From Balanoglossus misakiensis (taxonomy: Eukaryota > Animalia > Hemichordata), in NCBI GenBank assembly GCA_040954595.2, contig CM082597.2, positions 9,207,778 through 9,271,777 on the forward strand: a stretch of DNA of 64,000 nucleotides, in the 5' to 3' direction. How positions within the stretch are numbered: the stretch's first letter is position 1; each line of letters begins with the position of its first letter. The position numbers and the translations under genes were made by a program. A model generated the notes under the pieces. That model was given only the letters and a program-made list of their open reading frames with translations, was not told where the DNA came from and ran no database searches. This document shows positions 1 through 64,000 of the stretch, one piece after another.

Positions 1-1
1 T

Positions 2-1740
2 TTGTCCCAGTTTTGTGATTTCAGTTTATTCAGTGATTTTGCCGTCTGTCAAAGACCAGATTCTGACCACCTTCCAGTGACATTTAATCTTGCTGTTGAA
101 ATTGCTGTAGATAGAAATTCAAGGGATAATGTCGCTGCAGAAATTCCCAACAGATATTATTGGAATGATAAATATGTAGACACGTTTAACATGTATTGGG
201 TTGGAGAATCTTATAGAACTTTTCAAGATGTATTTTATAACGCTATTGCTGATGATAATGTTTCTGAAGCAGCTGATATTGTGTTGCTAACGTTAGAAAA
301 TGCTGCAAGTTGTATGAGATCTTCAAAAAAATCTTCATTTCGCACTTCACATAGAAAAAATGTTTGGTTTGATAAGGAATGTCACCAAATGAAAAGACAG
401 GTCAACAAAGCTCTGAGTCAGTTCCGCACTTTGAGATCAACAGGTAGTCTGAATTGTTACATCCTGCTTAGAAATACTTACCGTTCTCTTCTAAATATGA
501 AAAAAAGGTCTCATATCGAGAATCAAAAGTTTAAGCTCGCAATGGCTGCAAAGAACCACAATTCGAAAGCCTTCTGGGATCTTCTCAAAAGTAAAACATG
601 TGGTCCATCTGAACGTATTCCCCTTGATGATTGGTTTAATTTCTTTTCCAGTTTATTCACAGAGACCCCTACACATGCTTTTTCACCAAGAGATAATGTG
701 TTTTATAATGAATTGCGTGCATTCTTAGAGAAACTCGATGTAAATACAGATGTTAACTTTGTTGATAGAATTGATATACTTGACAACGAAATCACTATGG
801 TTGAACTAGAAAATGCGTTCACTCGTTTAAAAACTAACAAGGCACCAGGCATGGACGGAATGTCGCCTGATATTCTTAAACATGCCCCAGAGTCGTTTAA
901 AGAAATTCTCCTTGTGCTTTGTAACAAAATTTTGGACACTGGTGCATTTCCAAATGATTGGGTTTCAGGACTTATAGTGACACTACATAAGAAAGGTTCA
1001 AGAGAAAATGTAAATAACTATCGGGGAATAACGTTGTTACCAGCTGTTACAAAGATTTTTTGCGATATTGTGTACCGTAGATTGCTCGAATGGGTTGAAC
1101 ACCATTGTCCTCTCGTGGAAGAGCAAGCTGGGTTCAGGAAAGGCTATTGTACCATTGACAACATTTTTATTTTATACACAATCATTTCTCATTACATGTC
1201 ACTCAGTGGAAGACTTTTTTGCGCATTTATTGATTTCGAAAAAGCATTTGATAAGGTCAATCATGCATTGTTATTTTATAAGTTATTCAAAATGGGAATT
1301 CAAGGGAAAATTTTTACCGTTTTACGTTCTATGTACTCCGATGTTAAAGCATGTATTCGTACACCTGTGGGAATAACTGATTTTCTCAGATGTGAACTTG
1401 GCGTCCAGCAGGGCAATATTTTATCACCTCTGCTTTTCACTCTTTTCATCAATGACCTTGGTAAAGCCGTACATCACATCTTTGCAGGAGTTCATATTGC
1501 ATGTACCAAACTTTTTTATTTATTATGCGCCGATGACTTGTCCCTTTTTAGCAGTACACCTATTGGCCTCCAGCGTCTTTTGAATAAGTTGTCTTTGTAC
1601 ACATGTAAATGGAAGCTAAAAGTGAATACGGGTAAATCAAAGATAGTTGTTTTCAGACGTGGGGGGAGGTTAAAATCAGATGAAAATTGGTTTTTAGATG
1701 GTACAAAACTTGAAGTTGTTCCTTTTTACAATTACCTGAG
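2..1740 (+). mobile_element. Non-LTR retrotransposon ORF2 fragment (end of endonuclease plus reverse transcriptase), RTE-X/CR1-like, 3'-truncated
   Basis: ORF 2..1840 has SDHLPV (APE end), KAPGMDG, NYRGITLL, EQAGFRKG, FIDFEKAFDKV, GVQQGNILSPLLF and LCADD (altered YADD). Homology stops after FYNYL at ~1740, where an unrelated repeat begins. Confidence 0.9.
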
Positions 1741-1744
1741 GCTC

Positions 1745-2350
1745 ATAATACCACATGGGGTGCTCCCTCCATGCTTTTATTGTGTGTGTTTTATTGTGTG
1801 TGCTCAACAAAAAATCCCAACATTAACCCTAACCGTTTAATATACCATAACAACAAACACACGTGACCATATTTGTTTGTTTATTATGCCAATCAATAAC
1901 AACAAACAAAAACACACACAAACATACACACGCACAATAAAATCATAGAGGGAGCGCCCCCTGTGACAATACAGCTTGATCAGATCCTGAATGCAGACTG
2001 GGGCAAGACGGTTTTCAGTTCTATTTGTAGTCAAGTCTGCACTGACTGGCAACCAATGGAGACTACAAAGAACTGGTGACAGAGTCTCATTTAGCAGATA
2101 ACTTTGTCTTGTGATACCCACTATCTCAAGTTCAATATCAATATGTGAAGTGCAAGATGGAAACGTATGGAGGGGGCGGGCTAGATACAGGCAACAGGGC
2201 AAAACCAATGTTCATGTTAAAATACAGCAAAGTTCCTCTCTTGTTTCCAAGGCACTCAGTACTTGAAAGGTCAGGGAAAGTGATACAGATTTAACAACTC
2301 TGGTTTCTGAAACACTTTTATCTTTAGGCTAACAAAAAACACATCATGTA
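1745..2350. repeat. Dispersed repeat, inverted diverged copy of ~29635-30330
   Basis: For example actttgtcttgtgatacccact (2101) is the near reverse complement of agtggatatcacaagacaaagt (~29870); similarity is colinear over ~600 bp. Confidence 0.8.
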
Positions 2351-2380
2351 AACACAGTATTCCTTTTATTATATAATTAA

Positions 2381-2470
2381 GCAATAAAACACCCCCAGCC
2401 ATGGTATACCACGAGATTTTGACCAGTTCACGACATATACGCACGAGCGATAGCGAGTGCGTATATGGAG
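2381..2470. mobile_element. Fragment of hairpin-ended non-autonomous element, same family as 28581-28855
   Basis: Arm gcaataaaacacccccagcc...ttttgaccagttca, followed by the palindrome atatacgcacgagcgatagcgagtgcgtatat. Confidence 0.6.
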
Positions 2471-2477
2471 ATAACTT

Positions 2478-3820
2478 GACTGATTGGCTGTTTCCTGTGC
2501 ATCAATACTGACTCAAATGAAAGTAAGTATTTATGCATACATCTTTTTTTGTGTAAATGCGACCTCTGCTTCAACACTCTTGTAATGAACTAATCTATCA
2601 TCAAATAACTTCACAAGTATGTACAAACTTCAAAAAGGATAACAATTATCACCACAGTGCTGCACAATAAAAACGAGAGCAAATGCAGATAACAGAACAA
2701 TTCGGATAATCAACATCCTACTGTAGTTTGAATTATTTTACAAATTAGGAAATCAAACTTTCTCCGAAGGGGGTTCACACATGAAAAATCAACTACATTC
2801 ACCATCTAAAAACTACCTACTCTCAAATGTATAATTCACTACATGAAAGATTATACATTATGCCACTAGAAATTACACCCTAGGCATAAAACAGAATGAA
2901 AAATGTATCTGTTGCCTGTATATCAATGTACCCAGCTGTATGAATAAGTTCACTGATGTGCATATAAATAGTTCCATTGATGACTGTCTTTAGTTGGCAA
3001 AATCCAACGATGGTCGACGAAATTTCCAAAAGTCAGAGTTCAGGAAATCAACGACGATAATCGGCGAGACCCTCAGAATGGCAGCAGACCGTCGTAGACT
3101 CGCAGTAATCCAAGGCAAAGCCTCAGCTACTGAACTGCAGCTATGCAGGACTGTACAGACTGTACTGACAACCTGATGTACATGACATGCTGACAATGTT
3201 CATAGCAACAGATCAGCAGGTCGCTGGCTGAACACGAATATTGGTCAAAATACTATTCTATTCTTCTGAAACTACTTGAACACAACAAACAATAAGTCCG
3301 ATCCGTATACTACTACTGGGCTTCAACTCTTATCGACGACGAGCATCAATCATCGGCAATAGTTCATCAAATCTCCCTCGAACACGATCCTCATGGAGGC
3401 AGCCATTTTGGATATTATTCGTGTTTACGTCCGAACCATTTCGGAGCAACTTCGGGTGAATCCGGAAAGTCATGAACTCAACCTGGATCAAAATAAAAGT
3501 TCCTGATTAGCTCAAAATTAAAAGGTCATCTCAAAACATCTCACATCGACACTTTGTCCATCTTGTTCTAGGAACATTAATGACTCAGCATATGAATTCT
3601 GGGCCAGCTTTACTGACGAAATCTCTTGGAAATTTTAGAGTGATGGTATCGCATATGACACGTGTACACAGTTATTCTCCAATACAGAGATTGTGGGGCG
3701 TGGATAATTATAATCTAGCTAGGGGGTTTTGTGTTGTAACTAGCGTCCCCTTGAATGAAGTTACTTACATAAAGTGAACAATGGTGATTTGGTGTAAAGG
3801 AAAGCTAAGTTTAAAAATAT
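2478..3820 (-). repeat. 1.3-kb inverted duplicate of 13836-15162, containing an LTR-related segment
   Basis: Near-identical reverse complement; ORFs 2994..3176 and 14461..14664 both begin MAKSNDGRRNFQKSEFRKS. The reverse complement of 2990-3085 resembles Gypsy LTR 17340-17440. Confidence 0.9.
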
Positions 3821-4162
3821 AGCTGCAAGCAGCAATAGCGGGCCCAAGCCAACATAGCACATAGCAACATAGCAATAAGCATATCTGCTCTGGATACCAA
3901 GATATGGTAAAGTAGGTCCAAGGTCACCTGAGTTCATGCGAAATTTGGGCAAGGAGTTTTGACCCTATACTGGTCAATGTTCAACAAAAACCAAACCTAT
4001 ATCCCTATTGGTTAGCCTGGAATTAGGTATGCACATAATTAATGAGTAGGCAGGTGTCACAGGTGACCCCCAATTTTGCCTTTTCAATTTTAGTCCCAGC
4101 CCTCCAAACGCCAAGTCTGTACCTGCTCTGGATGCCAAGATATGGTAAAGTAGGTCAAAGGT

Positions 4163-4655
4163 CACATGGCAAATTGTTGTTGGAATCAATCTCAATCTCC
4201 CACATCTATGGCTTCAAAGAGCAACGCACCTTAATCTATTCAGTTGGATGATATTTTACTGCAAATGGATAATGAACACATCAGAATTGCATGGACACAA
4301 CCCAGCAAAAAACTCACCACCACTCTGCAAATACATTTCTTATGTAGATACTATGAGTCTGGTTGTTATCAGGATTTGATGGACACAAATAATTTCACCT
4401 TGTATCGTCGAACTGGGTCTGGTGGAAGAGAAAAAATGCTGATTTTATTGACTTCCAAATGTCTCTACATTTTGATGTTTGTAGCAGTATATACACTCAT
4501 GTCTTCGCTGGTGATACACTAACAATTACTTCACAATACAACCTGTGTTTAACATCACATAAATCATGAGCTTACTAAGGGACTGGTCGGTTGCTTCAGC
4601 CGTGGGGGTGGATTATAGGGGAGGGGATCACCCTGTTTTGGAAGTGGGTGACGGG
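4163..4655 (+). repeat. Inverted duplicate of 15905-16625
   Basis: Shared ORF text (MRLIPTTICHV, MDDILLQMDNEHIR, LQIHFLCRYYESGCYQDL) on opposite strands. The 16-kb copy carries an extra ~230 bp at ~16255-16485. Confidence 0.85.
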
Positions 4656-5539
4656 TGGGGGTCACCAAGTGACCTTGTTTTGGGAATGCTGAATGAGGGA
4701 CTGAACAATTGCTTTTGAGTCCACAAAAATACAGTTTTGAGAAAATTATCTAATGTGGGAGGGGTCAACCACCCCCTTGAATCTTGGCAGTACAGAGCGG
4801 GCTACTTGTCTCGCCCCTAGTCTACCGATGTTGAGTTTGAAGGGCAAAGGTAAAATTTGTCCTCCCCAACATTATTGTGTTGATTTGCTTTTGAGTTCAT
4901 TAAAATTCAGTTTTGAGCTCTGAATTTTACAAAATTTTCTATCGTGGGAGGGGGACACCCCTCCGACCCTCCAACACCCACCCCCTTCACTTCTCTTGAT
5001 TTACTATGTCTGCCAACTATTGTAATGACTTGTATTTTTTATTTATTCAGGTCTAATTTTAATTATTTCAATTTATATATACATGCAAATTGTCATTGTA
5101 ATGAATTCTCCACCAGCAGAATGTATTTACATTTGGCCCCCCCCCCCACCTGCCAATAAAAAAACAACCACATACATGTATTGCTTCCTACACCCCTGTT
5201 CTTATATCTAGTGCATGGAAAGCTATTACAACTTGTCAGCTGAAGTAGTATAGTTTCAGTGGATAAAAATAGCTCATAACTTGTAAACAAAGAATATTTG
5301 CAGGTGTTATCATGAAAGACATTGCAACAGATTTTATCTACACACACATATACACATAGATCTGATATACATGTATATACATGTACATATACACACTCAA
5401 ACAAACACAAATCGGTGGGGGTCACAAAAAAATTGAATGTTGTGGGGGGGGGGGGGTCAGTCATTTTTTGTTATCCACAATATACCTGTAACCAGTATAA
5501 TTTACCAATCCCCCCAGGCTTAAGAAACTGACCAGTCCC
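4579..5539. mobile_element. PIF/Harbinger-type MITE
   Basis: TIRs GGGACTGGTC.GTT / AACTGACCAGTCCC flanked by TAA on both sides (4576-4578, 5540-5542); no coding capacity. Confidence 0.8.
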
Positions 5540-5811
5540 TAATGAGGTGATGAGTGATCCGAACACAGAGACTTGAAATACAGGCCGTGTATTGGCGATC
5601 GCCTAGGCTACAGCTCCAAAGCGACTGTGACTGAGTGAATGGTCAACAACATTGCAAACCGGAAGTATCGATATCCGTTTTGCTTTGTAAACGCGTTTTT
5701 GGAATCATACGCGGAGGCAGAGCAAACAAATCTCACCTGAACGCAGACTGATGTCGCCACTCCCACGAACAGCTATAGAATATAAGGTTTCACGACAGTA
5801 AACCATGGTTA

Positions 5812-6977
5812 GGGACCGTTCAGTTTTTACGGCAGGGGGGGGGCGGCAAGTTTGTGTCATCGGTTTTCAAAATCAGGCCGACCCCCCCCCCCCCTTCACC
5901 CAGGACAAAAAAATGATGACCCCCCTTTGACAAGACCCAAAAATATGATGACCCCCCCCCCCACGCCGAAAACATTCGCCGTCCTGATCCTATGTATACA
6001 CTGTATGCAATAAAGGGAATGGGGCTCCTCACCCCTCAATTATAATTTTTTTAAAGTAATTGAATTATTTAATAATATTGTTGCAATAAAGAAATCTATG
6101 AACAAAATAAAATGACAATTCAATACAATAGTTGCTAGAATTGGTAAAACAAGAAAAGTGGCGAGGGTGGGCTTGGGAGGGGGTGTCCCCCTCCCACATA
6201 AGAAAATTTTGTAAAATATGGTGCACAAAGTTGCATTTTAATGAACTCAAAAGCTAATAAAGTCAATGTTAGGCAGGACGAATTTTGATTTTGCCACTCC
6301 ACTCAAAGTAAGCATAGGGGTGGGGTGGGGAATAAGTCTGCCCTGGTACACTAGACAAACCAGCGGATAAATGATATGTTGCATAGAATGTAGGGGGTGA
6401 GAAAATTTTGTAAAATATGTAGCTCAAAGTTGCATTTTTATGAACTCAAAAGCAAATTCATCTCAATGTTTGGGAGGACCAATTTTGTTTTTTGCCATTC
6501 CACTCAAAGTTAGGAGATTTGGCGTCATCTTCGTCATGACATCATTTATAAAACTTCCAGCATATAGAAGATGCAGCACGAAACTATCAGTTATGCAAAA
6601 TGGTTTAAACGTTTATTCTCCTTTATGTATAAACTTTGTTAAAAATTATCATCAGTGGGTTTGGGGTGGCAAGCACTCTGCCCTGGTAGAATAGTCAAAC
6701 CAGCAAAAATCGATATGTTGCAAAGAATGTAGGGGGTGGGTGTGGGAGGGTGTGTCCCCCTCCCACATTAGAAACTTTTGTAAAATAAAGGGCGCGAAAC
6801 TGCAATTTTGTGGACTCAAAAGCAAAAGTTTGGTGGCAAAAGTATGTGACCCCCCCCCCTAAACGTTTAAAAAAAACAGATGACCCCCTCCCCCTTTTGG
6901 ACTTCAAAATTCAAGTGACCCCCCCCCCCCCCTGGATTTTGCCGCCGCCCCCCCGGCCGTAAAAACTGAACGGTCCC
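5812..6977. mobile_element. PIF/Harbinger-type MITE
   Basis: 22-bp TIR GGGACCGTTCAGTTTTTACGGC / GCCGTAAAAACTGAACGGTCCC with TTA TSD; a second, truncated copy starts at 32024. Confidence 0.88.
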
Positions 6978-7199
6978 TTAGGTCAGACCAATAATAAGCG
7001 ACAGTCACCATTTTCCCATTCCCGTGATTCGATTCGGTTGCATGAGGGCGCACTGTGCGCCAAGCGCAGGAAGAACACAACGTCAAACAAAACGTGCTTC
7101 TTTTGTTTTTATGCGTGTTACGTTGTCCATGTGTCCAATGGTTCATTGACCAGGTGAACCTCACTTTTATTCCTTTGTTTTAGCACACCGCGTGACCAG

Positions 7200-10100
7200 G
7201 TGTCAATGAATTATGTATTTTAGTCGTATAAAAGACGTCAGTACAGTGCCACGTCGCCTCGGTGCTATTTGTACAAGGTTTCTATGCCACGTTGTCTCCA
7301 CATTGATAAGTTGACATCCGACCTCGTGCTTATTACCTACATGTGGTCCAGTCACCGTCATCAAGGATTCTTGTTGTATCCCGATGGATGCTTTGTTCCA
7401 GTGGTCTTTCAAGAAAGTAGTGTTCTTGAAGTATTGGAGATCCGTGAGTACACCACATGTGAACCGACCTGGATCCGGTCTTTGCAGCTTCGTATGCGGG
7501 GTTTTCTTTGTGGACTATTCTAGACTTTCGAGAACTTGAATGTCTGTATTGTGGACCCTCTGATTACGCCACCCTGTGTGAACCCGTCCTCGAACTGGAA
7601 ATTTATGGAGGTTTCCTTCTGCTCTAACTCGTCAGGACAATATTGTGAGGTAATACGTGATTGTTCCTTGAAAACTTTAACGATAGAAATATTACATGCA
7701 AATTCCCTGGACCGGTATTAATTGTCAGTCTATTATCTTTTGGTGGAATGTTGAAGTTTCTGTTGGTCGTTTAAACCCCGGTGCGGAAAGGCCAGGGGTT
7801 CGGATTAACGTGTGTTTGTATAGTTGTTTATTTGGGAGTGGTCGTCGTGCATAATGACTGTGTAATTGCTCTCATGCACACCGAAAATAATTGAACACTT
7901 CACACTTCCACGCGATTGACAACTGTTTGAATGGCGTGGTTATTGTTTCCCAGGGACGCTTCTGAAAAGCACTGAAACCAGATTTCTCCCAAAATCATCG
8001 TTGTTTCAAAAGCTCGTGTACTTTTTCGTCGATAACTTTATGTTGTGTGTGTTTATAAAGCCAACTACTGTCGTTGTGTGGTGTAATTCTTTATTCTTGG
8101 ACCTGTTTGGGCCGATTTTCATAGAGCCAAGATCGTTGGTGTTGTCTGTTGTCAGTCAAACGGCATTAAGATTCGCCACTGATTTGGGGGGGTCTTTATA
8201 CCCCGCACCGGGGTTTAAATGGTCACCGTTAGACAGAATATGTTTTCAACATATGGTTGTACTTATTAATTTTATATTTTTCAAGTTAATTAAATAAGAC
8301 TATTTAATGAATAATATGCGTGTATGTGAAATTTGTTTGACCGTTATTCTGTCAAAATAGTTTCTTAACAAGCTTTATTATATGTCTTTTTTCACGTGCC
8401 CATGTATAGTCTATGGGGAAAAGCGCCCTCACATCCGTGCAGTTTTTTTTTGCTTCTCACGCGTTCAATATCCGGATCTAGTTTTGTGTTTATTGCGCGA
8501 GATTCGAAAGTTGTCGTTGCTACATTCTGAATTATTTTTTTTGGTGCGGTGTCAGTGACTAGTGCACTTGCAGTGTGTGTATGTCCTATGCCGCTACCGA
8601 ACCCCATCATCTCCCGTAATCGCTGCATGTTGTAGAGCTTTATTTGGAAATATGAATAGTAAAATTGATTATTTGATCTGATTAATGTGTGACTGTCGGC
8701 GTCGATCGTCGCGAAGAAAAAATAATGTTTTGCTCGCGCTCGGCTCTGTGCAATAGAATGTAAACAAATGACATCGTGCATATCAATCCGCAAGAACTGG
8801 ATGAATGCGCCTCTATGCTACGGGATAGATCATTTCAAAACGATAGATAAACACGTAATATTTACATTCCAAAATATTACAGAATGTGTATTTTATTAGA
8901 TTCTTGTAGATTATCGTTCAATAAGGCATATGATAAAACCTTTACGGCCCTGATACGGGTTTTGCGGCCTGCGGTCGGGCGCTTCCGCCGTACGACCTCG
9001 GGCCGCAAAACCCGTATCAGGGCCGTAAAGATTAGAAAGGTTTAGTTACACGTAAATACACGTACGTCTGACGGCGGGCAGTGGCGTTCGCGTATGTGTA
9101 GCGACGCGTGAATTTTGCGGTTTAGTTGTCCGTTTTGAATAACAAAAATATTTAAAATCAATAGAAAATTCGAATATTTTTCACTTAAATAATTTTTGTG
9201 TGTGATGAATATTCTCTAAGATCACCACCCTTGCAATAAGTTTCTTGACTGCAGTGGAAATATGGTGTAGTGAAGTTTTCCGATGTCCTTGTGGAGGCGT
9301 CCACTGAAAACTTAGCATATGAATAATTTATTGCGTGTGAAGTTAACGTGTAGCGTGAGTGAACGCGTACCAAGTCATCGGGTCGCGCGCATCGAAACCA
9401 TCAGCTCAGGCCGAATTCGTAACTCAACTCGGTACCGAAACTCTCGCTCTGAGCTAGCTGTAGTACGCTGCTGTACCGTTGGGGGGGGGGGGGTCTGCGC
9501 GTCATTTCTAAAACTCGGTTTATTTCGTCGCCATTGCATTCTCTCAATTGGGCTGTACTTTTCTTCACGACCGGATTATTGGCGATGATTACGTATCGGA
9601 AACGTTTTTTTAATAGATATTTTAATTTACGACTTGCTCCTACATTACCAGGGCTCCCTTTCGGTTTCCGGTGATCATTCAATTGTGGGGTGGACACATT
9701 GTCAATACCGTACAAAATCGCCCCTTTGTGAGTTTCACTGACTAGATCGTTCAGGATTGAACATTGGAAAGTTACTTTCCGTAACAAAAAAATTAGCAAA
9801 GGCAAGCCAGCGACGTGTGTTTTTGGAGTTACACGGCCTCCACAATGTAGTACGCAGGTCTACAGCGAAGTCCTGCTCTTCAAAATCGGATCGATATTTC
9901 AGCAGATCTAGGCTTATGGAAACACCTTGAAGAAAACATGTTCCACTTGGAGACTGGCCGAATGTACGATCGGGTAAATTCGGCAACAAATCCGACAACC
10001 CGGCGATAACTGTCGGCTAGCTTCCACAAAGTCACGTGCTTGTCCGAGTGGAAGGACCATCACCATTTTACTAATGGGTGGGTCAGGTATGAAGTCCGAA

Positions 10101-10690
10101 CGAGAATGAATTTCACCTTTACACATTCTAAAACAGTTATGTGAAACATCGTAATCTGTCATATATAGATAATATTCCATGGTTTTCATTTCACCGTCAA
10201 GTAATTACTCTATACGTATGTCCCAACATGGTAATTTTTGAAAGTTTGGGCATAGTCACAGTATCCAACAAAATGGGCTTGTTTGTAAGCGAAGAGCGAA
10301 CACTCGAAGCTTTGTCCGATGACTGACTTTATTCCACAACTGCACTTTGTTTGAGTGGACGCTCGTTTTGTCGTGGAAAACCACTGCTCGATGATGTGTT
10401 TTATCAGAAATAAAATATCATGTCGCAAAATAGGGGACTGGGTATTTTTCCAACTCCAACTGACTGTACGGAAACAGTTCCAGAAAGGTTTTATCAACAT
10501 TCATTGTAACCACCTATGCGGTCACCAATCGGCGGTCCTTGGACGTGTACTGTATCTTTCCTTGGCGTGTTCTGTGTCAGTAAAATTAATGCATGGTAAC
10601 GGAAAAAATGACACGCACAATTTGCCGAGTTTTATTCATCAGGCTACAAAGTTTGAGTTTTTATTTTCTTCAAGTTTCTCTATCGTATAA
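7200..10690 (-). pseudogene. Decayed, unidentified coding-like block (possibly viral remnants)
   Basis: Chain of overlapping minus-strand ORF pieces (10500-10210, 10189-9914, 9998-9735, 9805-9401, 8793-8392) that read as frameshifted globular protein. CpG-rich like the 42.7-51.7 kb block; no TE motifs recognised. Confidence 0.3.
8940..9030. repeat. Perfect 30-bp inverted repeat (hairpin)
   Basis: ctttacggccctgatacgggttttgcggcc (8940-8969) and its exact reverse complement (9001-9030) around a GC-rich loop. Confidence 0.95.
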
Positions 10691-10745
10691 TATCTGCATA
10701 AGGATCAACATTGTTGCAAATCTTGTTACCACCCCATTGTATCAG

Positions 10746-10805
10746 CCACAGGTCGCGCCGCGCAGTTGAGAGCTCAAGCGCTCTCAACTACTGCGCAACC
10801 TGTGG
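10746..10805. repeat. Imperfect hairpin
   Basis: ccacaggt.gcgc...agttgagagc pairs with gctctcaact...gcgcaacctgtgg. Confidence 0.7.
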
Positions 10806-11974
10806 AATCAGCCTGATAAAATAAGGTGTCTCATTTAATTTAGACGCGCGTTGCCACTGCAGTGAATTTTCAGTGTTATTCAAATCTTGCCGAACTGATA
10901 ATTCTTTCTTTTGTTATTATAATCCCAACCAGGACGTGTTGCATTGAACTGAATATTTTGTCTAATTATAGGCTAGAGTGCATGAGCAGTGGGTTTATTC
11001 TGGATTTTTCTGGATGCTAATTATCATACTCGCATGCGCAGATGCCACTCTGTCCGTTAGTGGCATTTGAATTCGAAGACGGCATCTTTTCTTTGTCTTT
11101 CAGTTTGGAAACATGGACGGCGGCTGATCTCTGGTAAAACTGCGCGGTGGAAATGGTTATGGAGTGGTCAGCATTGGTCCCGGAGTGTAGCGCTGCGAAT
11201 ATGGTGACATTGTTCTGTGTTTTGTTGATTGTATGCGCTGTGCTGTATCGTCTTGTCACTGTTTTTCTTTGCAACCGGCGCGCCATGTAAACATTGTGCA
11301 CAAACAAACAAGGGTACTTTGAGAAATACAAATGTCTGCATGGGTATAATATTTTGGTTTCAAAGGTGTGATGAGTAGTGTACTGTGAATTAAAGGGTTA
11401 TGCCATGTGGTAAAGTGTTAACAAAGGGTATAGAAATGACAAGTGTGTGGTTAAATGGTTTTATGGTATAGTGAAACAAATGTGTACTTAAGGGTAATAA
11501 TACCACGCGTGGTTACATATAATTCTGTACAGAGGGTTAAGATGACTATAGTGAAAAAAAGTTGTAACGGCCGGGTTTTGCCACGTGGTAAAGTGTTAAC
11601 AAAGGGTATTTAAAAGTGACTGGTGTGTGGTTTTATGGTCTAGTGAAAACAATGAATAAAGGGAAATTAATTAAATTATTCCACGTGGTTACATTAATTC
11701 TGTACAGAGGGCTAATAATAATATGAGTTGGTGTGTTATGGGTTTAAAGTGTAGTGACAAAGAGGTGTAACCGGTAATGCCACATGGTCAAATTAAATGT
11801 GTTCAGGTTGTAAAGGGTAATGCAGACAAGGGTGTGTAATATAGTTGTAATACAATTGTGTAATGATTATATAAATGTACGTTTAACATGTTCTTTTTTC
11901 TTTTATAGAAATTATTTTCGCAGTGCGCTCATGTGATTCGTCCGTGGATTTTCTCGCAACTTTCTCCGCGATCG

Positions 11975-12345
11975 TGTTCTTCGATGCCATTCGCTCGTCT
12001 GCATTTTCTTCGTCGCTCGTCGCCATTCGCTCGTCGCCAACGTGTTCGTCGCCATTCGCTCGTCGCCAATGTGTTCATCGCCATTCGCTCGTCGCCAATG
12101 TGTTCATCGCCATTCGCTCGTCGCCAATGTGTCCTTCGATGCCATTCGCTCGTCCGCATTTCTTCGTCGCTTGTCGCCATTCGCTCGTCGCCAATGTGTC
12201 CTTCGATGCCATTCGCTCGTCCGCATTTCTTCGTCGCTCGTCGCCATTCGCTCGTCGCCAACGTGTTCATCGCCATTCGCTCGTCGCCAATGTGTCCTTC
12301 GATGCCATTCGCTCGTCCGCATTTCTTCGTCGCTCGTCGCCATAC
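11975..12345. repeat. GC-rich compound minisatellite (core GCCATTCGCTCGTC, ~29-36 bp units)
   Basis: About a dozen reiterations of cgccattcgctcgtcgccaatgtg / gatgccattcgctcgtccgcatttctt; explains the stacked ORFs in several frames. Confidence 0.95.
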
Positions 12346-13835
12346 ACTCGCGTGTGTGTTTCCTTCGCCCCTCGTCACAATTCACTCGTTCATCGCAATT
12401 CATAAACAAATGAAAAACCAGCAAGACGATTCGGGTTAGTTTGAGCCCCCAGCCTTTAATATTTGCATCAAACAATGGGGGAGAGGGCAGTGTTTCCTCA
12501 TTTTATGTTTGGCTCGAGGTTTTTTCACGGTCCCTCAGGCGCGTAAACGAAGTTAGATTATCACACAGAATGTAATTATCTTGCATAAAAAAAGAACAAA
12601 ACTTATATGGGGGAGAGATGGGACCAAGAAGCTTTTGGTTTTTACCCATTAGGCACTTAATTAACTTAAAAATAATAATAATTAATTCCAGGGTAAAGCC
12701 GAAAGCTATTGCGTGCACCATCAACAAACTATTTTGGCACTTTATATCAGTATGATGAGCAGATATTATTTCTGTTCATCATTTCAATTTGAATACTATG
12801 ACACGTTTCAAATGGGTATGCAAGATTTATTACATCAGCAGTTAGCCACCTAGCCACACTTAGCTACACTATATATGAACAAATAATGAAATTAATTTAC
12901 CCACAAGAGGTGTTCTTGGAGAATGTTTACACATGGTCAGTTCGACTCTGTCAATGCCTAGGGTTGTAACATTAATCTTCATTATAGTTCATATATAGTG
13001 AATAAATTTATTCCAAATTCATTTGTTAAGTTCTTACTTTGTTCAAAATTTTAAAAACATCGTTTCCGTTAGGGGCTCAATGTTACCCTACTCGTCTTGC
13101 CCACTTTTCACATGATTCCAGTTCTTAACTACGCGAAAGATAACCTGGGGAAATTGCTGTCCACCAGTCGTGCTTCCAATTCAAGACAGAAAATTTACTA
13201 GTATTTTATGCGATTCAAAGCAAGGCATATTGCACAATTCACATAGAAAGTTTACTGTTGTGATTTTACCTCTTCAGGTCGACTAATAAAGATAGGCTGA
13301 AATCTTTGTTATGTGATGCAATAGGGCAAAACACTTTGGGGGGGGGGGGTTTCACACCATACTCATACTCGCTGCGTAGCACCAATGTTGGGTCTGGGTC
13401 GGTGTAGAAAAACCAATGTGGACACGCTAAGTGGGCACAGGGCTGACTTAGTTTGGGAGCATTCTATGTGAGTAAATATCCCATTTGTTTTCGTTTGTGT
13501 CGGCCACTTACCTGGAAACCACCTCATTTGATTTCTTGTTAATTGCATATTTGATCAGCAGATGCTAAAAAACTGACATGCCTACAAGCAACCATTGTCA
13601 AACACGAAAACAATCAAATTCATTATATTATTTGTGTAGAGGCCATAAATTGTCACTGTGTGGCACTATAGCAATTGCCACTGAAGAGCCACATCCCTGT
13701 TAGACTAGTATCTAGCCGTATTTTGTCTGCTTTGCTTTCAAAACTACGTCAAGCTTCATGCATGCCATTGGCCCAATTTCCAATGATTGGACAAAGGTTA
13801 TACATATATGTGTAATGAAGGATGGGTAACATTTT

Positions 13836-15162
13836 TATTTTAAACTTAGCTTTCCTTTACACCAAATCACCATTGTTCACTTTATGTAAGTAACTTCATT
13901 CAAGGGGACGCTAGTTACAACACAAAACCCCCTAGCTAGATTATAATTATCCACACCCTACAATCTCTGTATTGGAGAATAACTGTGTACAAGTGTCATA
14001 TGCGATACCATCACTCTAAAATTTCCAAGAGATTTCGTCAGTAAAGCTGACCCAGAATTCATATGCTGAGTCATTAACGTTCCTAGAACAAGATGGACAA
14101 ACTGTCGATGTGAGATGTTTTAAGATGACCTTTTGATTTTGAGCTAATCAGGAACTTTTAATTTGATCCAGGTTGAGTTCATGACTTTCCGGATTCACCC
14201 GAAGTTACTCCGAAATGGTTCGGATGTAAACACGAATAATATCCAAAATGGCTGCCTCCAGGGGGATCGTGTTCGAGTGAGATTTGATGAACTATTGCTG
14301 ATGATTGATGCTCGTCGTCGATAAGAGTTGAAGCCCAGTAGTAGTATACAGATCGGACTTATTGTTTGTTGTGTTCCAGTAGTTTCAGAAGAATAGAATA
14401 GTATTTTGACTAGTATTTGTGTTCGGCCAGCGACCTGCTGATCTGTTGCTATGAACATTGTCAGCATGTCATGTACATCAGGATGTTAGTACAGGCTGTA
14501 CAGTACTGTCTGCATAGCTGCAGTTCAGTAGCTGAGGCTTTGCCTTGGATTACTGCGAGTCTACGACGGTCTGCTGCCTTTCTGAGGGAATTGCTGATTA
14601 TCCTCATTGATTTCCTGAACTCTGACTTTTGGAAATTCCGTCGACCATCGTTGGATTTTGCCAACTAAAGACAGTCATCAATGGAACTATTTATGTGCAC
14701 ATCATACAGCTGGGTACATTGATATACAGGCAACAGATACATTTTTCATTCTGTTTTATGCCCAGGGTGTAATTTCTAGTGGCATAGCGTATAATCTTTC
14801 ATGTGGTGAATTATACATTTGAGAGTAGGTAGTTTTAAGATGGTGAATGTAGTTGATTTTTCATGTGTGAACCCCCTTGGGAGAAAGTTTGATTTCCTAA
14901 TTTGTAAAATAATTCAAACTACAGTAGGATGTTGATTATCCGAATTGTTCTGTTATCTGCATTTGCTCTCGTTTTTATTGTGCAGCACTGTGGTGATAAT
15001 TGTTATCCTTGTTGAAGTTTGTACATACTTGTGAAGTTATTTGATGATAGATGAGTTCATTACAAGAGTGTTGAAGCAGAGGTCGCGTTTACACAAAAAA
15101 GATGTATGCATAAATACCTACTTTCATTTGAGTCAGTATTGATGCACAGGTAACAGCCAATC
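13836..15162 (+). repeat. Inverted duplicate of 2478-3820
   Basis: Reverse-complement match from tattttaaacttagctttcc to cacaggtaacagccaatc. Confidence 0.9.
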
Positions 15163-15904
15163 TAGCACAATGATCAAAGTAAACCGTACCGGCTGAGTAT
15201 GTCTTAATTGGAGGTAACAATCAAGCTAGCAGAGAGCGTGTCAGATTTGTGGATCAGTTTGCAGTTTTCAGGCAAGATGACATTTAATTGTTTATGTCTC
15301 ACTGTACTTTGACATCATATATCTTACTAGATTAAAATTCACAAGTCTCAAAAATAATTATGAAGTTTCATTCAAATGTTATCCAATTGCGTATGTTATT
15401 TGCCGCCACACTTGATATTTTTCTGTTATAACTCTAAACTTTGACCTGTGCCGTGCCATAGCAACCAGTTTGTTTACGCTGTTGTTGTCATTTAGGGGCA
15501 CCAAATTGTAAATTTGCTGAAGCCATACCACTAACATATCAGCATTTTGCGCAGTCACTGCTGAATTTGTGCTGGTAAACTAGTCGGAACAAAGTACATG
15601 TATAGCTGTTGTCAGTTTTCCAAACCACCTAGTGATTTTGAAAATCTAGCAATCGCAAAAGATGCGAACGATGTGCATGCATCTATTTCTTCAAAAACTG
15701 TAAACGGACACTTGATAGAGATGTCAAAGTGGCAGCAAATAATACAATGCACTGTGTGAAAGAGGTGAGTGTGGAATGGAGAAGGCATGGTAGAACTTTT
15801 TGTCAAACGTGCACGTGTGAATATTTTAGCAAGAGGGGGAAGAAAGTTAGCCTTGCAAAGTACAGGAGGATAGACACTGCCACTGGCACCAGTAATGACA
15901 TCAC

Positions 15905-16625
15905 CCAATTCCAAAACAGGGTGATCCCCTCCCCTATAATCCACCCCCCCCCCCCCCACGGCTGAAGCAACCGACCAGTCCCTTAGTAAGCTCATGATTT
16001 ATGTGAAGTTAAACACAGGTTGTATTGTGAAGTAATTGTTAGTGTATCACCAGCGAAGACATGAGTGTATACTGCTACAAACATCAAAATGTAGAGACAT
16101 TTGGAAGTCAATAAAATCAGCAATTTTCTCTTCCACCAGACCCAGTTCGACGATACAAGGTGAAATTATTTGTGTCCATCAAATCCTGATAACAACCAGA
16201 CTCATAGTATCTACATAAGAAATGTATTTGCAGAACAGTGGTGAGTTTTTTGCTGAGGCCTATGGCCAGCAAATTGTTAAAACACAAATGTTTTATTGCA
16301 AGGGCAATATCATGATTGTTAGCCTGCGCGCAAGGGGTGGTGATCTCTGACCATAAAATTGATGATGCCCAAGCAGAGAGCGCCAGCCTGAGGGCAGGCT
16401 GAAAATCGTGATGTTTCCCGAGCATTTTGAGTTACTCATTTTCTTAACCAGAATATTTGGTACATAAAGAATAGAACAAATTCCGGGTTGTGGCCATGCG
16501 AATCTGATGTGTTCATTATCCATTTGCAGTAAAATGTCATCCAACTGAATAGATTAAGGTGCGTTGCTCTTTGAAGCCATATATGTGGGAGATTGAGATT
16601 GATTCCAACAACAATTTGTCATGTG
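15905..16625 (-). repeat. Inverted duplicate of 4163-4655, including one end of the TAA MITE
   Basis: gctgaagcaaccgaccagtcccttagtaagctcatg is the reverse complement of ~4565-4600. Confidence 0.85.
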
Positions 16626-16640
16626 CAGAAAAGATGCACA

Positions 16641-17768
16641 TGTAGAGGCTTTAAATCATCGTGGTATTTAGTCACTGTTTGGCGCTATAGCCATTGCCAC
16701 GATCAGAGCCGCATCCCTGTATTATTCACATATATCTCATTTTTGAACATTGGGCATCATGTGACGATGAGAAAGTAGTTCTATGTTGTGTTTGACTGTG
16801 TATGTCTGTACGATGATTTGATGACGAATCACTATTACTTTTCTGTAGACTGAAGTATTTTCTGTAATTTGATGGTGTAGTTACAAGCTCACATGATGTG
16901 CGCTATTATTTTTACAAATTCTAGCGAGCTTGTCATATATCACTACGCACTGTCAAGGGTCTATGGCGTGATGGCTGATAGTGAGTAGTTTTTGTAGAGT
17001 TTCGATCCGAAGTTCGAGAGAGTTTTTGTTGAGTCGATCTGGCGCAGATTTTGGCCAGAGTGTGCGTACCGAGTCGTGAATGTCCCTGGAGCGGTTCGAC
17101 TATTCACCAGTTCCAGAGGACAAGAGCGAGATATGGTATTTTGAGAACTTTCGATTTCGATTTTTTATATCGGAATTGATCGAGAACTTTCCAGTTAAAC
17201 TAGCTAGGTGAGTTGTACGTGCTTTCCGATCTCGCTCGATGTGATCCGAACATCGCCCGAGCAGATTCCAGAACTTTTCCAGGTGGCTGCCGCTATTTCT
17301 GAGGGTTTTGCCGATATGTTGCTGATGTCCCGAACTCGACGTTTCTGAGGGTTTCGCCGATTTGTTGCTGATTTTGCTGAACTTGACTTTCGTGTATCGT
17401 GAGAAGAGTTTCGTCGATCGTCGTTGGATTGCAGAACTGTTGTCTACACAGTGAACAGTGCAGCTGAGTATACATTGACAGAGACAGTAGAGACATTGAA
17501 CGCTTTATTTCGTAGATAGTGTGCATTTTTCTAGAGTTTCTTGTTGTGCTTTGAATGTGTTTCAGAGAGATATTATAGTGTTTTCTGAGAAAGATATCAG
17601 TGTGTGGTGTGTCTGTTTCAATCCCCCTGTCTGTAAGAATGCTGATGCTGTATCTGTGTACCAATGTCAGCAGCCAAACCTCAGACCGATGCCCAATTGA
17701 AAGAGAGAGAGATCTTTTGCTGTAGCTACGTACTTGTTAGACCATTGTCCGGCAAGAAACGGGTTACA
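16641..17768 (+). repeat. 5' LTR
   Basis: tgtagagg...gggttaca; roughly 20 mismatches to the 3' LTR by eye (~98% identical). Confidence 0.97.
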
Positions 17769-17773
17769 TCAGA

Positions 17774-17783
17774 TGGCGCCCAA
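17774..17783 (+). promoter_or_regulatory. Primer-binding-site-like motif
   Basis: TGGCGCCCAA 5 nt after the LTR end; resembles a tRNA-Lys-type PBS. Confidence 0.6.
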
Positions 17784-18077
17784 AATGAGTGAGGCTTGAG
17801 GGTTTGGTAGTTTGTTAGTGTGTTGACGTACCAGAGACAGATATACAGCGTTTGACAGGGATATATATTGAGACAGACACTGATTTTTGAATATAGTATA
17901 GTTATTAGTAGTAGATTTTGCTCACTTTAAACAGGCGACTTACAGACACTCAGGTGAGTCATATATGTGTGTCCGTCGTTCAATAAAGGATTGTGTGTCC
18001 TTGTTGGAGTGAGTGAGTTGACGAGTGCAACACGTTGAAATTTTCCTGTACAATTTGTTGCATAGAAATACTAAAGT

Positions 18078-19941
18078 ATGGCCGAAAGTGACATATTTCA
18101 GCCTGTCGTTAGAGGGGAAGTGCCCATTCCTAGTATTAGAGGGGAGGCGTCCATTCCTAGCATTAAAGGGGAACAGCTCACTCCTAACATTAAAGGGGAG
18201 GTGTCCACTCCTACTGGCACTGTGCCACCCCCGAGGAAGGGTTTTTCTGATACAGCCACTACTGTCAAAACTGGCAGGGGTCGGGGTTTTGTTCGATACT
18301 CCCCTGGGGGTATAGCGCGAGAGCAGCGATTGACTAGTACGTTAGATGATCTCGAGAAATCATTGCATCAGAAAGAATCAGAGATTGAAAAGTTGCAAGA
18401 GTTGATGATCAAGCGGAAAAGTTAGACGCAGACGAATCAGCTATTCGTCGATGGCTGGCTCTGTCTGATAGCGACACAGCTGGTATGGCTGTAGGTGGTC
18501 CACATACGCCAGCACCTGTGCCATCTACACCTACATTATCTGGCTTTACCGAAAAGTCAGGTGATGGCGCGAGCAGTATGACTCAGGGTGTGACGCCTAC
18601 TGTTTCTTCACCCCCTGGAGCGATGGCAGCGCAAGCGAGCGATGCAATTGTTACGACTCCCCATGGTGCCGCGCGTTTTCCACATGCTGGTGCTGTGCCA
18701 GTAGCGTTTTATCAGCCGCCCCGATTATCCACTTTTTCGGGCGATCCTGATAGAAAAATGGATGTAGATTTTGAGCTCTGGAAATATGAAGTCGACTGTT
18801 TGCGGCAAGATCCCACTCACAACATGAAAGTTTTAGTACAAACCGTTAGGAAATCGCTGCGCAGGTCTACTGGCCGACTTGTCATGAATATGGGCAGTGA
18901 TGTTACGTTGGACCAAGTTTTGGATAAACTCGAAATCAGTTTCGGGGAAGTCGAAACAGGAGCGCTGTTATTGGAGAAATTCTACAACAACAGTAAACAG
19001 AAAGAGAGCGAAACAGTTTCACAATATGGAAACAGACTTGAAGCTGAGATCCACAAAATCCGCAGAAGAGGTGGGATTGGTCCCGATGCCATAGATGAAA
19101 CTCTCAAAACTGTCTTCTGGCGAGGACTGAAGTCAGACAGAGTGTTCGATGTACTTCGTTCAGCAGTCCGAAAAGGCACCACTTTTGAGGAGCTGCTGCA
19201 GTTGGCGAGAAATGTAGAACAAGAAGGCAAAGAGCGTACTGGAGATGAGAAACCCAAACGGCAATTCATAGGAAGAACTCAACAGGTTACTTCAGCCGAC
19301 GACAGTGGTAGCTCCAGTGGGAAGAATCTAGAAAGTGAGGCCATGAAGATGATAAAGTTGACAGTTGAAGGAATCCAGGGGTTAGCTGAAACAGTGAAGT
19401 CCCAAGCAGCTAGTATGAAGAGTCTGGAAACTGAAGTGAGACGCACCGCTGAACGAGTTGAAAAACTTGAACTCCAAAGAGGTGGACTGAACCGAACCCC
19501 AGAGACAGGTCCAGCACCGACCCAGAAAGATACCAGTTCTTCCAAACCATTTCAGTGCTACAACTGTGGGAAGGAAGGACATATGGCAAAGCATTGTAAG
19601 GAACCCAGGAAAGAAGATAGTAGATCATGTTTCAAATGTGGAGAGCGAGGACACATTGCGAAACGCTGTGAGAAAGCCGATCGCCACAGTTCGTCGGGAC
19701 TACCTCGTATCAATATGTGCAAACTATACCGAGGTCAGTTAGGAAGAAAACCCATTCAAGTACAACCCCAGAGAGCTGGCTTGATTGGTGGTGCTATGGA
19801 AGGAAAAATCTTCGTCGAGGGAACAGAAACGTCCTGTCTCATAGATACTGGATCCCAGGTTTCCACTATCAGCAAGAGTTTCTACGATGAGTACCTGTCT
19901 GCCTTACCCATACAGAGTACAGAAGACACCTTGACCATTAA
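18078..19941 (+). pseudogene. gag: Gag (PNMA/Ma-like capsid, two CCHC knuckles) and N-terminal aspartic protease; disrupted near 18425-18485
   Basis: [46 protein letters not shown], protease motif LIDTGSQVS. Confidence 0.9.
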
Positions 19942-20517
19942 AGGTCTCATGTCATGCTTTGGAAAGTTTTCATTTTTCCACGTCAAAAGCTCACCTAGGG
20001 TACCTGTCTATGCATTGCCTATTGTGTCGGTTCCGAAAAATGTGCGCGAATGCCGGAATTTGCCCCCTTTTTTCATGCCTGTGATCGGGGAGCCACTTCG
20101 CACTCGAGCCAGGCGAAGGTATTTGCATATGGACAAACAAGTACACTACGTCGTAGTGTACCATTCTGTTTACAGTAAAGTGTAATTATCGGTCCATGAG
20201 TAATTAAGTCCACAGACAAAGACAAGCTATATAAACAGTGTTCAAAGCAAAGGAAGCCCTTGCCTCACATTGCAGGCAGAGGATTTACAAAGGTGTGAAA
20301 GACTATTTGTCCACATCAAGATAAGTCTTCGGCTTAACTTCGAAAAGCCGAAAAAAATCAACTGAGTTGGGTTAGGGGTACACGCCCACCCGCCACTTTT
20401 ACTTGCTTGTTATCTAAGCACAAGGGGCAAAACGCATTGCAAGATAGTAACATACGTTAACTTCAAGACCCAAATAGTGATTTTACGCGTGGTTGTATAG
20501 GGCATGGCATGAGACCT
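19942..20517. mobile_element. 576-bp non-autonomous DNA transposon (Kolobok-type) inserted in the Gypsy protease
   Basis: TTAA TSD (19938-19941, 20518-20521); TIRs AGGTCTCATGTCATGC / GCATGGCATGAGACCT. Removing it restores TLTIKGANDQPIPFIGIVE. Confidence 0.88.
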
Positions 20518-20521
20518 TTAA

Positions 20522-23500
20522 GGGAGCCAATGACCAGCCGATACCCTTCATAGGCATTGTCGAGGCAGTCATGTCCTTCCCCTTGATGATTTCGGTGATG
20601 ATCGAGAATACACGATTCCTGCATTGCTTGTACCAGACAACGAGTACAACAAAGTGGTGCCAGTGTTGATTGGGATGAACCTACTTGAATTGTACCCCAG
20701 GGCTTCAATCAAGACTCAGAGACGGAGAGGAGCCAGATTGTGTAGAATATCAGCTGTTGCCGAAGGAGTTTTCAGAAAGTTAGATGCTAGAGACCGTTTT
20801 GTTGGAAAGAAAGGTGACTTGGGACCTGTACGAGCTCTGATACGACACCCAGTGAAATTGGATCCAGGACATGGTACCACTATCTGGGGACGTGCCAGGA
20901 AAGGACTGCTGGGTGATCAGTATATTGTCTCAGTGGAGCCGACCTCTGAAAATTCAGGAGACTACACCACGAGTCCTGCAGTTTCAGTTTTGAAATGTCA
21001 ACAACACAAGTCGAAAGTGCCTGTGTGTGTGCAGAATATGTCGTCCACCCCAGTAACCATTCGACCGGGGGAGATCATAGCTAGAGTACATGTTGTCACT
21101 TGGTTTGGTAGACCAGATGAGTATGCTGCTGTTATGGAAGACGCCAGTGACACCGAAGGCAAGCCAACGTCATCAGGGAAGTCTGTACCGAGTTCGAGAA
21201 AGATAGTCCTGCAGAGTGGAATAGAATTCGACGTGTCCAATCCCCGATAGATGAGATGCAACTGAAGAAAGTGTCTGATCTTCTACAGCAGAAAGAAGAA
21301 GTCTTTTCCAAACATGAAAACGACTTAGGATATAGCTCCGTCGAGAAACACAAGATTCGCTTGTCCGATGACCAGCCGATCAGAGAGAGACATAGAAGAA
21401 TCCCACCCGCCATGTATGAGGAGGTGCGGCAGGTTTTGAGAGGAATGCAAGAAAGTGGAGTAATTCGAGAATCTCATAGTCCTTGGGCGGCGCCCATAGT
21501 ATTGGTCCGCAAGAAGGATGGTCAGACCCGACTGTGTATCGATTATCGTAAGCTGAATTCTCGTACAATTCGTGACTCGTACGCACTGCCAAGAATCGAT
21601 GAGAGCCTAGAAGCCATTGGAGGAGCAAGGTGGTTTTCCTCTTTGGACCTAAAGTCGGGATACTGGCAGATCGGAATGTCCGAAGAAGATATCGAGAAGA
21701 CAGCTTTTTTGACACCAATGGGATTTTGGGAGTGCACCACCATGCCCATGGGTTTGACAGGGAGCCCTGCCACATTTCAGAGATGCATGGATAAATGTCT
21801 AGGAGATCTTCACTTGAACGTTTGCCTCGTATACCTCGACGATATCATCATTTTCTCCAAAACGTTTGATGAGCATCTGGAGCGTTTGTCACTAGTTCTT
21901 GACCGACTCAGAGAGAAAGGCTTAAAACTCAAACCGAGTAAATGCCAGCTGCTTAGATCCAGAGTCAAATACTTGGGCCACATCATATCCGAGAATGGCA
22001 TTGAGACTGATCCTGACAAAGTTCGCGCCCTGAAAGAATGGAAGGTACCCACCTCTGCTAGAGAAGTCAAAAGATTCCTAGGCTTTGCTGGATACTATCG
22101 ACGCTTCGTCGAAGGCTACTCCAACATTGTGAAGCCCTTGAACGAGTTGACAGCCGGATTACCTACCAAGAGAAAAGCCAATGGTAGAAGCCGTGAAAGA
22201 CCATGTAGATTGCCACCGTTTGAATGGAGACCAGAGCATCAGAAGGCGTTTGACACAGTCATAGAGAAACTTACCAGCCCACCCATATTGGCGTATGCTG
22301 ATTACAGTAAGCTGTTCGAACTCCATACCGACGCAAGCCACACTGGATTGGGGGCTGTGTTGTACCAGGGAGATGGAGAGCAGAAGAGAGTCATCATGTA
22401 TGCTAGTAGAAGTCTGTCTCACAGCGAAAGGAATTACCCGGCACACAAACTGGAATTTCTCGCACTCAAGTGGGCGGTGACCGAAAAGTTCCATGATTAC
22501 TTGTATGGAAACAAATTTCTGGTAGTAACAGACAACAACCCACTGACTTATGTCAACACTACCGCGAAGTTAGACGCAACGGGTCATAGATGGCTAGCCG
22601 CTCTATCAACCTATGACTTTCAGCTGATGTATAGACCAGGAAAGCAGAACAGCGACACTGATGGACTATCACGCCAAGTTCCTAAAGTTCCACAGCGCCA
22701 GAGATTTGAGAGAAGAGAAGAAGTAGATACGAAGATGTCAGAGCCAGAAGATGAAGCAGTCCTCCTGTCGGAAGAAGTAGTTCGAGTGATGTGTCAGACC
22801 CCTCAGGTATCCAACCATGCTTGGGTGGAGGCGATAACCTGTACAGAGGACTCAGTTCCCAAGAGTCTGGATGAACCCCTGTCTGTTCCCGGTGTAGTGT
22901 CGTTACCGGCTATCAGTGGAAGAAACTACAAGAGGAAGATCAGATGATAGGAAGACTGCGTTGGTATTTGAGCAGAGGACACTCTCCAACAAAGGAAGAG
23001 AAGGAGAAGGAGACGAGTTCCCTTGTTGCTGCATCGAGAGAATGGAACCGAAACTGCTTTCGAGAGGGAGTATTGTACCGAAAGAGACAGAGTCCCGAAG
23101 GAAAGCCGCAATATCAGCTAGTCTTACCAGCTCATTATCGTGGTACCGCACTAGAGGGAATTCACGATGATGTAGGCCATCTAGGACAGGAACGAACACT
23201 GGAATTGTTACGAGCCCGATTCTATTGAGCATTCATGAGTAGAGATGTAGATCAGAAGATCAAGACATGTGAACGATGTACTAGAAGAAAACTACAGAGC
23301 AATCAGCAGGCCACAGCTCAGATGGTTAGTATCCAGACTACTCAGCCCCTGTAACTAGTCTGTATGGACTACCTTACTGTTGAGGACTGAAAGGGAGGAG
23401 TAGGGAATATTTTGGTCATGACGGATCATTTTACCCGTTATGCCTTGGCGATCCCGACAGCGAATCAGAAGGCCAAGCCTACAGCCGATCATCTGTACAG

Positions 23501-25087
23501 ACACTTCCTAGTTCATTATGGTTTTCCCAACAAACTGCACTCGGACCAGGGAAGAGATTTTGAATCTCAGGTGATACGTCAGCTCTGCGAGATCACTGGG
23601 ATAGAGAAGACCCGCACTACTCCGTACCATTCCCAGGGCAACGGACATTGTGAAAGGTTCAATAGGACGTTACTTGATATGTTGGGGACGCTGTCGCAAG
23701 ATAAGAAGTCAAACTGGAAGAAGTACGTTGAGCCGCTCGTCCACGCGTACAACTGTACACAGAACGATGCCACTGGTTTCTCGCCGTACTACCTTATGTA
23801 TGGAAGACATCCAAGACTTCCTATCGACATATACATGGGTTTACAGTCAGAGACGGAGGGAAGTGGATATGGTAGTTATGTCAGTGAGATGAGAGATCGA
23901 CTAGCCGACGCCTACAAGCTGGCTGCAAGCAAGTCCAGAGCGAGTTCTGCCCAGAACAAGAAGAGATATGACAAGAAGACCCAGGAGGCTATGTTGGAGC
24001 CAGGAGACATAGTTCTTGTGAAGAATGTTAGCATCAGAGGGAAACACAAAATCGCCGACAGATGGGAACGCCAGTGTTACCGAGTGATCCGAAGAATCAG
24101 CCCTACACCGTGAAATCTGAAGGACCTGATGGAAAAGAGAGAACTTTGCATAGGAACCTGCTTTTACCATGTAGTACTGTGCCTATACAGTATCCAGAGA
24201 GACCCATGAAAGCATGCAAAGAAGAAAAGATCAAAGGAGAGATGGATGGACCCAGAACTCGTAGTCGAGCGAAGATAGAGAAACAGAAAGATCAGTATGA
24301 CGATGACTCAGATGAAGAGACTGATGGAGTATGGAAGATACAAGTTCCCTAGGAGATTGGTGGAGTCAAACAGTTTGGTACACCTTTCAGTCAAACTGAT
24401 ACGCTGGTGGATAGTCCTAGAAAGAGCTTTGCAACTTCTCCATTGCTGAAGGTGGACACTCCTCAGAAATCTCCAAATGGTAGAAGAGTGTATTTTGAGA
24501 GTCCAGAGATGCAGTTGTCACCGACTGAGGATGAGACGAGTATTGTGTACGAGACTGAAAATGAAATTTCTGGTGGACCACAGACATCTCCAGGTGTCTT
24601 GTCTCCAGATGCACCAGTGTTTGTCCCGACAGAGCAGTCATTACCAGAAGAATTGGAGCAGGAAGAGTTGTCTGATGATTCAGCAGTATCAGATGCCGTT
24701 GATGATCCTGATAGACATCCTTCTATCCAGATCGATAGAACGCTACCCAGAAGGTCCCATCGAGTTCGAAGACCGCCTGAGAAGCTGAACCTTTCTCATA
24801 TATGTACAGGAAGAGATGGTAGAACAGATGTCGATGAAGAATCGCTGAGAGAACTCTTGTCGAGAGTTATGGTCCTCTTGAGGAGGGAACGAGTGACGAG
24901 CAGCGGTCTAGAGAAAACAGATGCTACAGAATCTGGAATAGATGCAGATTTCAGTAGATGTGCCGGTTCCGAAGATTTGCTACCAGATGCAGACCAGGAA
25001 CAAGCTGAGAGGATTGATGCTTTGATCCAGGCGAAGAATGACGTGCACTCGAAGCTATCCAGTGGTACGTGCCCATGGTTGACGTGA
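20522..25087 (+). pseudogene. pol: Pol: protease C-terminus, dUTPase-like domain, RT, RNase H, integrase and long C-terminal tail; several stops and frameshifts
   Basis: RLCIDYRKLN, LDLKSGYWQ, YLDD, TDASHTGLGAVL, HDDVGHLG...C..C, HSDQGRDFES, GHCERFNRTL, RRSHRVRRPP. Stops at ~21250, ~23228, ~23354, ~24352. Confidence 0.93.
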
Positions 25088-25558
25088 AGCACTGTGTTGA
25101 GGCATTATTTGCACATGGCCAGGCTGATCCGATGTCGAGGAGGTACTGCTTTGGGATAGTTTTTCATAAATCTTTATGCCTTCTCTGATGAAAGATTTGA
25201 TGACTTTTCATGAGTGTTTTGTCTACTTGTATATGTGAGTCGTTCTCTGTGCTTTTCACCCAAAGTATCGTGGGAAACTTTTTTGAGAACATATTTATAC
25301 TCCATACCTTATACTATAAAGTCATTGTAGAGATATGTGTTGAGTCGATTTGAGAACATGTGAACTGGAACTATGTGTTGTGTAACCATAGTGAAGGTGT
25401 AGCATGTGCAGATGACCGTTTGATATACAAATATCATTTGATATAGAGATATCATTTGATATAGAAGTATAGTTTGATACAGAAGTTTATGTCCTGTAAT
25501 TCATGATTGCCTTTTGAATTTTTACAGTCGGGACGACCTTTTTGTGACCAGGGGAGAA

Positions 25559-26686
25559 TGTAGAGACTTTAAATCCTCGTGGTATTTAGTCACTGTTTGG
25601 CGCTATAGCCATTGCCACGATCAGAGCCGCATCCCTGTATTATTCACATATATCTCATTTTTGAACATTGGGCATCATGTGACGATGAGAAAGTAGTTCT
25701 ATGTTGTGTTTGACTGTGTATGTCTGTACGATGATTTGATGACGAATCACCATTACTTTTCTGTAGACTGAAGTATTTTCTGTAATTTGATGGTGTAGTT
25801 ACAAGCTCACATGATGTGCGCTATTATTTTTACAAATTCTAGCGAGCTTGTCATATATCACTACGCACTGTCAAGGGTCTATGGCGTGATGGCTGATAGT
25901 GAGTAGTTTTTGTAGAGTTTCGATCCGAAGTTCGAGAGAGTTTTTGTTGAGTCGATCTGGCGCAGATTTTGGCCAGAGTGTGCGGACCGAGTCGTGAATG
26001 TCCCTGGAGCGGTTCGACTATTCACCAGTTCCAGAGGACAAGAGCGAGATATGATATTTTGAGAACTTTCTATTTCGATTTTTGATATTGGAATTGATCG
26101 AGAACTTTCCAGTTGAACTAGCTAGGTGAGTTGTACGTGCTTTCCGATCTCGCTCGATGTGATCCGAACATTGCCCGAGCAGATTCCAGAACTTTTCCAG
26201 ATGGCTGCCGCTATTTCTGAGGGTTTCGCCGATTTGTTGCTGATGTCCCGAACTCGACGTTTCTGAGGGTTTCGCCGATTTGTTGCTGATTTTGCTGAAC
26301 TTGACTTTCGTGTATCGTGAGAAGAGTTTCGTCGATCGTCGTTGGATTGCAGAACTGTTGTCTACACAGTGAACAGTGCAGCTGAGTATACATTGACAGA
26401 GACAGTAGAGACATTGAACGCTTTATTTCGTAGATAGTGTGCATTTTTCTAGAGTTTCTTGTTGTGCTTTGAATGTGTTTCAGAGAGATATTATAGTGTT
26501 TTCTGAGAAAGAAATCAGTGTGTGGTGTGTCTGTTTCAATCCCCCTGTCTGTAAGAATGCTGATGCTGTATCTGTGTACCAATGACAGCAGCCAAACCTC
26601 AGACCGATGCTCAATTGAAAGAGAGAGAGATCTTTTGCTGTAACTCTGTACTTGTTAGACCATTGTCCGGCAAGAAACGAGTTACA
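25559..26686 (+). repeat. 3' LTR
   Basis: Preceded by PPT aggggagaa (25550-25558); ends gagttaca, followed by the CACA TSD. Confidence 0.97.
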
Positions 26687-28580
26687 CACAGAACATAAAA
26701 ATCATCCCCAGCAGGCCATTTCCCCTACTATGTTTTTCTCTATGCTCCCCACGCAGGGTCTAGTAATTTGGTTTATATTTTTGCAATTTTGCTATTTACA
26801 ATTTAAAGGACTCTAACCATGGCAATGCTTACCATGTGATCATGATCATGACATCTTACATTTAGAAGTCAATAACAACCTTATCTACTACTGACTGACT
26901 AAATTAATGGATTGAGCAGGAGTGTTGCTCAATATCAGTGACCTAAGTTGCCATGGCTGCAGTCCTTTGACAAGCTAATAGGAAATTAAGCAACATTTCA
27001 AAGATGGAGACCAAATGGCTAGACCCTGTGTGGAGCATAGCATAAAAAACACAGGAGTCTGGATTCTAGACAATGAACTTACAGGAAGGCAATTACAGTA
27101 CAGATTTCAATTTCCCTTCATTGTACATGTACCTGCTGCCCCACAACAGCAAATCTTTGAACAACCACTAAGGGTTTGTTCCCAGATTTTATTTAAATTT
27201 TCTCTCCAAGGTCATGGTGATATTTGTGGTGACCTTGATTCGCGCTGTGTGTATACATGGTGAACTTTCTGGCTGTTGACCCATGGTTGTGTGAAAAGAG
27301 AGGCTTTCCAAAATCCCAGCCATTGCAGAGAGAAGCAGAGGTAGGTTGCAATGAAACTTATGTTGTACATTTTCAACAAGGTACATTCTTTTTCATGTGA
27401 TTTTGTAAGTGTTACTGTTCGATTAGAATGCAATTCCCATAGAAAGAAGTTATAGCATCATAAAAGCTTATTGGAAGGTTGGAGGAAAAATTGCAGAAAC
27501 ACTTTTGAAGGATGTTTTATACCGAAATATGTTAATTTCAATCATGAAATCGAGCATTGTTTTTGCAAAATGGAGTCAAATAAGATTTTTGTAAGATCAG
27601 CAAAAGTGCTGTATAAAATAACAGCTGTGTACTGTATACGATCAGCATCCAGTATATCTGGGCTTTAAGAAAATAATACTTTTGGAGTTGAGGACTTTGA
27701 TAATTGACAGAAAACTACATTCCTTGAATGCACATTTTGTATGTGGCATGCTTAAGCAAAACACCCAAGGTGAATGCTGTCAAAGGCACAGTTTTCATAA
27801 AACTGCATGATGACATATCTTTAACCCTTTCACCCCTATACCCTCTTTTGAGGGTCCAGATTATCACAGAAAACAAGGGATTTGGACAAAACCATGGCGG
27901 TGAAAGGGTTTATCTGCAATAAATGGAAAGCTATTCAGTTCCTGAATGAAATATCCATGTTCTTCTTTTCTCGTTTGTAGGAGATTTCCACTCTCACTCC
28001 ACGGTGACGATCTCATGGATCTGGAAGTAACTTCTCTCGTGGCGGTTTGGCCCAGCAGTGCCAGAAACACCAGGTGCAGGAGCGGAAGAGAAATGTCTTT
28101 GACAGACACGACATGTTTAGTTGAAGAGTTGCACCCTTGTCGTCGATCTGCCATGCTCAGTTGAAGGGTTGTTCTTGTGTCTTTCAAAAGAGCAGTAAAA
28201 TGTCACTAGCCAAGGCAGCAAATTATGGCGGACAGTTTGCTTGGACTTTGATATTGTGTTACCTAGTACTGCTTGTTACTTCCACTGGAAATTTCCCACA
28301 ATTCAGTCTGATAGGGGTTTAGGTTAGGGATGGGGTTGTTATCTGACTTTTCTGAATTCCACTATGGAATTGTTGTAACATGAACATCATGCATTTCATG
28401 AAACCCGTCCTTTCAGACACCTCTGTAATCAGAACACATCTCAATTTAATAAGGACAGATATTTTCAGACAAAAGCTACAATTTGAATACCTTTGTATTA
28501 CCAACACAGATTTGTCTTGAAGGTGTCCTTAATAGACATGTGTCACTGTATGTTCAGGTTAGAAGCACCCAGTTATTTAA

Positions 28581-28855
28581 GCAAAAAAACACCCCCAGCC
28601 ACAAGATTTTGACCAGTTCATGACATTTACATGGAGTTGAACTGGTCAAAATCGAGTGGTATACCACGGCTGGGGGTGTTTTATTGCTATAATATTATGC
28701 CAGTATATTGAAACTTTGCATAAAACATTTTAAAAAGGCATTTTCTTTGACTATGATATATGACTGTGGTATAGGGCTAATATATCACGGTCACGTGTCG
28801 TGTCTCGACCAATCAAATAGCGTGATTTACACCATCAATATACTGGTATAATATA
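28581..28855. mobile_element. Hairpin-ended non-autonomous element (Crypton- or Helentron-like structure)
   Basis: Terminal stem aaaacacccccagcc...ttttgaccagttca / tgaactggtcaaaa...ggctgggggtgtttt, then subterminal inverted repeat tattatgccagtatatt matching aatatactggtataata at the far end. Confidence 0.6.
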
Positions 28856-29634
28856 ATAGCCAACATATCTGTGACCTACAAAAAGTGCATGCTAATTATC
28901 TTGTACTCACAGCCCCTCAGGGTAAAAAAATGTATGATCAGGCATAATATATACTTTATTTGAGCAGAATAGCCACATTGGTGTTCCAAATAGAAACTGC
29001 ATTGGGATAATTCTAGTTCTGTGATGCTGGTACCTCAGTGTACTATATGTTGAATCATTCCAAAATCTTCAACCATGAAAACTTAAACCAGATGCAGAAA
29101 TATATTGGGTTGTCATGTTTAGTGGAATGGGCACACATCAGTATATAATTTGTGTAGTTATGTTTTGTGTTGGTCAGTGTCCCTGTACTGGATTGACACA
29201 AGTCAAATTTGTGATGTCATAACTTGCATGTCAGGTGACAGTGTCTTCCCAGATCTAAATGCAAAACTGTCAGTGTTAAAAAACAAAAGGGTGTTGTCAT
29301 TTAGCGACAATCTTAGCAATGGCTCTTTTGGATTGGATATGGTTTAGAGGTCTGTTTGTTGGAAATGATTGATAATAAATTCATTGGAAGTAATAAATGT
29401 ACCTTCATAGACTAGAAGACCTAATCAGCACAAATATATCATGTATAATATTTTTTCATATTTAGTGTTGATATTGTATACTGTTACGTTTCTACTTCTA
29501 GAGTTAGTATTGGAGTATATAAATATTTTATCTTGTGAGAAGGGTTTATTTATTTCAGGAATTTCTGCCATATTACATGTTGTTTTGTAATGATATGTTT
29601 AAAAAATCAATAATATAGTAAAAGGAATACTGTG

Positions 29635-30057
29635 TTAACATGATGCATGTTTTTTTTTGTTAGCCCAAAGATGAAATTGTATCAGATACCAAAGCTGATA
29701 AATCTGTATCACTTTCCCTGACCTTTCAAGCACTGATTGCCTTGGAAACAAGTGAGGAACTTTGCTGTATTTTAACATGAACATTCGTTTTGCACTGTTG
29801 CCTGTATCCATTCTTAATGCACATCCATCATGCACTTTACATATTGATATTGATATTGAACTTGAGTTAGTGGATATCACAAGACAAAGTTATCTGCTAT
29901 TGAAACTCTGTCACTAGTTCTTTGTAGTCTCGATTGGTTGCCAGTGACACAGACTTGATTACAAAATTATGCAAAGCTTTCAACCATCTTGCCCCAGTCT
30001 GCATGCAGGATCTGATCAAGCTGTATTATCACAAGGGGCGCTCCCTGTATGCTTTTA

Positions 30058-30105
<48 letters not shown>

Positions 30106-30330
30106 ACGCGGTGTGTGTGTGTTGTTTTTGATTGGCATAATAAAATGTTAGGGTATATTCAAATGTTTGGTGTTATTGATTGGCATACTAAACATACAAA
30201 TATGGTCACGTTTGTTTGTTGACACGTTAGGGCATATCAGACGGTTAGGGTTAGTGTTGGGATATTATCGTGGAGCACACACACAATAAAAGCACAGTGG
30301 GAGCGACCCTGTGGTATTCTAAGCCTCTAA
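29635..30330. repeat. Inverted copy of 1745-2350, with (TG)n microsatellite at ~30061-30104
   Basis: Reverse-complement similarity; TG dinucleotide run. Confidence 0.8.
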
Positions 30331-32023
30331 GTAAAAAAAATCGCGTCAAGGACACGGCGGTCCCATTGAGGGATTACACAAGAAATAGTCTACGCCGGAG
30401 TACATGGCCATATACAGACAGACACACACACACACACACATAGAGAGAGATCAATGGGCAAACACTGACTGACCCATAAGCTGCCAATGGCATATGTACT
30501 GTACATACACTAAATAGAACAGCTGGCCTCTATAAAACTTAGCCAGTTATGTAATCATTCAGGAATTTGCTGTGTTTATATGAAACACAGGAGGGAGTTC
30601 CTGCCTAATTAAAACAACTCAATAAAGTAAATACACACCACTTTGCAAAGCAATCTGACCAGTAGTTCTTGAGTTACTGAGTTTTGACCAAATTCACATT
30701 TTCCAGCTAATTTGCATATTTTTGGCAATGACAACTTCATTTGAACAAACTCCCATCTACAGCCCAGCCTGCATCTGCACACCAAATATCGAGGTTATAC
30801 GCACAGCGGTTTTCACAGTTTGATGTGGACGGACATACAGACGTACATCCATCCATACATACATACAGACGCAACCGATCCCATAAGGTCCCATGATAAA
30901 AACCAATGGGACCTAAAAAATAGCTGAAAATTTCATAGAAATGATCTGAAGTGCGTTGAGAGTGCTGTAATATTAAACATTTACAGGTGAAAGCTTTACC
31001 ATAGAGATTTATGGATTTCACCCAATGCCTTGTCAATATTAGTCAAGCCAATGCACATAGCTTTTCGGATGGCAATTTTTAAGGGGAAGATTTTCAAACA
31101 TTTACACTTTTACTCAAGCACTATAATGCAGAAATCTCCTTGATTCTGGGATGGAATAAAAAAAGAATGCCGACACCACCCTGTATCTTGTTTCTGTGAC
31201 AAATGACATGGATATACAAAGGTTGCATCAAATGAAAGTCTTTTCAGTCTGTTGTGGAACCGTTTACCGCATATGCGTCATGATATGACCACTCCATGAT
31301 ATGACAGACTTAGCTTCAACGTGACGCCCTCAACGAACACAGAAGAAAATATTTTGTTGTTGTTTTTTGGCGTAAACGTGAACTGCAGTCACGATTGACA
31401 CCACTTCTGCATTTTAACCAGGGGAATATCATATTTCTGATGTTGTTTTTCCGATCCGCTTACAAGACGCTGAACGTTCAAATAGGTGAATGAATGCAGG
31501 TATCAGCTGTCTCGGGTGTTTGAAGTCATTTTTTTGCCAGAACTAAACGCTGATGGCGCATTCTACAACGAAAGACCATTTTCAGTGTCTCTGTGCTCAG
31601 CTGGCCGGGACGAGCCCGTTCGTACACTGTGTACATTATTTGTTAGGACGGGCCGGATATCTAATCGCTCGGGAGTCTCGGGTCGACGTGCTTTACCATA
31701 AAGGGTGGGGTGGGGCGGGGACAGGGGCTTACATACACAATCCGCTTATTTTCAAAATTGGCGGCGCTAAATTAAAATGTTATTCAAAAGGTCTGCATCT
31801 GGCCATACGTTTATTTACCAGTAAAGTAATAGAATAATTGGTTCGACTCCCATCTATCGATACAATATACTGTATCCGAATGCCATTTCCTTTAATACTT
31901 GACATGTTTGCAATGAAACCGATCCGACAAGAAAGACAAACTTTAAGCACGTTAAATGCTGCCTTAAAAACTGCCAACACGACGTCAGCTCCGGAGTTCG
32001 CCGAAGTTAATTTTAAGTATTTA

Positions 32024-32950
32024 GGGACCGTTCAGTTTTTACGGCTGGGGGGGGGGGGGGGGGGGGGGCTGGCAAGTTTGTGTCATCGGTTTTCAAAATC
32101 AGGCCGACCCCTCCCCCTTCACCCAGCACCAAAAAATGATGACCCCCCCCCTTTGACAGACCCAAAAATATGATGACCCCCCCCCCCACGCCGAAAACAT
32201 TCGCCGTCCTGTTCCTATGTACACTGTATACAATATAGGGAATGAGGCTCCTCACACCTCAATTATAAATGTCTTAAAGTAATTGAAGTATATAATAGTA
32301 TATCGTTGCCAAAAAGAAATCTATGAACAAAATAAAATGACAAGTCAATACAATAGTTGCTAGAATTGGTAAAACAAGAAAAGTGGCGGGGGTGGGCGTG
32401 GGAGGGGGTATGCCCCTCTTACATAAGAAAATTGTGTAAAATACGGTGCTCAAAGTTGCATTTTAATGAACTCAAAAGCAAATTAACTCAATGTTAGGAG
32501 GGAAAAATTTTAATTTTGCCACTACACTCAAAGTAAGCATCGGGGGTGGGGTAGGAAGAAGTCCGACCTGGTACAGTAGACAAACCAGCGAATAAATGAT
32601 ATGTTGCGAAGAATGGAGGGGGTCGGTGAGGGAGGGGGTGTCCCCCTCCCACATAAGAAAAGTTTGTAAAATATGTAGCTCAAAGTTGCATTTTTATGAA
32701 GTCAAAAGCAAATTATCTCAATGTTTGGGAGGACCAATTTTACTTTTTGCCACTCCACTCAAAGTTAGAAGATTTGGCGTCATCTCCGTCATGGCATCAT
32801 TTATAAAACTTCTAGTATAATGGAAGATGCAGCACGAAACTATCATTTATGCGAAATGGTTTAAACGATTATTCTCCCTTATGTATTTACTTTGTTAAAT
32901 ATTATCATCGGTGGGGTTGGGGTGGCAAGCACTCTGCCCTGGTACACTAG
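32024..32950 (+). mobile_element. Truncated second copy of the 5812-6977 MITE
   Basis: Starts TTA-GGGACCGTTCAGTTTTTACGGC and is colinear with 5812-6690; the right TIR is absent. Confidence 0.85.
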
Positions 32951-33739
32951 ATTTTTTGAGACAATGTTTTTCTGAAAGCCTATCATATACTGAGTAAAAT
33001 TCACTTTGTTTGCCATCTGGGCACCGGGGCGTTTTCGAGTTATTGGCTTCTAAATTATATTGGGTAACTATGCAGGAATCCCTAAAAGTGCATATAAATT
33101 GACGTAGGGGGGTAAATTAGTCTTGTAAAATACTGTCTCTCTGAACGTATACCTAGAACAACAGGGATGTATTTGGTATCAAAGAAAGCTTTATAAACAA
33201 GCTTTCCATTAATTTCAAAATAAGAGTGATATGACAAATCATGACATCAAAGTGACGTCATAAGTCAAAATACCCTTACGAAAATGGTGTTCTATTTCAT
33301 TTCTATTCTATTTCATAGTTTATTCGCTAATGTATGTTTAAAAAATAAAATACACCAGAAATCTCATTGGCTCGAACTCTAACAATATTAAGACATTTAC
33401 AATGTAAAAACAGGGTCAACAACACCGATAAAATACAAACACTCACTAAAAAAAGTTACGAGTATCTGGCTAAAGGGTCCATCTGTTCACCTATAAACGT
33501 GAGGTTTTGCAAAAACATGTCTCTGTGCAATTGTACTGATGAAAACTGTGATGTGTTTGGTATCAACAGAAAGCTGATTGAGTAAAGTATCTTATTATTG
33601 CAAAAAATGATACGATAATCAATTACGTCATCATTACGTCATACTTCCAAGTACCCTTACCAACTAGTGACTATGATGACAAGTTATTACCCTAGGAGAT
33701 AGGTGCCTTCGAACAAAATTGTTGGTAAGGAAGGTTTGT

Positions 33740-34200
33740 GAAGTCCATTCTATGTAAAAAATGGTGCTGATTCCAAAAAAGTCAGTCTTATTGACCCCAC
33801 CCAAAACAAAATTGCCATTTTGGCACGTTTTAACCCAAAAAAGATCATTTTTAGAAAACACTAAAAACACACAGTTTTCGTCACATTCGAAGATCTGATG
33901 ACATATGATATGCCTATTCTATGTAAAATTTGGTTGATATTACGAAAAAAGCAGTCTGACTGACCCCAAACGAGACAAAATTGCCTTTTTGACCATTGTT
34001 TGCCCAAAAACGTCATTTTTAGACAAAATTTAAAACACACTGTTCTCTTCATATTGATTGATCTGATGATATATGGAAAGTCAATTATATGTGTAAAATA
34101 GTGACTATAAAAACATAAAGCAGTCTTTTTGACCCCAATCAAAACAAAATTGCCATTTTTGCCACTTTTTGCCCCAAAAATGTCATTTTTAGAAAACACT
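33740..34200. repeat. Internally repetitive dispersed element (~180-bp units); inverted relative at ~57230-57550
   Basis: Recurrent ttgacccca...aaaattgccatttt...tcatttttag units; reverse-complement similarity to 57.2-57.5 kb. Confidence 0.6.
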
Positions 34201-34654
34201 CAAAACTCAAGCCACGAGCGGTTCTAAAATAAACTTCCATAACAACATGTACACTTGATGCGTTCCAGTCAAAGCAGACCTAAAATGTATCAATTTGTAA
34301 GCATTAAATTAACCCATTCAAAATATTCAAATTAGAAAAAGACGCATATGCATTCTTGGAGTCCCCAGAGACACACAAACGCAAGTGCGGCCCCGGACAC
34401 AAGATGAAAGAGATGATACGGGGGGGGGGGGGGGTCGGCAGCGGTCCACTTTGTGCAGTGAACTCACGTTGATCTTTGCAAAATAAATGACGTTATTTTC
34501 TTGTAAAATCCAACCCGTGCATTTGATCACTGGGCTACGTCCACGACGCGACGGCAAACAAATTGGGCGCCCACACTGTCAAAGTTTCAATGCAAAACTT
34601 TAAACTTCCGGGTCACCGCTATAAGACCCCCTAAGCCCACCCCAGTAGACCTGA

Positions 34655-34870
34655 ATACTCTCATCGAAAAGCTTGGTGCTCTGATCGAAAAGCGGGTGCT
34701 CTCATCGAAAAGTGGGATGGTAACTCTGATCAAAAAGCTAGGTGCTCTTATTGAAAAGCTGAGGTACTCTCATCGAAAAGAGGGTGCTCTGATCGAAAAG
34801 CTGAGGTACTCTCATCGAAAAGAGGGTGCTCTGATCGAAAAGTATATACTCTCATCGAAAATCTGGGTGC
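34655..34870. repeat. Minisatellite (20-22 bp units, tactctcatcgaaaag / tgctctgatcgaaaag)
   Basis: Direct tandem reiteration visible. Confidence 0.9.
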
Positions 34871-35010
34871 TAATTTTGGCATGGATTACACTTCATAGTT
34901 CTTCATTTGGGTGGTAAGAGTTGAGTTCTACAAGGGAGCTCCCGGACTTCAGTTCTGGACTGGAGGCTTGTCCTGTATGTTCACGGCTCTACACGTGTTC
35001 CCGCCTCTTC

Positions 35011-35064
<54 letters not shown>
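35011..35064. repeat. (TCA)n microsatellite
   Basis: Pure trinucleotide run. Confidence 0.97.
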
Positions 35065-35721
35065 ACCAACACTCCGACCAAACACACGATACCGCATTCC
35101 ACCCTTATTGGGAGACATGACAGTGGCGTGGCAGGTATCGGTGGCAATGCATTCATCAACGAATTGGTGGAACTGTTTTGAAAACGCGAAGTATTTTGCT
35201 TTCTGAAATTTTGTCATGCATGTAAAAGAAATTCGCACGCCGAAACATGAATTGCACCCCCATAAAAAAAGTTTGTCAGTACCAATAGAACGAGCGCCCC
35301 CATGTAAATTAAAATTTAACTCCACAAAATAAACATTTTCACCTGGGAAAAATAATTTGTTATTTTACAAAGTAAACCTTTTCATTAAAAATTAAAACAT
35401 TTATTTTTCAAAAAAAATCCACGTAGTATAAATAATTTTATCTGAAGTTGTTAATGTTTATTTTGGACAAAAAAAATCTTTATTAAAATATTATTCTTGG
35501 AAAAATAAAATTTGCTTTCGAAAAATAAATTTGGTTCTCTAAAATAAAATTTGTGATAAGTAAAATTAAAGTTTTACTGTCAAAATCAAAAGTTTTGTCG
35601 ATCAAAATTACAGTTGCCGCCACCAAAATTAAAGTTTGCTGTTGGAAAAAGATATTGTCTATAAAAATAAAAGTTTAACTTTCAAAATAATAAATTATCA
35701 TTGTCGTGTAGGGCAACGATA

Positions 35722-36112
35722 TAATTTATCTCTCCGATATCATCAAGGTTCTTAAATACGATTTTATACACGTTGCCGAGGTTCTTGACAAAAATCGAAG
35801 TTCTTACGTTTACAGCCCAAAAAGTCGAAAATAGTCGATGTTTTACCTTACAAAGTCATATTTTTAGTCGATGCAATGATAAATTCCCATTATTAATTAA
35901 CAATTATCGTAATTTATCTCGCCGATATCATCAAGGTTCTTAAATACGGATTTGTATACGTGGCCGGTACGTGGCCGAGGTTCTTAGCAAAAATCGAGGT
36001 TCTTACGTTTACAGCCTAAAAAGTCGAAAATAGTCGATGTTTTACCTTACAAAGTCATATTTTTAGTCGATGCAATGATAAATTCCCATTATTAATTAAT
36101 AATTATCGTAAT
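35722..36112 (+). repeat. ~190-bp tandem repeat (two units here; a third partial unit resumes at ~39655 after the LINE)
   Basis: aatttatctc.ccgatatcatcaaggttcttaaatacg at ~35723, ~35911 and ~39655. Confidence 0.88.
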
Positions 36113-39100
36113 CTTGTATGGTGGCGCTGTTGATCGGCAGCCTCTCTCTTTCACTCTCTCAGATTTTATCGATTTTACCGTTTTAACCTGTGTATTTCCC
36201 GTCGATTTTACACATCCTGCTTTTTAAACATTTGCTGCCTTGGATTCTTCACAAAATTTGGAACTTTACCATGTCTGGAAGCAGTATTTACTCAATTATC
36301 AATGCCTGGCAGTCCCTGGGTGTAAGTAGAAGTTCTTTCAATATGGCGACGACGTCCCTTCGTTCAACTATGAATACCAAGCTTTTTCGACCACGCGGGC
36401 GTAAAGCGGGTTTCAAGCATCCAAAGCCAAGGTATGGAATTCAGACGATCATAAGTAATCACCGTAGGCCTACTGGACATATTCGACATAATAATTCACG
36501 CACAAGAGTACTTCGTCTGATTCCGGTCTCTTCACAAGGTAATTTATTCAACGAACCGGCTGCCATTGAAACTGTAATCACCACTCGCTCTACACAGACA
36601 CCTGGACACAAGCGAACTTCTACACTTGTCAATATTCCAAGAATTTCTTCCTGCTTCAACAAACTCAATCTTAATGCTGCTCTGTGGAATGCCCGTTCCC
36701 TGAATGGTAAAATTGGTGCTATAGCATCTACTTTGCTCGAAGGGAAATTGGACATAATGATCATAACTGAGACCTGGCTGAAGAGTCAGTTTGATCCTGT
36801 CATTGCTGAACTCCATTCTACAATCAGTGGGTACAATTTTTACCATCAGTCCCGCTCTCAGCGACGAGGGGGAGGGGTAGCTGTTTTGGCTCGTTCTAAC
36901 CTAAGACTTGTGGAAAAAGGATCAACGCCGTTCCAGTCCTTCGAATCGTTACACGTAACATTTAAATCCTCAAGTCAGACTCTCCGCATAATCGCCGTCT
37001 ACCGTCCACCAAAATCGACAAAAAATAAGGCGACCACAAACGATTTCATCTCTGATTTTTCCACTCTTATGGAAACAGCCGTACCTTCCTCGGGCCATCT
37101 CTTAGTTGCTGGAGATTTTAATTTTCCAGTCGAGAACATGAGTTCTCCGGACACAAGTAAGTTGGTCGACCTTCTTCAATCCTTTGGCCTACAACAGCAC
37201 GTTAAGATACCAACACACAGCAAAGGCCACACATTGGATCTACTTATAACACGTTCATCAGAGCACCTGCTTCACTCAATCAGATCCGACGACTCGCTAA
37301 ACTCTGATCATAGTATTTTATATTTTGGACTTAATGTTCAGCGATCGCCCAACACCAAGGTAACAATTACACAACGTGACTTTCGTACAATGAACACTGA
37401 TAAGCTGGTCGATATACTCTCATCCGAAATGCCCAATCTTCCCAGCATTACCAACCCAGACGATTTGTACCATTATTTCCATGGAGTTGTTACCGACGCC
37501 CTTGATGAGGTCGCCCCCGTCAAAAGCAAATCAGTCCTAAATAAAGTGCGTGCACCATGGTTCTCTGAGGATTTACTAACTATGAGAAAAGAGTTACGTC
37601 GACTGGAAATAAATTGGCGTAAATCAAATTTGGAAATCGATCGCCAAATGTTCATTTTTAAGCGCATGGAATATTCACGCCGATGTGACGCATTAAAAAC
37701 AGACTATCACCGGATTAGAATTGAAGACGCAGATAACAAGAAATTGTTTGCGATTGTTGCAGAACTGTCCGATTCGAGAAAAGCATTATCCAACTCCATT
37801 CCGAACAACGTACCAACAAAAGAAATTCCATCAGCCTTCATGAATTATTTTGAAAACAAGGTGTCGCAACTCCGTGACAGGATTGGTCCACAACCGCACA
37901 GCTGTGAGGCTGACATAACACCGACTCATACTTTCGCGGAATTTGACCCAGTGTCACCTGGGGATATAATTGCGTTAGTGAAACAATCACCACCGAAATC
38001 TTGTGAACTCGACATTCTACCATATGGAGTGTTGAAGAATTGCGTACACATCTTAGCACCTTTCCTTGCTGATCTTTTCAACAATTCGCTCACAGCTGGC
38101 ATCGTGCCGAGTCATTTCAAGTCAGCGATAATTCGTCCATTGTTAAAGAAAGTTGATCTGGATCAGAACATTCTGAAGAACTACAGACCGGTTTCAAACC
38201 TTCCGTTCTTGTCAAAACTCCTCGAGCGTGTAGTCGTTCAGCAACTGAACAGTCACCTCACTAAATTTAGTCTTTTCACAAAGTTTCAAAGTGCTTACCG
38301 TGCTAATCATAGCACGGAAACTGCTCTCTTGCGTGTCCACAATGACATCATGCTTGCCTTGAATAACAAACAGGATGTAATTCTTATCATGTTAGATTTA
38401 TCAGCGGCGTTTGACACTATCGATCATGAAATAATGCTACAGAGACTACATCATCGTTTTGGAATAACTGGTAACACTTTATCGTGGTTTCGTTCGTACC
38501 TCGTTAATCGCCAACAGTGCGTCAAGGTTGGATCTGCATCATCCCCAAGTTCTCGCATGAAATATGGCGTTCCACAAGGATCTGTTCTAGGACCTCTCAT
38601 GTTTACACTCTACACTGCACCTCTGGAAGACATCTTCGGAAAACACGGGATTGATTGCATGATATACGCGGACGATACGCAAATTTATGCCATCTGCAAC
38701 AGCCCTAACGATGTTCGCAATAACATTGAGCTCTGCGTCGATGATATCCGCAGCTGGATGAAATCTAACATGCTTGTACTGAATGATGATAAAACTGAAG
38801 TTATTCACTTTTCATCACGTTTAAAATCTAATGTGACAACATTAGACTGTCTAAGAATCGGACAATGTGACATAATTCCTTCAGTTTCAGTTAAAAATCT
38901 CGGCGTTATTTTAAGTCAGGATGGTAGCATGTCTGATCATATTAGTAAGCTGTGCAAAAATGGTTTCTTCTCTTTGCATAGAATAGCTAAAATTCGTAAT
39001 CTTCTTGACAGATCTACAACTGAGAAACTAGTTCATGCATTTGTAACGTCTCATTTAGATTACTGTAATAGTCTTTTGTTTGGTATCCCGAAGGGACATC

Positions 39101-39619
39101 TAGCTCGACTTCAGTCTCTACAGAATGCTGCGGCGAGGCTAGTTACTCGTACGCGCAAGTCCGATCATATCACACCCATACTCAAAGATTTACACTGGCT
39201 ACCGGTAGAGGCCCGCATCAGTTTTAAAATTCTCTTGCTCACATTCAAATGTATCAGTGGTAAGGCACCCGCCTATTTGACTGATCTTTTACATTTATAT
39301 GTACCAGCTCGAGAACTGCGCTCTAGTGTTCAATTCTTTTTAACTCATCCTCATGGTAAATTTAACAAAACCTACGGACAGAGAGCTTTTTCAGTTTGTG
39401 CGCCCATTTTATGGAACAATTTACCCCTTGATATCAAAACCGCCAGAAGTGTCAATATTTTTAAGCGTAATTTGAAAACATACCTTTTTACTCGGTTTTA
39501 TGTGTAACGTGTTCGATTGTGTCCTTTTAACTATTTTTACCAGCCTTGTATTTTTTAATCTACTCTTTTAGCTATGTACAATGCGCTGAGACGTATGTGT
39601 AGCGCATTTTAAACAATTC

Positions 39620-39657
<38 letters not shown>
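36113..39657 (+). mobile_element. L2/CR1-group LINE with (TAA)n tail, inserted at a tandem-repeat junction
   Basis: Interrupts cgtaat|ttatctcgcc; short 3' UTR and (TAA)n tail at 39621-39657. Confidence 0.92.
36190..39507 (+). CDS. Intact APE endonuclease-reverse transcriptase (first ATG at 36271)
   Basis: WNARSL, ITETWL, GDFN, TLDL, SDH, NYRPVSNL, LDLSAAFDTIDH, GVPQGSVLGP, YADDTQ, HITPILKDLHWLPV; no interruptions. Confidence 0.95.
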   Translation: MYFPSILHILLFKHLLPWILHKIWNFTMSGSSIYSIINAWQSLGVSRSSFNMATTSLRSTMNTKLFRPRGRKAGFKHPKPRYGIQTIISNHRRPTGHIRHNNSRTRVLRLIPVSSQGNLFNEPAAIETVITTRSTQTPGHKRTSTLVNIPRISSCFNKLNLNAALWNARSLNGKIGAIASTLLEGKLDIMIITETWLKSQFDPVIAELHSTISGYNFYHQSRSQRRGGGVAVLARSNLRLVEKGSTPFQSFESLHVTFKSSSQTLRIIAVYRPPKSTKNKATTNDFISDFSTLMETAVPSSGHLLVAGDFNFPVENMSSPDTSKLVDLLQSFGLQQHVKIPTHSKGHTLDLLITRSSEHLLHSIRSDDSLNSDHSILYFGLNVQRSPNTKVTITQRDFRTMNTDKLVDILSSEMPNLPSITNPDDLYHYFHGVVTDALDEVAPVKSKSVLNKVRAPWFSEDLLTMRKELRRLEINWRKSNLEIDRQMFIFKRMEYSRRCDALKTDYHRIRIEDADNKKLFAIVAELSDSRKALSNSIPNNVPTKEIPSAFMNYFENKVSQLRDRIGPQPHSCEADITPTHTFAEFDPVSPGDIIALVKQSPPKSCELDILPYGVLKNCVHILAPFLADLFNNSLTAGIVPSHFKSAIIRPLLKKVDLDQNILKNYRPVSNLPFLSKLLERVVVQQLNSHLTKFSLFTKFQSAYRANHSTETALLRVHNDIMLALNNKQDVILIMLDLSAAFDTIDHEIMLQRLHHRFGITGNTLSWFRSYLVNRQQCVKVGSASSPSSRMKYGVPQGSVLGPLMFTLYTAPLEDIFGKHGIDCMIYADDTQIYAICNSPNDVRNNIELCVDDIRSWMKSNMLVLNDDKTEVIHFSSRLKSNVTTLDCLRIGQCDIIPSVSVKNLGVILSQDGSMSDHISKLCKNGFFSLHRIAKIRNLLDRSTTEKLVHAFVTSHLDYCNSLLFGIPKGHLARLQSLQNAAARLVTRTRKSDHITPILKDLHWLPVEARISFKILLLTFKCISGKAPAYLTDLLHLYVPARELRSSVQFFLTHPHGKFNKTYGQRAFSVCAPILWNNLPLDIKTARSVNIFKRNLKTYLFTRFYV

Positions 39658-39879
39658 TTATCTCGCCGATATCATCAAGGTTCTTAAATACGAATTTATG
39701 TACGTGGCCGAGGTTCTTACGTTTTACAGCCTAAAAGTCAAAACAAAATTTAGTCAAAAAAGGTGCTAGCTTTCAAAGTCTTAGTCAATGTGACTTTTTA
39801 TATCATTCATGTTTTTGTTTATTATATGAAACAATGACAACAAATAAAGAAACATACACACTTACACGGAGGAAACTCG

Positions 39880-40950
39880 CAGATGTAGTATAGAGATACA
39901 TTTCAGGCATATGTTATGTCACGAAAGGTCTGCCAAGTTTTTATTCGTCTGTTTTAAAGATTTGGAACGAGGTTGTGCAAAGCGGGCAACGTGTAGATTT
40001 AAATCCCAATAAGGTGGGAGAACAAATATTTTGGGGGAATTGTAATATAACGGTAAATAACCATCCTTTATTTTTCACTGAGTGGATCGAGGCTGGATTT
40101 ATTCATATAGCCGACTTATTTGTTAATGGTAATTTCATTGATAAGCACTGTCTTTTAAACAAGCTACAGAAAAGAAGAAACTGGATTACTCTGTACATGA
40201 TTTTAAAAAAAAGCTATTCCAGATCAATGGAAGCAGTGTATGAGAAATGAGTTAATAGTTACTCATCAAAGAAAAGCTATAATGAAAAAAAAATCATCAG
40301 GGAAAGTATACTGACGTTTTTACTTTTTGTTGTAAAGATTTCTATTGGAATCTGGTAAATAAGTATGTAGAAAAATCATATGCGACAAAGGTGTGGGAAA
40401 ACAAAATCGGTGTTTATCCGAACTGGAGTATGATATGGGCAATCAAAGTGAAAAAAATACAGATTAAAAAGATTGCTCAATTCAATTTATTTTTATTGTA
40501 TGATAAACTTCCACACAAAGTGAATTTATTTAAATGGAAGAGAGAAGCCTCTCCATTGTGTGAAGTTTGTAATGTAATTGAAGATTGTAAGAATTTTCTT
40601 TTTGATTGTAAAAATGTAACACATTTCTGGGCCACTGTTACCCGAGCCCTTAATGGATCATACAACACTCAGTTCAGCTTATCTTGGAAGCATGTAATCT
40701 ATGGTTACTATCTAGAGCTACACAAGTTCGAACCTTTGAACCTAATCATAATGTTAAGCACCTTTGCGGTATACAAAGCAAGGATACTAAAACAGCAAAA
40801 TATGAGGAAATTCCTTACTGAAGAGCTATATTATATAAACTATGTAAAAAACGATAGAACTATTGTAAATTTCATGAAGTATGTGTAACATAATCCTGTA
40901 TACTCTGCAATTGCTGAATTAAAGATTTTATAAAAAGAAAAAGAAAAAAA
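39880..40950 (+). mobile_element. 5'-truncated L1/Tx1-type LINE 3' end
   Basis: zf-RVT-like CEVCNVIEDCKNFLFDC..FW; ATTAAA and A-rich tail at ~40918-40950; frameshifted. Confidence 0.8.
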
Positions 40951-41384
40951 GTAAAGAGATACATTCTATTTCCCCTACTAAAGTGCTCATTACGCGAGCG
41001 TCTCTGGGCCTTGACTCATATCAGGTCACGAACTGTTTTTCAGGTCATGAACTTTTGCTCACGTGTCAGAGGTCAAATATGGCGGCTGATTCAAATCGTG
41101 CCCAGTACATTCGAAAAATAAGAAAACTTGGTGGAAAGCACTAAGGTGATTTTATGACACCTACCAACCCATAAAAAGACGGGCCAACAGACCGACTATG
41201 TGTAAGTATTTAATGCATTGCAAAAAGTTTGCGTAATTAACCAACCCTTCCGCGAAACCACGTCAACATGATTACAGGTTAGGCGTCTTCTGCCATACTG
41301 TACACATGCATGACATGTGCGCGACAAGCCCTTTGTGTTGCGATTGTGCGTTTAAAGGCATGGTGCAACTTATTGTTCAATAAT

Positions 41385-41720
41385 TCACTCGTCCAATTCC
41401 ATAACTGTTGACGCTCTCTCCTTCATCCATATTTCTCCATCTTTAGTTCTGCTAAAGATAATTTTGCCGTCCTTCTTTTCGACCACGTAACTGCAGTTGT
41501 CCGAGTCATCCGTGTGACTGGCCGCAACCTCATCGACCCACTGCTCAGAGCCATCTTGCCTTTTCACACAGATCGTATATTTGCCCGGAGGGGTCGCGAT
41601 GTTGACATAGTTACCGCTGGCAATCACGTGACTCTTGACATCTTGATTGGCGTCTGTCAGTGTGACCTGAATGGGCTCGCCAGTTCCGTTTGCGATGCTA
41701 GTAGTGTGCTGGTTACCCAT
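41385..41720 (-). CDS. Small 111-aa beta-rich protein with N-myristoylation motif, unknown function
   Basis: Clean ATG-TGA ORF starting MGNQHT (MGxxxT) with alternating beta-strand pattern; splice acceptor ttcctacag ~35 nt upstream suggests a spliced 5' UTR. Confidence 0.65.
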   Translation of the reverse strand: MGNQHTTSIANGTGEPIQVTLTDANQDVKSHVIASGNYVNIATPPGKYTICVKRQDGSEQWVDEVAASHTDDSDNCSYVVEKKDGKIIFSRTKDGEIWMKERASTVMELDE

Positions 41721-41730
41721 GTATCTAAGG

Positions 41731-42620
41731 TCAAGTGCTGTGGGCCCTATATTTTCTGTAGGAATAAATCAAATGTGGTATACTACAAAAAGTATTGAAA
41801 CTAGTGAACGTATGGACAATCCGATGACCCTTACAGATCTTGAGAATAACGGTCGGTTTCTTTGAATGCAATAGATTATACGGCAAACGTACATGCGGAA
41901 GTGTGACCCAAAAGTGACCGATATCACTAGGAGGCTTGAATGTATTTAGGCAAGCCTTATTGTGAATCGCAACGTATTTCTCAATATGTAACATGTTCAA
42001 TATCATGTTGATGTTCACTGTTACTTTGGACCTTTATCCACGAAAGGATTATTTATTTTGAGTTCTTCAAGGGTCTGTTTCAGTGTTCTCATCATACGGG
42101 CATGACTGGCTGTGGTAACGCAGCTGTACCGTTGTGTGTGTATGGGGGGGGGGGGGTTGGCTGATTACCTCCACGGACAGCTGCGGGACAACCACCTTAC
42201 TAATAGTGCAGTTGCAACGACACGTCTGGTGTAGGAACATTAGAACGGCAACAAAGTGAGCGCAGTTCAATAAACCCGCTGGAGTGTAATGGAGACCTCA
42301 CACAACAGGAGTGAGTGAGGGTCAAAGTCCACTGCCGTAGTGTTATTCCGTGTACTCGGGTAGCACTCCTTGGAAAATCGGCTGGAATACGTAAACAGAC
42401 CAGTGAGTTTGTTCACGAAATGACTTTTGGGACCAGAAATAATCAGAGCACAGGCTTGTATAGGTCGTTTTATTGAATTACGCTCGCTTTGTTTTCTGTT
42501 GCCGTTCTTTCCACCAATAATTCGTAGTCAATTTCACTTGTGCGTGTTACGACCGGTCCCGATAAAATAGCCGAGTATGGGCCATCATTCATACGATTCA
42601 GCTCGAAAAGATATAGCATC
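41731..42620 (-). pseudogene. Decayed ORF divergent from the 512-aa gene
   Basis: Minus strand reads MLYLFELNRMNDGPYSAILSGPVVTRTSEIDYELLVERT..., then frameshifted pieces continuing into ORFs 42270-42067 and 42018-41731. Confidence 0.3.
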
Positions 42621-42708
42621 GCATGACAATCATTTATCTATTTAAAGTCGCTAATGTACGTATATACGTGGGCATAGAGAGGGGGAGAGAGTGAGAAAGA
42701 GAGACAAA

Positions 42709-44247
42709 ATGGCGTTCACATACTTACACTTTAATATTTTTTCGGTATGTCGGCTAACGTACATAACAGTCCACAGTCAAGAAGAAAAGAAACCCAAAGT
42801 ATCCACATTGACAGGCATTCGGAAAAAGCGCCCGAAACCACACTTATATTCTTACGAATCTGTCACACATTTAGGAGAACATATGGCTCGAAAGAGTTCA
42901 AGTATTTTCGTGACTTTGTTCGACAGACAAGTATGTGAAGGCGGATTCACTTTAGACCATTGGTCTTTCACGAAACCTCCTCAAGAACAAATTGTGGAAG
43001 TCACGAAAGTTGATCATACTTTAGGGTTTTGTGGAACCAATGGATCTTCCGTGCGTCCGATCATTGAATTAGTATATGTTGGTACGGATATTTTGCCCAG
43101 GAAATTTTCTAAACGAGCCACCGAAGACCCCGTCCATCTTTCTGTGAAATCAGTACACGCTATAAAGGCGTGGCTTGGGAAACATTTACCAGAAAAGTCA
43201 TCTCCTTGTTATCGTTGGACAGCTTGTAATGTAGCTATCCCGACGATAGCGATGACGTTGCTAGCTTCGGAAAGATCAAATTTACGGTGGACCAAAAGCA
43301 CCTTTGAAGATTACATGGACTTATGCTGGTTTCTCGCGCAACAGGTGTATGGATCTCAACCAAAGACAGTGCTGCATTTACTCAATATAATTGGCGTTAT
43401 ATCACACATATCTCCACTGCAGCCCGAAAGTCTTCTATTAGATCATGTAAAACCAGATGGGTCTTATTCTGGTTCAATATTGGAGACATCTTTATTTGCC
43501 GTCGAGTTACTCTTGGCTGCGTTTAAGATGAGATATAGAGCGAAACAGTTTAATGGCGTTTATGACATATTTCACCCCGCTTTAATCGAAATACAATATG
43601 CTGACGACATTGAGTATATTTACCCGTGCCTGATCGCAAAAAGTACTTTAAAATTAATTGAGTTTGGAAACCAGACAATTTATGTCGACTTTGGACAAGA
43701 TTTGTTCATAAAGAGTCTATTACATGAGTTTTGTTACCATTCAAATGTGGATACATTTCCGACCTCTCCCTTGGGATATACATTTCTGCCCTTACAAATG
43801 TGGTTTTCTCAACTAAGAGTAAAAACTCTGTATTATATGCGTAATGATTGCTCCAAACCGTCAGCGGTTGTTTTGCGTGGAACAACTATAGTTGAAACGC
43901 TGCGCGTTCGGTATGGCGTTCGAGTAATGCCGACAGACCAGTTTTACGCGGATAGCTTTGGACAACTAGTGAAACGCCTGTCGCTACCTGAGGTGCCGTT
44001 GATTACGGAAGTACATGTAGATCATTGCGAAGATAACAGCCTCCCAGCGACAGAGACACATCCGTGTTGCTTGCATAGGCTGTATGGTAACGCGCGAATG
44101 TTTCAGAACCATAAACTAGATCATTTTCTGCGGGACGAGAAGTTAGACGCGCGTACACATATGCTTAATCTAGTCACGTCTCATACAAAAATGTCACATG
44201 TCATTAAGTTTTTCGTGACGTTCCTACGGGAACGGGATACAAAATAA
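42709..44247 (+). CDS. Orphan 512-aa protein, putative viral gene
   Basis: Uninterrupted ORF, ATG in AAAATGG context, basic NLS-like KKPK..RKKRPKP, AATAAA overlapping the stop (44243-44248); no TE motif recognised. Confidence 0.75.
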   Translation: MAFTYLHFNIFSVCRLTYITVHSQEEKKPKVSTLTGIRKKRPKPHLYSYESVTHLGEHMARKSSSIFVTLFDRQVCEGGFTLDHWSFTKPPQEQIVEVTKVDHTLGFCGTNGSSVRPIIELVYVGTDILPRKFSKRATEDPVHLSVKSVHAIKAWLGKHLPEKSSPCYRWTACNVAIPTIAMTLLASERSNLRWTKSTFEDYMDLCWFLAQQVYGSQPKTVLHLLNIIGVISHISPLQPESLLLDHVKPDGSYSGSILETSLFAVELLLAAFKMRYRAKQFNGVYDIFHPALIEIQYADDIEYIYPCLIAKSTLKLIEFGNQTIYVDFGQDLFIKSLLHEFCYHSNVDTFPTSPLGYTFLPLQMWFSQLRVKTLYYMRNDCSKPSAVVLRGTTIVETLRVRYGVRVMPTDQFYADSFGQLVKRLSLPEVPLITEVHVDHCEDNSLPATETHPCCLHRLYGNARMFQNHKLDHFLRDEKLDARTHMLNLVTSHTKMSHVIKFFVTFLRERDTK

Positions 44248-44260
44248 ACTTCTGTATAAA
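44243..44260 (+). promoter_or_regulatory. PolyA signal of the upstream gene and TATA box of the next gene within a 50-bp spacer
   Basis: AATAAA 44243-44248; TATAAA 44255-44260, ~40 nt before ATG 44298. Confidence 0.6.
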
Positions 44261-44297
44261 TTTAAACGTGTAGTCAGAAATTACATAGTACAAGAAA

Positions 44298-47175
44298 ATG
44301 GCAGGGTTAGACCATCTATACCAATTTGCCGTCCTGCTTCCGTTTCACGACTCGATCTGTAAGTATACGGGTGAACCGAAATCGCCAAAAGACTTTCATT
44401 CCGTGTACTTCTGTACAGGTGACCAATCATCGTCTACTCATTGCGAGGTTTACGCAGTTCCACCGGGTGAAAACGTTCCCTGGAAAATGTGTGATATTCC
44501 AACCAGCACCAATCTCGTAGAAAAATGCAACAGAGGCAAAAATATCATGATATCAAAATCTGCGTTTAGAAATGCCCAATGGAAACGCGGTGCGTTCCGA
44601 AAGAAGTCCCGGAAAACACCGCAAAATTTAGGCTCCGCCCAAGCTATAATGGCTATCGCAAACTTGTATTATACTCGTGCGATCTGTACTGAAGATATAC
44701 ACGTACAAGTTTTTATACAGGAGAAATATGACATATTCAACGAGGGTGGATTCCGGATAGAACTATTGCATGATTTTTCGCACGATATTGACCGAGAAAT
44801 TGGTGAATGCCTGGTACAGACTCATACAAACTTATCGATCTTTGGTAAGAACAGATTACACATTCGGTTTTGTTTAGGGGTTAGGGTTAGGTGTTAAGAT
44901 ATCTATTTTTAGAGTGATGAATCCAACTATATTATTACGGAACGCTACATGGATTAAACTTAAACTCTGACTTGTTGATGTTTTCTGGTTTATGCACGTA
45001 ATAGGATATCCCAAGGTCCTACACTACAAAGATCCCGTCCCAGCCAAGGTTAATAAAGAGTCGGTGATGACAGCTTTGAATACTCCGGACAACTGGAGCG
45101 TTTTAATTGAATTTAACCCCGTATTGCGAGACGTACAAGCGTATAGTTTACAAGATCTAAACGTGTGTGCCGAGTGGGGTCACAGAGGTACTTCGAACAT
45201 TCTGTTAATTTTTGCGATGGACAGAGATCGAGAAAATATGTTTGTGTTGTTATGGGCGTTACCGGCAAGTGACATTCGCAAGGCGTATATGCCAAATTCC
45301 GCCGACACAGAGGTTGTGATTTCTAATGATGTATTACAGAATGCCACGTTCGTATTTCACGTGTTGCATGCAGCGTCACCTTTACATAGACGCTGTTCAT
45401 ACGCCAGTAAGTTTCGACTGAAGAGAGATGCTATCAGTTCCAAACGAGCTATTGCCATGTACCCAACTTACAACGAAACACATGCCCACGTGTTGGTAGA
45501 GTGGAAACAAGATCGTTGTCAGTATATGCGAAATGGTGCACGTATTTTATTCGCGTACAATATTAACAGTAATTCGAACGCCATCATTTATGTTAAAGCC
45601 ACGCCCAGTTTTTTACCGCGTAAAATAGCAACGTGTGAAATTCCCAATGATATATTACGCTCTGTATCAAATGAGACAATCATTCCGCCAGGAATCTTTG
45701 CGGAGGCGCATTTTTTAGAAACTGCGTGGGACTGGAACGACGAAATACCGACGGTCCAATTAAATCCATTTCAGATTATATACGCAGTGAAGGCTTTGTT
45801 TTCGGTGGGATTTGGTCAAGACAAGGATTGGAATCATCGTTTTGCCGCAAGCAACGCGATTTGTTGGCCGTCTGATGACGTCATTACCACAACAGAACAA
45901 TCATTCCTAAATAGGTGCTTTAAATCGCCCACATTTTCAACATGGACAGACGTAGAAAACGACATATTGTGTCAGGGCGACCGATCATATTCAAACCTAT
46001 ACTGTCACGCTGACAAATGCACATATTGGTTAGCTCATCAGAGAACTTTCGTGGTTGTCGAGTCCAAACCATCGATTGAGTCTTATTTGACAACCCCTAC
46101 TCGAGTTTTATACGTCGCAAACAAGTGGCATCCCGGAGCGGGGATAGCAGTATATTCGTGGAAAACTCGGGATATTCCGCGCCCACTTGCTATTATCGAT
46201 AGATCTTCAGAATCGTTTGACAATATTTGGTCGATTTTGGGTAATTTTTCACGCGAGTGTATTGCTTTGCGCAACATACCAATGAATGCCAACAGAATGC
46301 AGACAGACTTACACTTTGAGGGTCTACACGCGCAATCCGTCAAGCATTTCGTGGAAAACCCCGATTCGAAAATTTTCTTTGACGCTGGTTTCTTGTCATC
46401 GGATTCCAAGTGGTTCCCGGAAGCGTTCGCTATCTGGGAATATCCTCAGATCGAGGGACATGCGTGGGGGTTTGTCAACATGCTACAACGAGCCGTTTCT
46501 GTGTACGCCATGTATCAGAAGTATGCATGTGGTTTTACCATAGAACAACCGGTGGCAAAACTAATGCAAGAAAAGATAGAAATTGCATCATGTGATCCAA
46601 ATGCGGCATGTCTACAAAAGATAAACACTATGGTCCGTAATGAATTCGAGAGAGCAGAATTGGTCTTCTGGTCGGCGTTGGTTGAGTTCAGACAAGATGT
46701 TAAACATTACGTTACGGGATTACCGGTGGAAGTTAAATTCAGTTCAGGTGACATAGAAAAATCGAACAAACTATGTTGTTTCACTTTGGTTGGTACACAC
46801 ATACGACCCTTTTTGATTGCGCACCTGGACAAAGACGAAAGTTTGGTTGAAATGGTAGTTGATCTAAAGGTGCTTAACTGTAATTATTTCAACCATGCAA
46901 TGAGTTCTAACCAATTCTACGTTAACTTCGCGTATGGTATAGACACTTTCTCGTCCAGATGCCAACAAATGAACCAGTTTGAAATACTGGCTTGTTTATG
47001 GGCGATGGTAGAACAACGGGGTCACACCATGAACGAAACATTGGTTAATCTGTTGAAGCGTCACATGGTAAAATACTTTGAACAAGACCTGACGTGCCCT
47101 GCCACTACACTTTCAGGCTTGCAGGTATGGGCGAAAGAGTGGCTGGATTCTCTCATAATTGACACATCCCTGTAA
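44298..47175 (+). CDS. Orphan two-exon gene, predicted 905 aa (exons 44298-44844 and 45005-47175), putative viral gene
   Basis: Donor G|GTAAGA at 44845, CTGAC branch-like site at ~44967, acceptor ATAG| at 45004. The phase-1 join rebuilds GGA and fuses the 199-aa and 727-aa ORFs in frame (NLSIFG-YPKVL). Confidence 0.75.
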
Positions 47176-49432
47176 TTGGCTACTGCCGCCAAACAAGACC
47201 ACCGCCCGGGGATATATCCGTTGGGGATACACTCGGCGGCCGTTGAGGGCGTATGTATTCCTGTCGGACACAATTCCAATGGACTAACATAGTTATATGT
47301 CTGTTAGTACACGTCAGCTGGCATAGCCGGAAAACACGACCAGGCTACCTGCAGAAAGAGTGGCTGGATTCTCGCATAATTGACACATCCCTGTAATTGG
47401 CTACTGCCGCCAAACAAGACCACCGCCCGGGGATATATCCGTTGGGGATACACTCGGCGGCCGTTGAGGGCGTATTATTCCTGTCGGACACAATTCCAAT
47501 GGACTAACATAGTTATGTAATAGAGAACCACCGACCCCCGAGGTGGTTCTTGGTTTCGATTCGCCGAGGGCCGCAGGCCCGAGACGATTGGAAACCAAGA
47601 ACCACTGAGGGGGAGGTGGTTCTCTAACTTAAACCACGATCCCCCACAGACATTGTCACCATTGGAGCTTCGTGTACCACAAAGACGTCGTTTTACTCAA
47701 CGATTCAATAAAATGAACGAACAAAAGCTTATCAAAAGAGGCTTATTCTTCATTGCTGACTGTGAAATTTGGTTGGCCACCCCTTTTCCTATAAATGAAT
47801 CATGTCGTGGGCAGGTAGTTCTAGACCGCCCTGCTGGGCCTTACAAGATCGCCCACGCTTGACAGGTGTTACTCTAAATGTTCATACTTACGTGTCGGAG
47901 TGATATGCTCATTTCAAGCACTAATTTGCATCAAATTAAACTTTACAGGTGTGTTACGTAGTGTATTATGGGAAGGGTTACAGCTATTGGGGTTTTGCGT
48001 GCACATGGTAAGCTTACGCGAAAATTTTCTAGGCCAAATGCAGTAGGCCTACATGTAAGTGTCACGTTTTTTTTATTTTCCTTCAAATGTCCATGAAATC
48101 GATCTGAAGATACATGTAGTTCCGATCTATATCATCTGCGAAAACAAGCGGCTACATGTTGGTAAAGCAAAAACCGGGTCACAATGCTCTACATGGTACT
48201 ACTGCCCGTCTGTGTATTGGCCTCCCTGGCTTTTGAACGAACCACTCTCTACGAGCCACAGCGGCAACGCGTCTGTATGGTAGCGATATTGGTGAGTAAC
48301 TCATCTGCGAAAAGACTTGATACCGAAGTGAATCCGTCCGACATTACAAACCCACGTCTGGTGAACAGCAACAAAAAGTAAGCACAACTTTGCAAGGTAC
48401 GCGGGTTTTGTTAAACAGTAGGCCTAAAACAGCCATCCTTGTTACATGTCGGTAGTGAAGCAAAATCGAAGTGAAGCATCTGGTTAGAGTAATACAAGCA
48501 AATCTGGGGATAATGTGATTTAGTATAATTTTCTAGAAATTTGTAGTGAATTTATTGCAACGTTAGTTTGTTTCTGGTGAATTGATTTTTGTCTATTTTA
48601 TACTTTTATTATCATGTTATGAAGACTCTCGAGAGCCACCAAGACATTAGCTTTGTACGTCAGTAGACAAAACTGTGAATGTGAAGCATTGAATGAAATG
48701 ATCCGGAGACTGTCGCATATCCAGTTCGCTTTCAATTAACATAAAAATTACTCTATTCAAATGAAATGTACTTTGAATACAGGTATAGAAGTAAATGTAA
48801 TTATGCAAATAAAGCATTGTGTATTTGTATTTTTGTTACGACAGGTGAGACTGAGTCCTGCGGTAGTTCTAGAACCCCCGGAGGTAGTTCTAGAACTACC
48901 CGGGACTTGGTTTTAAACCTGTGGTTTTGTGTGAGACGGAGGTTCTCTCAGTGAATGACTTGTCTATTGAATAGTGTGACGTCACGATCGTGGTTTAAAT
49001 GTCTGTTAGTACACGTCAGCTGGCATAGCCGGAAAACACTACCAGGCTAACCGCAGAAAGAGTGGCTGGATTCTCGCATAATTGACACATCCCTGTAATT
49101 GGCTACTGCCGCCAAACAAGACCACCGCCCGGGGATATATCCGTTGGGGATACACTCGGCGGCCGTTGAGGGCGTATGTATTCCTGTCGGACACAATTCC
49201 AATGGACTAACATAGTTATATGTCTGTTAGTACACGTCAGCTGGCATAGCCGGAAAACACTACCAGGCTAACCGCAGAAAGAGTGGCTGGATTCTCGCAT
49301 AATTGACACATCCCTGTAATTGGCTACTGCCGCCAAACAAGACCACCGCCCGGGGATATATACGTTGGGGATACACTCGGCGGCCGTTGATGGCGTATGT
49401 ATTCCTGTCGGACACAATTCCAATGGACTAAA
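47133..49432 (+). repeat. 221-bp tandem repeat, ~3.7 copies, second copy split by an insertion
   Basis: gaaagagtggctggattctc starts at 47133, 47354, 49056 and 49277 (period 221). Confidence 0.93.
47517..48998. mobile_element. 1.48-kb non-autonomous hairpin-ended element (Helentron/Crypton-like structure)
   Basis: Inserted in agttat|atgtctg of the repeat with no clear TSD. Left ~105-bp hairpin agagaaccacc...ggtggttctct, then ttaaaccacgatc inverted-matching gatcgtggtttaa at the right end. Confidence 0.75.
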
Positions 49433-49451
49433 CATAGACAGTTACTAAACT

Positions 49452-49463
49452 TTTATTAATAAA
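49452..49463. terminator. Back-to-back polyadenylation signals for the convergent genes
   Basis: TTTATT (49452-49457) abuts AATAAA (49458-49463), between the 905-aa gene (+) and the terminase (-). Confidence 0.6.
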
Positions 49464-49670
49464 TGTGTGCTTACCGAATAAAATATCTCTTAACATTCAA
49501 AATGTGTGTATGGTTATTTCGATCGAAGCAATTACAATTGATAAAAAACAGACCTCTGTGTCCTGATTAGCGCACTTTCACCTTGGGATGGTCAATGCAA
49601 GGTTTAAAAAGTCACAGCCAAATGGCGTTACAACTTGATATGTCCTTGAGCTCCTTTCGTTATATGTCTG

Positions 49671-51659
49671 TTAGTATAAGTCAGCTGGTATATCCGGAAA
49701 ACACGACCAGGCTAACCACAAAATGAATGCCATGGCCAAATCGTCCCGTTTATTTAAAGCCTTTCCATTAAAGGACATTTTCCCGTCCACTTTAATACTC
49801 CGTTTAAAATCGCGCAACTGCGACAGAAGAATTTCCATCATCGCATTTTGATCGTCTTGTGTCGGGGGCCTTGACATTCCTGAGGAATTCGTGAGACACT
49901 TGCGTACACTAATTAAATCATTTGCGAATGATACTAACCCGTTTGTTACCATTAACTGAGCTAGGTGAACTAGATTTGCTTTATTGCGCGTCCAAATGCC
50001 AGTTTTCATCTTTCCGTCCCTTCCGGTTTCTGTTTCGAAGTGTGTCAATATACCTCGTTGGTCGAAATAATCCCCTACCTCCCGAGACATTGCAGCAGAA
50101 TGGGCGTGTGACGTGTTTCGTTCTATATAGATTCGAACAGGATACTCCGATAACTTTGGGTATTGCTTGAATGCATATTCCACGGACTGGATGCACAAAA
50201 TGGTATGCTTGTGTAATAGATTTTCAATGTCACGCTGCGATTTAGCTGCCACGTGATCTAGAGCAACGATCTACAAGCGAAACAGACAAGGAAAAGTGGT
50301 TAAATCATGTAACACCTCTATACGAAACAATTAAGTTATTTTTGTATAAGAGTGAGCCTCATATGTCAAACAAAACATTTAGTGTAGGATGTTATTACTC
50401 AAAACGTTCCATCTCCAACAGCACGATGTCGACCATTTAAAAAGCAGGCGAAACGCCTTCTTCGATTGGAAATACAGTATGGATAGACAGTTTTTCTCAG
50501 AATTTATTAATGGGATCATTCAAAGAGAAGGTCATCTGTCCAGCAGTTTACTTATACGGTTTCTTGGTCGAGAGCATGGATGTCTCTACAAGGGCGTTCA
50601 CGTCCACACGATAGTTGACTTCAAGATGGAAAAAACCATCGCCTGTGAGACGTGGCGTATTTTGTCGTGTCTGGAAGATTCTGTGTCTGCCGAACAAGAT
50701 GGGTGTTTGTGCGCGTTCGAAGCAGTTTTACACAGGGCAATTGAAATGTTTTCTATAACGGTCAATGACCAGACAAACGCGTTATACAGGCGTGAAACCG
50801 CCAGGGAACTTCAGTGGATAATTGATCACATTGAAAAGACGATCATACATTTGCTTTCTCTGCATCAATTGTCAACGGACGAATCACCGCTATTAACAGC
50901 GGCATTACACATAGCTGGTATTGTAACGTGTGCAATCAGACCTCCTACCGCCATTCAATTAGAGATCCCACGTGACCGTCTCGTGATACCCAAAGTAGTG
51001 TGTAATTTGTTCAACTTAAGATCAACTGAGACACAGATTCCTTTACTCTGAGAAACAAGCATGGTATATATTGGAACAAATTAACGCAATCTACTTACAA
51101 TACGTTCATTTTACCACATTTAATTCCGGCAACTAGTCCTATGCCTGACACATTTGATGGTGTGGGATCGATTACTAGTCTGAGTCCAGATGTTAAGAGG
51201 TGCTCGCTGACGTCAACTCGTTTTTCGACCAATTTATCTAGCGTTATGTCGGCAAACAGTTTCTCGCTAGATGTATCAATAAAATCTGCCACACCGAGGC
51301 ACTCGCGTTCATAGGTTCCTTTTGCCAAGATGTCCATTAATATTCTGACTGGATTTCCTTCGCTAGAATCAATGTGCCTTGGAACCAGGTGGAGTTTATG
51401 GATACATACACCATGTACACCTTTCGATACACATTCTGAACACATGTACGTTTGAACGATCGACTTGACAAGGGGTTCCCCCCCCCCATGATATGTCCAA
51501 CAATTTATAGGACCAGTGTTCTCTGTTTGCCATAGATGAAGTAAATAAAACCGACACTGTTTTAGGCTGAAAAATGGGCGCAGAAGTGACCAATGAATTA
51601 CGTTTTACCCACGGAAACTCGTCCACCCAACCAAAACTACAACCGGCTCCTCTGGCAGC
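49671..51659 (-). CDS. Herpesvirus-type DNA-packaging terminase large subunit (UL15/UL89-like), last two exons 51659-~51104 and 50270-49671; one frameshift in a homopolymer; Walker A exon not found
   Basis: AARGAGCSFGWVDE (Walker B; cf. herpes GIRGQDFNLLFVDE), VLFTSS (cf. IIFVSS), TYMCSEC...CIH, LVIDPTPSNVSGIGLV (cf. YVDPAFT..SGTG), IVALDH, IYIERN (cf. VEGN), FNGK...RDDLAMA (cf. SGK..SDDL.VA). Acceptors tttcag|GCT and cttgtag|ATC. Confidence 0.88.
50389..51051 (+). CDS. 220-aa orphan protein nested antisense in the terminase intron
   Basis: Intact ATG-TGA ORF filling most of the 50271-~51103 intron; TATAAG at 50345-50350. Confidence 0.75.
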   Translation: MLLLKTFHLQQHDVDHLKSRRNAFFDWKYSMDRQFFSEFINGIIQREGHLSSSLLIRFLGREHGCLYKGVHVHTIVDFKMEKTIACETWRILSCLEDSVSAEQDGCLCAFEAVLHRAIEMFSITVNDQTNALYRRETARELQWIIDHIEKTIIHLLSLHQLSTDESPLLTAALHIAGIVTCAIRPPTAIQLEIPRDRLVIPKVVCNLFNLRSTETQIPLL

Positions 51660-51685
51660 CTGAAATATATAATTATGAATATATA

Positions 51686-53960
51686 CAGTGAAACCTGACC
51701 TTACGGACACCTGACAAAACCGGACACCTCCGATTTACGGACACTTTGTTAATTCCCAAATTTGTCTCATTGTAACCAATGGGTCTGCGTCCTGATCAAT
51801 CCGGACATCTCTAAAATGCGGACAACGGACAGCTGTTCGATACAAAATGCGTAGTTTCTATTGAAATCAACCCAACAATTACGGACAGCTGCGTGATTGT
51901 CAGACATGACACTTCGACTTATCACTCACTTCACACATCAGTGGATCAAAGTTTTCAGCTTATCACAACAACTTAGACGTGTTGACTAACCTCAAATAAA
52001 AAACACATTAGACGATCAACACGTTCCTTTTGTTAAAGCTACTGAAAGAGGCGGCGATTTGTGATAAACAAATTTCCCAGAGCCGCCTATTTTACAGCAT
52101 GACAGAATGGTTTCCGCCATTATCTTTATGGTAAAGACCAGGCTTTGGATTTGCTGCAGTTCCGTAGCCAACATCTTTCCTCGGCGGAGTTTGGTGTGGG
52201 GTTGGAAGCTTCAATGAAATTGACTATTATTCACTCAACCGCTCGGCGCTTGTTTACCTGGTGTCGCGACGTCGTGCGAGGCTGAGCTTGAGTGATTTGC
52301 GCGTCATTCTGTCCTGACCTGTTTTTAGGTTGATGTTGTTCGGTGCATTTATTTCTTACTTTTTGTAGAGTTCATGCAGATGTAAGGCATCAGAATTGAC
52401 AAAATCAGTAGCTTTCATCAGGTGGACGTTGATTTCCCCGCAGCGCAGGTCAGAACTAAAATCGGCCATCATTATCATAATTTATGCAACCTTAAATGCA
52501 GGGAGTTTGTTTCTTCTGCGTTATGGTCGAGCCATTCTGAGCGGGATGAAGCCAACAAAGTGAAAGGATACAATTCTTTTTATTTTCTCATGTCAATCAC
52601 AATAAAATGAAATAACCAATTTGTCTGTGCATGCCGACAAAATTACCAGCAGTAATTTCATTGGTTGTATGATTTCAGAATCTGTCAATCGTGCTGCTAA
52701 GTTATTCACGCACCCATCGACTTCTGGTGAACAAAACATGTCGGTTTTTCTTTTGATATGGGAGAAATAAGCTATAAAAGGAGGGAAAATTTACGTTGGC
52801 AACATAACATCTTCTGACCACAGAGCGAACAACATGTCTTCTGTCAAACGCACGCGCATCGAACTTACTATCGATCGTAAAGTTGAAGTTATTCGGGCTG
52901 CAGATTCCAGAAAGTTGAGCTGTCGGCAACTTGCAGTTGAGTTTAGCATCGGCAAAACTCAAGCCAGCACTATTCTGCAGAATAGAGACTCTATTTTGCG
53001 AGAGTACGAGTCCAATTGTGAAGGCAGTCGAAAGAGAATCTGTGTTCGCACTGAGTACGAAGAATTGAATGCACTGGTATGGGAATGGTTCCAGAAGAAG
53101 TGAAGTCAGTCAATTCCGCTGTCCGGGCCGATGATCCAAGAACGGGCGCGTCTCTATGCAGAGCAGCTCAACAAACCCGAGTTTAAGGCGTCGAACGGAT
53201 GGCTCGAGAGCTTCAGCAAACGAAACAATCTTACGTTTCACAAAGTTAGCGGGGAAAGTGCCGATGTTCCCCAAGAGACTGTCGATTCGTGGGCGGCACG
53301 ACTACCTCATCTGATCGAAGGTTATTCTCCACGCGATATCTTCAACATGGACGAGACCGGCGTTTTTTACCGCGCACTCCCTGATAAGACGTTTTCAGCC
53401 AAGGGTGAAGACTGCATGGGCGGGAAGAAGTCGAAGGATCGAATCACCGCTGTCCTCTGCACGAACATGGACGGGAGCGAAAAACTCAAGCCCATCGTTA
53501 TCGGAAAGGCAGCTAAACCAAGGTGCTTCAGCAATGTCAATCTCAACGCACTTCCAGTTCTATGGCGAAACAACAAGAAGGCGTGGATGACAACGGAACT
53601 TTTCATAGACTGGCTTCGAGATGTCGACAAGAAGATGCGGCAACAGAAACGGAAAATTCTGATGTTCGTCGACAACGCCCCAACCCATCCTCAGCGTGCT
53701 GTCTGTCTTACCAACACGAAGTTGATTTTTTTCCCTCCGAATACGACGTCGAAACTGCAGCCACTCGACCAGGGGATTATCGCGGCCATGAAGAAAACAT
53801 ACCGCAAGCGACTTCTCCGCGCCGTTTTGTCGAAAGCCGACGATGACACCTTAGTTAGAATGAAATCGCAAGAACTGTCAACGTTCTCGATGCCTGCCAC
53901 TGGATCGCTCGGTCGTGGAGTGATGTCACCAGCGAGACCATTTCGTACGGTGGACGATAC
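51686..53960 (+). mobile_element. pogo/Tigger DNA transposon, right end missing
   Basis: TA followed by TIR CAGTGAAACCTGACC..CGGACAC with repeated cggacac motifs; inserted 26 bp from the terminase splice acceptor; transposase downstream. Confidence 0.88.
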
Positions 53961-53982
53961 CGACACTCCTCTGCTATGCTAA
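52834..53982 (+). pseudogene. Tigger/CENP-B-like transposase (HTH psq, CENP-B HTH, DDE_1)
   Basis: LTIDRKVEVI..LAVEFSIGKTQASTI, FKASNGWL, FNMDETG, NKKAWMT, VDNAPTH, QPLDQGII; in-frame TGA at 53101-53103 and a frameshift near 53850. Confidence 0.92.
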
Positions 53983-54135
53983 GTCCTCCTCTGCTATGCT
54001 AATTCCTGCGATGCTATGCTAAGTCCTGCGATGCTAACTGAATCTGATCTGCTGTCGACCTCCTCTGCTATGCTATGTCGATCTGCGATGCTATGCTAAT
54101 TCCTGCGATGCTATGCTAAGTCCTGCGATGCTAAC
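53968..54135. repeat. ~20-bp minisatellite (ctatgctaagtcctgcgatg)
   Basis: Direct reiteration at the point where the transposase is truncated. Confidence 0.85.
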
Positions 54136-54355
54136 TTAACCGGAAGTACTGGAGTACATTTTACGAACAAACATACGCTCGCCTCACGGACTTGGTGAAG
54201 TTGTTTATATTTTCTGACACTGATTTGGACGGCCGGAGAACTGAGAAAGCGGTAAGTGATAATAAAAATAACATCTGCATATCTTATCCATAACATTTGT
54301 TTCGAAGATGTAATATGAGGATTTTTTCCCCTGCACAATACAGAAAGATGTCCTC

Positions 54356-55350
54356 CAGAGAATTTGTAAATCAGGTGAGTAAAATTGGTGCATTGCTAAT
54401 GTAAAACATTTTATGTAGTTTTGTGGAGTGTAAGGTAATTTTCTCAGTGTACGGTATGTGCCTTATGCATCGGTTGGATCTTGGAAATCATAGAAACTGC
54501 CCTACTCTCAAGTGCAGTTGTTTTTAAAAGCAAAATCTAAGTTTACACTGATATTACAAAACTGCATACTGTGCACAGACAGCATTCTTGGGGTAGCAGA
54601 ACAAGAATATAAGTTAATACACATTTCAGTTTATCCATAAATTATATTGAACATTTGCATTACTGTCCATTCCTTAATCCTGTTGAAACAGACAAAAGCA
54701 GTATTATTTACTGGCTAGCCGATGAGAAATTAATTGAGATGAGAAGTACATTGTTATTTTGCAAACTTTTGAATAAAACCGGTCTGTTCAAATTTTACTG
54801 AACAGGTAAATGATCTCATTTGTGAGAAGTTTGAGGTAAAATACCACATAATGGTCTTGCTGAAAGTTCGAACTGTAACATCAAGAGGGCAATCAGCAAA
54901 CTAGTAAATGAAAATCAGGATGATTAGGATGAACTCCTGGAGCCAGTCATGTTTGCGGTAAGGACCTCCCAACAGAGACCACGAAGTACACGCCATTCCA
55001 GCTCCTGTTTAACAGAACAGCACGTCTACCTCCTGAGGTGAGTTTGTGTAAGATATTAACATTCTTAAATTGTTATGCTAATTCATAAAATAGAGTCACT
55101 CCAGGGCATGACATAGATAGAAAGGCCCATATATTGTTGAACAAAATGATTTGTGAATGAAATGTAGGAAGCAATAGATGCACAGCCCTTCAGGGAGACT
55201 CATGTTGTTACCATTAGTGTGCTTATGTTTAGGGTTATGGTCCTATTAAAGGTATACGGTCACCTATGGAAATTTAGCTACAGTGACCATGGTAAACTTG
55301 AGATCTAGCCAATCACAGAATTTCAGTGGGTGGCACACGTGAAAAAAAGA
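54356..55350 (+). repeat. Direct duplicate of ~57732-58465
   Basis: cagagaatttgtaaatcaggtgag... is colinear in both; the second copy lacks ~54812-55075. Confidence 0.9.
54806..55037 (+). pseudogene. Exon of a spliced Gypsy-integrase-like gene (Ginger/GIN type)
   Basis: aacag|VNDLICEKFEVKYH..NGLAESSNCNIKRAISKLVNENQDD*DELLEPVMFAVRTSQQ..TKYTPFQLLFNRTARLPPE|gtgag; contains a stop and indels. Confidence 0.8.
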
Positions 55351-55949
55351 GCGCCACCATACATTATTTAAAACTAGGCTATGGGCCCAACCAGCAAAAA
55401 GGCTCTAGAAATGTCATTTTGTTGTTTAGGAGTATTGTCCTACATGAAATTAGCTGGAAATGATGGGTGGTAAACTGTTGATGTAAAATCAGGTCACTTC
55501 TACTGAAAAGTGTGTCCACAACTCAGATTTTTGACCAAAAATGGTGAATTTTTGCATTTTCACTGAAAATGAAGATATTTATACTGATTCATTCAAAATC
55601 TTAAATATGTATGCCAAAAACAAAGTATAATTTAGACAATTTGAGATTTTTTTTTTTATTGCATTTTTTTAGCATTTTGCCCTAAAAATGAGGATATGTT
55701 GCAGATGCAATTTTCAGAACCTGAAAATTTCTCCAATAATATCACACTAAAAGTACTATATAATGTATACAAGTCTATATACATGTACTAGGAAATATTT
55801 GAGGATTTTTACTAAAATTAGCATTTTGAATGATTTTAAGCACTTTTATTTAAAAAATAGCGTCAAGGACACTGTGGTCCCATTTGGGATTACAAAGAAA
55901 TAGGTATACACCAGAATTAAAATCACAGGTGACTTTGGCAAGCAGATAT

Positions 55950-57190
55950 GATGTATTTGTATTTGTAGATTCCGAAAAAGCCTTCAATAGTGTCGACTGG
56001 AATTTTATTGTTAAAGTACATGAGAAATTCAAGATTGGTACTAGTTTTATTCATTGGGTTAAAGTGTTGTATAACAATATTTCAAGTTGTATCTCTTACA
56101 AAGGGTGGTCATAAACGTTTTTTACATTACACAGAGGCGTTAGGCAAGGATGTCCACTCTCTGCATACGACTAATATCAGGCAAATGTAACACATGGGCA
56201 GCTATACCCTGATACTACATGCATATTGATGAAAAATCTCTTTCAACAAAACAACTTTTGGGATTCATAGCCAAGAGTCTTATAATTTGTAGTTCCTGAG
56301 TTTTATACAGAGATCTTGAATGCTTGGTACAAAGTGTGTTGTAAAGTCGAAAGACAAAGGAATATGAAAGTACAATGGTGTGACAAATTTAATTTCTTTT
56401 TTAAATCAATGAGCAATTATAATTATGGTATTTGGAATGAAGATAATTTCATTCCCTTAGAAAATGTCACGTGCAAGATTTTTCATCAGAGCATGTCACC
56501 AAACTACACAGATTCCAACAAACTCATTAAGTGGTTTTCATCATTGAATGTGAATGATCACACACAGGATTATAAAGATTTTATTTGGAAGCATATTTAT
56601 ATGGTAACAGAAGAAACCAAACTAAGAGAATTTCAATGTAAGTTACTACATAGTCTGTTGCCATGTAGAATATATTTATTTTACTGGAAAAAAGAAAGTT
56701 CTTCAGACTGTGAGCTTTGTAAAGTCCCCGATTCTCTTGAACATAGGTATTTGCATTGTTCTTTGGCATAGGATCTTTGGAAGGGAATCAACAATACAGT
56801 TCAACAAAGCAGTATCAACAAAACGTTCAAACTACAGAATGGTGATATAATTTTCACTTGTCATATAAACAATAGCTTCTCAAGAATGGAAGAAAACATT
56901 GTAAATCTGTTAATTTTAATTGGTAAGTGGTGTGTCCACAAATACTGGTTGCTTTACAAGAATATTCCTTTAATTATCATGTTAAAGTGTGAGTTTAGAC
57001 TGAGGTATAAAGTAGATAAAAAATCCACAATAACAGCGACAGATTACATTTTTTGAGAGACTTCTTTCACACATGTAAAATTTTGAACTAGTTTTTTTTT
57101 ATCCTATTGATTTGTACATGGTATCCTTTTGATGTACACTTTTGTAGATATGAAACCTTTTGCAATCATATTTTAATAAAAGAAAATAAA
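55950..57190 (+). mobile_element. Degenerate L1/Tx1-type LINE fragment
   Basis: FVDSEKAFNSVDW, RGVRQGCPLS, zf-RVT CELCKVPDSLEHRYLHC, AATAAA/A-rich tail at ~57175. Confidence 0.8.
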
Positions 57191-57696
57191 AGAATTTGTT
57201 CTTACGTTTTTTTTGTAAACAAATGACCTTTTATGACCTCAAAAAGTGGCCAAAATTGCATTTTTGTATTGATTGAGGTCAAAAAGACTGCTTTATTTTT
57301 TAAAGTCACCACTTTTAACATAGAATTGACTTTCCATATATCACCAGATAAATCATTATGAAGAAAACCGTGTGTTTTAATTTTATCTAAAAATGACATT
57401 TTTAGAGCAAAAAATGGTCAAAAAGGCAATTTTGTGTTGTTTTGGGTCAATCGGACTACTTTTTTCATAATATACACCAAATTTTACATAGAATAAGCAT
57501 ATCATATGTCATCAGATCTCGGAATGTGACAAAAACAGTGTGTTTTAGTGTTGAACTTAAGTGGAGGATGAATGCTTATTTATTTGGTAAAGAGTGGATT
57601 TTGTATATATGGCAATACTGCCACCTGTCATTATTTCTATTGACTTAAAAATGATACAGTTTTTGTAGTAATTGTCTTATTCTGGCATTGTTGCAG

Positions 57697-57751
57697 GTTT
57701 GGTATTCCCCTGAATATTTTGACTGCTCAGGGCAGAGAATTTGTAAATCAG
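57697..57751 (+). pseudogene. 55-bp exon of the spliced Ginger/GIN-like integrase
   Basis: ttgcag|G FGIPLNILTAQGREFVNQ|gtgag; matches the integrase core FG.P..I.SDQGREF with the Asp changed to Ala. Confidence 0.75.
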
Positions 57752-59339
57752 GTGAGTAAAATTGGTGCATTGCTAACGTAAAACATTTTATGTAGTTTTG
57801 TGGAGAGCAATGTAATTTTCTCAGTGTATGGTATGTGCTTCATGCATCGGTTGGATCTTGGAAATCATAGAGACTGTCCTACTCTAAAGTGCAGTTGTTT
57901 TTAAAAGCAAAATCTAAGTTTACACTAATATTACAAAACTGCATCCTGTGCACAGACAGCATTCTTGAGGTAGCAGAACAAGAACATAAGTTAATACACA
58001 TTTCAGTTTATTCATAAATTATATTGAACATTTGAACTACTGTCCATTCCTTAAACCTGTTGAAACAGCCAAAAGCAGTATTATTTACTGGCTAGCCGAT
58101 GAGAAATTAATTGAGTTGAGAAGTACATTGTTATTTTGCAAACTTTTGAATAAAACTGGCCTGTTCAAATTTTAGTGAACAGGTAAATGCTAATTCATAA
58201 AATAGAGTCACTCCAGGGCATGACATAGATAGAAAGGCCCATATATTGTTGAACAAAATGATTTGTGAATGAAATGTAGGAAGCAATAGATGCACAGCCC
58301 TTCAGGGAGACTCATGTTGTTACCATTAGTGTGCTTATGTTAAGGGTTATGGTCCCATTAAAGGTATACAGTCACCTATGCAAATTTAGCTACAGTTACC
58401 ATGGTAAACGTGAGATCTAGCCAATCACAGATTTTCAGTGGGTGGCACACGCGAAAAAAAGCGCCATTGTGAGGATTTCGTGAAATGAATCAGGTTGTAT
58501 CGTCATGACTGTGGTTGTTGCAGCATCACATGAGTCCAAGATGAGAGTGATGCAACGAACAAAATATTGAGTGGCGATAAAGTCATTGGCCTTCAGTCTC
58601 TCAAACTGATATTCAGACATTTTTTATTGGTTCTTAGTTGTATCACAACGATTGTGTGTTTGATACATTTTAATGAAAAATTAAGTTCCACCTACTGTTA
58701 ATCAGTTGACTTCTCCCTCAGTATCAATCATTTTCAACGAGACGACAGTATCAGTATAGTCCATGTGTACTGATAACAACACTTCTTATACATGGACATC
58801 TGAAGGGCAGGTTCAGGATCTTTTCGAAATAATGATAATTTGCCATAAGTGCACTAACAAATATTTGTTTGTTTTTTAACTTTTTACAGAGGATCAAGAC
58901 AAATTCAAAGCTGTTCTCCGACAGAAGAAAGTTAAGCAACATTGTCAATGCAGGCACAGTACCAACAATCACTGTTTCAAGAAAACAATGCAGGCACAGT
59001 ACCAACAATGACTGTTTCAAGAAAACAATTAATTTCAAGTTTTGTCTACTACAGAATTCATCAATATGCAAGTTCTAACATTGCATTTAAGATGAGTGAA
59101 TTCGTACTGAACTTCATTGTAATAATCTAATGCATATAATAATAGCTGGCCAATAGAACAAATAAATAAGCATATTGATACAGGTTCAATGGATGGTGTA
59201 TTAGAAAATCTGTAAGCAAGTCCAGTTTTGTGTGTATAACCTTATTATTGTACACCATCTTTTTTAAATGTTAATGTTATGTTAATGTTATGTCATTCCG
59301 AGGAGAGGGATATTTAAGAGTTGCAAATATATTTTCGCA

Positions 59340-62300
59340 CCAACGAAAGTTTTCTCGGTCTTAAACTAAAGGCAGATAATTGTAAAATTACCCGACAGAG
59401 GGCGTTCTTCCGTATCGCGGCTGAGCGTAGGGCTGTAGCTCAGACCGTATGGGCTTGGATTGTATGAAGCCAAATAATTCACTTTTAACTCGGGTACATA
59501 CATCCAGCCTGCCTAGGTTATTTGCTGAATTATTTCTGTTGATAAACGAAATAGAATGACACTCCCAGTGCACTGAGATCTATTGAGAATGCATTCTGTA
59601 CAATAACATCCCAGGTTGCCTTGGTAACGGACTATTAGGCCGATGGCGAAACAGACTGCTTTATCTAGTGAATTATTCGAAGAATTTTTTGGCAAATGAT
59701 AAATAAATGATGTACAGATAAACAAATTGTTTCGTTGAAGAAAATCGTAAACAACCCTTTGAATACTAGTAAATACAATACAGGGTATGTGTTATTTGAG
59801 ACTGCAGATTATTGCATATGTACTACAGTATTCTAAGCGGTCCGTGCAATAATAATTCTGGTATTTTTGCGAGCTCATATGCAAATGAGCATCCAGAAGA
59901 AATAAGATCCCCCATTTCCCCTTCAATCGATCGTATCTTTCAAAGTTTAACCCTCGTTCTGTTAGACAATCACTTGGAGTTCATATAAACCTCCGGAGGA
60001 TATAACAAAAGTTTTATTTCAGTCGCAAAAAAGCCGATTGTTGTTTTAGTTGTGCGCGTGACAAAGTGGTATTTTTCACAACCCATATGCAAATGAGTAA
60101 AAACAAGCCGGACTACGTTTTGTTTGTAAACATTGAACGCGGTCGGCAGAGCTGGAGTATGATCGCCGAAACGTGGGGAATTTTCAACATTCGGAGACGT
60201 CATTGTCTTATCCTTCCCAAATTTTGTCAGAATAACAAAACATTAACTGGCAGTATGTTTAGGAACCTCGGAATATCCCTCGCTATCGCCAGTTTCTCAA
60301 ATATTGCCGATGCTATCTTGCGACCTGAGCTAAACCCCTGATGAAATGAGCCAACATGATCGCCGAAACATGCGGATTTTTCAACATTCTGGCACGTTGT
60401 TTTATTATCCTTCCCAACTATCGTCAGAATAACAGAACATTTAGTTGTCAGTGTGTTTTGGAACCTCGAAAATTACGAAAATCTCTCGCTATCGCCAGTG
60501 TTTCAAAATTTATAGCTGCGTTCTCACGACCTCAGGTAACCCACTGTTGGAATGACCCCACATGACCCTTCTTTGCATAACAAAGGTTGCGTCAGGTTGC
60601 TATCGCTCGTAAAAAATACTCGGAAGAATACACCTTCTCACTCATGAAAATAAAATCCATATTGCACAGATCGCGCGCAGAGGTCATGAAGTTCTGTCAT
60701 AATAGTGAATGCGATGAAAAAAAATCTAACACTTATTTCAAGTATAGGACTAATGTCATGAATGTATTCGGATTATCCAACATTTCATTTTTTTCTTTTG
60801 CTTTCATGCATCCGTACCTTATTTTGAACACCGTCTCTTGGTCTATGATTTAAACAATGAGTAACGCAATAGTATAAGGTAAGCGAAAACACACACACAC
60901 ACACACACAAAATACAATATCATTTTGTCCGCTGCGTTTATAGTTTTTTACACAAGCATTGTGGAATTAGTGTGTCTCACCTTGCAGATATTCGTTCACA
61001 CTTGGAGAAATGTCACTTTCGTCTTCTTTTACTTACGTCGCGGCCTTGTCGTCTGCTGGCGATCTGGGCATGCCCAATTGCTAGAGAATCGACACTTGTA
61101 GGTCCACGAGCGCAAATTCAAATGCAGATACCCAGCGCGCGGACCGTGGACTTTACCATTCTCTGGTGACGATGGGTAGCATTATGGTTAGCGGTAGGAT
61201 TAAAGTCATGATTGTAGTTAAAATGACTAGTGATTTAGTTTCGTATATTAAGTCAAATTTCGGTTTTAAAACAAAGTCGTTTTATTTAAAGTCATAACCC
61301 TGAAGCTAACGCTAACCCTAATGCTAACATCGCCATCAGGAAATGGTACAGTCCCAGGTCCTCTCGCGTGGCACCAGTTGAATATGTTCGTCCGGAGGCC
61401 TGGAAGGCATATTGACTCGATATTTTTGTGTGTGTGATACGCCAGCCATTCCCTATTTCGATGTATATGCCCCCTGTGATATATATATAGGAGATATGTG
61501 CGGTAGAAGAACCACCGGACTCTCAAACATGGAGGATCGGGAGAATATTCTCATTAGGATAGAAAGCGTGATTGTGTTCTTGCTGGGACCGAAGCTTGTG
61601 ACAGCTGTAGTGTGTATTTTCAATATTTTCCATAATTCTCTGCCCGAGTCAAACAGGAGCATACTGTGACATGAAAACTAAGACTTAAAGTAGGATTTAT
61701 TCCATTGATTGTTGGGGAGACTGGAGAAAGGATTGGTTCTGAATTCAATCGAAAAGTAAGGCCGTAATTTCAACGTACAAATGCATCCGAAATGACCGGA
61801 CAAGATTGTAAACAGCTCAGGATCATCATGCATATATCCCTTCATGGGAGATTGGTTATAGATATTTACCATTGAAATTCCTAAATAATATTATGTGCCA
61901 GCCCTGTTAATTTGCGAAGTTGTCTTGGCATAATAACTAGGCAGAGGGTGTCACGTGTGATGCACTGTGATACCGCCATCTTTGTGACTCGCGCACCGCC
62001 GTCTTTGGACTTTAGTACTGTACCATGGAAAACTTCAGGTGCTGATCGAGGGTTGCTGCACAAGTTATTGAAACAAATCAGTGATTAAACTTGGTTTACT
62101 GTGACACAATCTATGGTTTTAGTATGGAAAAGTTCAGCGGCTAAACCAGGGTTACTGCACAAGCTTTTGTTTTATTATGGTCTAAATAATTCAGTGACTA
62201 AACCAGTCACATACTAATACACAAGCTATGATTAAAATGGCGAGGCTTGTAAACTGAAAACATATGGCCATTGTACCACCTCGTGTCCGTTTTTATCATT

Positions 62301-62480
62301 GATGTTAAACTCTGGAATAAACTTCTGTAGTGACATTTTCCAGAATAATTTGTAAAACTATGCAAATCTGGCAGGCTACATTGCCTGGTGTTCTGCACAT
62401 GCGCAGTTCCTCTGTCTCGAAAGAAAAGTCTAACAGAAATAACATATAAATCATGTGTATTCGGGACAATAAAGCCCAAA
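59340..62480 (-). pseudogene. Decayed, unidentified coding-like block (possibly viral remnants)
   Basis: ORFs 61872-61678 and 61662-61453 are in the same frame across one stop; further pieces at 62479-62207, 62063-61881, 60203-59970 and 59725-59513; CpG-rich; no TE motif recognised. Confidence 0.35.
60158..60540. repeat. Diverged ~200-bp tandem duplication
   Basis: atgatcgccgaaac.tg.gga.ttttcaacattc at ~60159 and ~60356; both translate MIAET..FNI...ILP...QNN..SLAIAS. Confidence 0.8.
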
Positions 62481-64000
62481 ATTATTCTTTGTGACCAAAA
62501 ATACCAGTAGTGAGAACATCATATTTATTTATTTTTGACCTTAGGTACATATTTGGCGAAATTTTCAGAGTAATCTACAGCTACTTATTAATAGAATAAT
62601 TTTGGATGAATGCATATTTTCAGCCCCAGTAAGATTTTTGGGGTTTCATTGACTAGAATTTTATACCGATCGAGGCCATTAGCAATCCCGACTGTGACAA
62701 CGACTTTGGAGTCGATCTCAAGAGTGGATGGTCGCGCGCGATCACGGGACCCAGCCAGCTGCATCGAGCTATGGACCCGATGTACCGCGCACGGTCAGTC
62801 GAACGCGCGCGACCTTGTTATCGACAGTTTAGCGGGTCACTTTGTTGACCCTCTCCTCCCATGTGTTTGATTTCCGCTGAAAAAGAAAATTACTCACGCC
62901 AAAATGCGTGTATCACAGCGAACAATAGCAATGGTCGCGACCTTTTTGTTCTGGTTGCCGCCTGAGAGTGCCAGTCGCGCGCGACCGGCGCCGACCACCG
63001 TGGGCAGAACCCTGCCCAGTATGGTTGCCATAGAAACCTGTCATTGAAATGGAAATCATATCAGTTCATTTTGACCAAAATACCCTTAGTAGTGAAATGT
63101 TCATTTCAGTCTAAGCTACTTCTGTTGGAAATGAAAAATAAAACACTTTCAGTCCCAAAATGGTTGCCATAGAAACACTTGTCATCAAAACGGACATCAT
63201 TTTTGACCTCTTTGTGCCAAGATTCCCCTTTGGTGAAAATTTCGTCGAAATCGGACCTGTCATTATTAAAATTCTTATTTTTAAATAATTCGTTATTTAA
63301 TTATAAATGTCGGTAACTTCACTTCAAATATTTAAATCCATGGTTACATTGACATTGACAGTGTGTTAAAATATACCAGCATATAACAGTAACATCACTC
63401 AGTTGAAATGTGAGCTTGTCGGTTTCTTGTAAATGGAAGTACCCGCTTGGTCATGTGACGTTCACGGCTTCGTGATAAATCTAAAGATGAGTATAATATA
63501 AATGAGCAAGTAACCAGTTGTCAAATATCATGACACTATTACAGAGTGCAAATTGACCAGAATAGATTTGCGATATTACAGCAAACACATTTAGTTTTAA
63601 AATACACCTGAAATGTTTACTTTAATGTTTACATTTGATGAGTGTGACCGTTAGTAAAGTACAAGAAAGTGGCATCACCATTTTACAATACTCGGTCCAG
63701 GAACAAGACTTTGCTCGACATGAGTTTCTGAGCGATTTCTGAGTCATTCAAGAAAGACTCATAAATACAAAGGCGTCACTGGACAACAGAAAACGTCATT
63801 CGCACAGGAACTTAAATAAAACATCAGTTTAAACAAAGGAAAAAAAAACGAGCAGGTGAGCTTCGAGCCAACACTTCAATCTCATTTCTGTCAAAGTTAC
63901 ACTTTTGCTGAAATAATCTTTAAACTATAGGGAGATTTGTCTTTGGATGTCCTGTACGTATTTTCTGCACTGGAAGTCATTGCTTAACATTTTGAATCTT

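Follow-up and report, generated by a model that had tools for sequence, protein, structure and literature searches.

A likely decayed and integrated fragment of an unnamed Herpesvirales lineage with a predicted spliced terminase in a probably invertebrate genome

The window, the whole stretch of 64,000 nucleotides that was analysed, contains a virus-derived block which consists of the two 3' exons of a terminase gene and three or four orphan viral genes, and which is interrupted and bordered by mobile elements of the host. The features of the locus are as follows.

42508..51685, no strand assigned: virus-derived fragment, both ends being truncations and not natural termini
42709..44247, plus strand: ORF1, 512 aa orphan viral gene, a long open frame
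44298..44897, plus strand: ORF2, 199 aa, up to 44844 probably the first exon of a gene spliced from ORF2 and ORF3
44845..45004, plus strand: probable intron of 160 nt joining ORF2 and ORF3, inferred from sequence
44992..47175, plus strand: ORF3, 727 aa, ATG at 44992, probably exon 2 from 45005
47133..47517, no strand assigned: left part of a 221 nt tandem duplication (ORF3 end, spacer and variant terminase end)
47518..48997, no strand assigned: high-copy host repeat(s) inside the duplication, the inner element with TTAAACCACGATC inverted ends
48995..49437, no strand assigned: right part of the 221 nt tandem duplication
49671..50270, minus strand: terminase exon c (nuclease domain, IERN and DD motifs), 199 aa, open frame
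50271..51099, minus strand: terminase intron 2, 829 nt, GTAAGT donor and polypyrimidine-TAG acceptor
50389..51051, plus strand: conserved opposite-strand gene nested in terminase intron 2, 220 aa
51100..51659, minus strand: terminase exon b (Arg finger, Walker B, Cys-rich lid, first nuclease Asp), with two frame breaks
51660..51685, minus strand: remnant of terminase intron 1, 26 nt, TTTCAG acceptor at the UL15 intron position
51686..53982, plus strand: Tigger/pogo DNA transposon, which cuts off the viral block

An earlier note on this DNA had described three long intact orphan genes, tightly packed with TATA and polyA signals. Three long open frames are indeed present on the plus strand, with chance probabilities per start of 2e-14 (ORF1), 5e-6 (ORF2) and 5e-20 (ORF3). 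The signals hold for ORF1 (TATATA at -48, AATAAA overlapping the stop) and ORF2 (TATAAA at -43, strong start context), and do not extend to ORF3, which has no AATAAA within 300 nt, or to the nested ORF (50389-51051), which has no TATA-like word. Of the three frames, ORF2 and ORF3 probably belong to a single gene as its two exons. A phase-1 GTAAG donor at 44845 is paired with an acceptor that is likewise in phase 1, the GC content of the candidate intron is 33% against 43% on either side, and the similarity of P0001 (ENA) to ORF3 begins at the acceptor codon. P0001 is the single homologue found for ORF3 (36% identity over 99%, E 1e-138). For ORF1 no homologue was found, word-indexed search included; of the nine contig differences listed for it, five are synonymous, where 22% would be expected (P 0.03). 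Scans of the three orphans against Pfam, PHROG and NCBIfam gave nothing below E 0.07, and the earlier note had likewise matched them to no family; matches to host or transposable element families were looked for with no such match found. The ESM Atlas gave no usable match for ORF1 or ORF3, profile searches of the PDB with ORF3 and with the nested gene gave no match, and the fold model of ORF3 was unusable (pLDDT 31), its Foldseek list being noise that included no alloherpesvirus match.

The minus strand had been read as carrying a terminase large-subunit gene. Herpesvirus-type terminase sequence is present there, and the gene is not whole: only exons b and c are in the window, the exon with Walker A is missing, and the frame of exon b is interrupted at two places. 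The first break lies inside a run of ten G (51478-51487) and could be a sequencing error; the second is located at most about 25 nt ahead of the donor at 51100. A phmmer search over 1.84 billion proteins identified 12 relatives of the terminase, all exon-sized, two of which pass the Pfam DNA_pack_C cut-off. The profile made from these 12 relatives and the window piece matches HSV-1 pUL15 (6M5R/6M5V) with an E-value of 2.3e-9, and pUL15 chains are its only matches in the PDB. None of the window's own terminase pieces reaches any Pfam cut-off: exon c alone matches DNA_pack_C at E 0.07, an exon c profile finds pUL15 in the PDB at E 1.1 only, single-sequence PDB searches with the pieces returned no terminase, and a word-indexed search of longer proteins with exon c returned nothing. 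In a Foldseek comparison of a weak terminase model (pLDDT 44), run against a library that may lack mirusviruses, the three best matches were alloherpesvirus terminases with 22-24% identity, and no malacoherpesvirus was matched. Judged by its sequence, the terminase is real and of herpesvirus type, as had been proposed; an ATPase-nuclease terminase subunit 1 homologous to HSV-1 pUL15 is a feature that it shares with Herpesvirales.

A tailed-phage terminase was the alternative that the earlier note had raised against this assignment; its source would be a prophage or a contaminant. One frame matches Terminase_6N at E 0.14, which is below significance. PHROG gave no match for the terminase pieces and none below E 0.07 for any window ORF, neither tblastn nor the PDB profile search found a phage terminase, and the spliceosomal signals of the terminase introns are conserved in an unbroken relative, so that a phage origin is effectively refuted.

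This unbroken relative, L001, was found in a metagenome scan (another metagenome scan gave no relative) and has the order exon b, nested gene, exon c, as in the window. Identity between the window and L001 is 69-75% for exon b (560 nt in the window, 567 nt in L001), 58% for exon c and 34% for the nested ORF (E 7e-31). In all four window-L001 comparisons, conservation is far weaker at third codon positions than at the other two; for the nested ORF the identities at the three positions are 0.45/0.59/0.23. The exon c of L001 itself passes DNA_pack_C (26.5 bits, cut-off 22.8). Both intron positions are kept, intron 2 being 676 nt long in L001, and an opposite-strand ORF upstream of its exon b passes Herpes_UL92. 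Positions 3731-5335 of L001 had no profile match and contain a motif which we take to be primase-like. Five related sequences represent the lineage (the window, L001 and P0002-P0004). The tree that was built covers unnamed relatives only. The opposite-strand gene inside intron 2 had not been recorded in the earlier note.

The predicted intron 1 coincides with the UL15 intron in codon position. Past acceptor 1, the third codon encodes the Arg, which lies 11 residues ahead of the Walker B Glu, and the same spacing of the Arg is found in HSV-1 pUL15 (R346, Walker B at 352-357) and in the duck enteritis virus terminase, of which the junction was mapped by RT-PCR. In Orthoherpesviridae (UL15/UL89/ORF29) intron 1 occurs at the same codon and in the same phase, and the terminase intron holds opposite-strand genes, as here; the UL92/ORF31 family gene that adjoins the downstream exon in L001 has the position that it has in RCMV (R91-R94) and BoHV-4 (ORF30-33). 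The orthoherpesvirus terminase has two exons, whereas the gene described here has a second, gene-bearing intron in the nuclease region, and the window orphans match no orthoherpesvirus Pfam family. A terminase of three exons is found in Alloherpesviridae (IcHV-1, SalHV-1 ORF72/80/82, EsHV-1 and ranid herpesviruses), matched here on exon number, with two predicted introns in both the window and L001 and with exon 1 itself predicted. Among the twelve core genes of the Alloherpesviridae are Allo37, Allo54, Allo56, Allo60 and Allo64. SalHV-1 has, as inferred from ORF numbering, one ORF between exons 2 and 3, comparable to the nested gene. Alloherpesvirus terminases are the best structural and sequence matches, yet at the low identity given above; their intron 1 holds the primase and Allo64, whereas L001 has the UL92-family gene there, and their hosts are fish or amphibians, whereas the host here is probably neither fish nor frog.

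Malacoherpesviridae, the B. floridae element and BelcheriHV-1 (one or two copies) resemble the probable situation of the block, herpes-type DNA integrated among repeats in an invertebrate genome. Mollusc and lancelet herpesvirus terminases are intronless, in contrast to the two introns found here. Integrated herpes-like viruses have been published for lancelet, starfish and ribbon worm, so that such elements are less rare in print than the earlier note had stated. Other herpes-like elements in invertebrate chromosomes are, like the window element, divergent from the named families; they have been described as integration-prone and are placed by their DNA polymerase between Ortho- and Malacoherpesviridae; the window element may belong to one of these lineages. 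No capsid, portal, protease, triplex, DNA polymerase or helicase-primase gene was recognised in the window or in L001.

UL92-like factors also occur in other large DNA viruses, which would favour a duplodnavirus from outside Herpesvirales, either related to mirusviruses or unclassified in another way. The low identity to named herpesvirus terminases points the same way, as does the terminase of Mirusviricota, which is interrupted close to Walker B, in places which can coincide with those of alloherpesviruses, and which in many of them carries a conserved gene (MING-1) in a fixed intron of its nuclease region (PMC12768974). Because both Herpesvirales and mirusviruses split the terminase near Walker B, membership is not separable on that feature, and the nested gene is likened to MING-1 by position. 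Mirusviricota infect protists, known hosts being unicellular eukaryotes, and their genes are usually intron-rich, whereas the DNA of the window lies among animal-type transposons and its long ORFs are intron-poor. In addition, the UL92 gene beside exon b mirrors the order in beta- and gammaherpesviruses, and pattern scans of IMG/VR, which are sensitive to close relatives only, gave no relative. We consider an origin outside Herpesvirales unlikely.

Both ends of the block are truncations, because contigs of the sample continue beyond 42508 and 51685 as sequence that the window lacks. On the left, a contig of 1255 nt matches 42508-43013 and then diverges from the window leftward; on the right, a contig of 3222 nt matches 49505-51685 and has a further 1063 nt unlike the window. 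An ORF at 41385-41768 was dropped as a part of the element, since a deep contig departs from the window at 42508. The CpG observed/expected ratio is 1.06-1.20 in the viral block against 0.65-0.81 in the flanks. Inside the block, TRF detected a repeat with a period of 221, 2.0 copies and 98% matches. A deep contig jumps from 47164 to 49364, indicating that the commoner copies are without the duplication and the insertion. The host repeat in the duplication has a depth of 2000-4000 in run X1, against about 200 for viral DNA. The Tigger/pogo element begins 26 nt into terminase intron 1 and has one TIR after TA, CENP-B_N and HTH_Tnp_Tc5 domains, and a DDE_1 domain with an in-frame stop; a contig over 51947-53604 has a depth of 24 and no differences from the window. 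Interruption and flanking by host transposable elements, as first described, is thus borne out by the host repeat(s) at 47518-48997 and Tigger/pogo at 51686. In the flanks there are an L2-type LINE, a PNMA-type Gypsy and the pogo element, in agreement with the proposed animal host rich in transposons. Their CpG ratio exceeds vertebrate values and indirectly points away from a vertebrate; from transposon content and CpG the host is probably an invertebrate, with the virus-host linkage taken as the assembly gives it. The ORF2/ORF3 spacer contains two TTAGGG words, a number too small to indicate telomeric integration.

Contig depths, which do not equal copy number, came from three runs of one sample, possibly the window's own source. 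Cover over the viral stretch exceeds that of nearby low-depth DNA by a factor of 6-14 (7-8x in one run and 6-14x in the other), the tiny run X3 having no cover over the block, and the deep viral contigs differ 0.6-1.9% from the window copy. Contigs of 1605 and 3222 nt have a depth of 166-193 and a uniform sequence, and such uniformity in single long deep contigs implies that most viral molecules are nearly identical. The deeper cover, the divergence and the continuation of contigs beyond both ends indicate that the window holds a truncated copy of a multi-copy element; the gene block, originally envisaged as intact, is broken and appears to be one fragment from a family with several copies. 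Contigs depart from the window at both block ends and none among those listed bridges a virus-host junction, as would be expected if the assembly had joined a free virus to host repeats. The Tigger TIR follows TA as its family requires, the host repeat sits cleanly within the viral tandem unit, and the window copy, with its divergence and its own breaks, is not the majority molecule, making such a chimera quite improbable. Chromosomal integration is likely; of the earlier description as divergent and chromosomally integrated, the divergence stands and the integration is likely, with no junction-spanning read seen.

An alternative source of the deep, near-clonal signal would be infection of the animal by a free virus, episomal or replicating, with the window copy as a lone dead insertion. 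The uniform deep contigs and the unequal depth ratio between the runs are in line with this, and the modest ratio in both runs equally fits several recent insertions. L001 has a TE-like insertion inside its viral DNA, as the window's viral DNA likewise holds host transposons, which points to an integration-prone lineage. A free virus thus appears possible and rather doubtful. Several integrated copies would resemble the Teratorn-like elements of teleosts, which are multi-copy, near-identical, integrated herpes-type DNA (30-40 and about 5 copies in medaka). Teratorn has a fused piggyBac transposase, TIRs and a TTAA target site duplication; no transposase, terminal repeat or target site duplication of the element itself was seen in the window, outside which the element ends lie. 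The transposon beside the block belongs to the pogo type and entered the viral DNA by insertion, and the window copy is broken, unlike Teratorn.

Taken together, the findings make it likely that 42508-51685 derives from an unnamed lineage of Herpesvirales, probably of an invertebrate host, and represents an integrated fragment in decay. The working virus would have produced a three-exon transcript by removing one intron at the UL15 position and a second one that carries an opposite-strand gene, and the product of this transcript would be an ATPase-nuclease motor that cuts DNA and packages it into an HK97-type capsid. The virus would have entered the germ line, where roughly 6-14 near-identical copies would have arisen, most likely integrated in the manner of Teratorn. 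The window copy would then have taken up the tandem duplication, the host repeat and the Tigger element; its two flanks would have been lost and its frame broken, and it would no longer be able to package DNA by itself. More speculatively, the lineage might be a still-mobile, integration-prone family of invertebrate herpesviruses that combines an alloherpesvirus-type three-exon terminase, a nested gene at the MING-1 position and, in intron 1, a UL92 gene of the beta/gammaherpesvirus type. In that case the layout would be ancestral to Herpesvirales and the host would have an invertebrate counterpart of Teratorn; we put this forward tentatively.

The window copy itself is a dead fragment. Integration of herpes-like viruses in invertebrates is already known, and a lineage with a three-exon terminase like that of the window was not found described in the literature searched. 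In the literature consulted, the herpesviruses of invertebrates are for the most part malacoherpesviruses, whose terminases lack introns. With its three-exon terminase and its UL92 in intron 1, the present lineage would stand in the gap between the families from fish, mammals and molluscs on one side and the mirusviruses on the other, and would date the terminase intron layout and its linkage to a late-transcription factor deeper than is now shown. A host with several near-identical copies would make the persistence of herpesviruses by chromosomal integration outside fish directly testable.

The three long forward frames claimed in the earlier note are present in the window, together with a fourth forward frame and three reverse-strand frames in the terminase region:

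42709-44247, + strand: ORF1, open frame of 512 aa
44298-44897, + strand: ORF2, open frame of 199 aa
44992-47175, + strand: ORF3, open frame of 727 aa
50389-51051, + strand: nested gene, fourth forward open frame
51396-51734, - strand: open frame, terminase region
51095-51604, - strand: open frame, terminase region
49671-50270, - strand: open frame, terminase region

The forward frames matched no family in Pfam, PHROG or NCBIfam below E 0.07, in agreement with their description as orphans, and Pfam gave weak hints on the reverse frames (DNA_pack_C, E 0.07; Terminase_6N, E 0.14). To identify relatives of the terminase, an exhaustive phmmer search of 1.84 billion proteins (E ≤ 0.001) was carried out using a 126 aa piece (51098-51475) of the middle exon (exon b) as a query. 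Twelve proteins (183-318 aa long, 31-54% identical) were found, two of which passed the Pfam DNA_pack_C cut-off. In a wider alignment, 8 of 26 rows matched DNA_pack_C at E ≤ 0.05, a level that no other family reached. In the PDB, the profile of the relatives matched HSV-1 pUL15 only (four sequences at E ≤ 10, best E 2.3e-9), with an alignment spanning Walker B to the first nuclease strand. Judged by sequence, the terminase is herpes-type, as had been proposed. A phage origin, for which the earlier note had asked a check, ranks last among the alternatives, as no phage protein was matched by PHROG profiles, tblastn or PDB profile search. When a low-confidence model of the relative P0004 (pLDDT 44) was compared with a viral structure library, alloherpesvirus terminases took ranks 1, 2, 3 and 5 (E 5e-5, 1e-4, 1e-2 and 5e-2; identity 22-24%), a lead on kinship rather than a placement. 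A tree of 14 sequences grouped the window, the metagenome contig L001 and P0002-P0004 apart from the other nine, with support (92/94) below the tool's starred level. The distant exon b relatives P0006, P0011, P0024 and P0025 sit on contigs of 176-579 kb, which may represent complete viral genomes or scaffolds of the host.

Exon b starts in phase 0 after a TTTCAG acceptor at 51659, and its third codon encodes Arg, 11 residues ahead of the Walker B Glu. This placement matches HSV-1 (R346, Walker B 352-357; excerpt of PMC10649544) and duck enteritis virus UL15, whose second exon, mapped by RT-PCR, also has Arg as third codon (excerpt of PMC3079670), so that intron 1 occupies the UL15 position. 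In all 12 relatives, similarity ends at V-S (10), V-C (1) or V-R (1), 12-14 residues past the SGxG motif, the pattern expected if a phase-0 donor is read through, judging from the proteins alone. In L001, a 10.6 kb contig with an unbroken relative of the locus, the DNA layout is directly visible: exon b (567 nt) is followed by a GTAAGT donor, an ORF on the opposite strand, an acceptor and the last exon (exon c). Identity to the window is 69-75% for exon b, 34% for the nested ORF and 58% for exon c. Identities by codon position (0.77/0.88/0.48 and 0.70/0.85/0.35 for two exon b pieces, 0.45/0.59/0.23 for the nested gene, 0.67/0.78/0.34 for exon c) indicate that all of these evolved as protein. 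Exon c of L001 exceeds the DNA_pack_C cut-off (26.5 vs 22.8 bits), and an opposite-strand ORF 5' of exon b exceeds that of Herpes_UL92 (34.5 vs 21 bits). UL92 homologues also occur outside herpesviruses.

As in L001, an opposite-strand UL92-family gene lies beside the downstream terminase exon in beta/gammaherpesviruses; in excerpted sources, UL92/ORF31 is their late transcription factor (PMC12197705), and RCMV R91-R94 and BoHV-4 ORF30-33 lie inside the terminase intron in opposite orientation (PMC3079670). Excerpts likewise give three terminase exons for alloherpesviruses (PMC12567609, PMC13030845), two for orthoherpesviruses (PMC6466031) and no split terminase among mollusc and lancelet viruses (PMC2994540); the window lineage differs from Malacoherpesviridae in its split terminase and from Orthoherpesviridae in having three exons, not two. 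A mirusvirus-related virus is a real alternative, second in rank: in parts of two reports, mirusvirus terminases are split near Walker B, and many have a gene nested in an intron at a fixed place in the nuclease region (PMC12768974, PMC13595911). On the herpes-type reading, the sequence points to a locus that works as DNA packaging loci do in Herpesvirales; that the lineage belongs to Alloherpesviridae, or to the order at all, is unproven.

L001 also carries a 534 aa ORF (3731-5335, - strand), tail to tail with exon c, which has no Pfam, PHROG or PDB match and a motif that we take to be primase-like; ORF3 occupies its place in the window, so gene order differs. Two or three paralogous ORFs (6427-10623, - strand; 585, 658 and 182+ aa) have no Pfam match and, by eye, are presumably BTB/BACK/kelch-like. 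The UL92-like gene has an AT-rich element (85-919) inserted right at its stop codon; the long inverted arms of this element are 66% alike, and its ends are flanked by TTAA. The insertion suggests that L001 is a second integrated copy elsewhere, itself entered by a host transposon.

ORF3 has a single homologue, P0001 (36% identity over 99%). The similarity sets in at a Gly codon, which would be split by a phase-1 acceptor at 45005. A donor of the same phase (GTAAG) is present in ORF2 at 44845, the 160 nt in between have a GC content of 33% vs 43% on either side, and the ORF3 ATG has a weak start context. These features make it probable that ORF2 and ORF3 belong to a single spliced gene encoding about 900 aa. 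The probable intron contains two TTAGGG words (44874-44886), too few to interpret. ORF1 had no homologue among proteins of 281-896 aa, and fold models and profile searches yielded no functional assignment for the orphans.

The terminase gene claimed earlier stands in part: herpes-type exons b and c are present, but exon 1 is absent and the exon b frame is broken twice. Window exon b is 560 nt long and shifts frame at a ten-G run (51478-51487) and again within about 25 nt ahead of the conserved donor. A sequencing error could account for the homopolymer break; decay is more likely because there are two breaks, not one. Pogo elements target TA, and a pogo TIR starts after TA at 51686, 26 nt into intron 1; no second TIR was found in the window at ≤ 3 mismatches. 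L001-like sequence is confined to ~49700-51684 of the window, which thus lacks both exon 1 and the gene resembling UL92. The stretch from ORF3 to exon c contains a tandem duplication of a 221 nt unit, made up of the ORF3 end, the spacer and a variant terminase end, and a high-copy host repeat interrupts the duplication. At 47292-47350 and 49659-49729, the unit's terminase 3' end is 87-93% like the gene's own. The variant end diverges more than the 1-2% separating copies and hints at a second subfamily.

Host repeats make up the remainder of the window (LINE reverse transcriptases, PNMA-type-Gag Gypsy, pogo/Tigger transposase). The Gypsy LTR retrotransposon (16640-26654) has LTRs 99% identical and about 8.9 kb apart, a PNMA-type Gag and a frameshifted pol; a high-copy LINE, presumably L2, has an intact ORF2 (36187-39507; 1106 aa, endonuclease and RT) with a (TAA)n tail at its end. 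The viral frames have a CpG o/e of 1.06-1.20, compared with 0.65-0.81 for the Gypsy element and three stretches of flank; because high values also occur in the intact LINE (1.03) and in the Tigger element (1.24), this is a sign of recent DNA, not of virus as such. The flank values exceed those of vertebrates, which points indirectly away from a vertebrate host. A 111 aa ORF (41385-41720, - strand) with an MGN start and a small beta-rich domain (weak Y_Y_Y, E 9e-4) sits in a multi-copy stretch without contiguity to the commoner viral form, and probably belongs to a host gene family.

Contig evidence came from two runs of one sample, possibly the window's own source. Median contig depth over seven repeat-free viral bins was 204 in one run and 486 in the other, and the nearby pieces of lowest depth had 24-28 and 34-85. 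The resulting ratios are 7-8 and 6-14, contig depth not being copy number, as the tool cautions. A free virus accompanying one dead insertion is the first-ranked alternative. Relative to the window, the deep contigs show 0.6-1.9% divergence (four records). Beyond 42508 on the left and 51685 on the right they continue with sequence unlike it, and one joins 47164 to 49364 without the duplication and insertion; the commoner form is therefore longer on both sides and free of the window copy's insertions. Among the 40 of 465 contig differences listed, nine fall in ORF1, five of them synonymous vs 22% expected (P 0.03), a weak sign of recent function. The claimed chromosomal integration is likely, given the assembly and the clean nesting of host transposons, but no virus-host junction is bridged among the contigs listed; chimeric assembly ranks third among the alternatives.

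Homology, layout, breaks, insertions and excess depth are observed directly. On the preferred reading of an integrated, multi-copy lineage, a virus replicating in the nucleus, its three-exon terminase message spliced, would have entered the germ line and then multiplied to several copies; the window copy would later have been truncated and invaded, making DNA packaging impossible. Integrated herpes-like viruses in invertebrates are already known as a phenomenon. Our literature search found no description of a probably invertebrate, multi-copy lineage whose terminase has three exons, with a conserved gene in intron 2 and UL92 in the first intron.

Follow-up and report, generated by a model that had tools for sequence, protein, structure and literature searches.

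We consider it probable that a herpes-like virus has left a broken copy of itself embedded in the window, as the whole 64,000-nucleotide stretch of DNA analysed here is called, and that this copy includes the 3' half of a terminase gene of herpesvirus type. Its two GT-AG, phase-0 intron sites match introns of known herpesviruses, with which they were likely inherited from a common ancestor, and in intact copies both introns are likely spliced by the host.

Two terminase exons and their splice junctions

The terminase is present as two minus-strand pieces (Table 1). Acceptor 1 reads TTTCAG/GCTGCC at 51659 (the slash marks the junction) and opens an exon that begins A-A-R-G, with the Walker B residues D-E as codons 13-14. 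An initial annotation had placed an exon start immediately before this segment, and the junction on which it relied recurs in two related loci, L002 and L003. Acceptor 2, TTGTAG/ATC at 50270, leads into an open frame of 199 residues with the IERN and DDL motifs; the IDP motif belongs to the closing part of the middle exon. These three motifs, together with a profile match to UL15 and UL89, are those of an RNase H-like nuclease: a profile of the last exon and nine relatives gave E values of 3e-7 for HSV-1 UL15 and 1e-4 for HCMV UL89. In the PDB, UL89 and UL15 ranked first for a structural model of the last exon (pLDDT 63), with no match at E 0.001 or better, and among viral models ranid herpesvirus proteins came first (best E 1.5e-3). 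Among solved structures, no match was found for the last exon alone or for the middle-exon, nested-gene, UL92-like and L005 queries, and searches for longer homologues found none.

A second intron had been predicted between K-C-G-K-M-N and I-V-A-L-D-H. Its acceptor at 50270 stands, but its donor had to be moved: GTATTG at 51103 seems in frame only owing to a break just upstream, and the true donor is GTAAGT at 51098, which is also used in L002 and L003. The latter had been set aside as out of phase; it lies 561 bases from acceptor 1, a multiple of three, and is in phase. Intron 2 has GT-AG ends, a pyrimidine tract and a conserved position and phase, the features of a U2-type spliceosomal intron, and intron 1 is visible by its acceptor only. 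Judging from these sequence features, both introns would be spliced.

A profile search for exon 1, the Walker A exon, with a profile almost all of orthoherpesvirus origin and run without a positive control, did not find it in the window, in L002 (1.9 kb above the acceptor) or in L003 (8.8 kb above and 10.5 kb below). Because exon 1 was found in none of the three, a distant or trans-spliced exon 1 is plausible, by analogy with mirusviruses, in which this has been demonstrated, and ranid viruses, in which it has been put forward.

Were the gaps secondary insertions in a dead copy, rather than introns, the decayed and insertion-bearing state of the window copy would be in keeping with them; however, the same junctions and the nested gene recur in three further loci as well as in known viruses, and a deeper contig in X1 covering 49505-51685 keeps an identical layout, so that this reading is ruled out for practical purposes. 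The introns proposed initially hold both against this deeper contig and against the related loci, which are split at the same sites and not contiguous (L002 and L003; acceptor 2 in L004).

Table 1. Coordinates of the terminase exons, introns and adjoining features in the window
Feature	Positions	Strand	Remarks
530-aa frame	42655..44247	+	No Pfam match; depth raised as for the terminase; likely viral
202-aa frame	44289..44897	+	No Pfam match; likely viral
734-aa frame	44971..47175	+	No Pfam match; tail to tail with the terminase; likely viral
Repeats and gene-end duplications, ~2.2 kb	47165..49363		Between the 734-aa frame and the terminase 3' end
AATAAA, likely poly(A) signal	49452..49457	-	~215 bases past the terminase stop
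Last terminase exon	49671..50270	-	Unbroken frame of 199 aa covering most of the nuclease domain; phase-0 acceptor TTGTAG
Intron 2	50271..51098	-	828 bases; GTAAGT...TTGTAG, phase 0
Nested antisense gene	50389..51051	+	220 aa, predicted all-helical; inside intron 2; placed like IcHV-1 ORF70
Middle terminase exon	51099..51659	-	561 bases; Walker B to first nuclease aspartate; broken in the window copy
Intron 1 remnant	51660..51685	-	26 bases; acceptor TTTCAG
pogo/Tigger-type DNA transposon	51686..53982	+	Inserted after TA, 26 bases above acceptor 1

Damage to the window copy and its surroundings

The three acidic nuclease motifs lie where the initial annotation had placed them, but the middle exon is not intact. 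Read in its starting frame it meets a stop at 51398, and the frame changes at two homopolymer runs, one of 10 bases (51478-51487) and one of 4 bases (51109-51112). The transposon above acceptor 1 carries a DDE_1 transposase frame (53104-53982); one of its terminal repeats was found and the second was not.

Depth was taken from the DNA contigs of three runs from one sample of one study, possibly the source sample itself, with the stretch present in two of them, X1 and X2. In X1, the stretch 49505-51685 is covered by a single contig of depth 166, whose next 1063 bases are unlike the window; the transposon has a depth of 24-26, so that the deeper contigs stand about six-fold above it. In X2 the corresponding depths are about 320-650 versus 83-85. 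The transposon is absent from the deeper contigs, and these vary in length at the frame breaks (at both in X1, with one seen in X2). Several further copies, integrated or free, are likely, although depth is no copy number. Among the 17 differences listed from a deeper contig, the ratio of synonymous to non-synonymous changes is 5:4 in the last exon and 3:5 in the nested gene, counts too small to read.

It is doubtful that the two frame breaks are homopolymer assembly errors in a copy otherwise intact apart from the transposon. Both breaks do sit in single-base runs and the window version of either is seen in no listed contig, but contigs drop rare variants; moreover, the window copy bears the transposon, whose junction is bridged by one X2 contig, and differs from a deeper contig by a 20-base difference in intron 2, the 2.2-kb insert and about 1.5% of other positions. 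As it reads, the window copy is a pseudogene or misassembled, and could not make the protein.

The surrounding DNA is animal and rich in LINE, Gypsy and pogo elements. A Gypsy-type LTR retrotransposon at 18389-25087 (+), with a PNMA-like gag, zinc knuckles and an integrase, is spread over several frames; a LINE endonuclease-reverse transcriptase frame of 1106 aa at 36187-39507 (+) is apparently unbroken; and a second LINE reverse transcriptase piece lies at 2-1840 (+). No tRNA and no telomere tract were found in the window. The CpG observed/expected ratio of 0.66-0.81 in three flanks, set against the vertebrate range, leans towards an invertebrate host, and the host is probably an invertebrate.

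Only about 10 kb of the viral element is visible within the window: between ~42.6 and 51.7 kb, a compact block of open reading frames without Pfam match adjoins the two terminase pieces. None of the three large flanking frames (530, 202 and 734 aa) could be tied by Pfam to a core gene of the Alloherpesviridae, a family with twelve such genes (PMC12567609). To their left, in a stretch of raised depth, is a 127-aa frame (41388-41768, minus strand) that may belong to the viral element, whose left end is not fixed. One deeper X2 contig skips the ~2.2-kb repeat block (47165..49363). Within 47133-49729 the 3' end of the terminase is present as four partial copies and that of the 734-aa frame as two; these end copies around high-depth repeats are a local rearrangement.

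The intron sites in related loci and named herpesviruses

A metagenome scan yielded four related loci, L002-L005. Searches of viral_contigs at the protein level turned up no true relative, and L001 and L006, terminases of prokaryotic viruses, were dropped. In L002 and L003 the three junctions are all present and in phase 0 (CAG/A-S-R-G, /GTAAGT and AG/I or V-L-A), with an intron 2 of 676 and 634 bases, respectively, and L004 has acceptor 2; protein identity to these three loci is 40-75%. All eleven middle-exon homologues end in hydrophobic-V-S, the read-through of GTAAGT, and diverge thereafter (one is L002's own), and Q/ASRG is found in all three that reach the start. Likewise, the nine last-exon relatives are all pieces of 140-230 aa that start at or after the acceptor 2 boundary. 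Altogether, a dozen or more relatives without a name are present in public data. The terminase of L005, a distant one, is not split and runs through site 2 with no missing stretch; a single frame (L005:2191-4122) carries its Walker A, Walker B and nuclease motifs, and it is probably mirusvirus-like. L003 also encodes an OTU-like protease, an Ig V-set domain, a protein kinase and a Kelch/BACK-like protein (7101-7880, 10576-11238, 16188-18125 and 18699-20570), on weak to moderate Pfam matches.

Site 1 is common to all the herpesvirus groups compared. In a motif scan whose pattern included the R-G to D-E spacing and not the upstream AG, the AG ended 6 bases before the R codon in 45 of 45 orthoherpesvirus-type loci, which, counted from R-G and Walker B, is the very base at which it ends in the window; the equivalence claimed initially with the start of HSV UL15 exon 2 is therefore sound. 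A second scan, again with AG absent from the pattern, gave the identical acceptor in 10 of 10 alloherpesvirus-type loci, four of which open with A-A-R-G (L052, L054, L057 and L058). The R-G that precedes Walker B has the window's spacing in all 55 loci, and the middle-exon profile recovers both kinds, matching alloherpesvirus exon 2 at E 6e-5.

Site 2 is distributed more narrowly. It is split, with an antisense open reading frame inside, in five of the nine alloherpesvirus-type loci that cover it (L052, L053, L056, L058 and L061); L054 ends earlier and was left out of this count. In the five, an in-frame GT follows D-P by 25-30 codons (four GTRAG, one GTTTG), compared with 22-23 in the window group, and the acceptor precedes hydrophobic-x-small-L/V-D/E. 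The other four (L055, L059, L060 and, by eye, L057) run through the site, and three cyvirus loci are contiguous there with no missing stretch. L057, of cyvirus type, lacks site 2 and has other introns inside the exon-2/3 region; therefore 'three exons' is not one layout across the alloherpesviruses. The orthoherpesvirus UL15/UL89 genes have two exons and, unlike the window, no intron at site 2: 44 of the 45 loci were shown to be contiguous there, with no missing stretch. The terminase of oyster herpesvirus, a malacoherpesvirus (the family of OsHV-1 and AbHV), is not known to be spliced.

The closest named counterpart in layout is IcHV-1, the catfish virus, whose ORF62/69/71 arrangement in three exons had been invoked initially and is described, with like arrangements in ranid herpesviruses and in SalHV-1 (ORF72/80/82), in PMC3230846. 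Its terminase shares with the window group both intron sites, phase 0 and the A-A-R-G opening of exon 2; between exons 2 and 3 it has, like the window, one antisense gene of about 225 aa (ORF70), and a Cys-rich gene stands next to acceptor 1, as in L002 and L003. The nested gene has 220 aa in the window and 227 in L052, which is taken as IcHV-1. The two differ in that protein similarity is distant, the window group forms a separate clade in both trees, the nested genes are not significantly alike and the host of the window element is likely not a vertebrate, whereas alloherpesviruses infect fish or amphibians.

A second counterpart is Teratorn, an endogenous alloherpesvirus of medaka, which has the same acceptors, the antisense ORF78 in intron 2 and the Cys-rich ORF79 beside acceptor 1 (PMC5601938). 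Inspected by eye in its GenBank record, the acceptors read CAG/A-S-R-G and CAG/I-M-S-L-D, the donor follows G-G-K-L-V, and exon 1 appears to lie downstream of exons 2-3. The window shows no fusion to piggyBac such as Teratorn's in the ~10 kb seen, and its pogo element is a later insertion. In Teratorn subtype 1 (~150930-151120; PMC5601938) the middle exon is unannotated and looks, by eye, much shorter than in a second record. Both intron sites of the window, in position and phase, thus coincide with introns of known herpesviruses, as had been proposed.

Herpes-like DNA has also been reported from invertebrate genomes. Starfish and ribbon worms carry embedded herpesviral elements that branch deeply, outside the named families (bioRxiv 10.1101/2025.04.19.649669), in a study that by its own statement left introns aside; malacoherpes-like elements are described from lancelets and an annelid in PMC5552708.

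The Cys-rich neighbour of acceptor 1 can be followed across part of this range. Directly above the acceptor, an antisense gene rich in Cys is found in both L002 and L003, with 24% identity between the two; that of L002 is Pfam Herpes_UL92 (E 2.5e-8), that of L003 has no Pfam match, and no UL92-like gene is present above acceptor 1 in the window. In 13 of the 45 orthoherpesvirus-type loci, a UL92-type antisense gene with the Cys motif lies no more than 1.5 kb from the acceptor. Eight of these neighbours were aligned; every one belongs to Pfam UL92, and their match to the L002/L003 pair has E 0.0017. Of six alloherpesvirus Cys-rich neighbours, none matched Pfam UL92, and profile comparisons gave E 0.023 and 0.21. 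These neighbours are antisense in L052, L054 and L058 and on the same strand as the terminase in L053, L056 and L061.

The nested frame is conserved in antisense orientation in L002 (34% identity, E 4e-30), L003 and L004. Its profile showed no significant match to the five alloherpesvirus nested genes (E 0.18; cross controls 0.83 and 0.65). A fold search with its structural model placed IcHV-1 ORF70 at rank 30 of 71 (E 6.1, TM 0.27 over 212 columns), a weak predicted match to be used as a lead only; the model (pLDDT 69) had no viral-structure match at E 0.001 or better, and its best PDB match, at Z 5.4, would be ordinary for helical bundles. In the Atlas it gave low-recognition helical matches only. 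A homing endonuclease in intron 2 was considered and rejected, the nested gene matching no nuclease family or fold.

Two trees were built. The middle-exon tree (34 rows, 189 columns) took in 14 of the 45 orthoherpesvirus-type loci, the 10 alloherpesvirus-type loci and 6 of the 11 protein matches, and gave support of 97/95 to the window group, 99/96 to orthoherpesviruses and 54/47 to alloherpesviruses. The last-exon tree, made by a quick method from 30 rows and 221 columns (11 orthoherpesvirus and 8 alloherpesvirus rows, with P0001-P0003 left out), contained four separate groups: alloherpesviruses (SH-aLRT 99), orthoherpesviruses (96), the window group (96) and P0006-P0009 (99). Both trees are short and unrooted, carry long-branch warnings and are without malacoherpesviruses and named mirusviruses. 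The P0006-P0009 proteins are a fourth group of split last exons, apart from the alloherpesvirus, orthoherpesvirus and window groups, and one of them is on an 86-kb contig. P0007 reads F-K-Q then V-L-G-L-D, as if acceptor 2 were present; it fell into unnamed or phage-like clusters in the Atlas and had no match among phages.

In each tree the window group stands alone on a long branch, and on the unrooted last-exon tree the eight alloherpesvirus rows make up one side of a branch with the window group outside. The sequences suggest that the element is its own clade outside the Alloherpesviridae, with the monophyly of that family standing at 54/47 on the middle-exon tree. The initial description of an alloherpesvirus-like three-exon layout was therefore right as to both intron sites; exon 1 was not found, and the trees place the element outside the family. 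Filing it under the Alloherpesviridae was rejected on the last-exon tree, although the ictavirus and batravirus intron sites are present, and the Orthoherpesviridae were rejected on the extra intron and on its position outside that clade in both trees.

We regard it as possible, though not favoured, that the element is a very divergent alloherpesvirus or a sister group, in which case the three-exon layout would be ordinary inheritance with little bearing on the herpesvirus root. The two sites and the nested layout are the same, the first four residues equal those of L052, L054, L057 and L058, the last exon finds its best fold matches in ranid herpesvirus proteins, and alloherpesvirus monophyly is poorly supported (54/47) on the middle-exon tree; yet the alloherpesvirus branch on the last-exon tree (SH-aLRT 99, 8 rows) excludes the window group, whose long branch recurs in both trees, and no alloherpesvirus core gene could be recognised among the three flanking frames.

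Origin of intron 2 and meaning of the layout

It is improbable that site 2 was gained separately in the window lineage and in the alloherpesviruses, such as through insertion of a gene-carrying intron with a preference for the nuclease region of the terminase. Gene-carrying introns with a strong target preference do occur in the related mirusviruses, where introns are gained and lost freely (PMC12768974), site 2 is patchy among the alloherpesviruses (five of nine), and sequence comparison detects no homology between the nested genes of the two groups. Against this, codon, phase and orientation are identical, the nested genes are similar in size (220 vs 227 aa, L052), site 1 is shared too, together with the Cys-rich neighbour, and the nested protein has no nuclease match. 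We prefer common inheritance of both sites.

The mirusvirus terminases, as PMC12768974 describes them, resemble the window in being split near Walker B, where they are trans-spliced, and in having a non-nuclease gene nested at a fixed intron site in the nuclease region. The intron concerned, MING-1, is reported there to have no homologue outside Mirusviricota. It is conceivable, if rather unlikely, that intron 2 with its nested helical protein, the mirusvirus MING-1 intron and the intron that houses ORF70 in herpesviruses of catfish and frogs are all the same element, one gene-carrying spliceosomal intron at one codon since the mirusvirus-herpesvirus ancestor, later lost by ortho- and cyviruses, with the window's invertebrate lineage as the link.

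Under common inheritance of both sites, the host spliceosome would, in intact copies, splice the ATPase exon 1 to the other two exons, either in cis or in trans, and the joined exons would give the packaging motor, an ATPase-nuclease. The antisense genes would be transcribed from the opposite strand; their starts are 40-120 bases away from the acceptors, so that a clean loss of an intron would delete a gene too; we infer that the sites have persisted so long because intron loss would also remove the antisense gene. In orthoherpesviruses and cyviruses intron 2 would have been lost and the nested gene lost or moved, a direction that, for the orthoherpesviruses, is drawn from sequence comparison with unrooted trees.

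The sharing of site 1 is already published, the split near Walker B having been aligned across mirus-, ortho- and alloherpesviruses (PMC12768974). For site 2 or the nested gene outside the alloherpesviruses, no description was found in the literature, with mostly non-subscription journals covered. The reason for the splicing of herpesvirus terminases is still being asked (PMC13595911). Exact intron positions are rare, slow characters where sequences barely align, and the window lineage offers a direct test for relatives of MING-1 outside the mirusviruses. Because both sites, the nested gene and the UL92-family neighbour occur outside the named families, the three-exon cassette is suggested to be older than the Alloherpesviridae, and the two exons of the human herpesvirus gene may represent a reduced state.

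Follow-up and report, generated by a model that had tools for sequence, protein, structure and literature searches.

Within the 64,000-nt stretch of Balanoglossus misakiensis DNA that was analyzed (here called the window), an intact gene of 220 codons was found on the antisense strand of predicted intron 2 of a three-exon terminase gene. We consider it highly probable that this is a conserved viral gene, that the divergent herpes-like virus carrying it is likely integrated and decaying, and that its helical product is a likely non-enzymatic, late-acting binding partner. Genes lying antisense within the terminase introns of herpesviruses are already established biology; the novelty here concerns the lineage, the protein family, and the link to UL92.

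An intact open reading frame in predicted terminase intron 2

The nested open reading frame (ORF) extends from 50389 to 51051 (+), runs from ATG to TGA with zero internal stops, and, at 663 nt, takes up 80% of the 828-nt predicted intron 2 (50271..51098, -). This intron is bounded by a GTAAGT donor (51098-51093, -) and by a pyrimidine tract with an AG acceptor ending at 50271; all introns here are predictions based on splice signals and boundary conservation rather than on RNA. With 12 to 19 stops in each of the three terminase-strand frames of the 828-nt interval, read-through is impossible. In 1000 dinucleotide-shuffled versions of the interval, a 220-aa ORF never arose (longest-ORF mean, 85 aa; maximum, 197 aa). 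The initial annotation, which had described an opposite-strand ORF of this size filling ~80% of a terminase intron, was thus borne out. The nested ORF is intact, whereas the enclosing terminase gene is broken in the window copy.

The last terminase exon (49671..50270, -) is open and encodes the nuclease domain with ERNT and RDDL motifs. The middle exon (51099..51659, -) encodes the Walker B motif VDE, a Cys/His cluster, and the DPT nuclease motif; its reading frame has breaks near 51480 and 51110. What is left of intron 1 is a remnant (51660..51685, -) with an AG acceptor at 51661-51660, cut by a transposon. Exon 1 is absent from both the window and L001, a related locus described below. A herpes-type terminase ATPase/nuclease subunit was recognized from exon 3 of L001, which scored above the Pfam DNA_pack_C cut-off (E = 3.9e-6; the window last exon gave E = 0.07), and from exon 2, which aligned end to end with ranid herpesvirus exon 2; against terminase clusters, the L001 middle exon scored 0.96-0.97. 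A spliced terminase with opposite-strand genes inside its introns, a feature of the Herpesvirales, is predicted for this lineage as well.

A TATAAG hexamer (50345..50350, +) lies 44 nt 5' of the ATG, a spacing that matches that of a TATAAA at -43 of ORF 44298. In a 30-nt interval, the exact hexamer is expected by chance in 0.6% and a TATA-like sequence in 3-5% of cases. The TATAAG had been reported in the initial annotation; it is present and plausible as the promoter of the nested gene, but the L001 orthologue has no TATA match within 150 nt upstream. The nearest candidate poly(A) signal 3' of the gene is an AATAAA at 51278..51283 (+), antisense in exon 2, and a second AATAAA follows at 51544 (+). 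In the arrangement that we propose, the terminase pre-mRNA would be spliced around the nested gene, and transcription of the latter would start at a promoter of its own close to the acceptor and proceed antisense into exon 2 up to the downstream AATAAA.

Relatives of the nested gene and purifying selection

A HMMER scan of 1.84 billion representatives returned five relatives of the nested protein at E ≤ 1e-3 (43, 32, 31, 23, and 28% identity), all of them from metagenome or run assemblies. The start is conserved across the family, and eight residues are invariant (D32, G60, E62, E119, I123, Y133, W143, and L155). The genomic layout was checked for one of the five relatives (P0002, on locus L001), where the order was the same as in the window: a last exon with 58% identity is followed by the nested ORF with 34% and by a middle exon that is unbroken over 189 codons and 69% identical to that of the window over the compared piece. 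Intron 2 of L001 is 676 nt long, has an acceptor in phase 0, and shares with the window a GTAAGT donor directly after ATT. Its nested ORF fills 93% of it, leaving 39 nt between the ATG and the acceptor and 1 nt between the stop and the donor. The nested ORF is a conserved gene and, judged by the searches below, its product represents a new protein family.

A Herpes_UL92 gene (L001:8828-9709, +; E = 2.5e-8, above the Pfam cut-off) lies inside terminase intron 1 of L001, where it adjoins exon 2 in antisense orientation, on the same strand as the nested gene. It has no counterpart in the window, because the window copy is cut there. Beyond the terminase block, no genes common to L001 and the window were found. 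L001 also carries two adjacent ORFs of ~600 aa (L001:441-4198, +), which look paralogous by eye and are without family.

Other searches added no further relatives. Word-indexed protein searches gave 0 of 117 candidates for the nested ORF and 0 of 242 for the last exon against longer proteins, and the same type of search with the family alignment (A3) recovered, among 2713 candidates, three already known members only. Scans of viral contigs with the nested ORF, the exons, and P0002 found zero relatives, and prokaryote-genome and phage collections held nothing relevant to the nested gene. Searches of the nested protein against Pfam, NCBIfam, PHROGs, and PDB sequences were blank or at chance level.

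Between the window and L001, nucleotide differences in the nested ORF amounted to 0.55, 0.41, and 0.77 at the first, second, and third codon positions, respectively, and 50 of the 72 residues identical between the two ORFs use differing codons. The exons showed the same purifying codon-position pattern, and we read the long-range conservation of the nested gene as purifying. At short range, the nested ORF differed from a sister contig by three silent and five replacement changes, with zero stops or indels (pN/pS = 0.46, P = 0.24). The corresponding silent and replacement counts were 5 and 5 for the last exon (pN/pS = 0.28, P = 0.046) and 0 and 3 as well as 0 and 1 for the two pieces of exon 2; the pooled comparison gave 8 silent and 14 replacement changes (pN/pS = 0.50, P = 0.09), and this short-range test as a whole is underpowered. 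Purifying selection, for which the initial annotation had proposed a dN/dS comparison among genomic copies, is therefore supported by the long-range codon pattern against L001, but the short-range dN/dS is too weak to add to it.

The viral segment is likely integrated in an animal genome

The terminase exons belong to a gene-dense viral segment of ~41.4 to 51.7 kb with ORFs of 111, 512, 199, and 727 aa in addition to the two exons. The 512- and 199-aa ORFs (42709..44897, +) and the 727-aa ORF (44992..47175, +), which is convergent with the terminase, have no family. Major capsid protein, triplex, protease, and DNA polymerase were unrecognized both in this 10-kb segment and in L001. The window is animal-type DNA in which LINE, gypsy, and pogo/Tigger elements flank the viral segment. 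A pogo/Tigger-like DNA transposon (51686..53982, +; right end approximate), with TA then CAGTG and matches to HTH_Tnp_Tc5 and DDE_1, is inserted at a TA in terminase intron 1. A second terminal repeat of this element was not found within the window, and viral sequence does not restart past it.

In run X1, a sister contig spans 49600-51685 with 29 differing letters and continues without the transposon; its length departs from that of the window at one non-coding site and at each of the two exon 2 breaks. The virus-Tigger junction is bridged by one contig from run X2, which extends 42 letters to one side and 75 to the other. The X1 contig had a depth of 166 and the virus-transposon junction contig one of 26, although depth does not equal copy number and all three runs come from a single sample, possibly the window's own source. 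These data suggest several sister copies or a free form. Since LINE, gypsy, and Tigger elements flank the segment and the X2 contig bridges the junction, the virus is likely integrated in the animal genome, where it is likely decaying.

Several other elements were noted in and around the segment. A 221-nt tandem repeat (47133-47516, 48995-49437, and 49659-49729) derives from the 3' ends of the 727-aa ORF and the terminase; its array is interrupted by ~1.5 kb of high-depth repeat DNA, most of which one sister contig skips. The 111-aa ORF (41385-41720, -) has an internal Met-Gly start and weak Pfam matches of beta-sandwich type; it is covered by a contig of viral-gene-like depth and is possibly part of the element. 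A MITE-like inverted-repeat element with 25-nt arms and very high summed depth (42250-42493) lies just before the first of the large viral ORFs. The intervals 18485-25087 and 36271-39507 hold a gypsy-type retrotransposon broken up over several frames and a LINE with an intact ORF2 of 1078 aa. Within 36001-58500, CpG observed/expected ratios were 0.86-1.32 at 36-54 kb and 0.28-0.51 beyond 54 kb.

The predicted terminase introns are placed as in alloherpesviruses

Six alloherpesvirus loci were obtained from motif scans, five among the 12 loci of one scan and one new locus among at least 120 (22 of 64 parts). The other seven of the 12 were of an unspliced phage type rather than alloherpesvirus type, and two loci from the first motif scan were phage-type and unrelated. 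In the window, in L001, and at all six alloherpesvirus loci, RG follows two codons after the exon 2 acceptor, and exon 2 starts with AARG in the window and in IcHV-1 and with ASRG in L001. Exon 3 starts in phase 0 with IVALDH (window), ILALDH (L001), VVALEE (IcHV-1), IVGLDE (RaHV-2), or VVCLDE (RaHV-1), and the distance from there to the catalytic Glu is 49 residues in the window, L001, and RaHV-2, 48 in RaHV-1, and 46 in IcHV-1. Two of the six loci end before exon 3, and for RaHV-3 no exon 3 acceptor candidate was found by the script. Both predicted terminase introns are in phase 0 and fall at the same codons as in IcHV-1, the ranid herpesviruses, and Teratorn; three-exon-type introns at the positions of the Alloherpesviridae are thus predicted here, with both boundaries matching IcHV-1, RaHV-1, and RaHV-2. 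Published accounts give alloherpesvirus terminases as three exons (PMC3230846, PMC13030845, PMC12567609, PMC11768396), which in IcHV-1 are ORFs 62, 69, and 71 (PMC3230846).

All four loci that span intron 2 carry an antisense ORF there, of 227, 244, 264, and 319 aa. In IcHV-1 (locus L051), the 227-aa antisense ORF70 fills 94% of a 729-nt phase-0 intron 2, so that ORF70 does lie between the last two exons, as the initial annotation had stated; IcHV-1 further shares with the window the GTAAGT donor at the end of exon 2. The ranid intron-2 genes (RaHV-1 ORF43, RaHV-2 ORF69, and RaHV-3 A0A1X9T5F6; 244-319 aa) occupy the same slot on the same strand. An antisense slot in terminase intron 2 and a size of 220-320 aa, both features of the ORF70 family, are found in the window too. 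By its predicted exon boundaries, intron phases, and strand, the nested gene is shown to be the positional equivalent of ORF70 that had been proposed for it. The architecture had also been put forward as support for a herpesviral origin, and it does provide such support, but the stronger evidence is the shared intron positions and not the nested ORF.

Teratorn of medaka is likewise endogenous and multi-copy. Its exon boundaries, read by hand, are the same (ASRG...VDE and IMALEE), and an antisense gene, of 262-293 aa, adjoins the last exon at each of the eight annotated places (PMC5601938). Teratorn is fused with a piggyBac transposase, whereas in the window the terminase is interrupted by a Tigger-like element that the sister contig lacks; the nested proteins of Teratorn were set beside the window protein by eye only. 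In alloherpesviruses, the intron 1 gene beside exon 2 is of the ORF68 family, which gave no profile match to the UL92-like protein of L001 (0.2%). A likeness in Cys/His spacing between the two, seen by eye, was unsupported by hhalign or Pfam.

The nested protein compared with ORF70 and other proteins

In BLASTP, the nested protein matched ORF70 with E = 2, and hhalign comparisons with ORF70, with its three ranid equivalents, and with all four together gave ~0.2% probability. The hhalign score was at the level of block shuffles (13.65 versus 13.1 ± 2.0; n = 40), as were the profile scores of the ranid intron-2 genes against the nested family. Profile alignment with the ORF70 family yielded a z of 0.0, with 25 of 60 shuffles as high; the positive controls reached 5.4 (terminase exon 3) and 7.0 (ORF70 versus ranid) and the negative control -1.65. 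A ranid profile found ORF70 at 6e-11, and L001 was the sole match of the nested-family profile among 135 loci. The invariant N-terminal Cys/His and CCxxG residues of the ORF70 family are absent from the nested family. With no detectable similarity to ORF70, the nested protein is, on sequence grounds, not filed in the ORF70 family.

While a single-sequence model was unusable (pLDDT 42), a six-sequence model consisted of helices only (pLDDT 81, pTM 0.72). A Foldseek search of this model against BFVD returned nothing at E ≤ 0.001. The best 50 of 421 rows (E ≤ 10) included three ranid herpesvirus proteins at ranks 12, 23, and 32 (E = 2.3-3.2; TM = 0.17-0.25). Two of them are verified intron-2 genes, from RaHV-3 (rank 23) and RaHV-2 (ORF69, rank 32), with E = 2.9-3.2 and TM = 0.21-0.25; the remaining one is a 257-aa RaHV-4 protein. 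IcHV-1 ORF70 and RaHV-1 ORF43 were absent from the best 50 of the 421 rows. The profile and structure checks suggested in the initial annotation thus did not show homology with ORF70. PDB structure searches gave nothing significant, the best VIA Z being 5.6 for a match that covers a helical hairpin only, and atlas matches to eukaryotic helical repeats were all ≤ 0.86, in the chance range. No fold listed for PDB or BFVD spans the whole model, which shows neither a new fold nor an exclusion.

We see an even chance that the nested gene and ORF70 go back to one ancestral gene, the former being a true orthologue that came down together with intron 2 and has since changed beyond what sequence comparison can recognize. 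Such an origin agrees with the shared intron, strand, and head-to-head placement, with the similar size (220 versus 227-319 aa), and with the two verified ranid genes among the best 50 of 421 Foldseek rows. It has to contend with the weakness of those rows and the absence from them of ORF70 and RaHV-1 ORF43, with hhalign and profile results at shuffle level where the controls performed well, and with the lack of the Cys/His and CCxxG residues. The same null results, obtained with working positive controls, are what would be expected if the passenger had been replaced, i.e., if the intron was inherited and an unrelated helical gene now sits in the ORF70 slot; we rate this possibility a little below even. 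The adjoining terminase exons are still alignable at 23-26% identity with ranid exons, and the two families conserve residues of different kinds, both in favor of replacement, which nevertheless requires a loss and a gain in an intron that hardly exceeds the gene in length and leaves the ranid Foldseek rows unexplained. Moreover, since both profiles are shallow (Neff 2-3) and members of the ORF70 family themselves share just 17-24% identity with IcHV-1 ORF70, a deeper split could escape detection.

Two further origins appear far less probable. A displaced known herpesvirus component, such as the small terminase subunit, UL16/UL17, or UL79, is improbable: orthoherpesvirus terminase introns carry UL16/UL17, UL91/UL92 lie inside the terminase intron of beta- and gammaherpesviruses, and the nested protein is helical and similar in size to UL79, but it gave no Pfam match and no hit at E ≤ 0.001 among viral or PDB folds, the match with the best VIA Z being confined to a hairpin; none of the matches listed was to the UL16, UL17, UL33, or UL79 families. 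That the frame arose by chance, or is a transposon piece or a host gene, might be suspected in a transposon-rich window with a decaying viral copy; the shuffles, the full-length relatives, the conserved layout, and the third-position-biased divergence make it very improbable indeed, and no transposon or host match, which the initial annotation had named as counterevidence, was found in Pfam or the atlas. A conserved viral gene in the ORF70 slot is the reading that we retain.

Possible function of the nested protein

Across the family, the highest 19-residue hydropathy is 1.2-1.9, without a strongly hydrophobic segment, and the N terminus is basic. Inspection of the family alignment revealed no catalytic motif. 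The nested protein is likely a soluble, non-enzymatic binding protein, as far as the model and alignment indicate. We place a role as late-gene transcription cofactor beside the UL92-like protein first, because the UL92-like gene of L001 sits across exon 2 on the same strand; with this neighborhood as its sole ground, the role is a tentative one. UL92 acts as a late transcription factor. Against the cofactor role, intron-trapped genes stay side by side even if they do not cooperate. A packaging or capsid accessory role is only slightly less probable, and some other function is about as conceivable as the cofactor. The nested product is a likely helper in late infection, perhaps together with the UL92-like protein. 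Once trapped, the nested gene may protect intron 2 from loss, which would explain an intron shrunk to little more than the gene (80% filled in the window, 93% in L001, and 94% in IcHV-1).

Discussion

At the locus described here, a divergent herpes lineage has a terminase laid out as in alloherpesviruses, and a new protein family occupies the ORF70 slot. Membership in the Alloherpesviridae is not claimed, because exon identity to the ranid viruses is just 23-26%. That family is further marked by twelve core genes (Allo37, 54, 56, 60, 64, and others) and by fish or amphibian hosts; in the fragments covered, the ORFs beside the terminase fit no family, and the transposons in the flanks are of animal type. 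Orthoherpesvirus terminases are not known to have more than a single intron, at a site which we take to be just before the RG...VDE Walker B segment, like intron 1 of the window; with only one intron, they have no known counterpart of intron 2 or of the nested gene. In beta- and gammaherpesviruses, a UL92-family gene adjoins the terminase on the opposite strand, as in L001. UL91 and UL92 follow UL89 in a betaherpesvirus gene table (PMC5385831). The Malacoherpesviridae and an amphioxus-associated herpesvirus are invertebrate herpesviruses, one of them probably integrated, and mollusc and amphioxus herpesvirus terminases are without introns (PMC2994540). The window and L001 do not share this intronless terminase, a feature of the Malacoherpesviridae, since introns are predicted in both. 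In the literature covered, with most subscription journals outside its scope, we found such a layout described only for fish and amphibian viruses, and no report linking UL92, malacoherpesvirus, and terminase.

One interpretation, which we put forward with considerable reserve, is that the window and L001 represent a fourth, deep-branching lineage of herpesviruses, whose hosts would probably be invertebrates and which has kept an ancestral locus with both introns, the intron-2 gene, and UL92 in intron 1. If so, the nested-gene architecture and the UL92 system would have existed before the herpesvirus families diverged. Intron 2 would then have disappeared in orthoherpesviruses and both introns in malacoherpesviruses, and the gene in the ORF70 slot would be a late-transcription cofactor of ancient origin. 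Within the Herpesvirales, convincing sequence conservation is limited to the terminase, and the order in which the three families branched is described as unclear (PMC13030845). The position of an intron is a rare character and, unlike sequence, does not become saturated. A lineage that is ~25% identical to alloherpesviruses, shares both introns, and has UL92 in intron 1 offers a handle on the ancestral locus, and a single ancient function for the uncharacterized ORF70 slot becomes testable.
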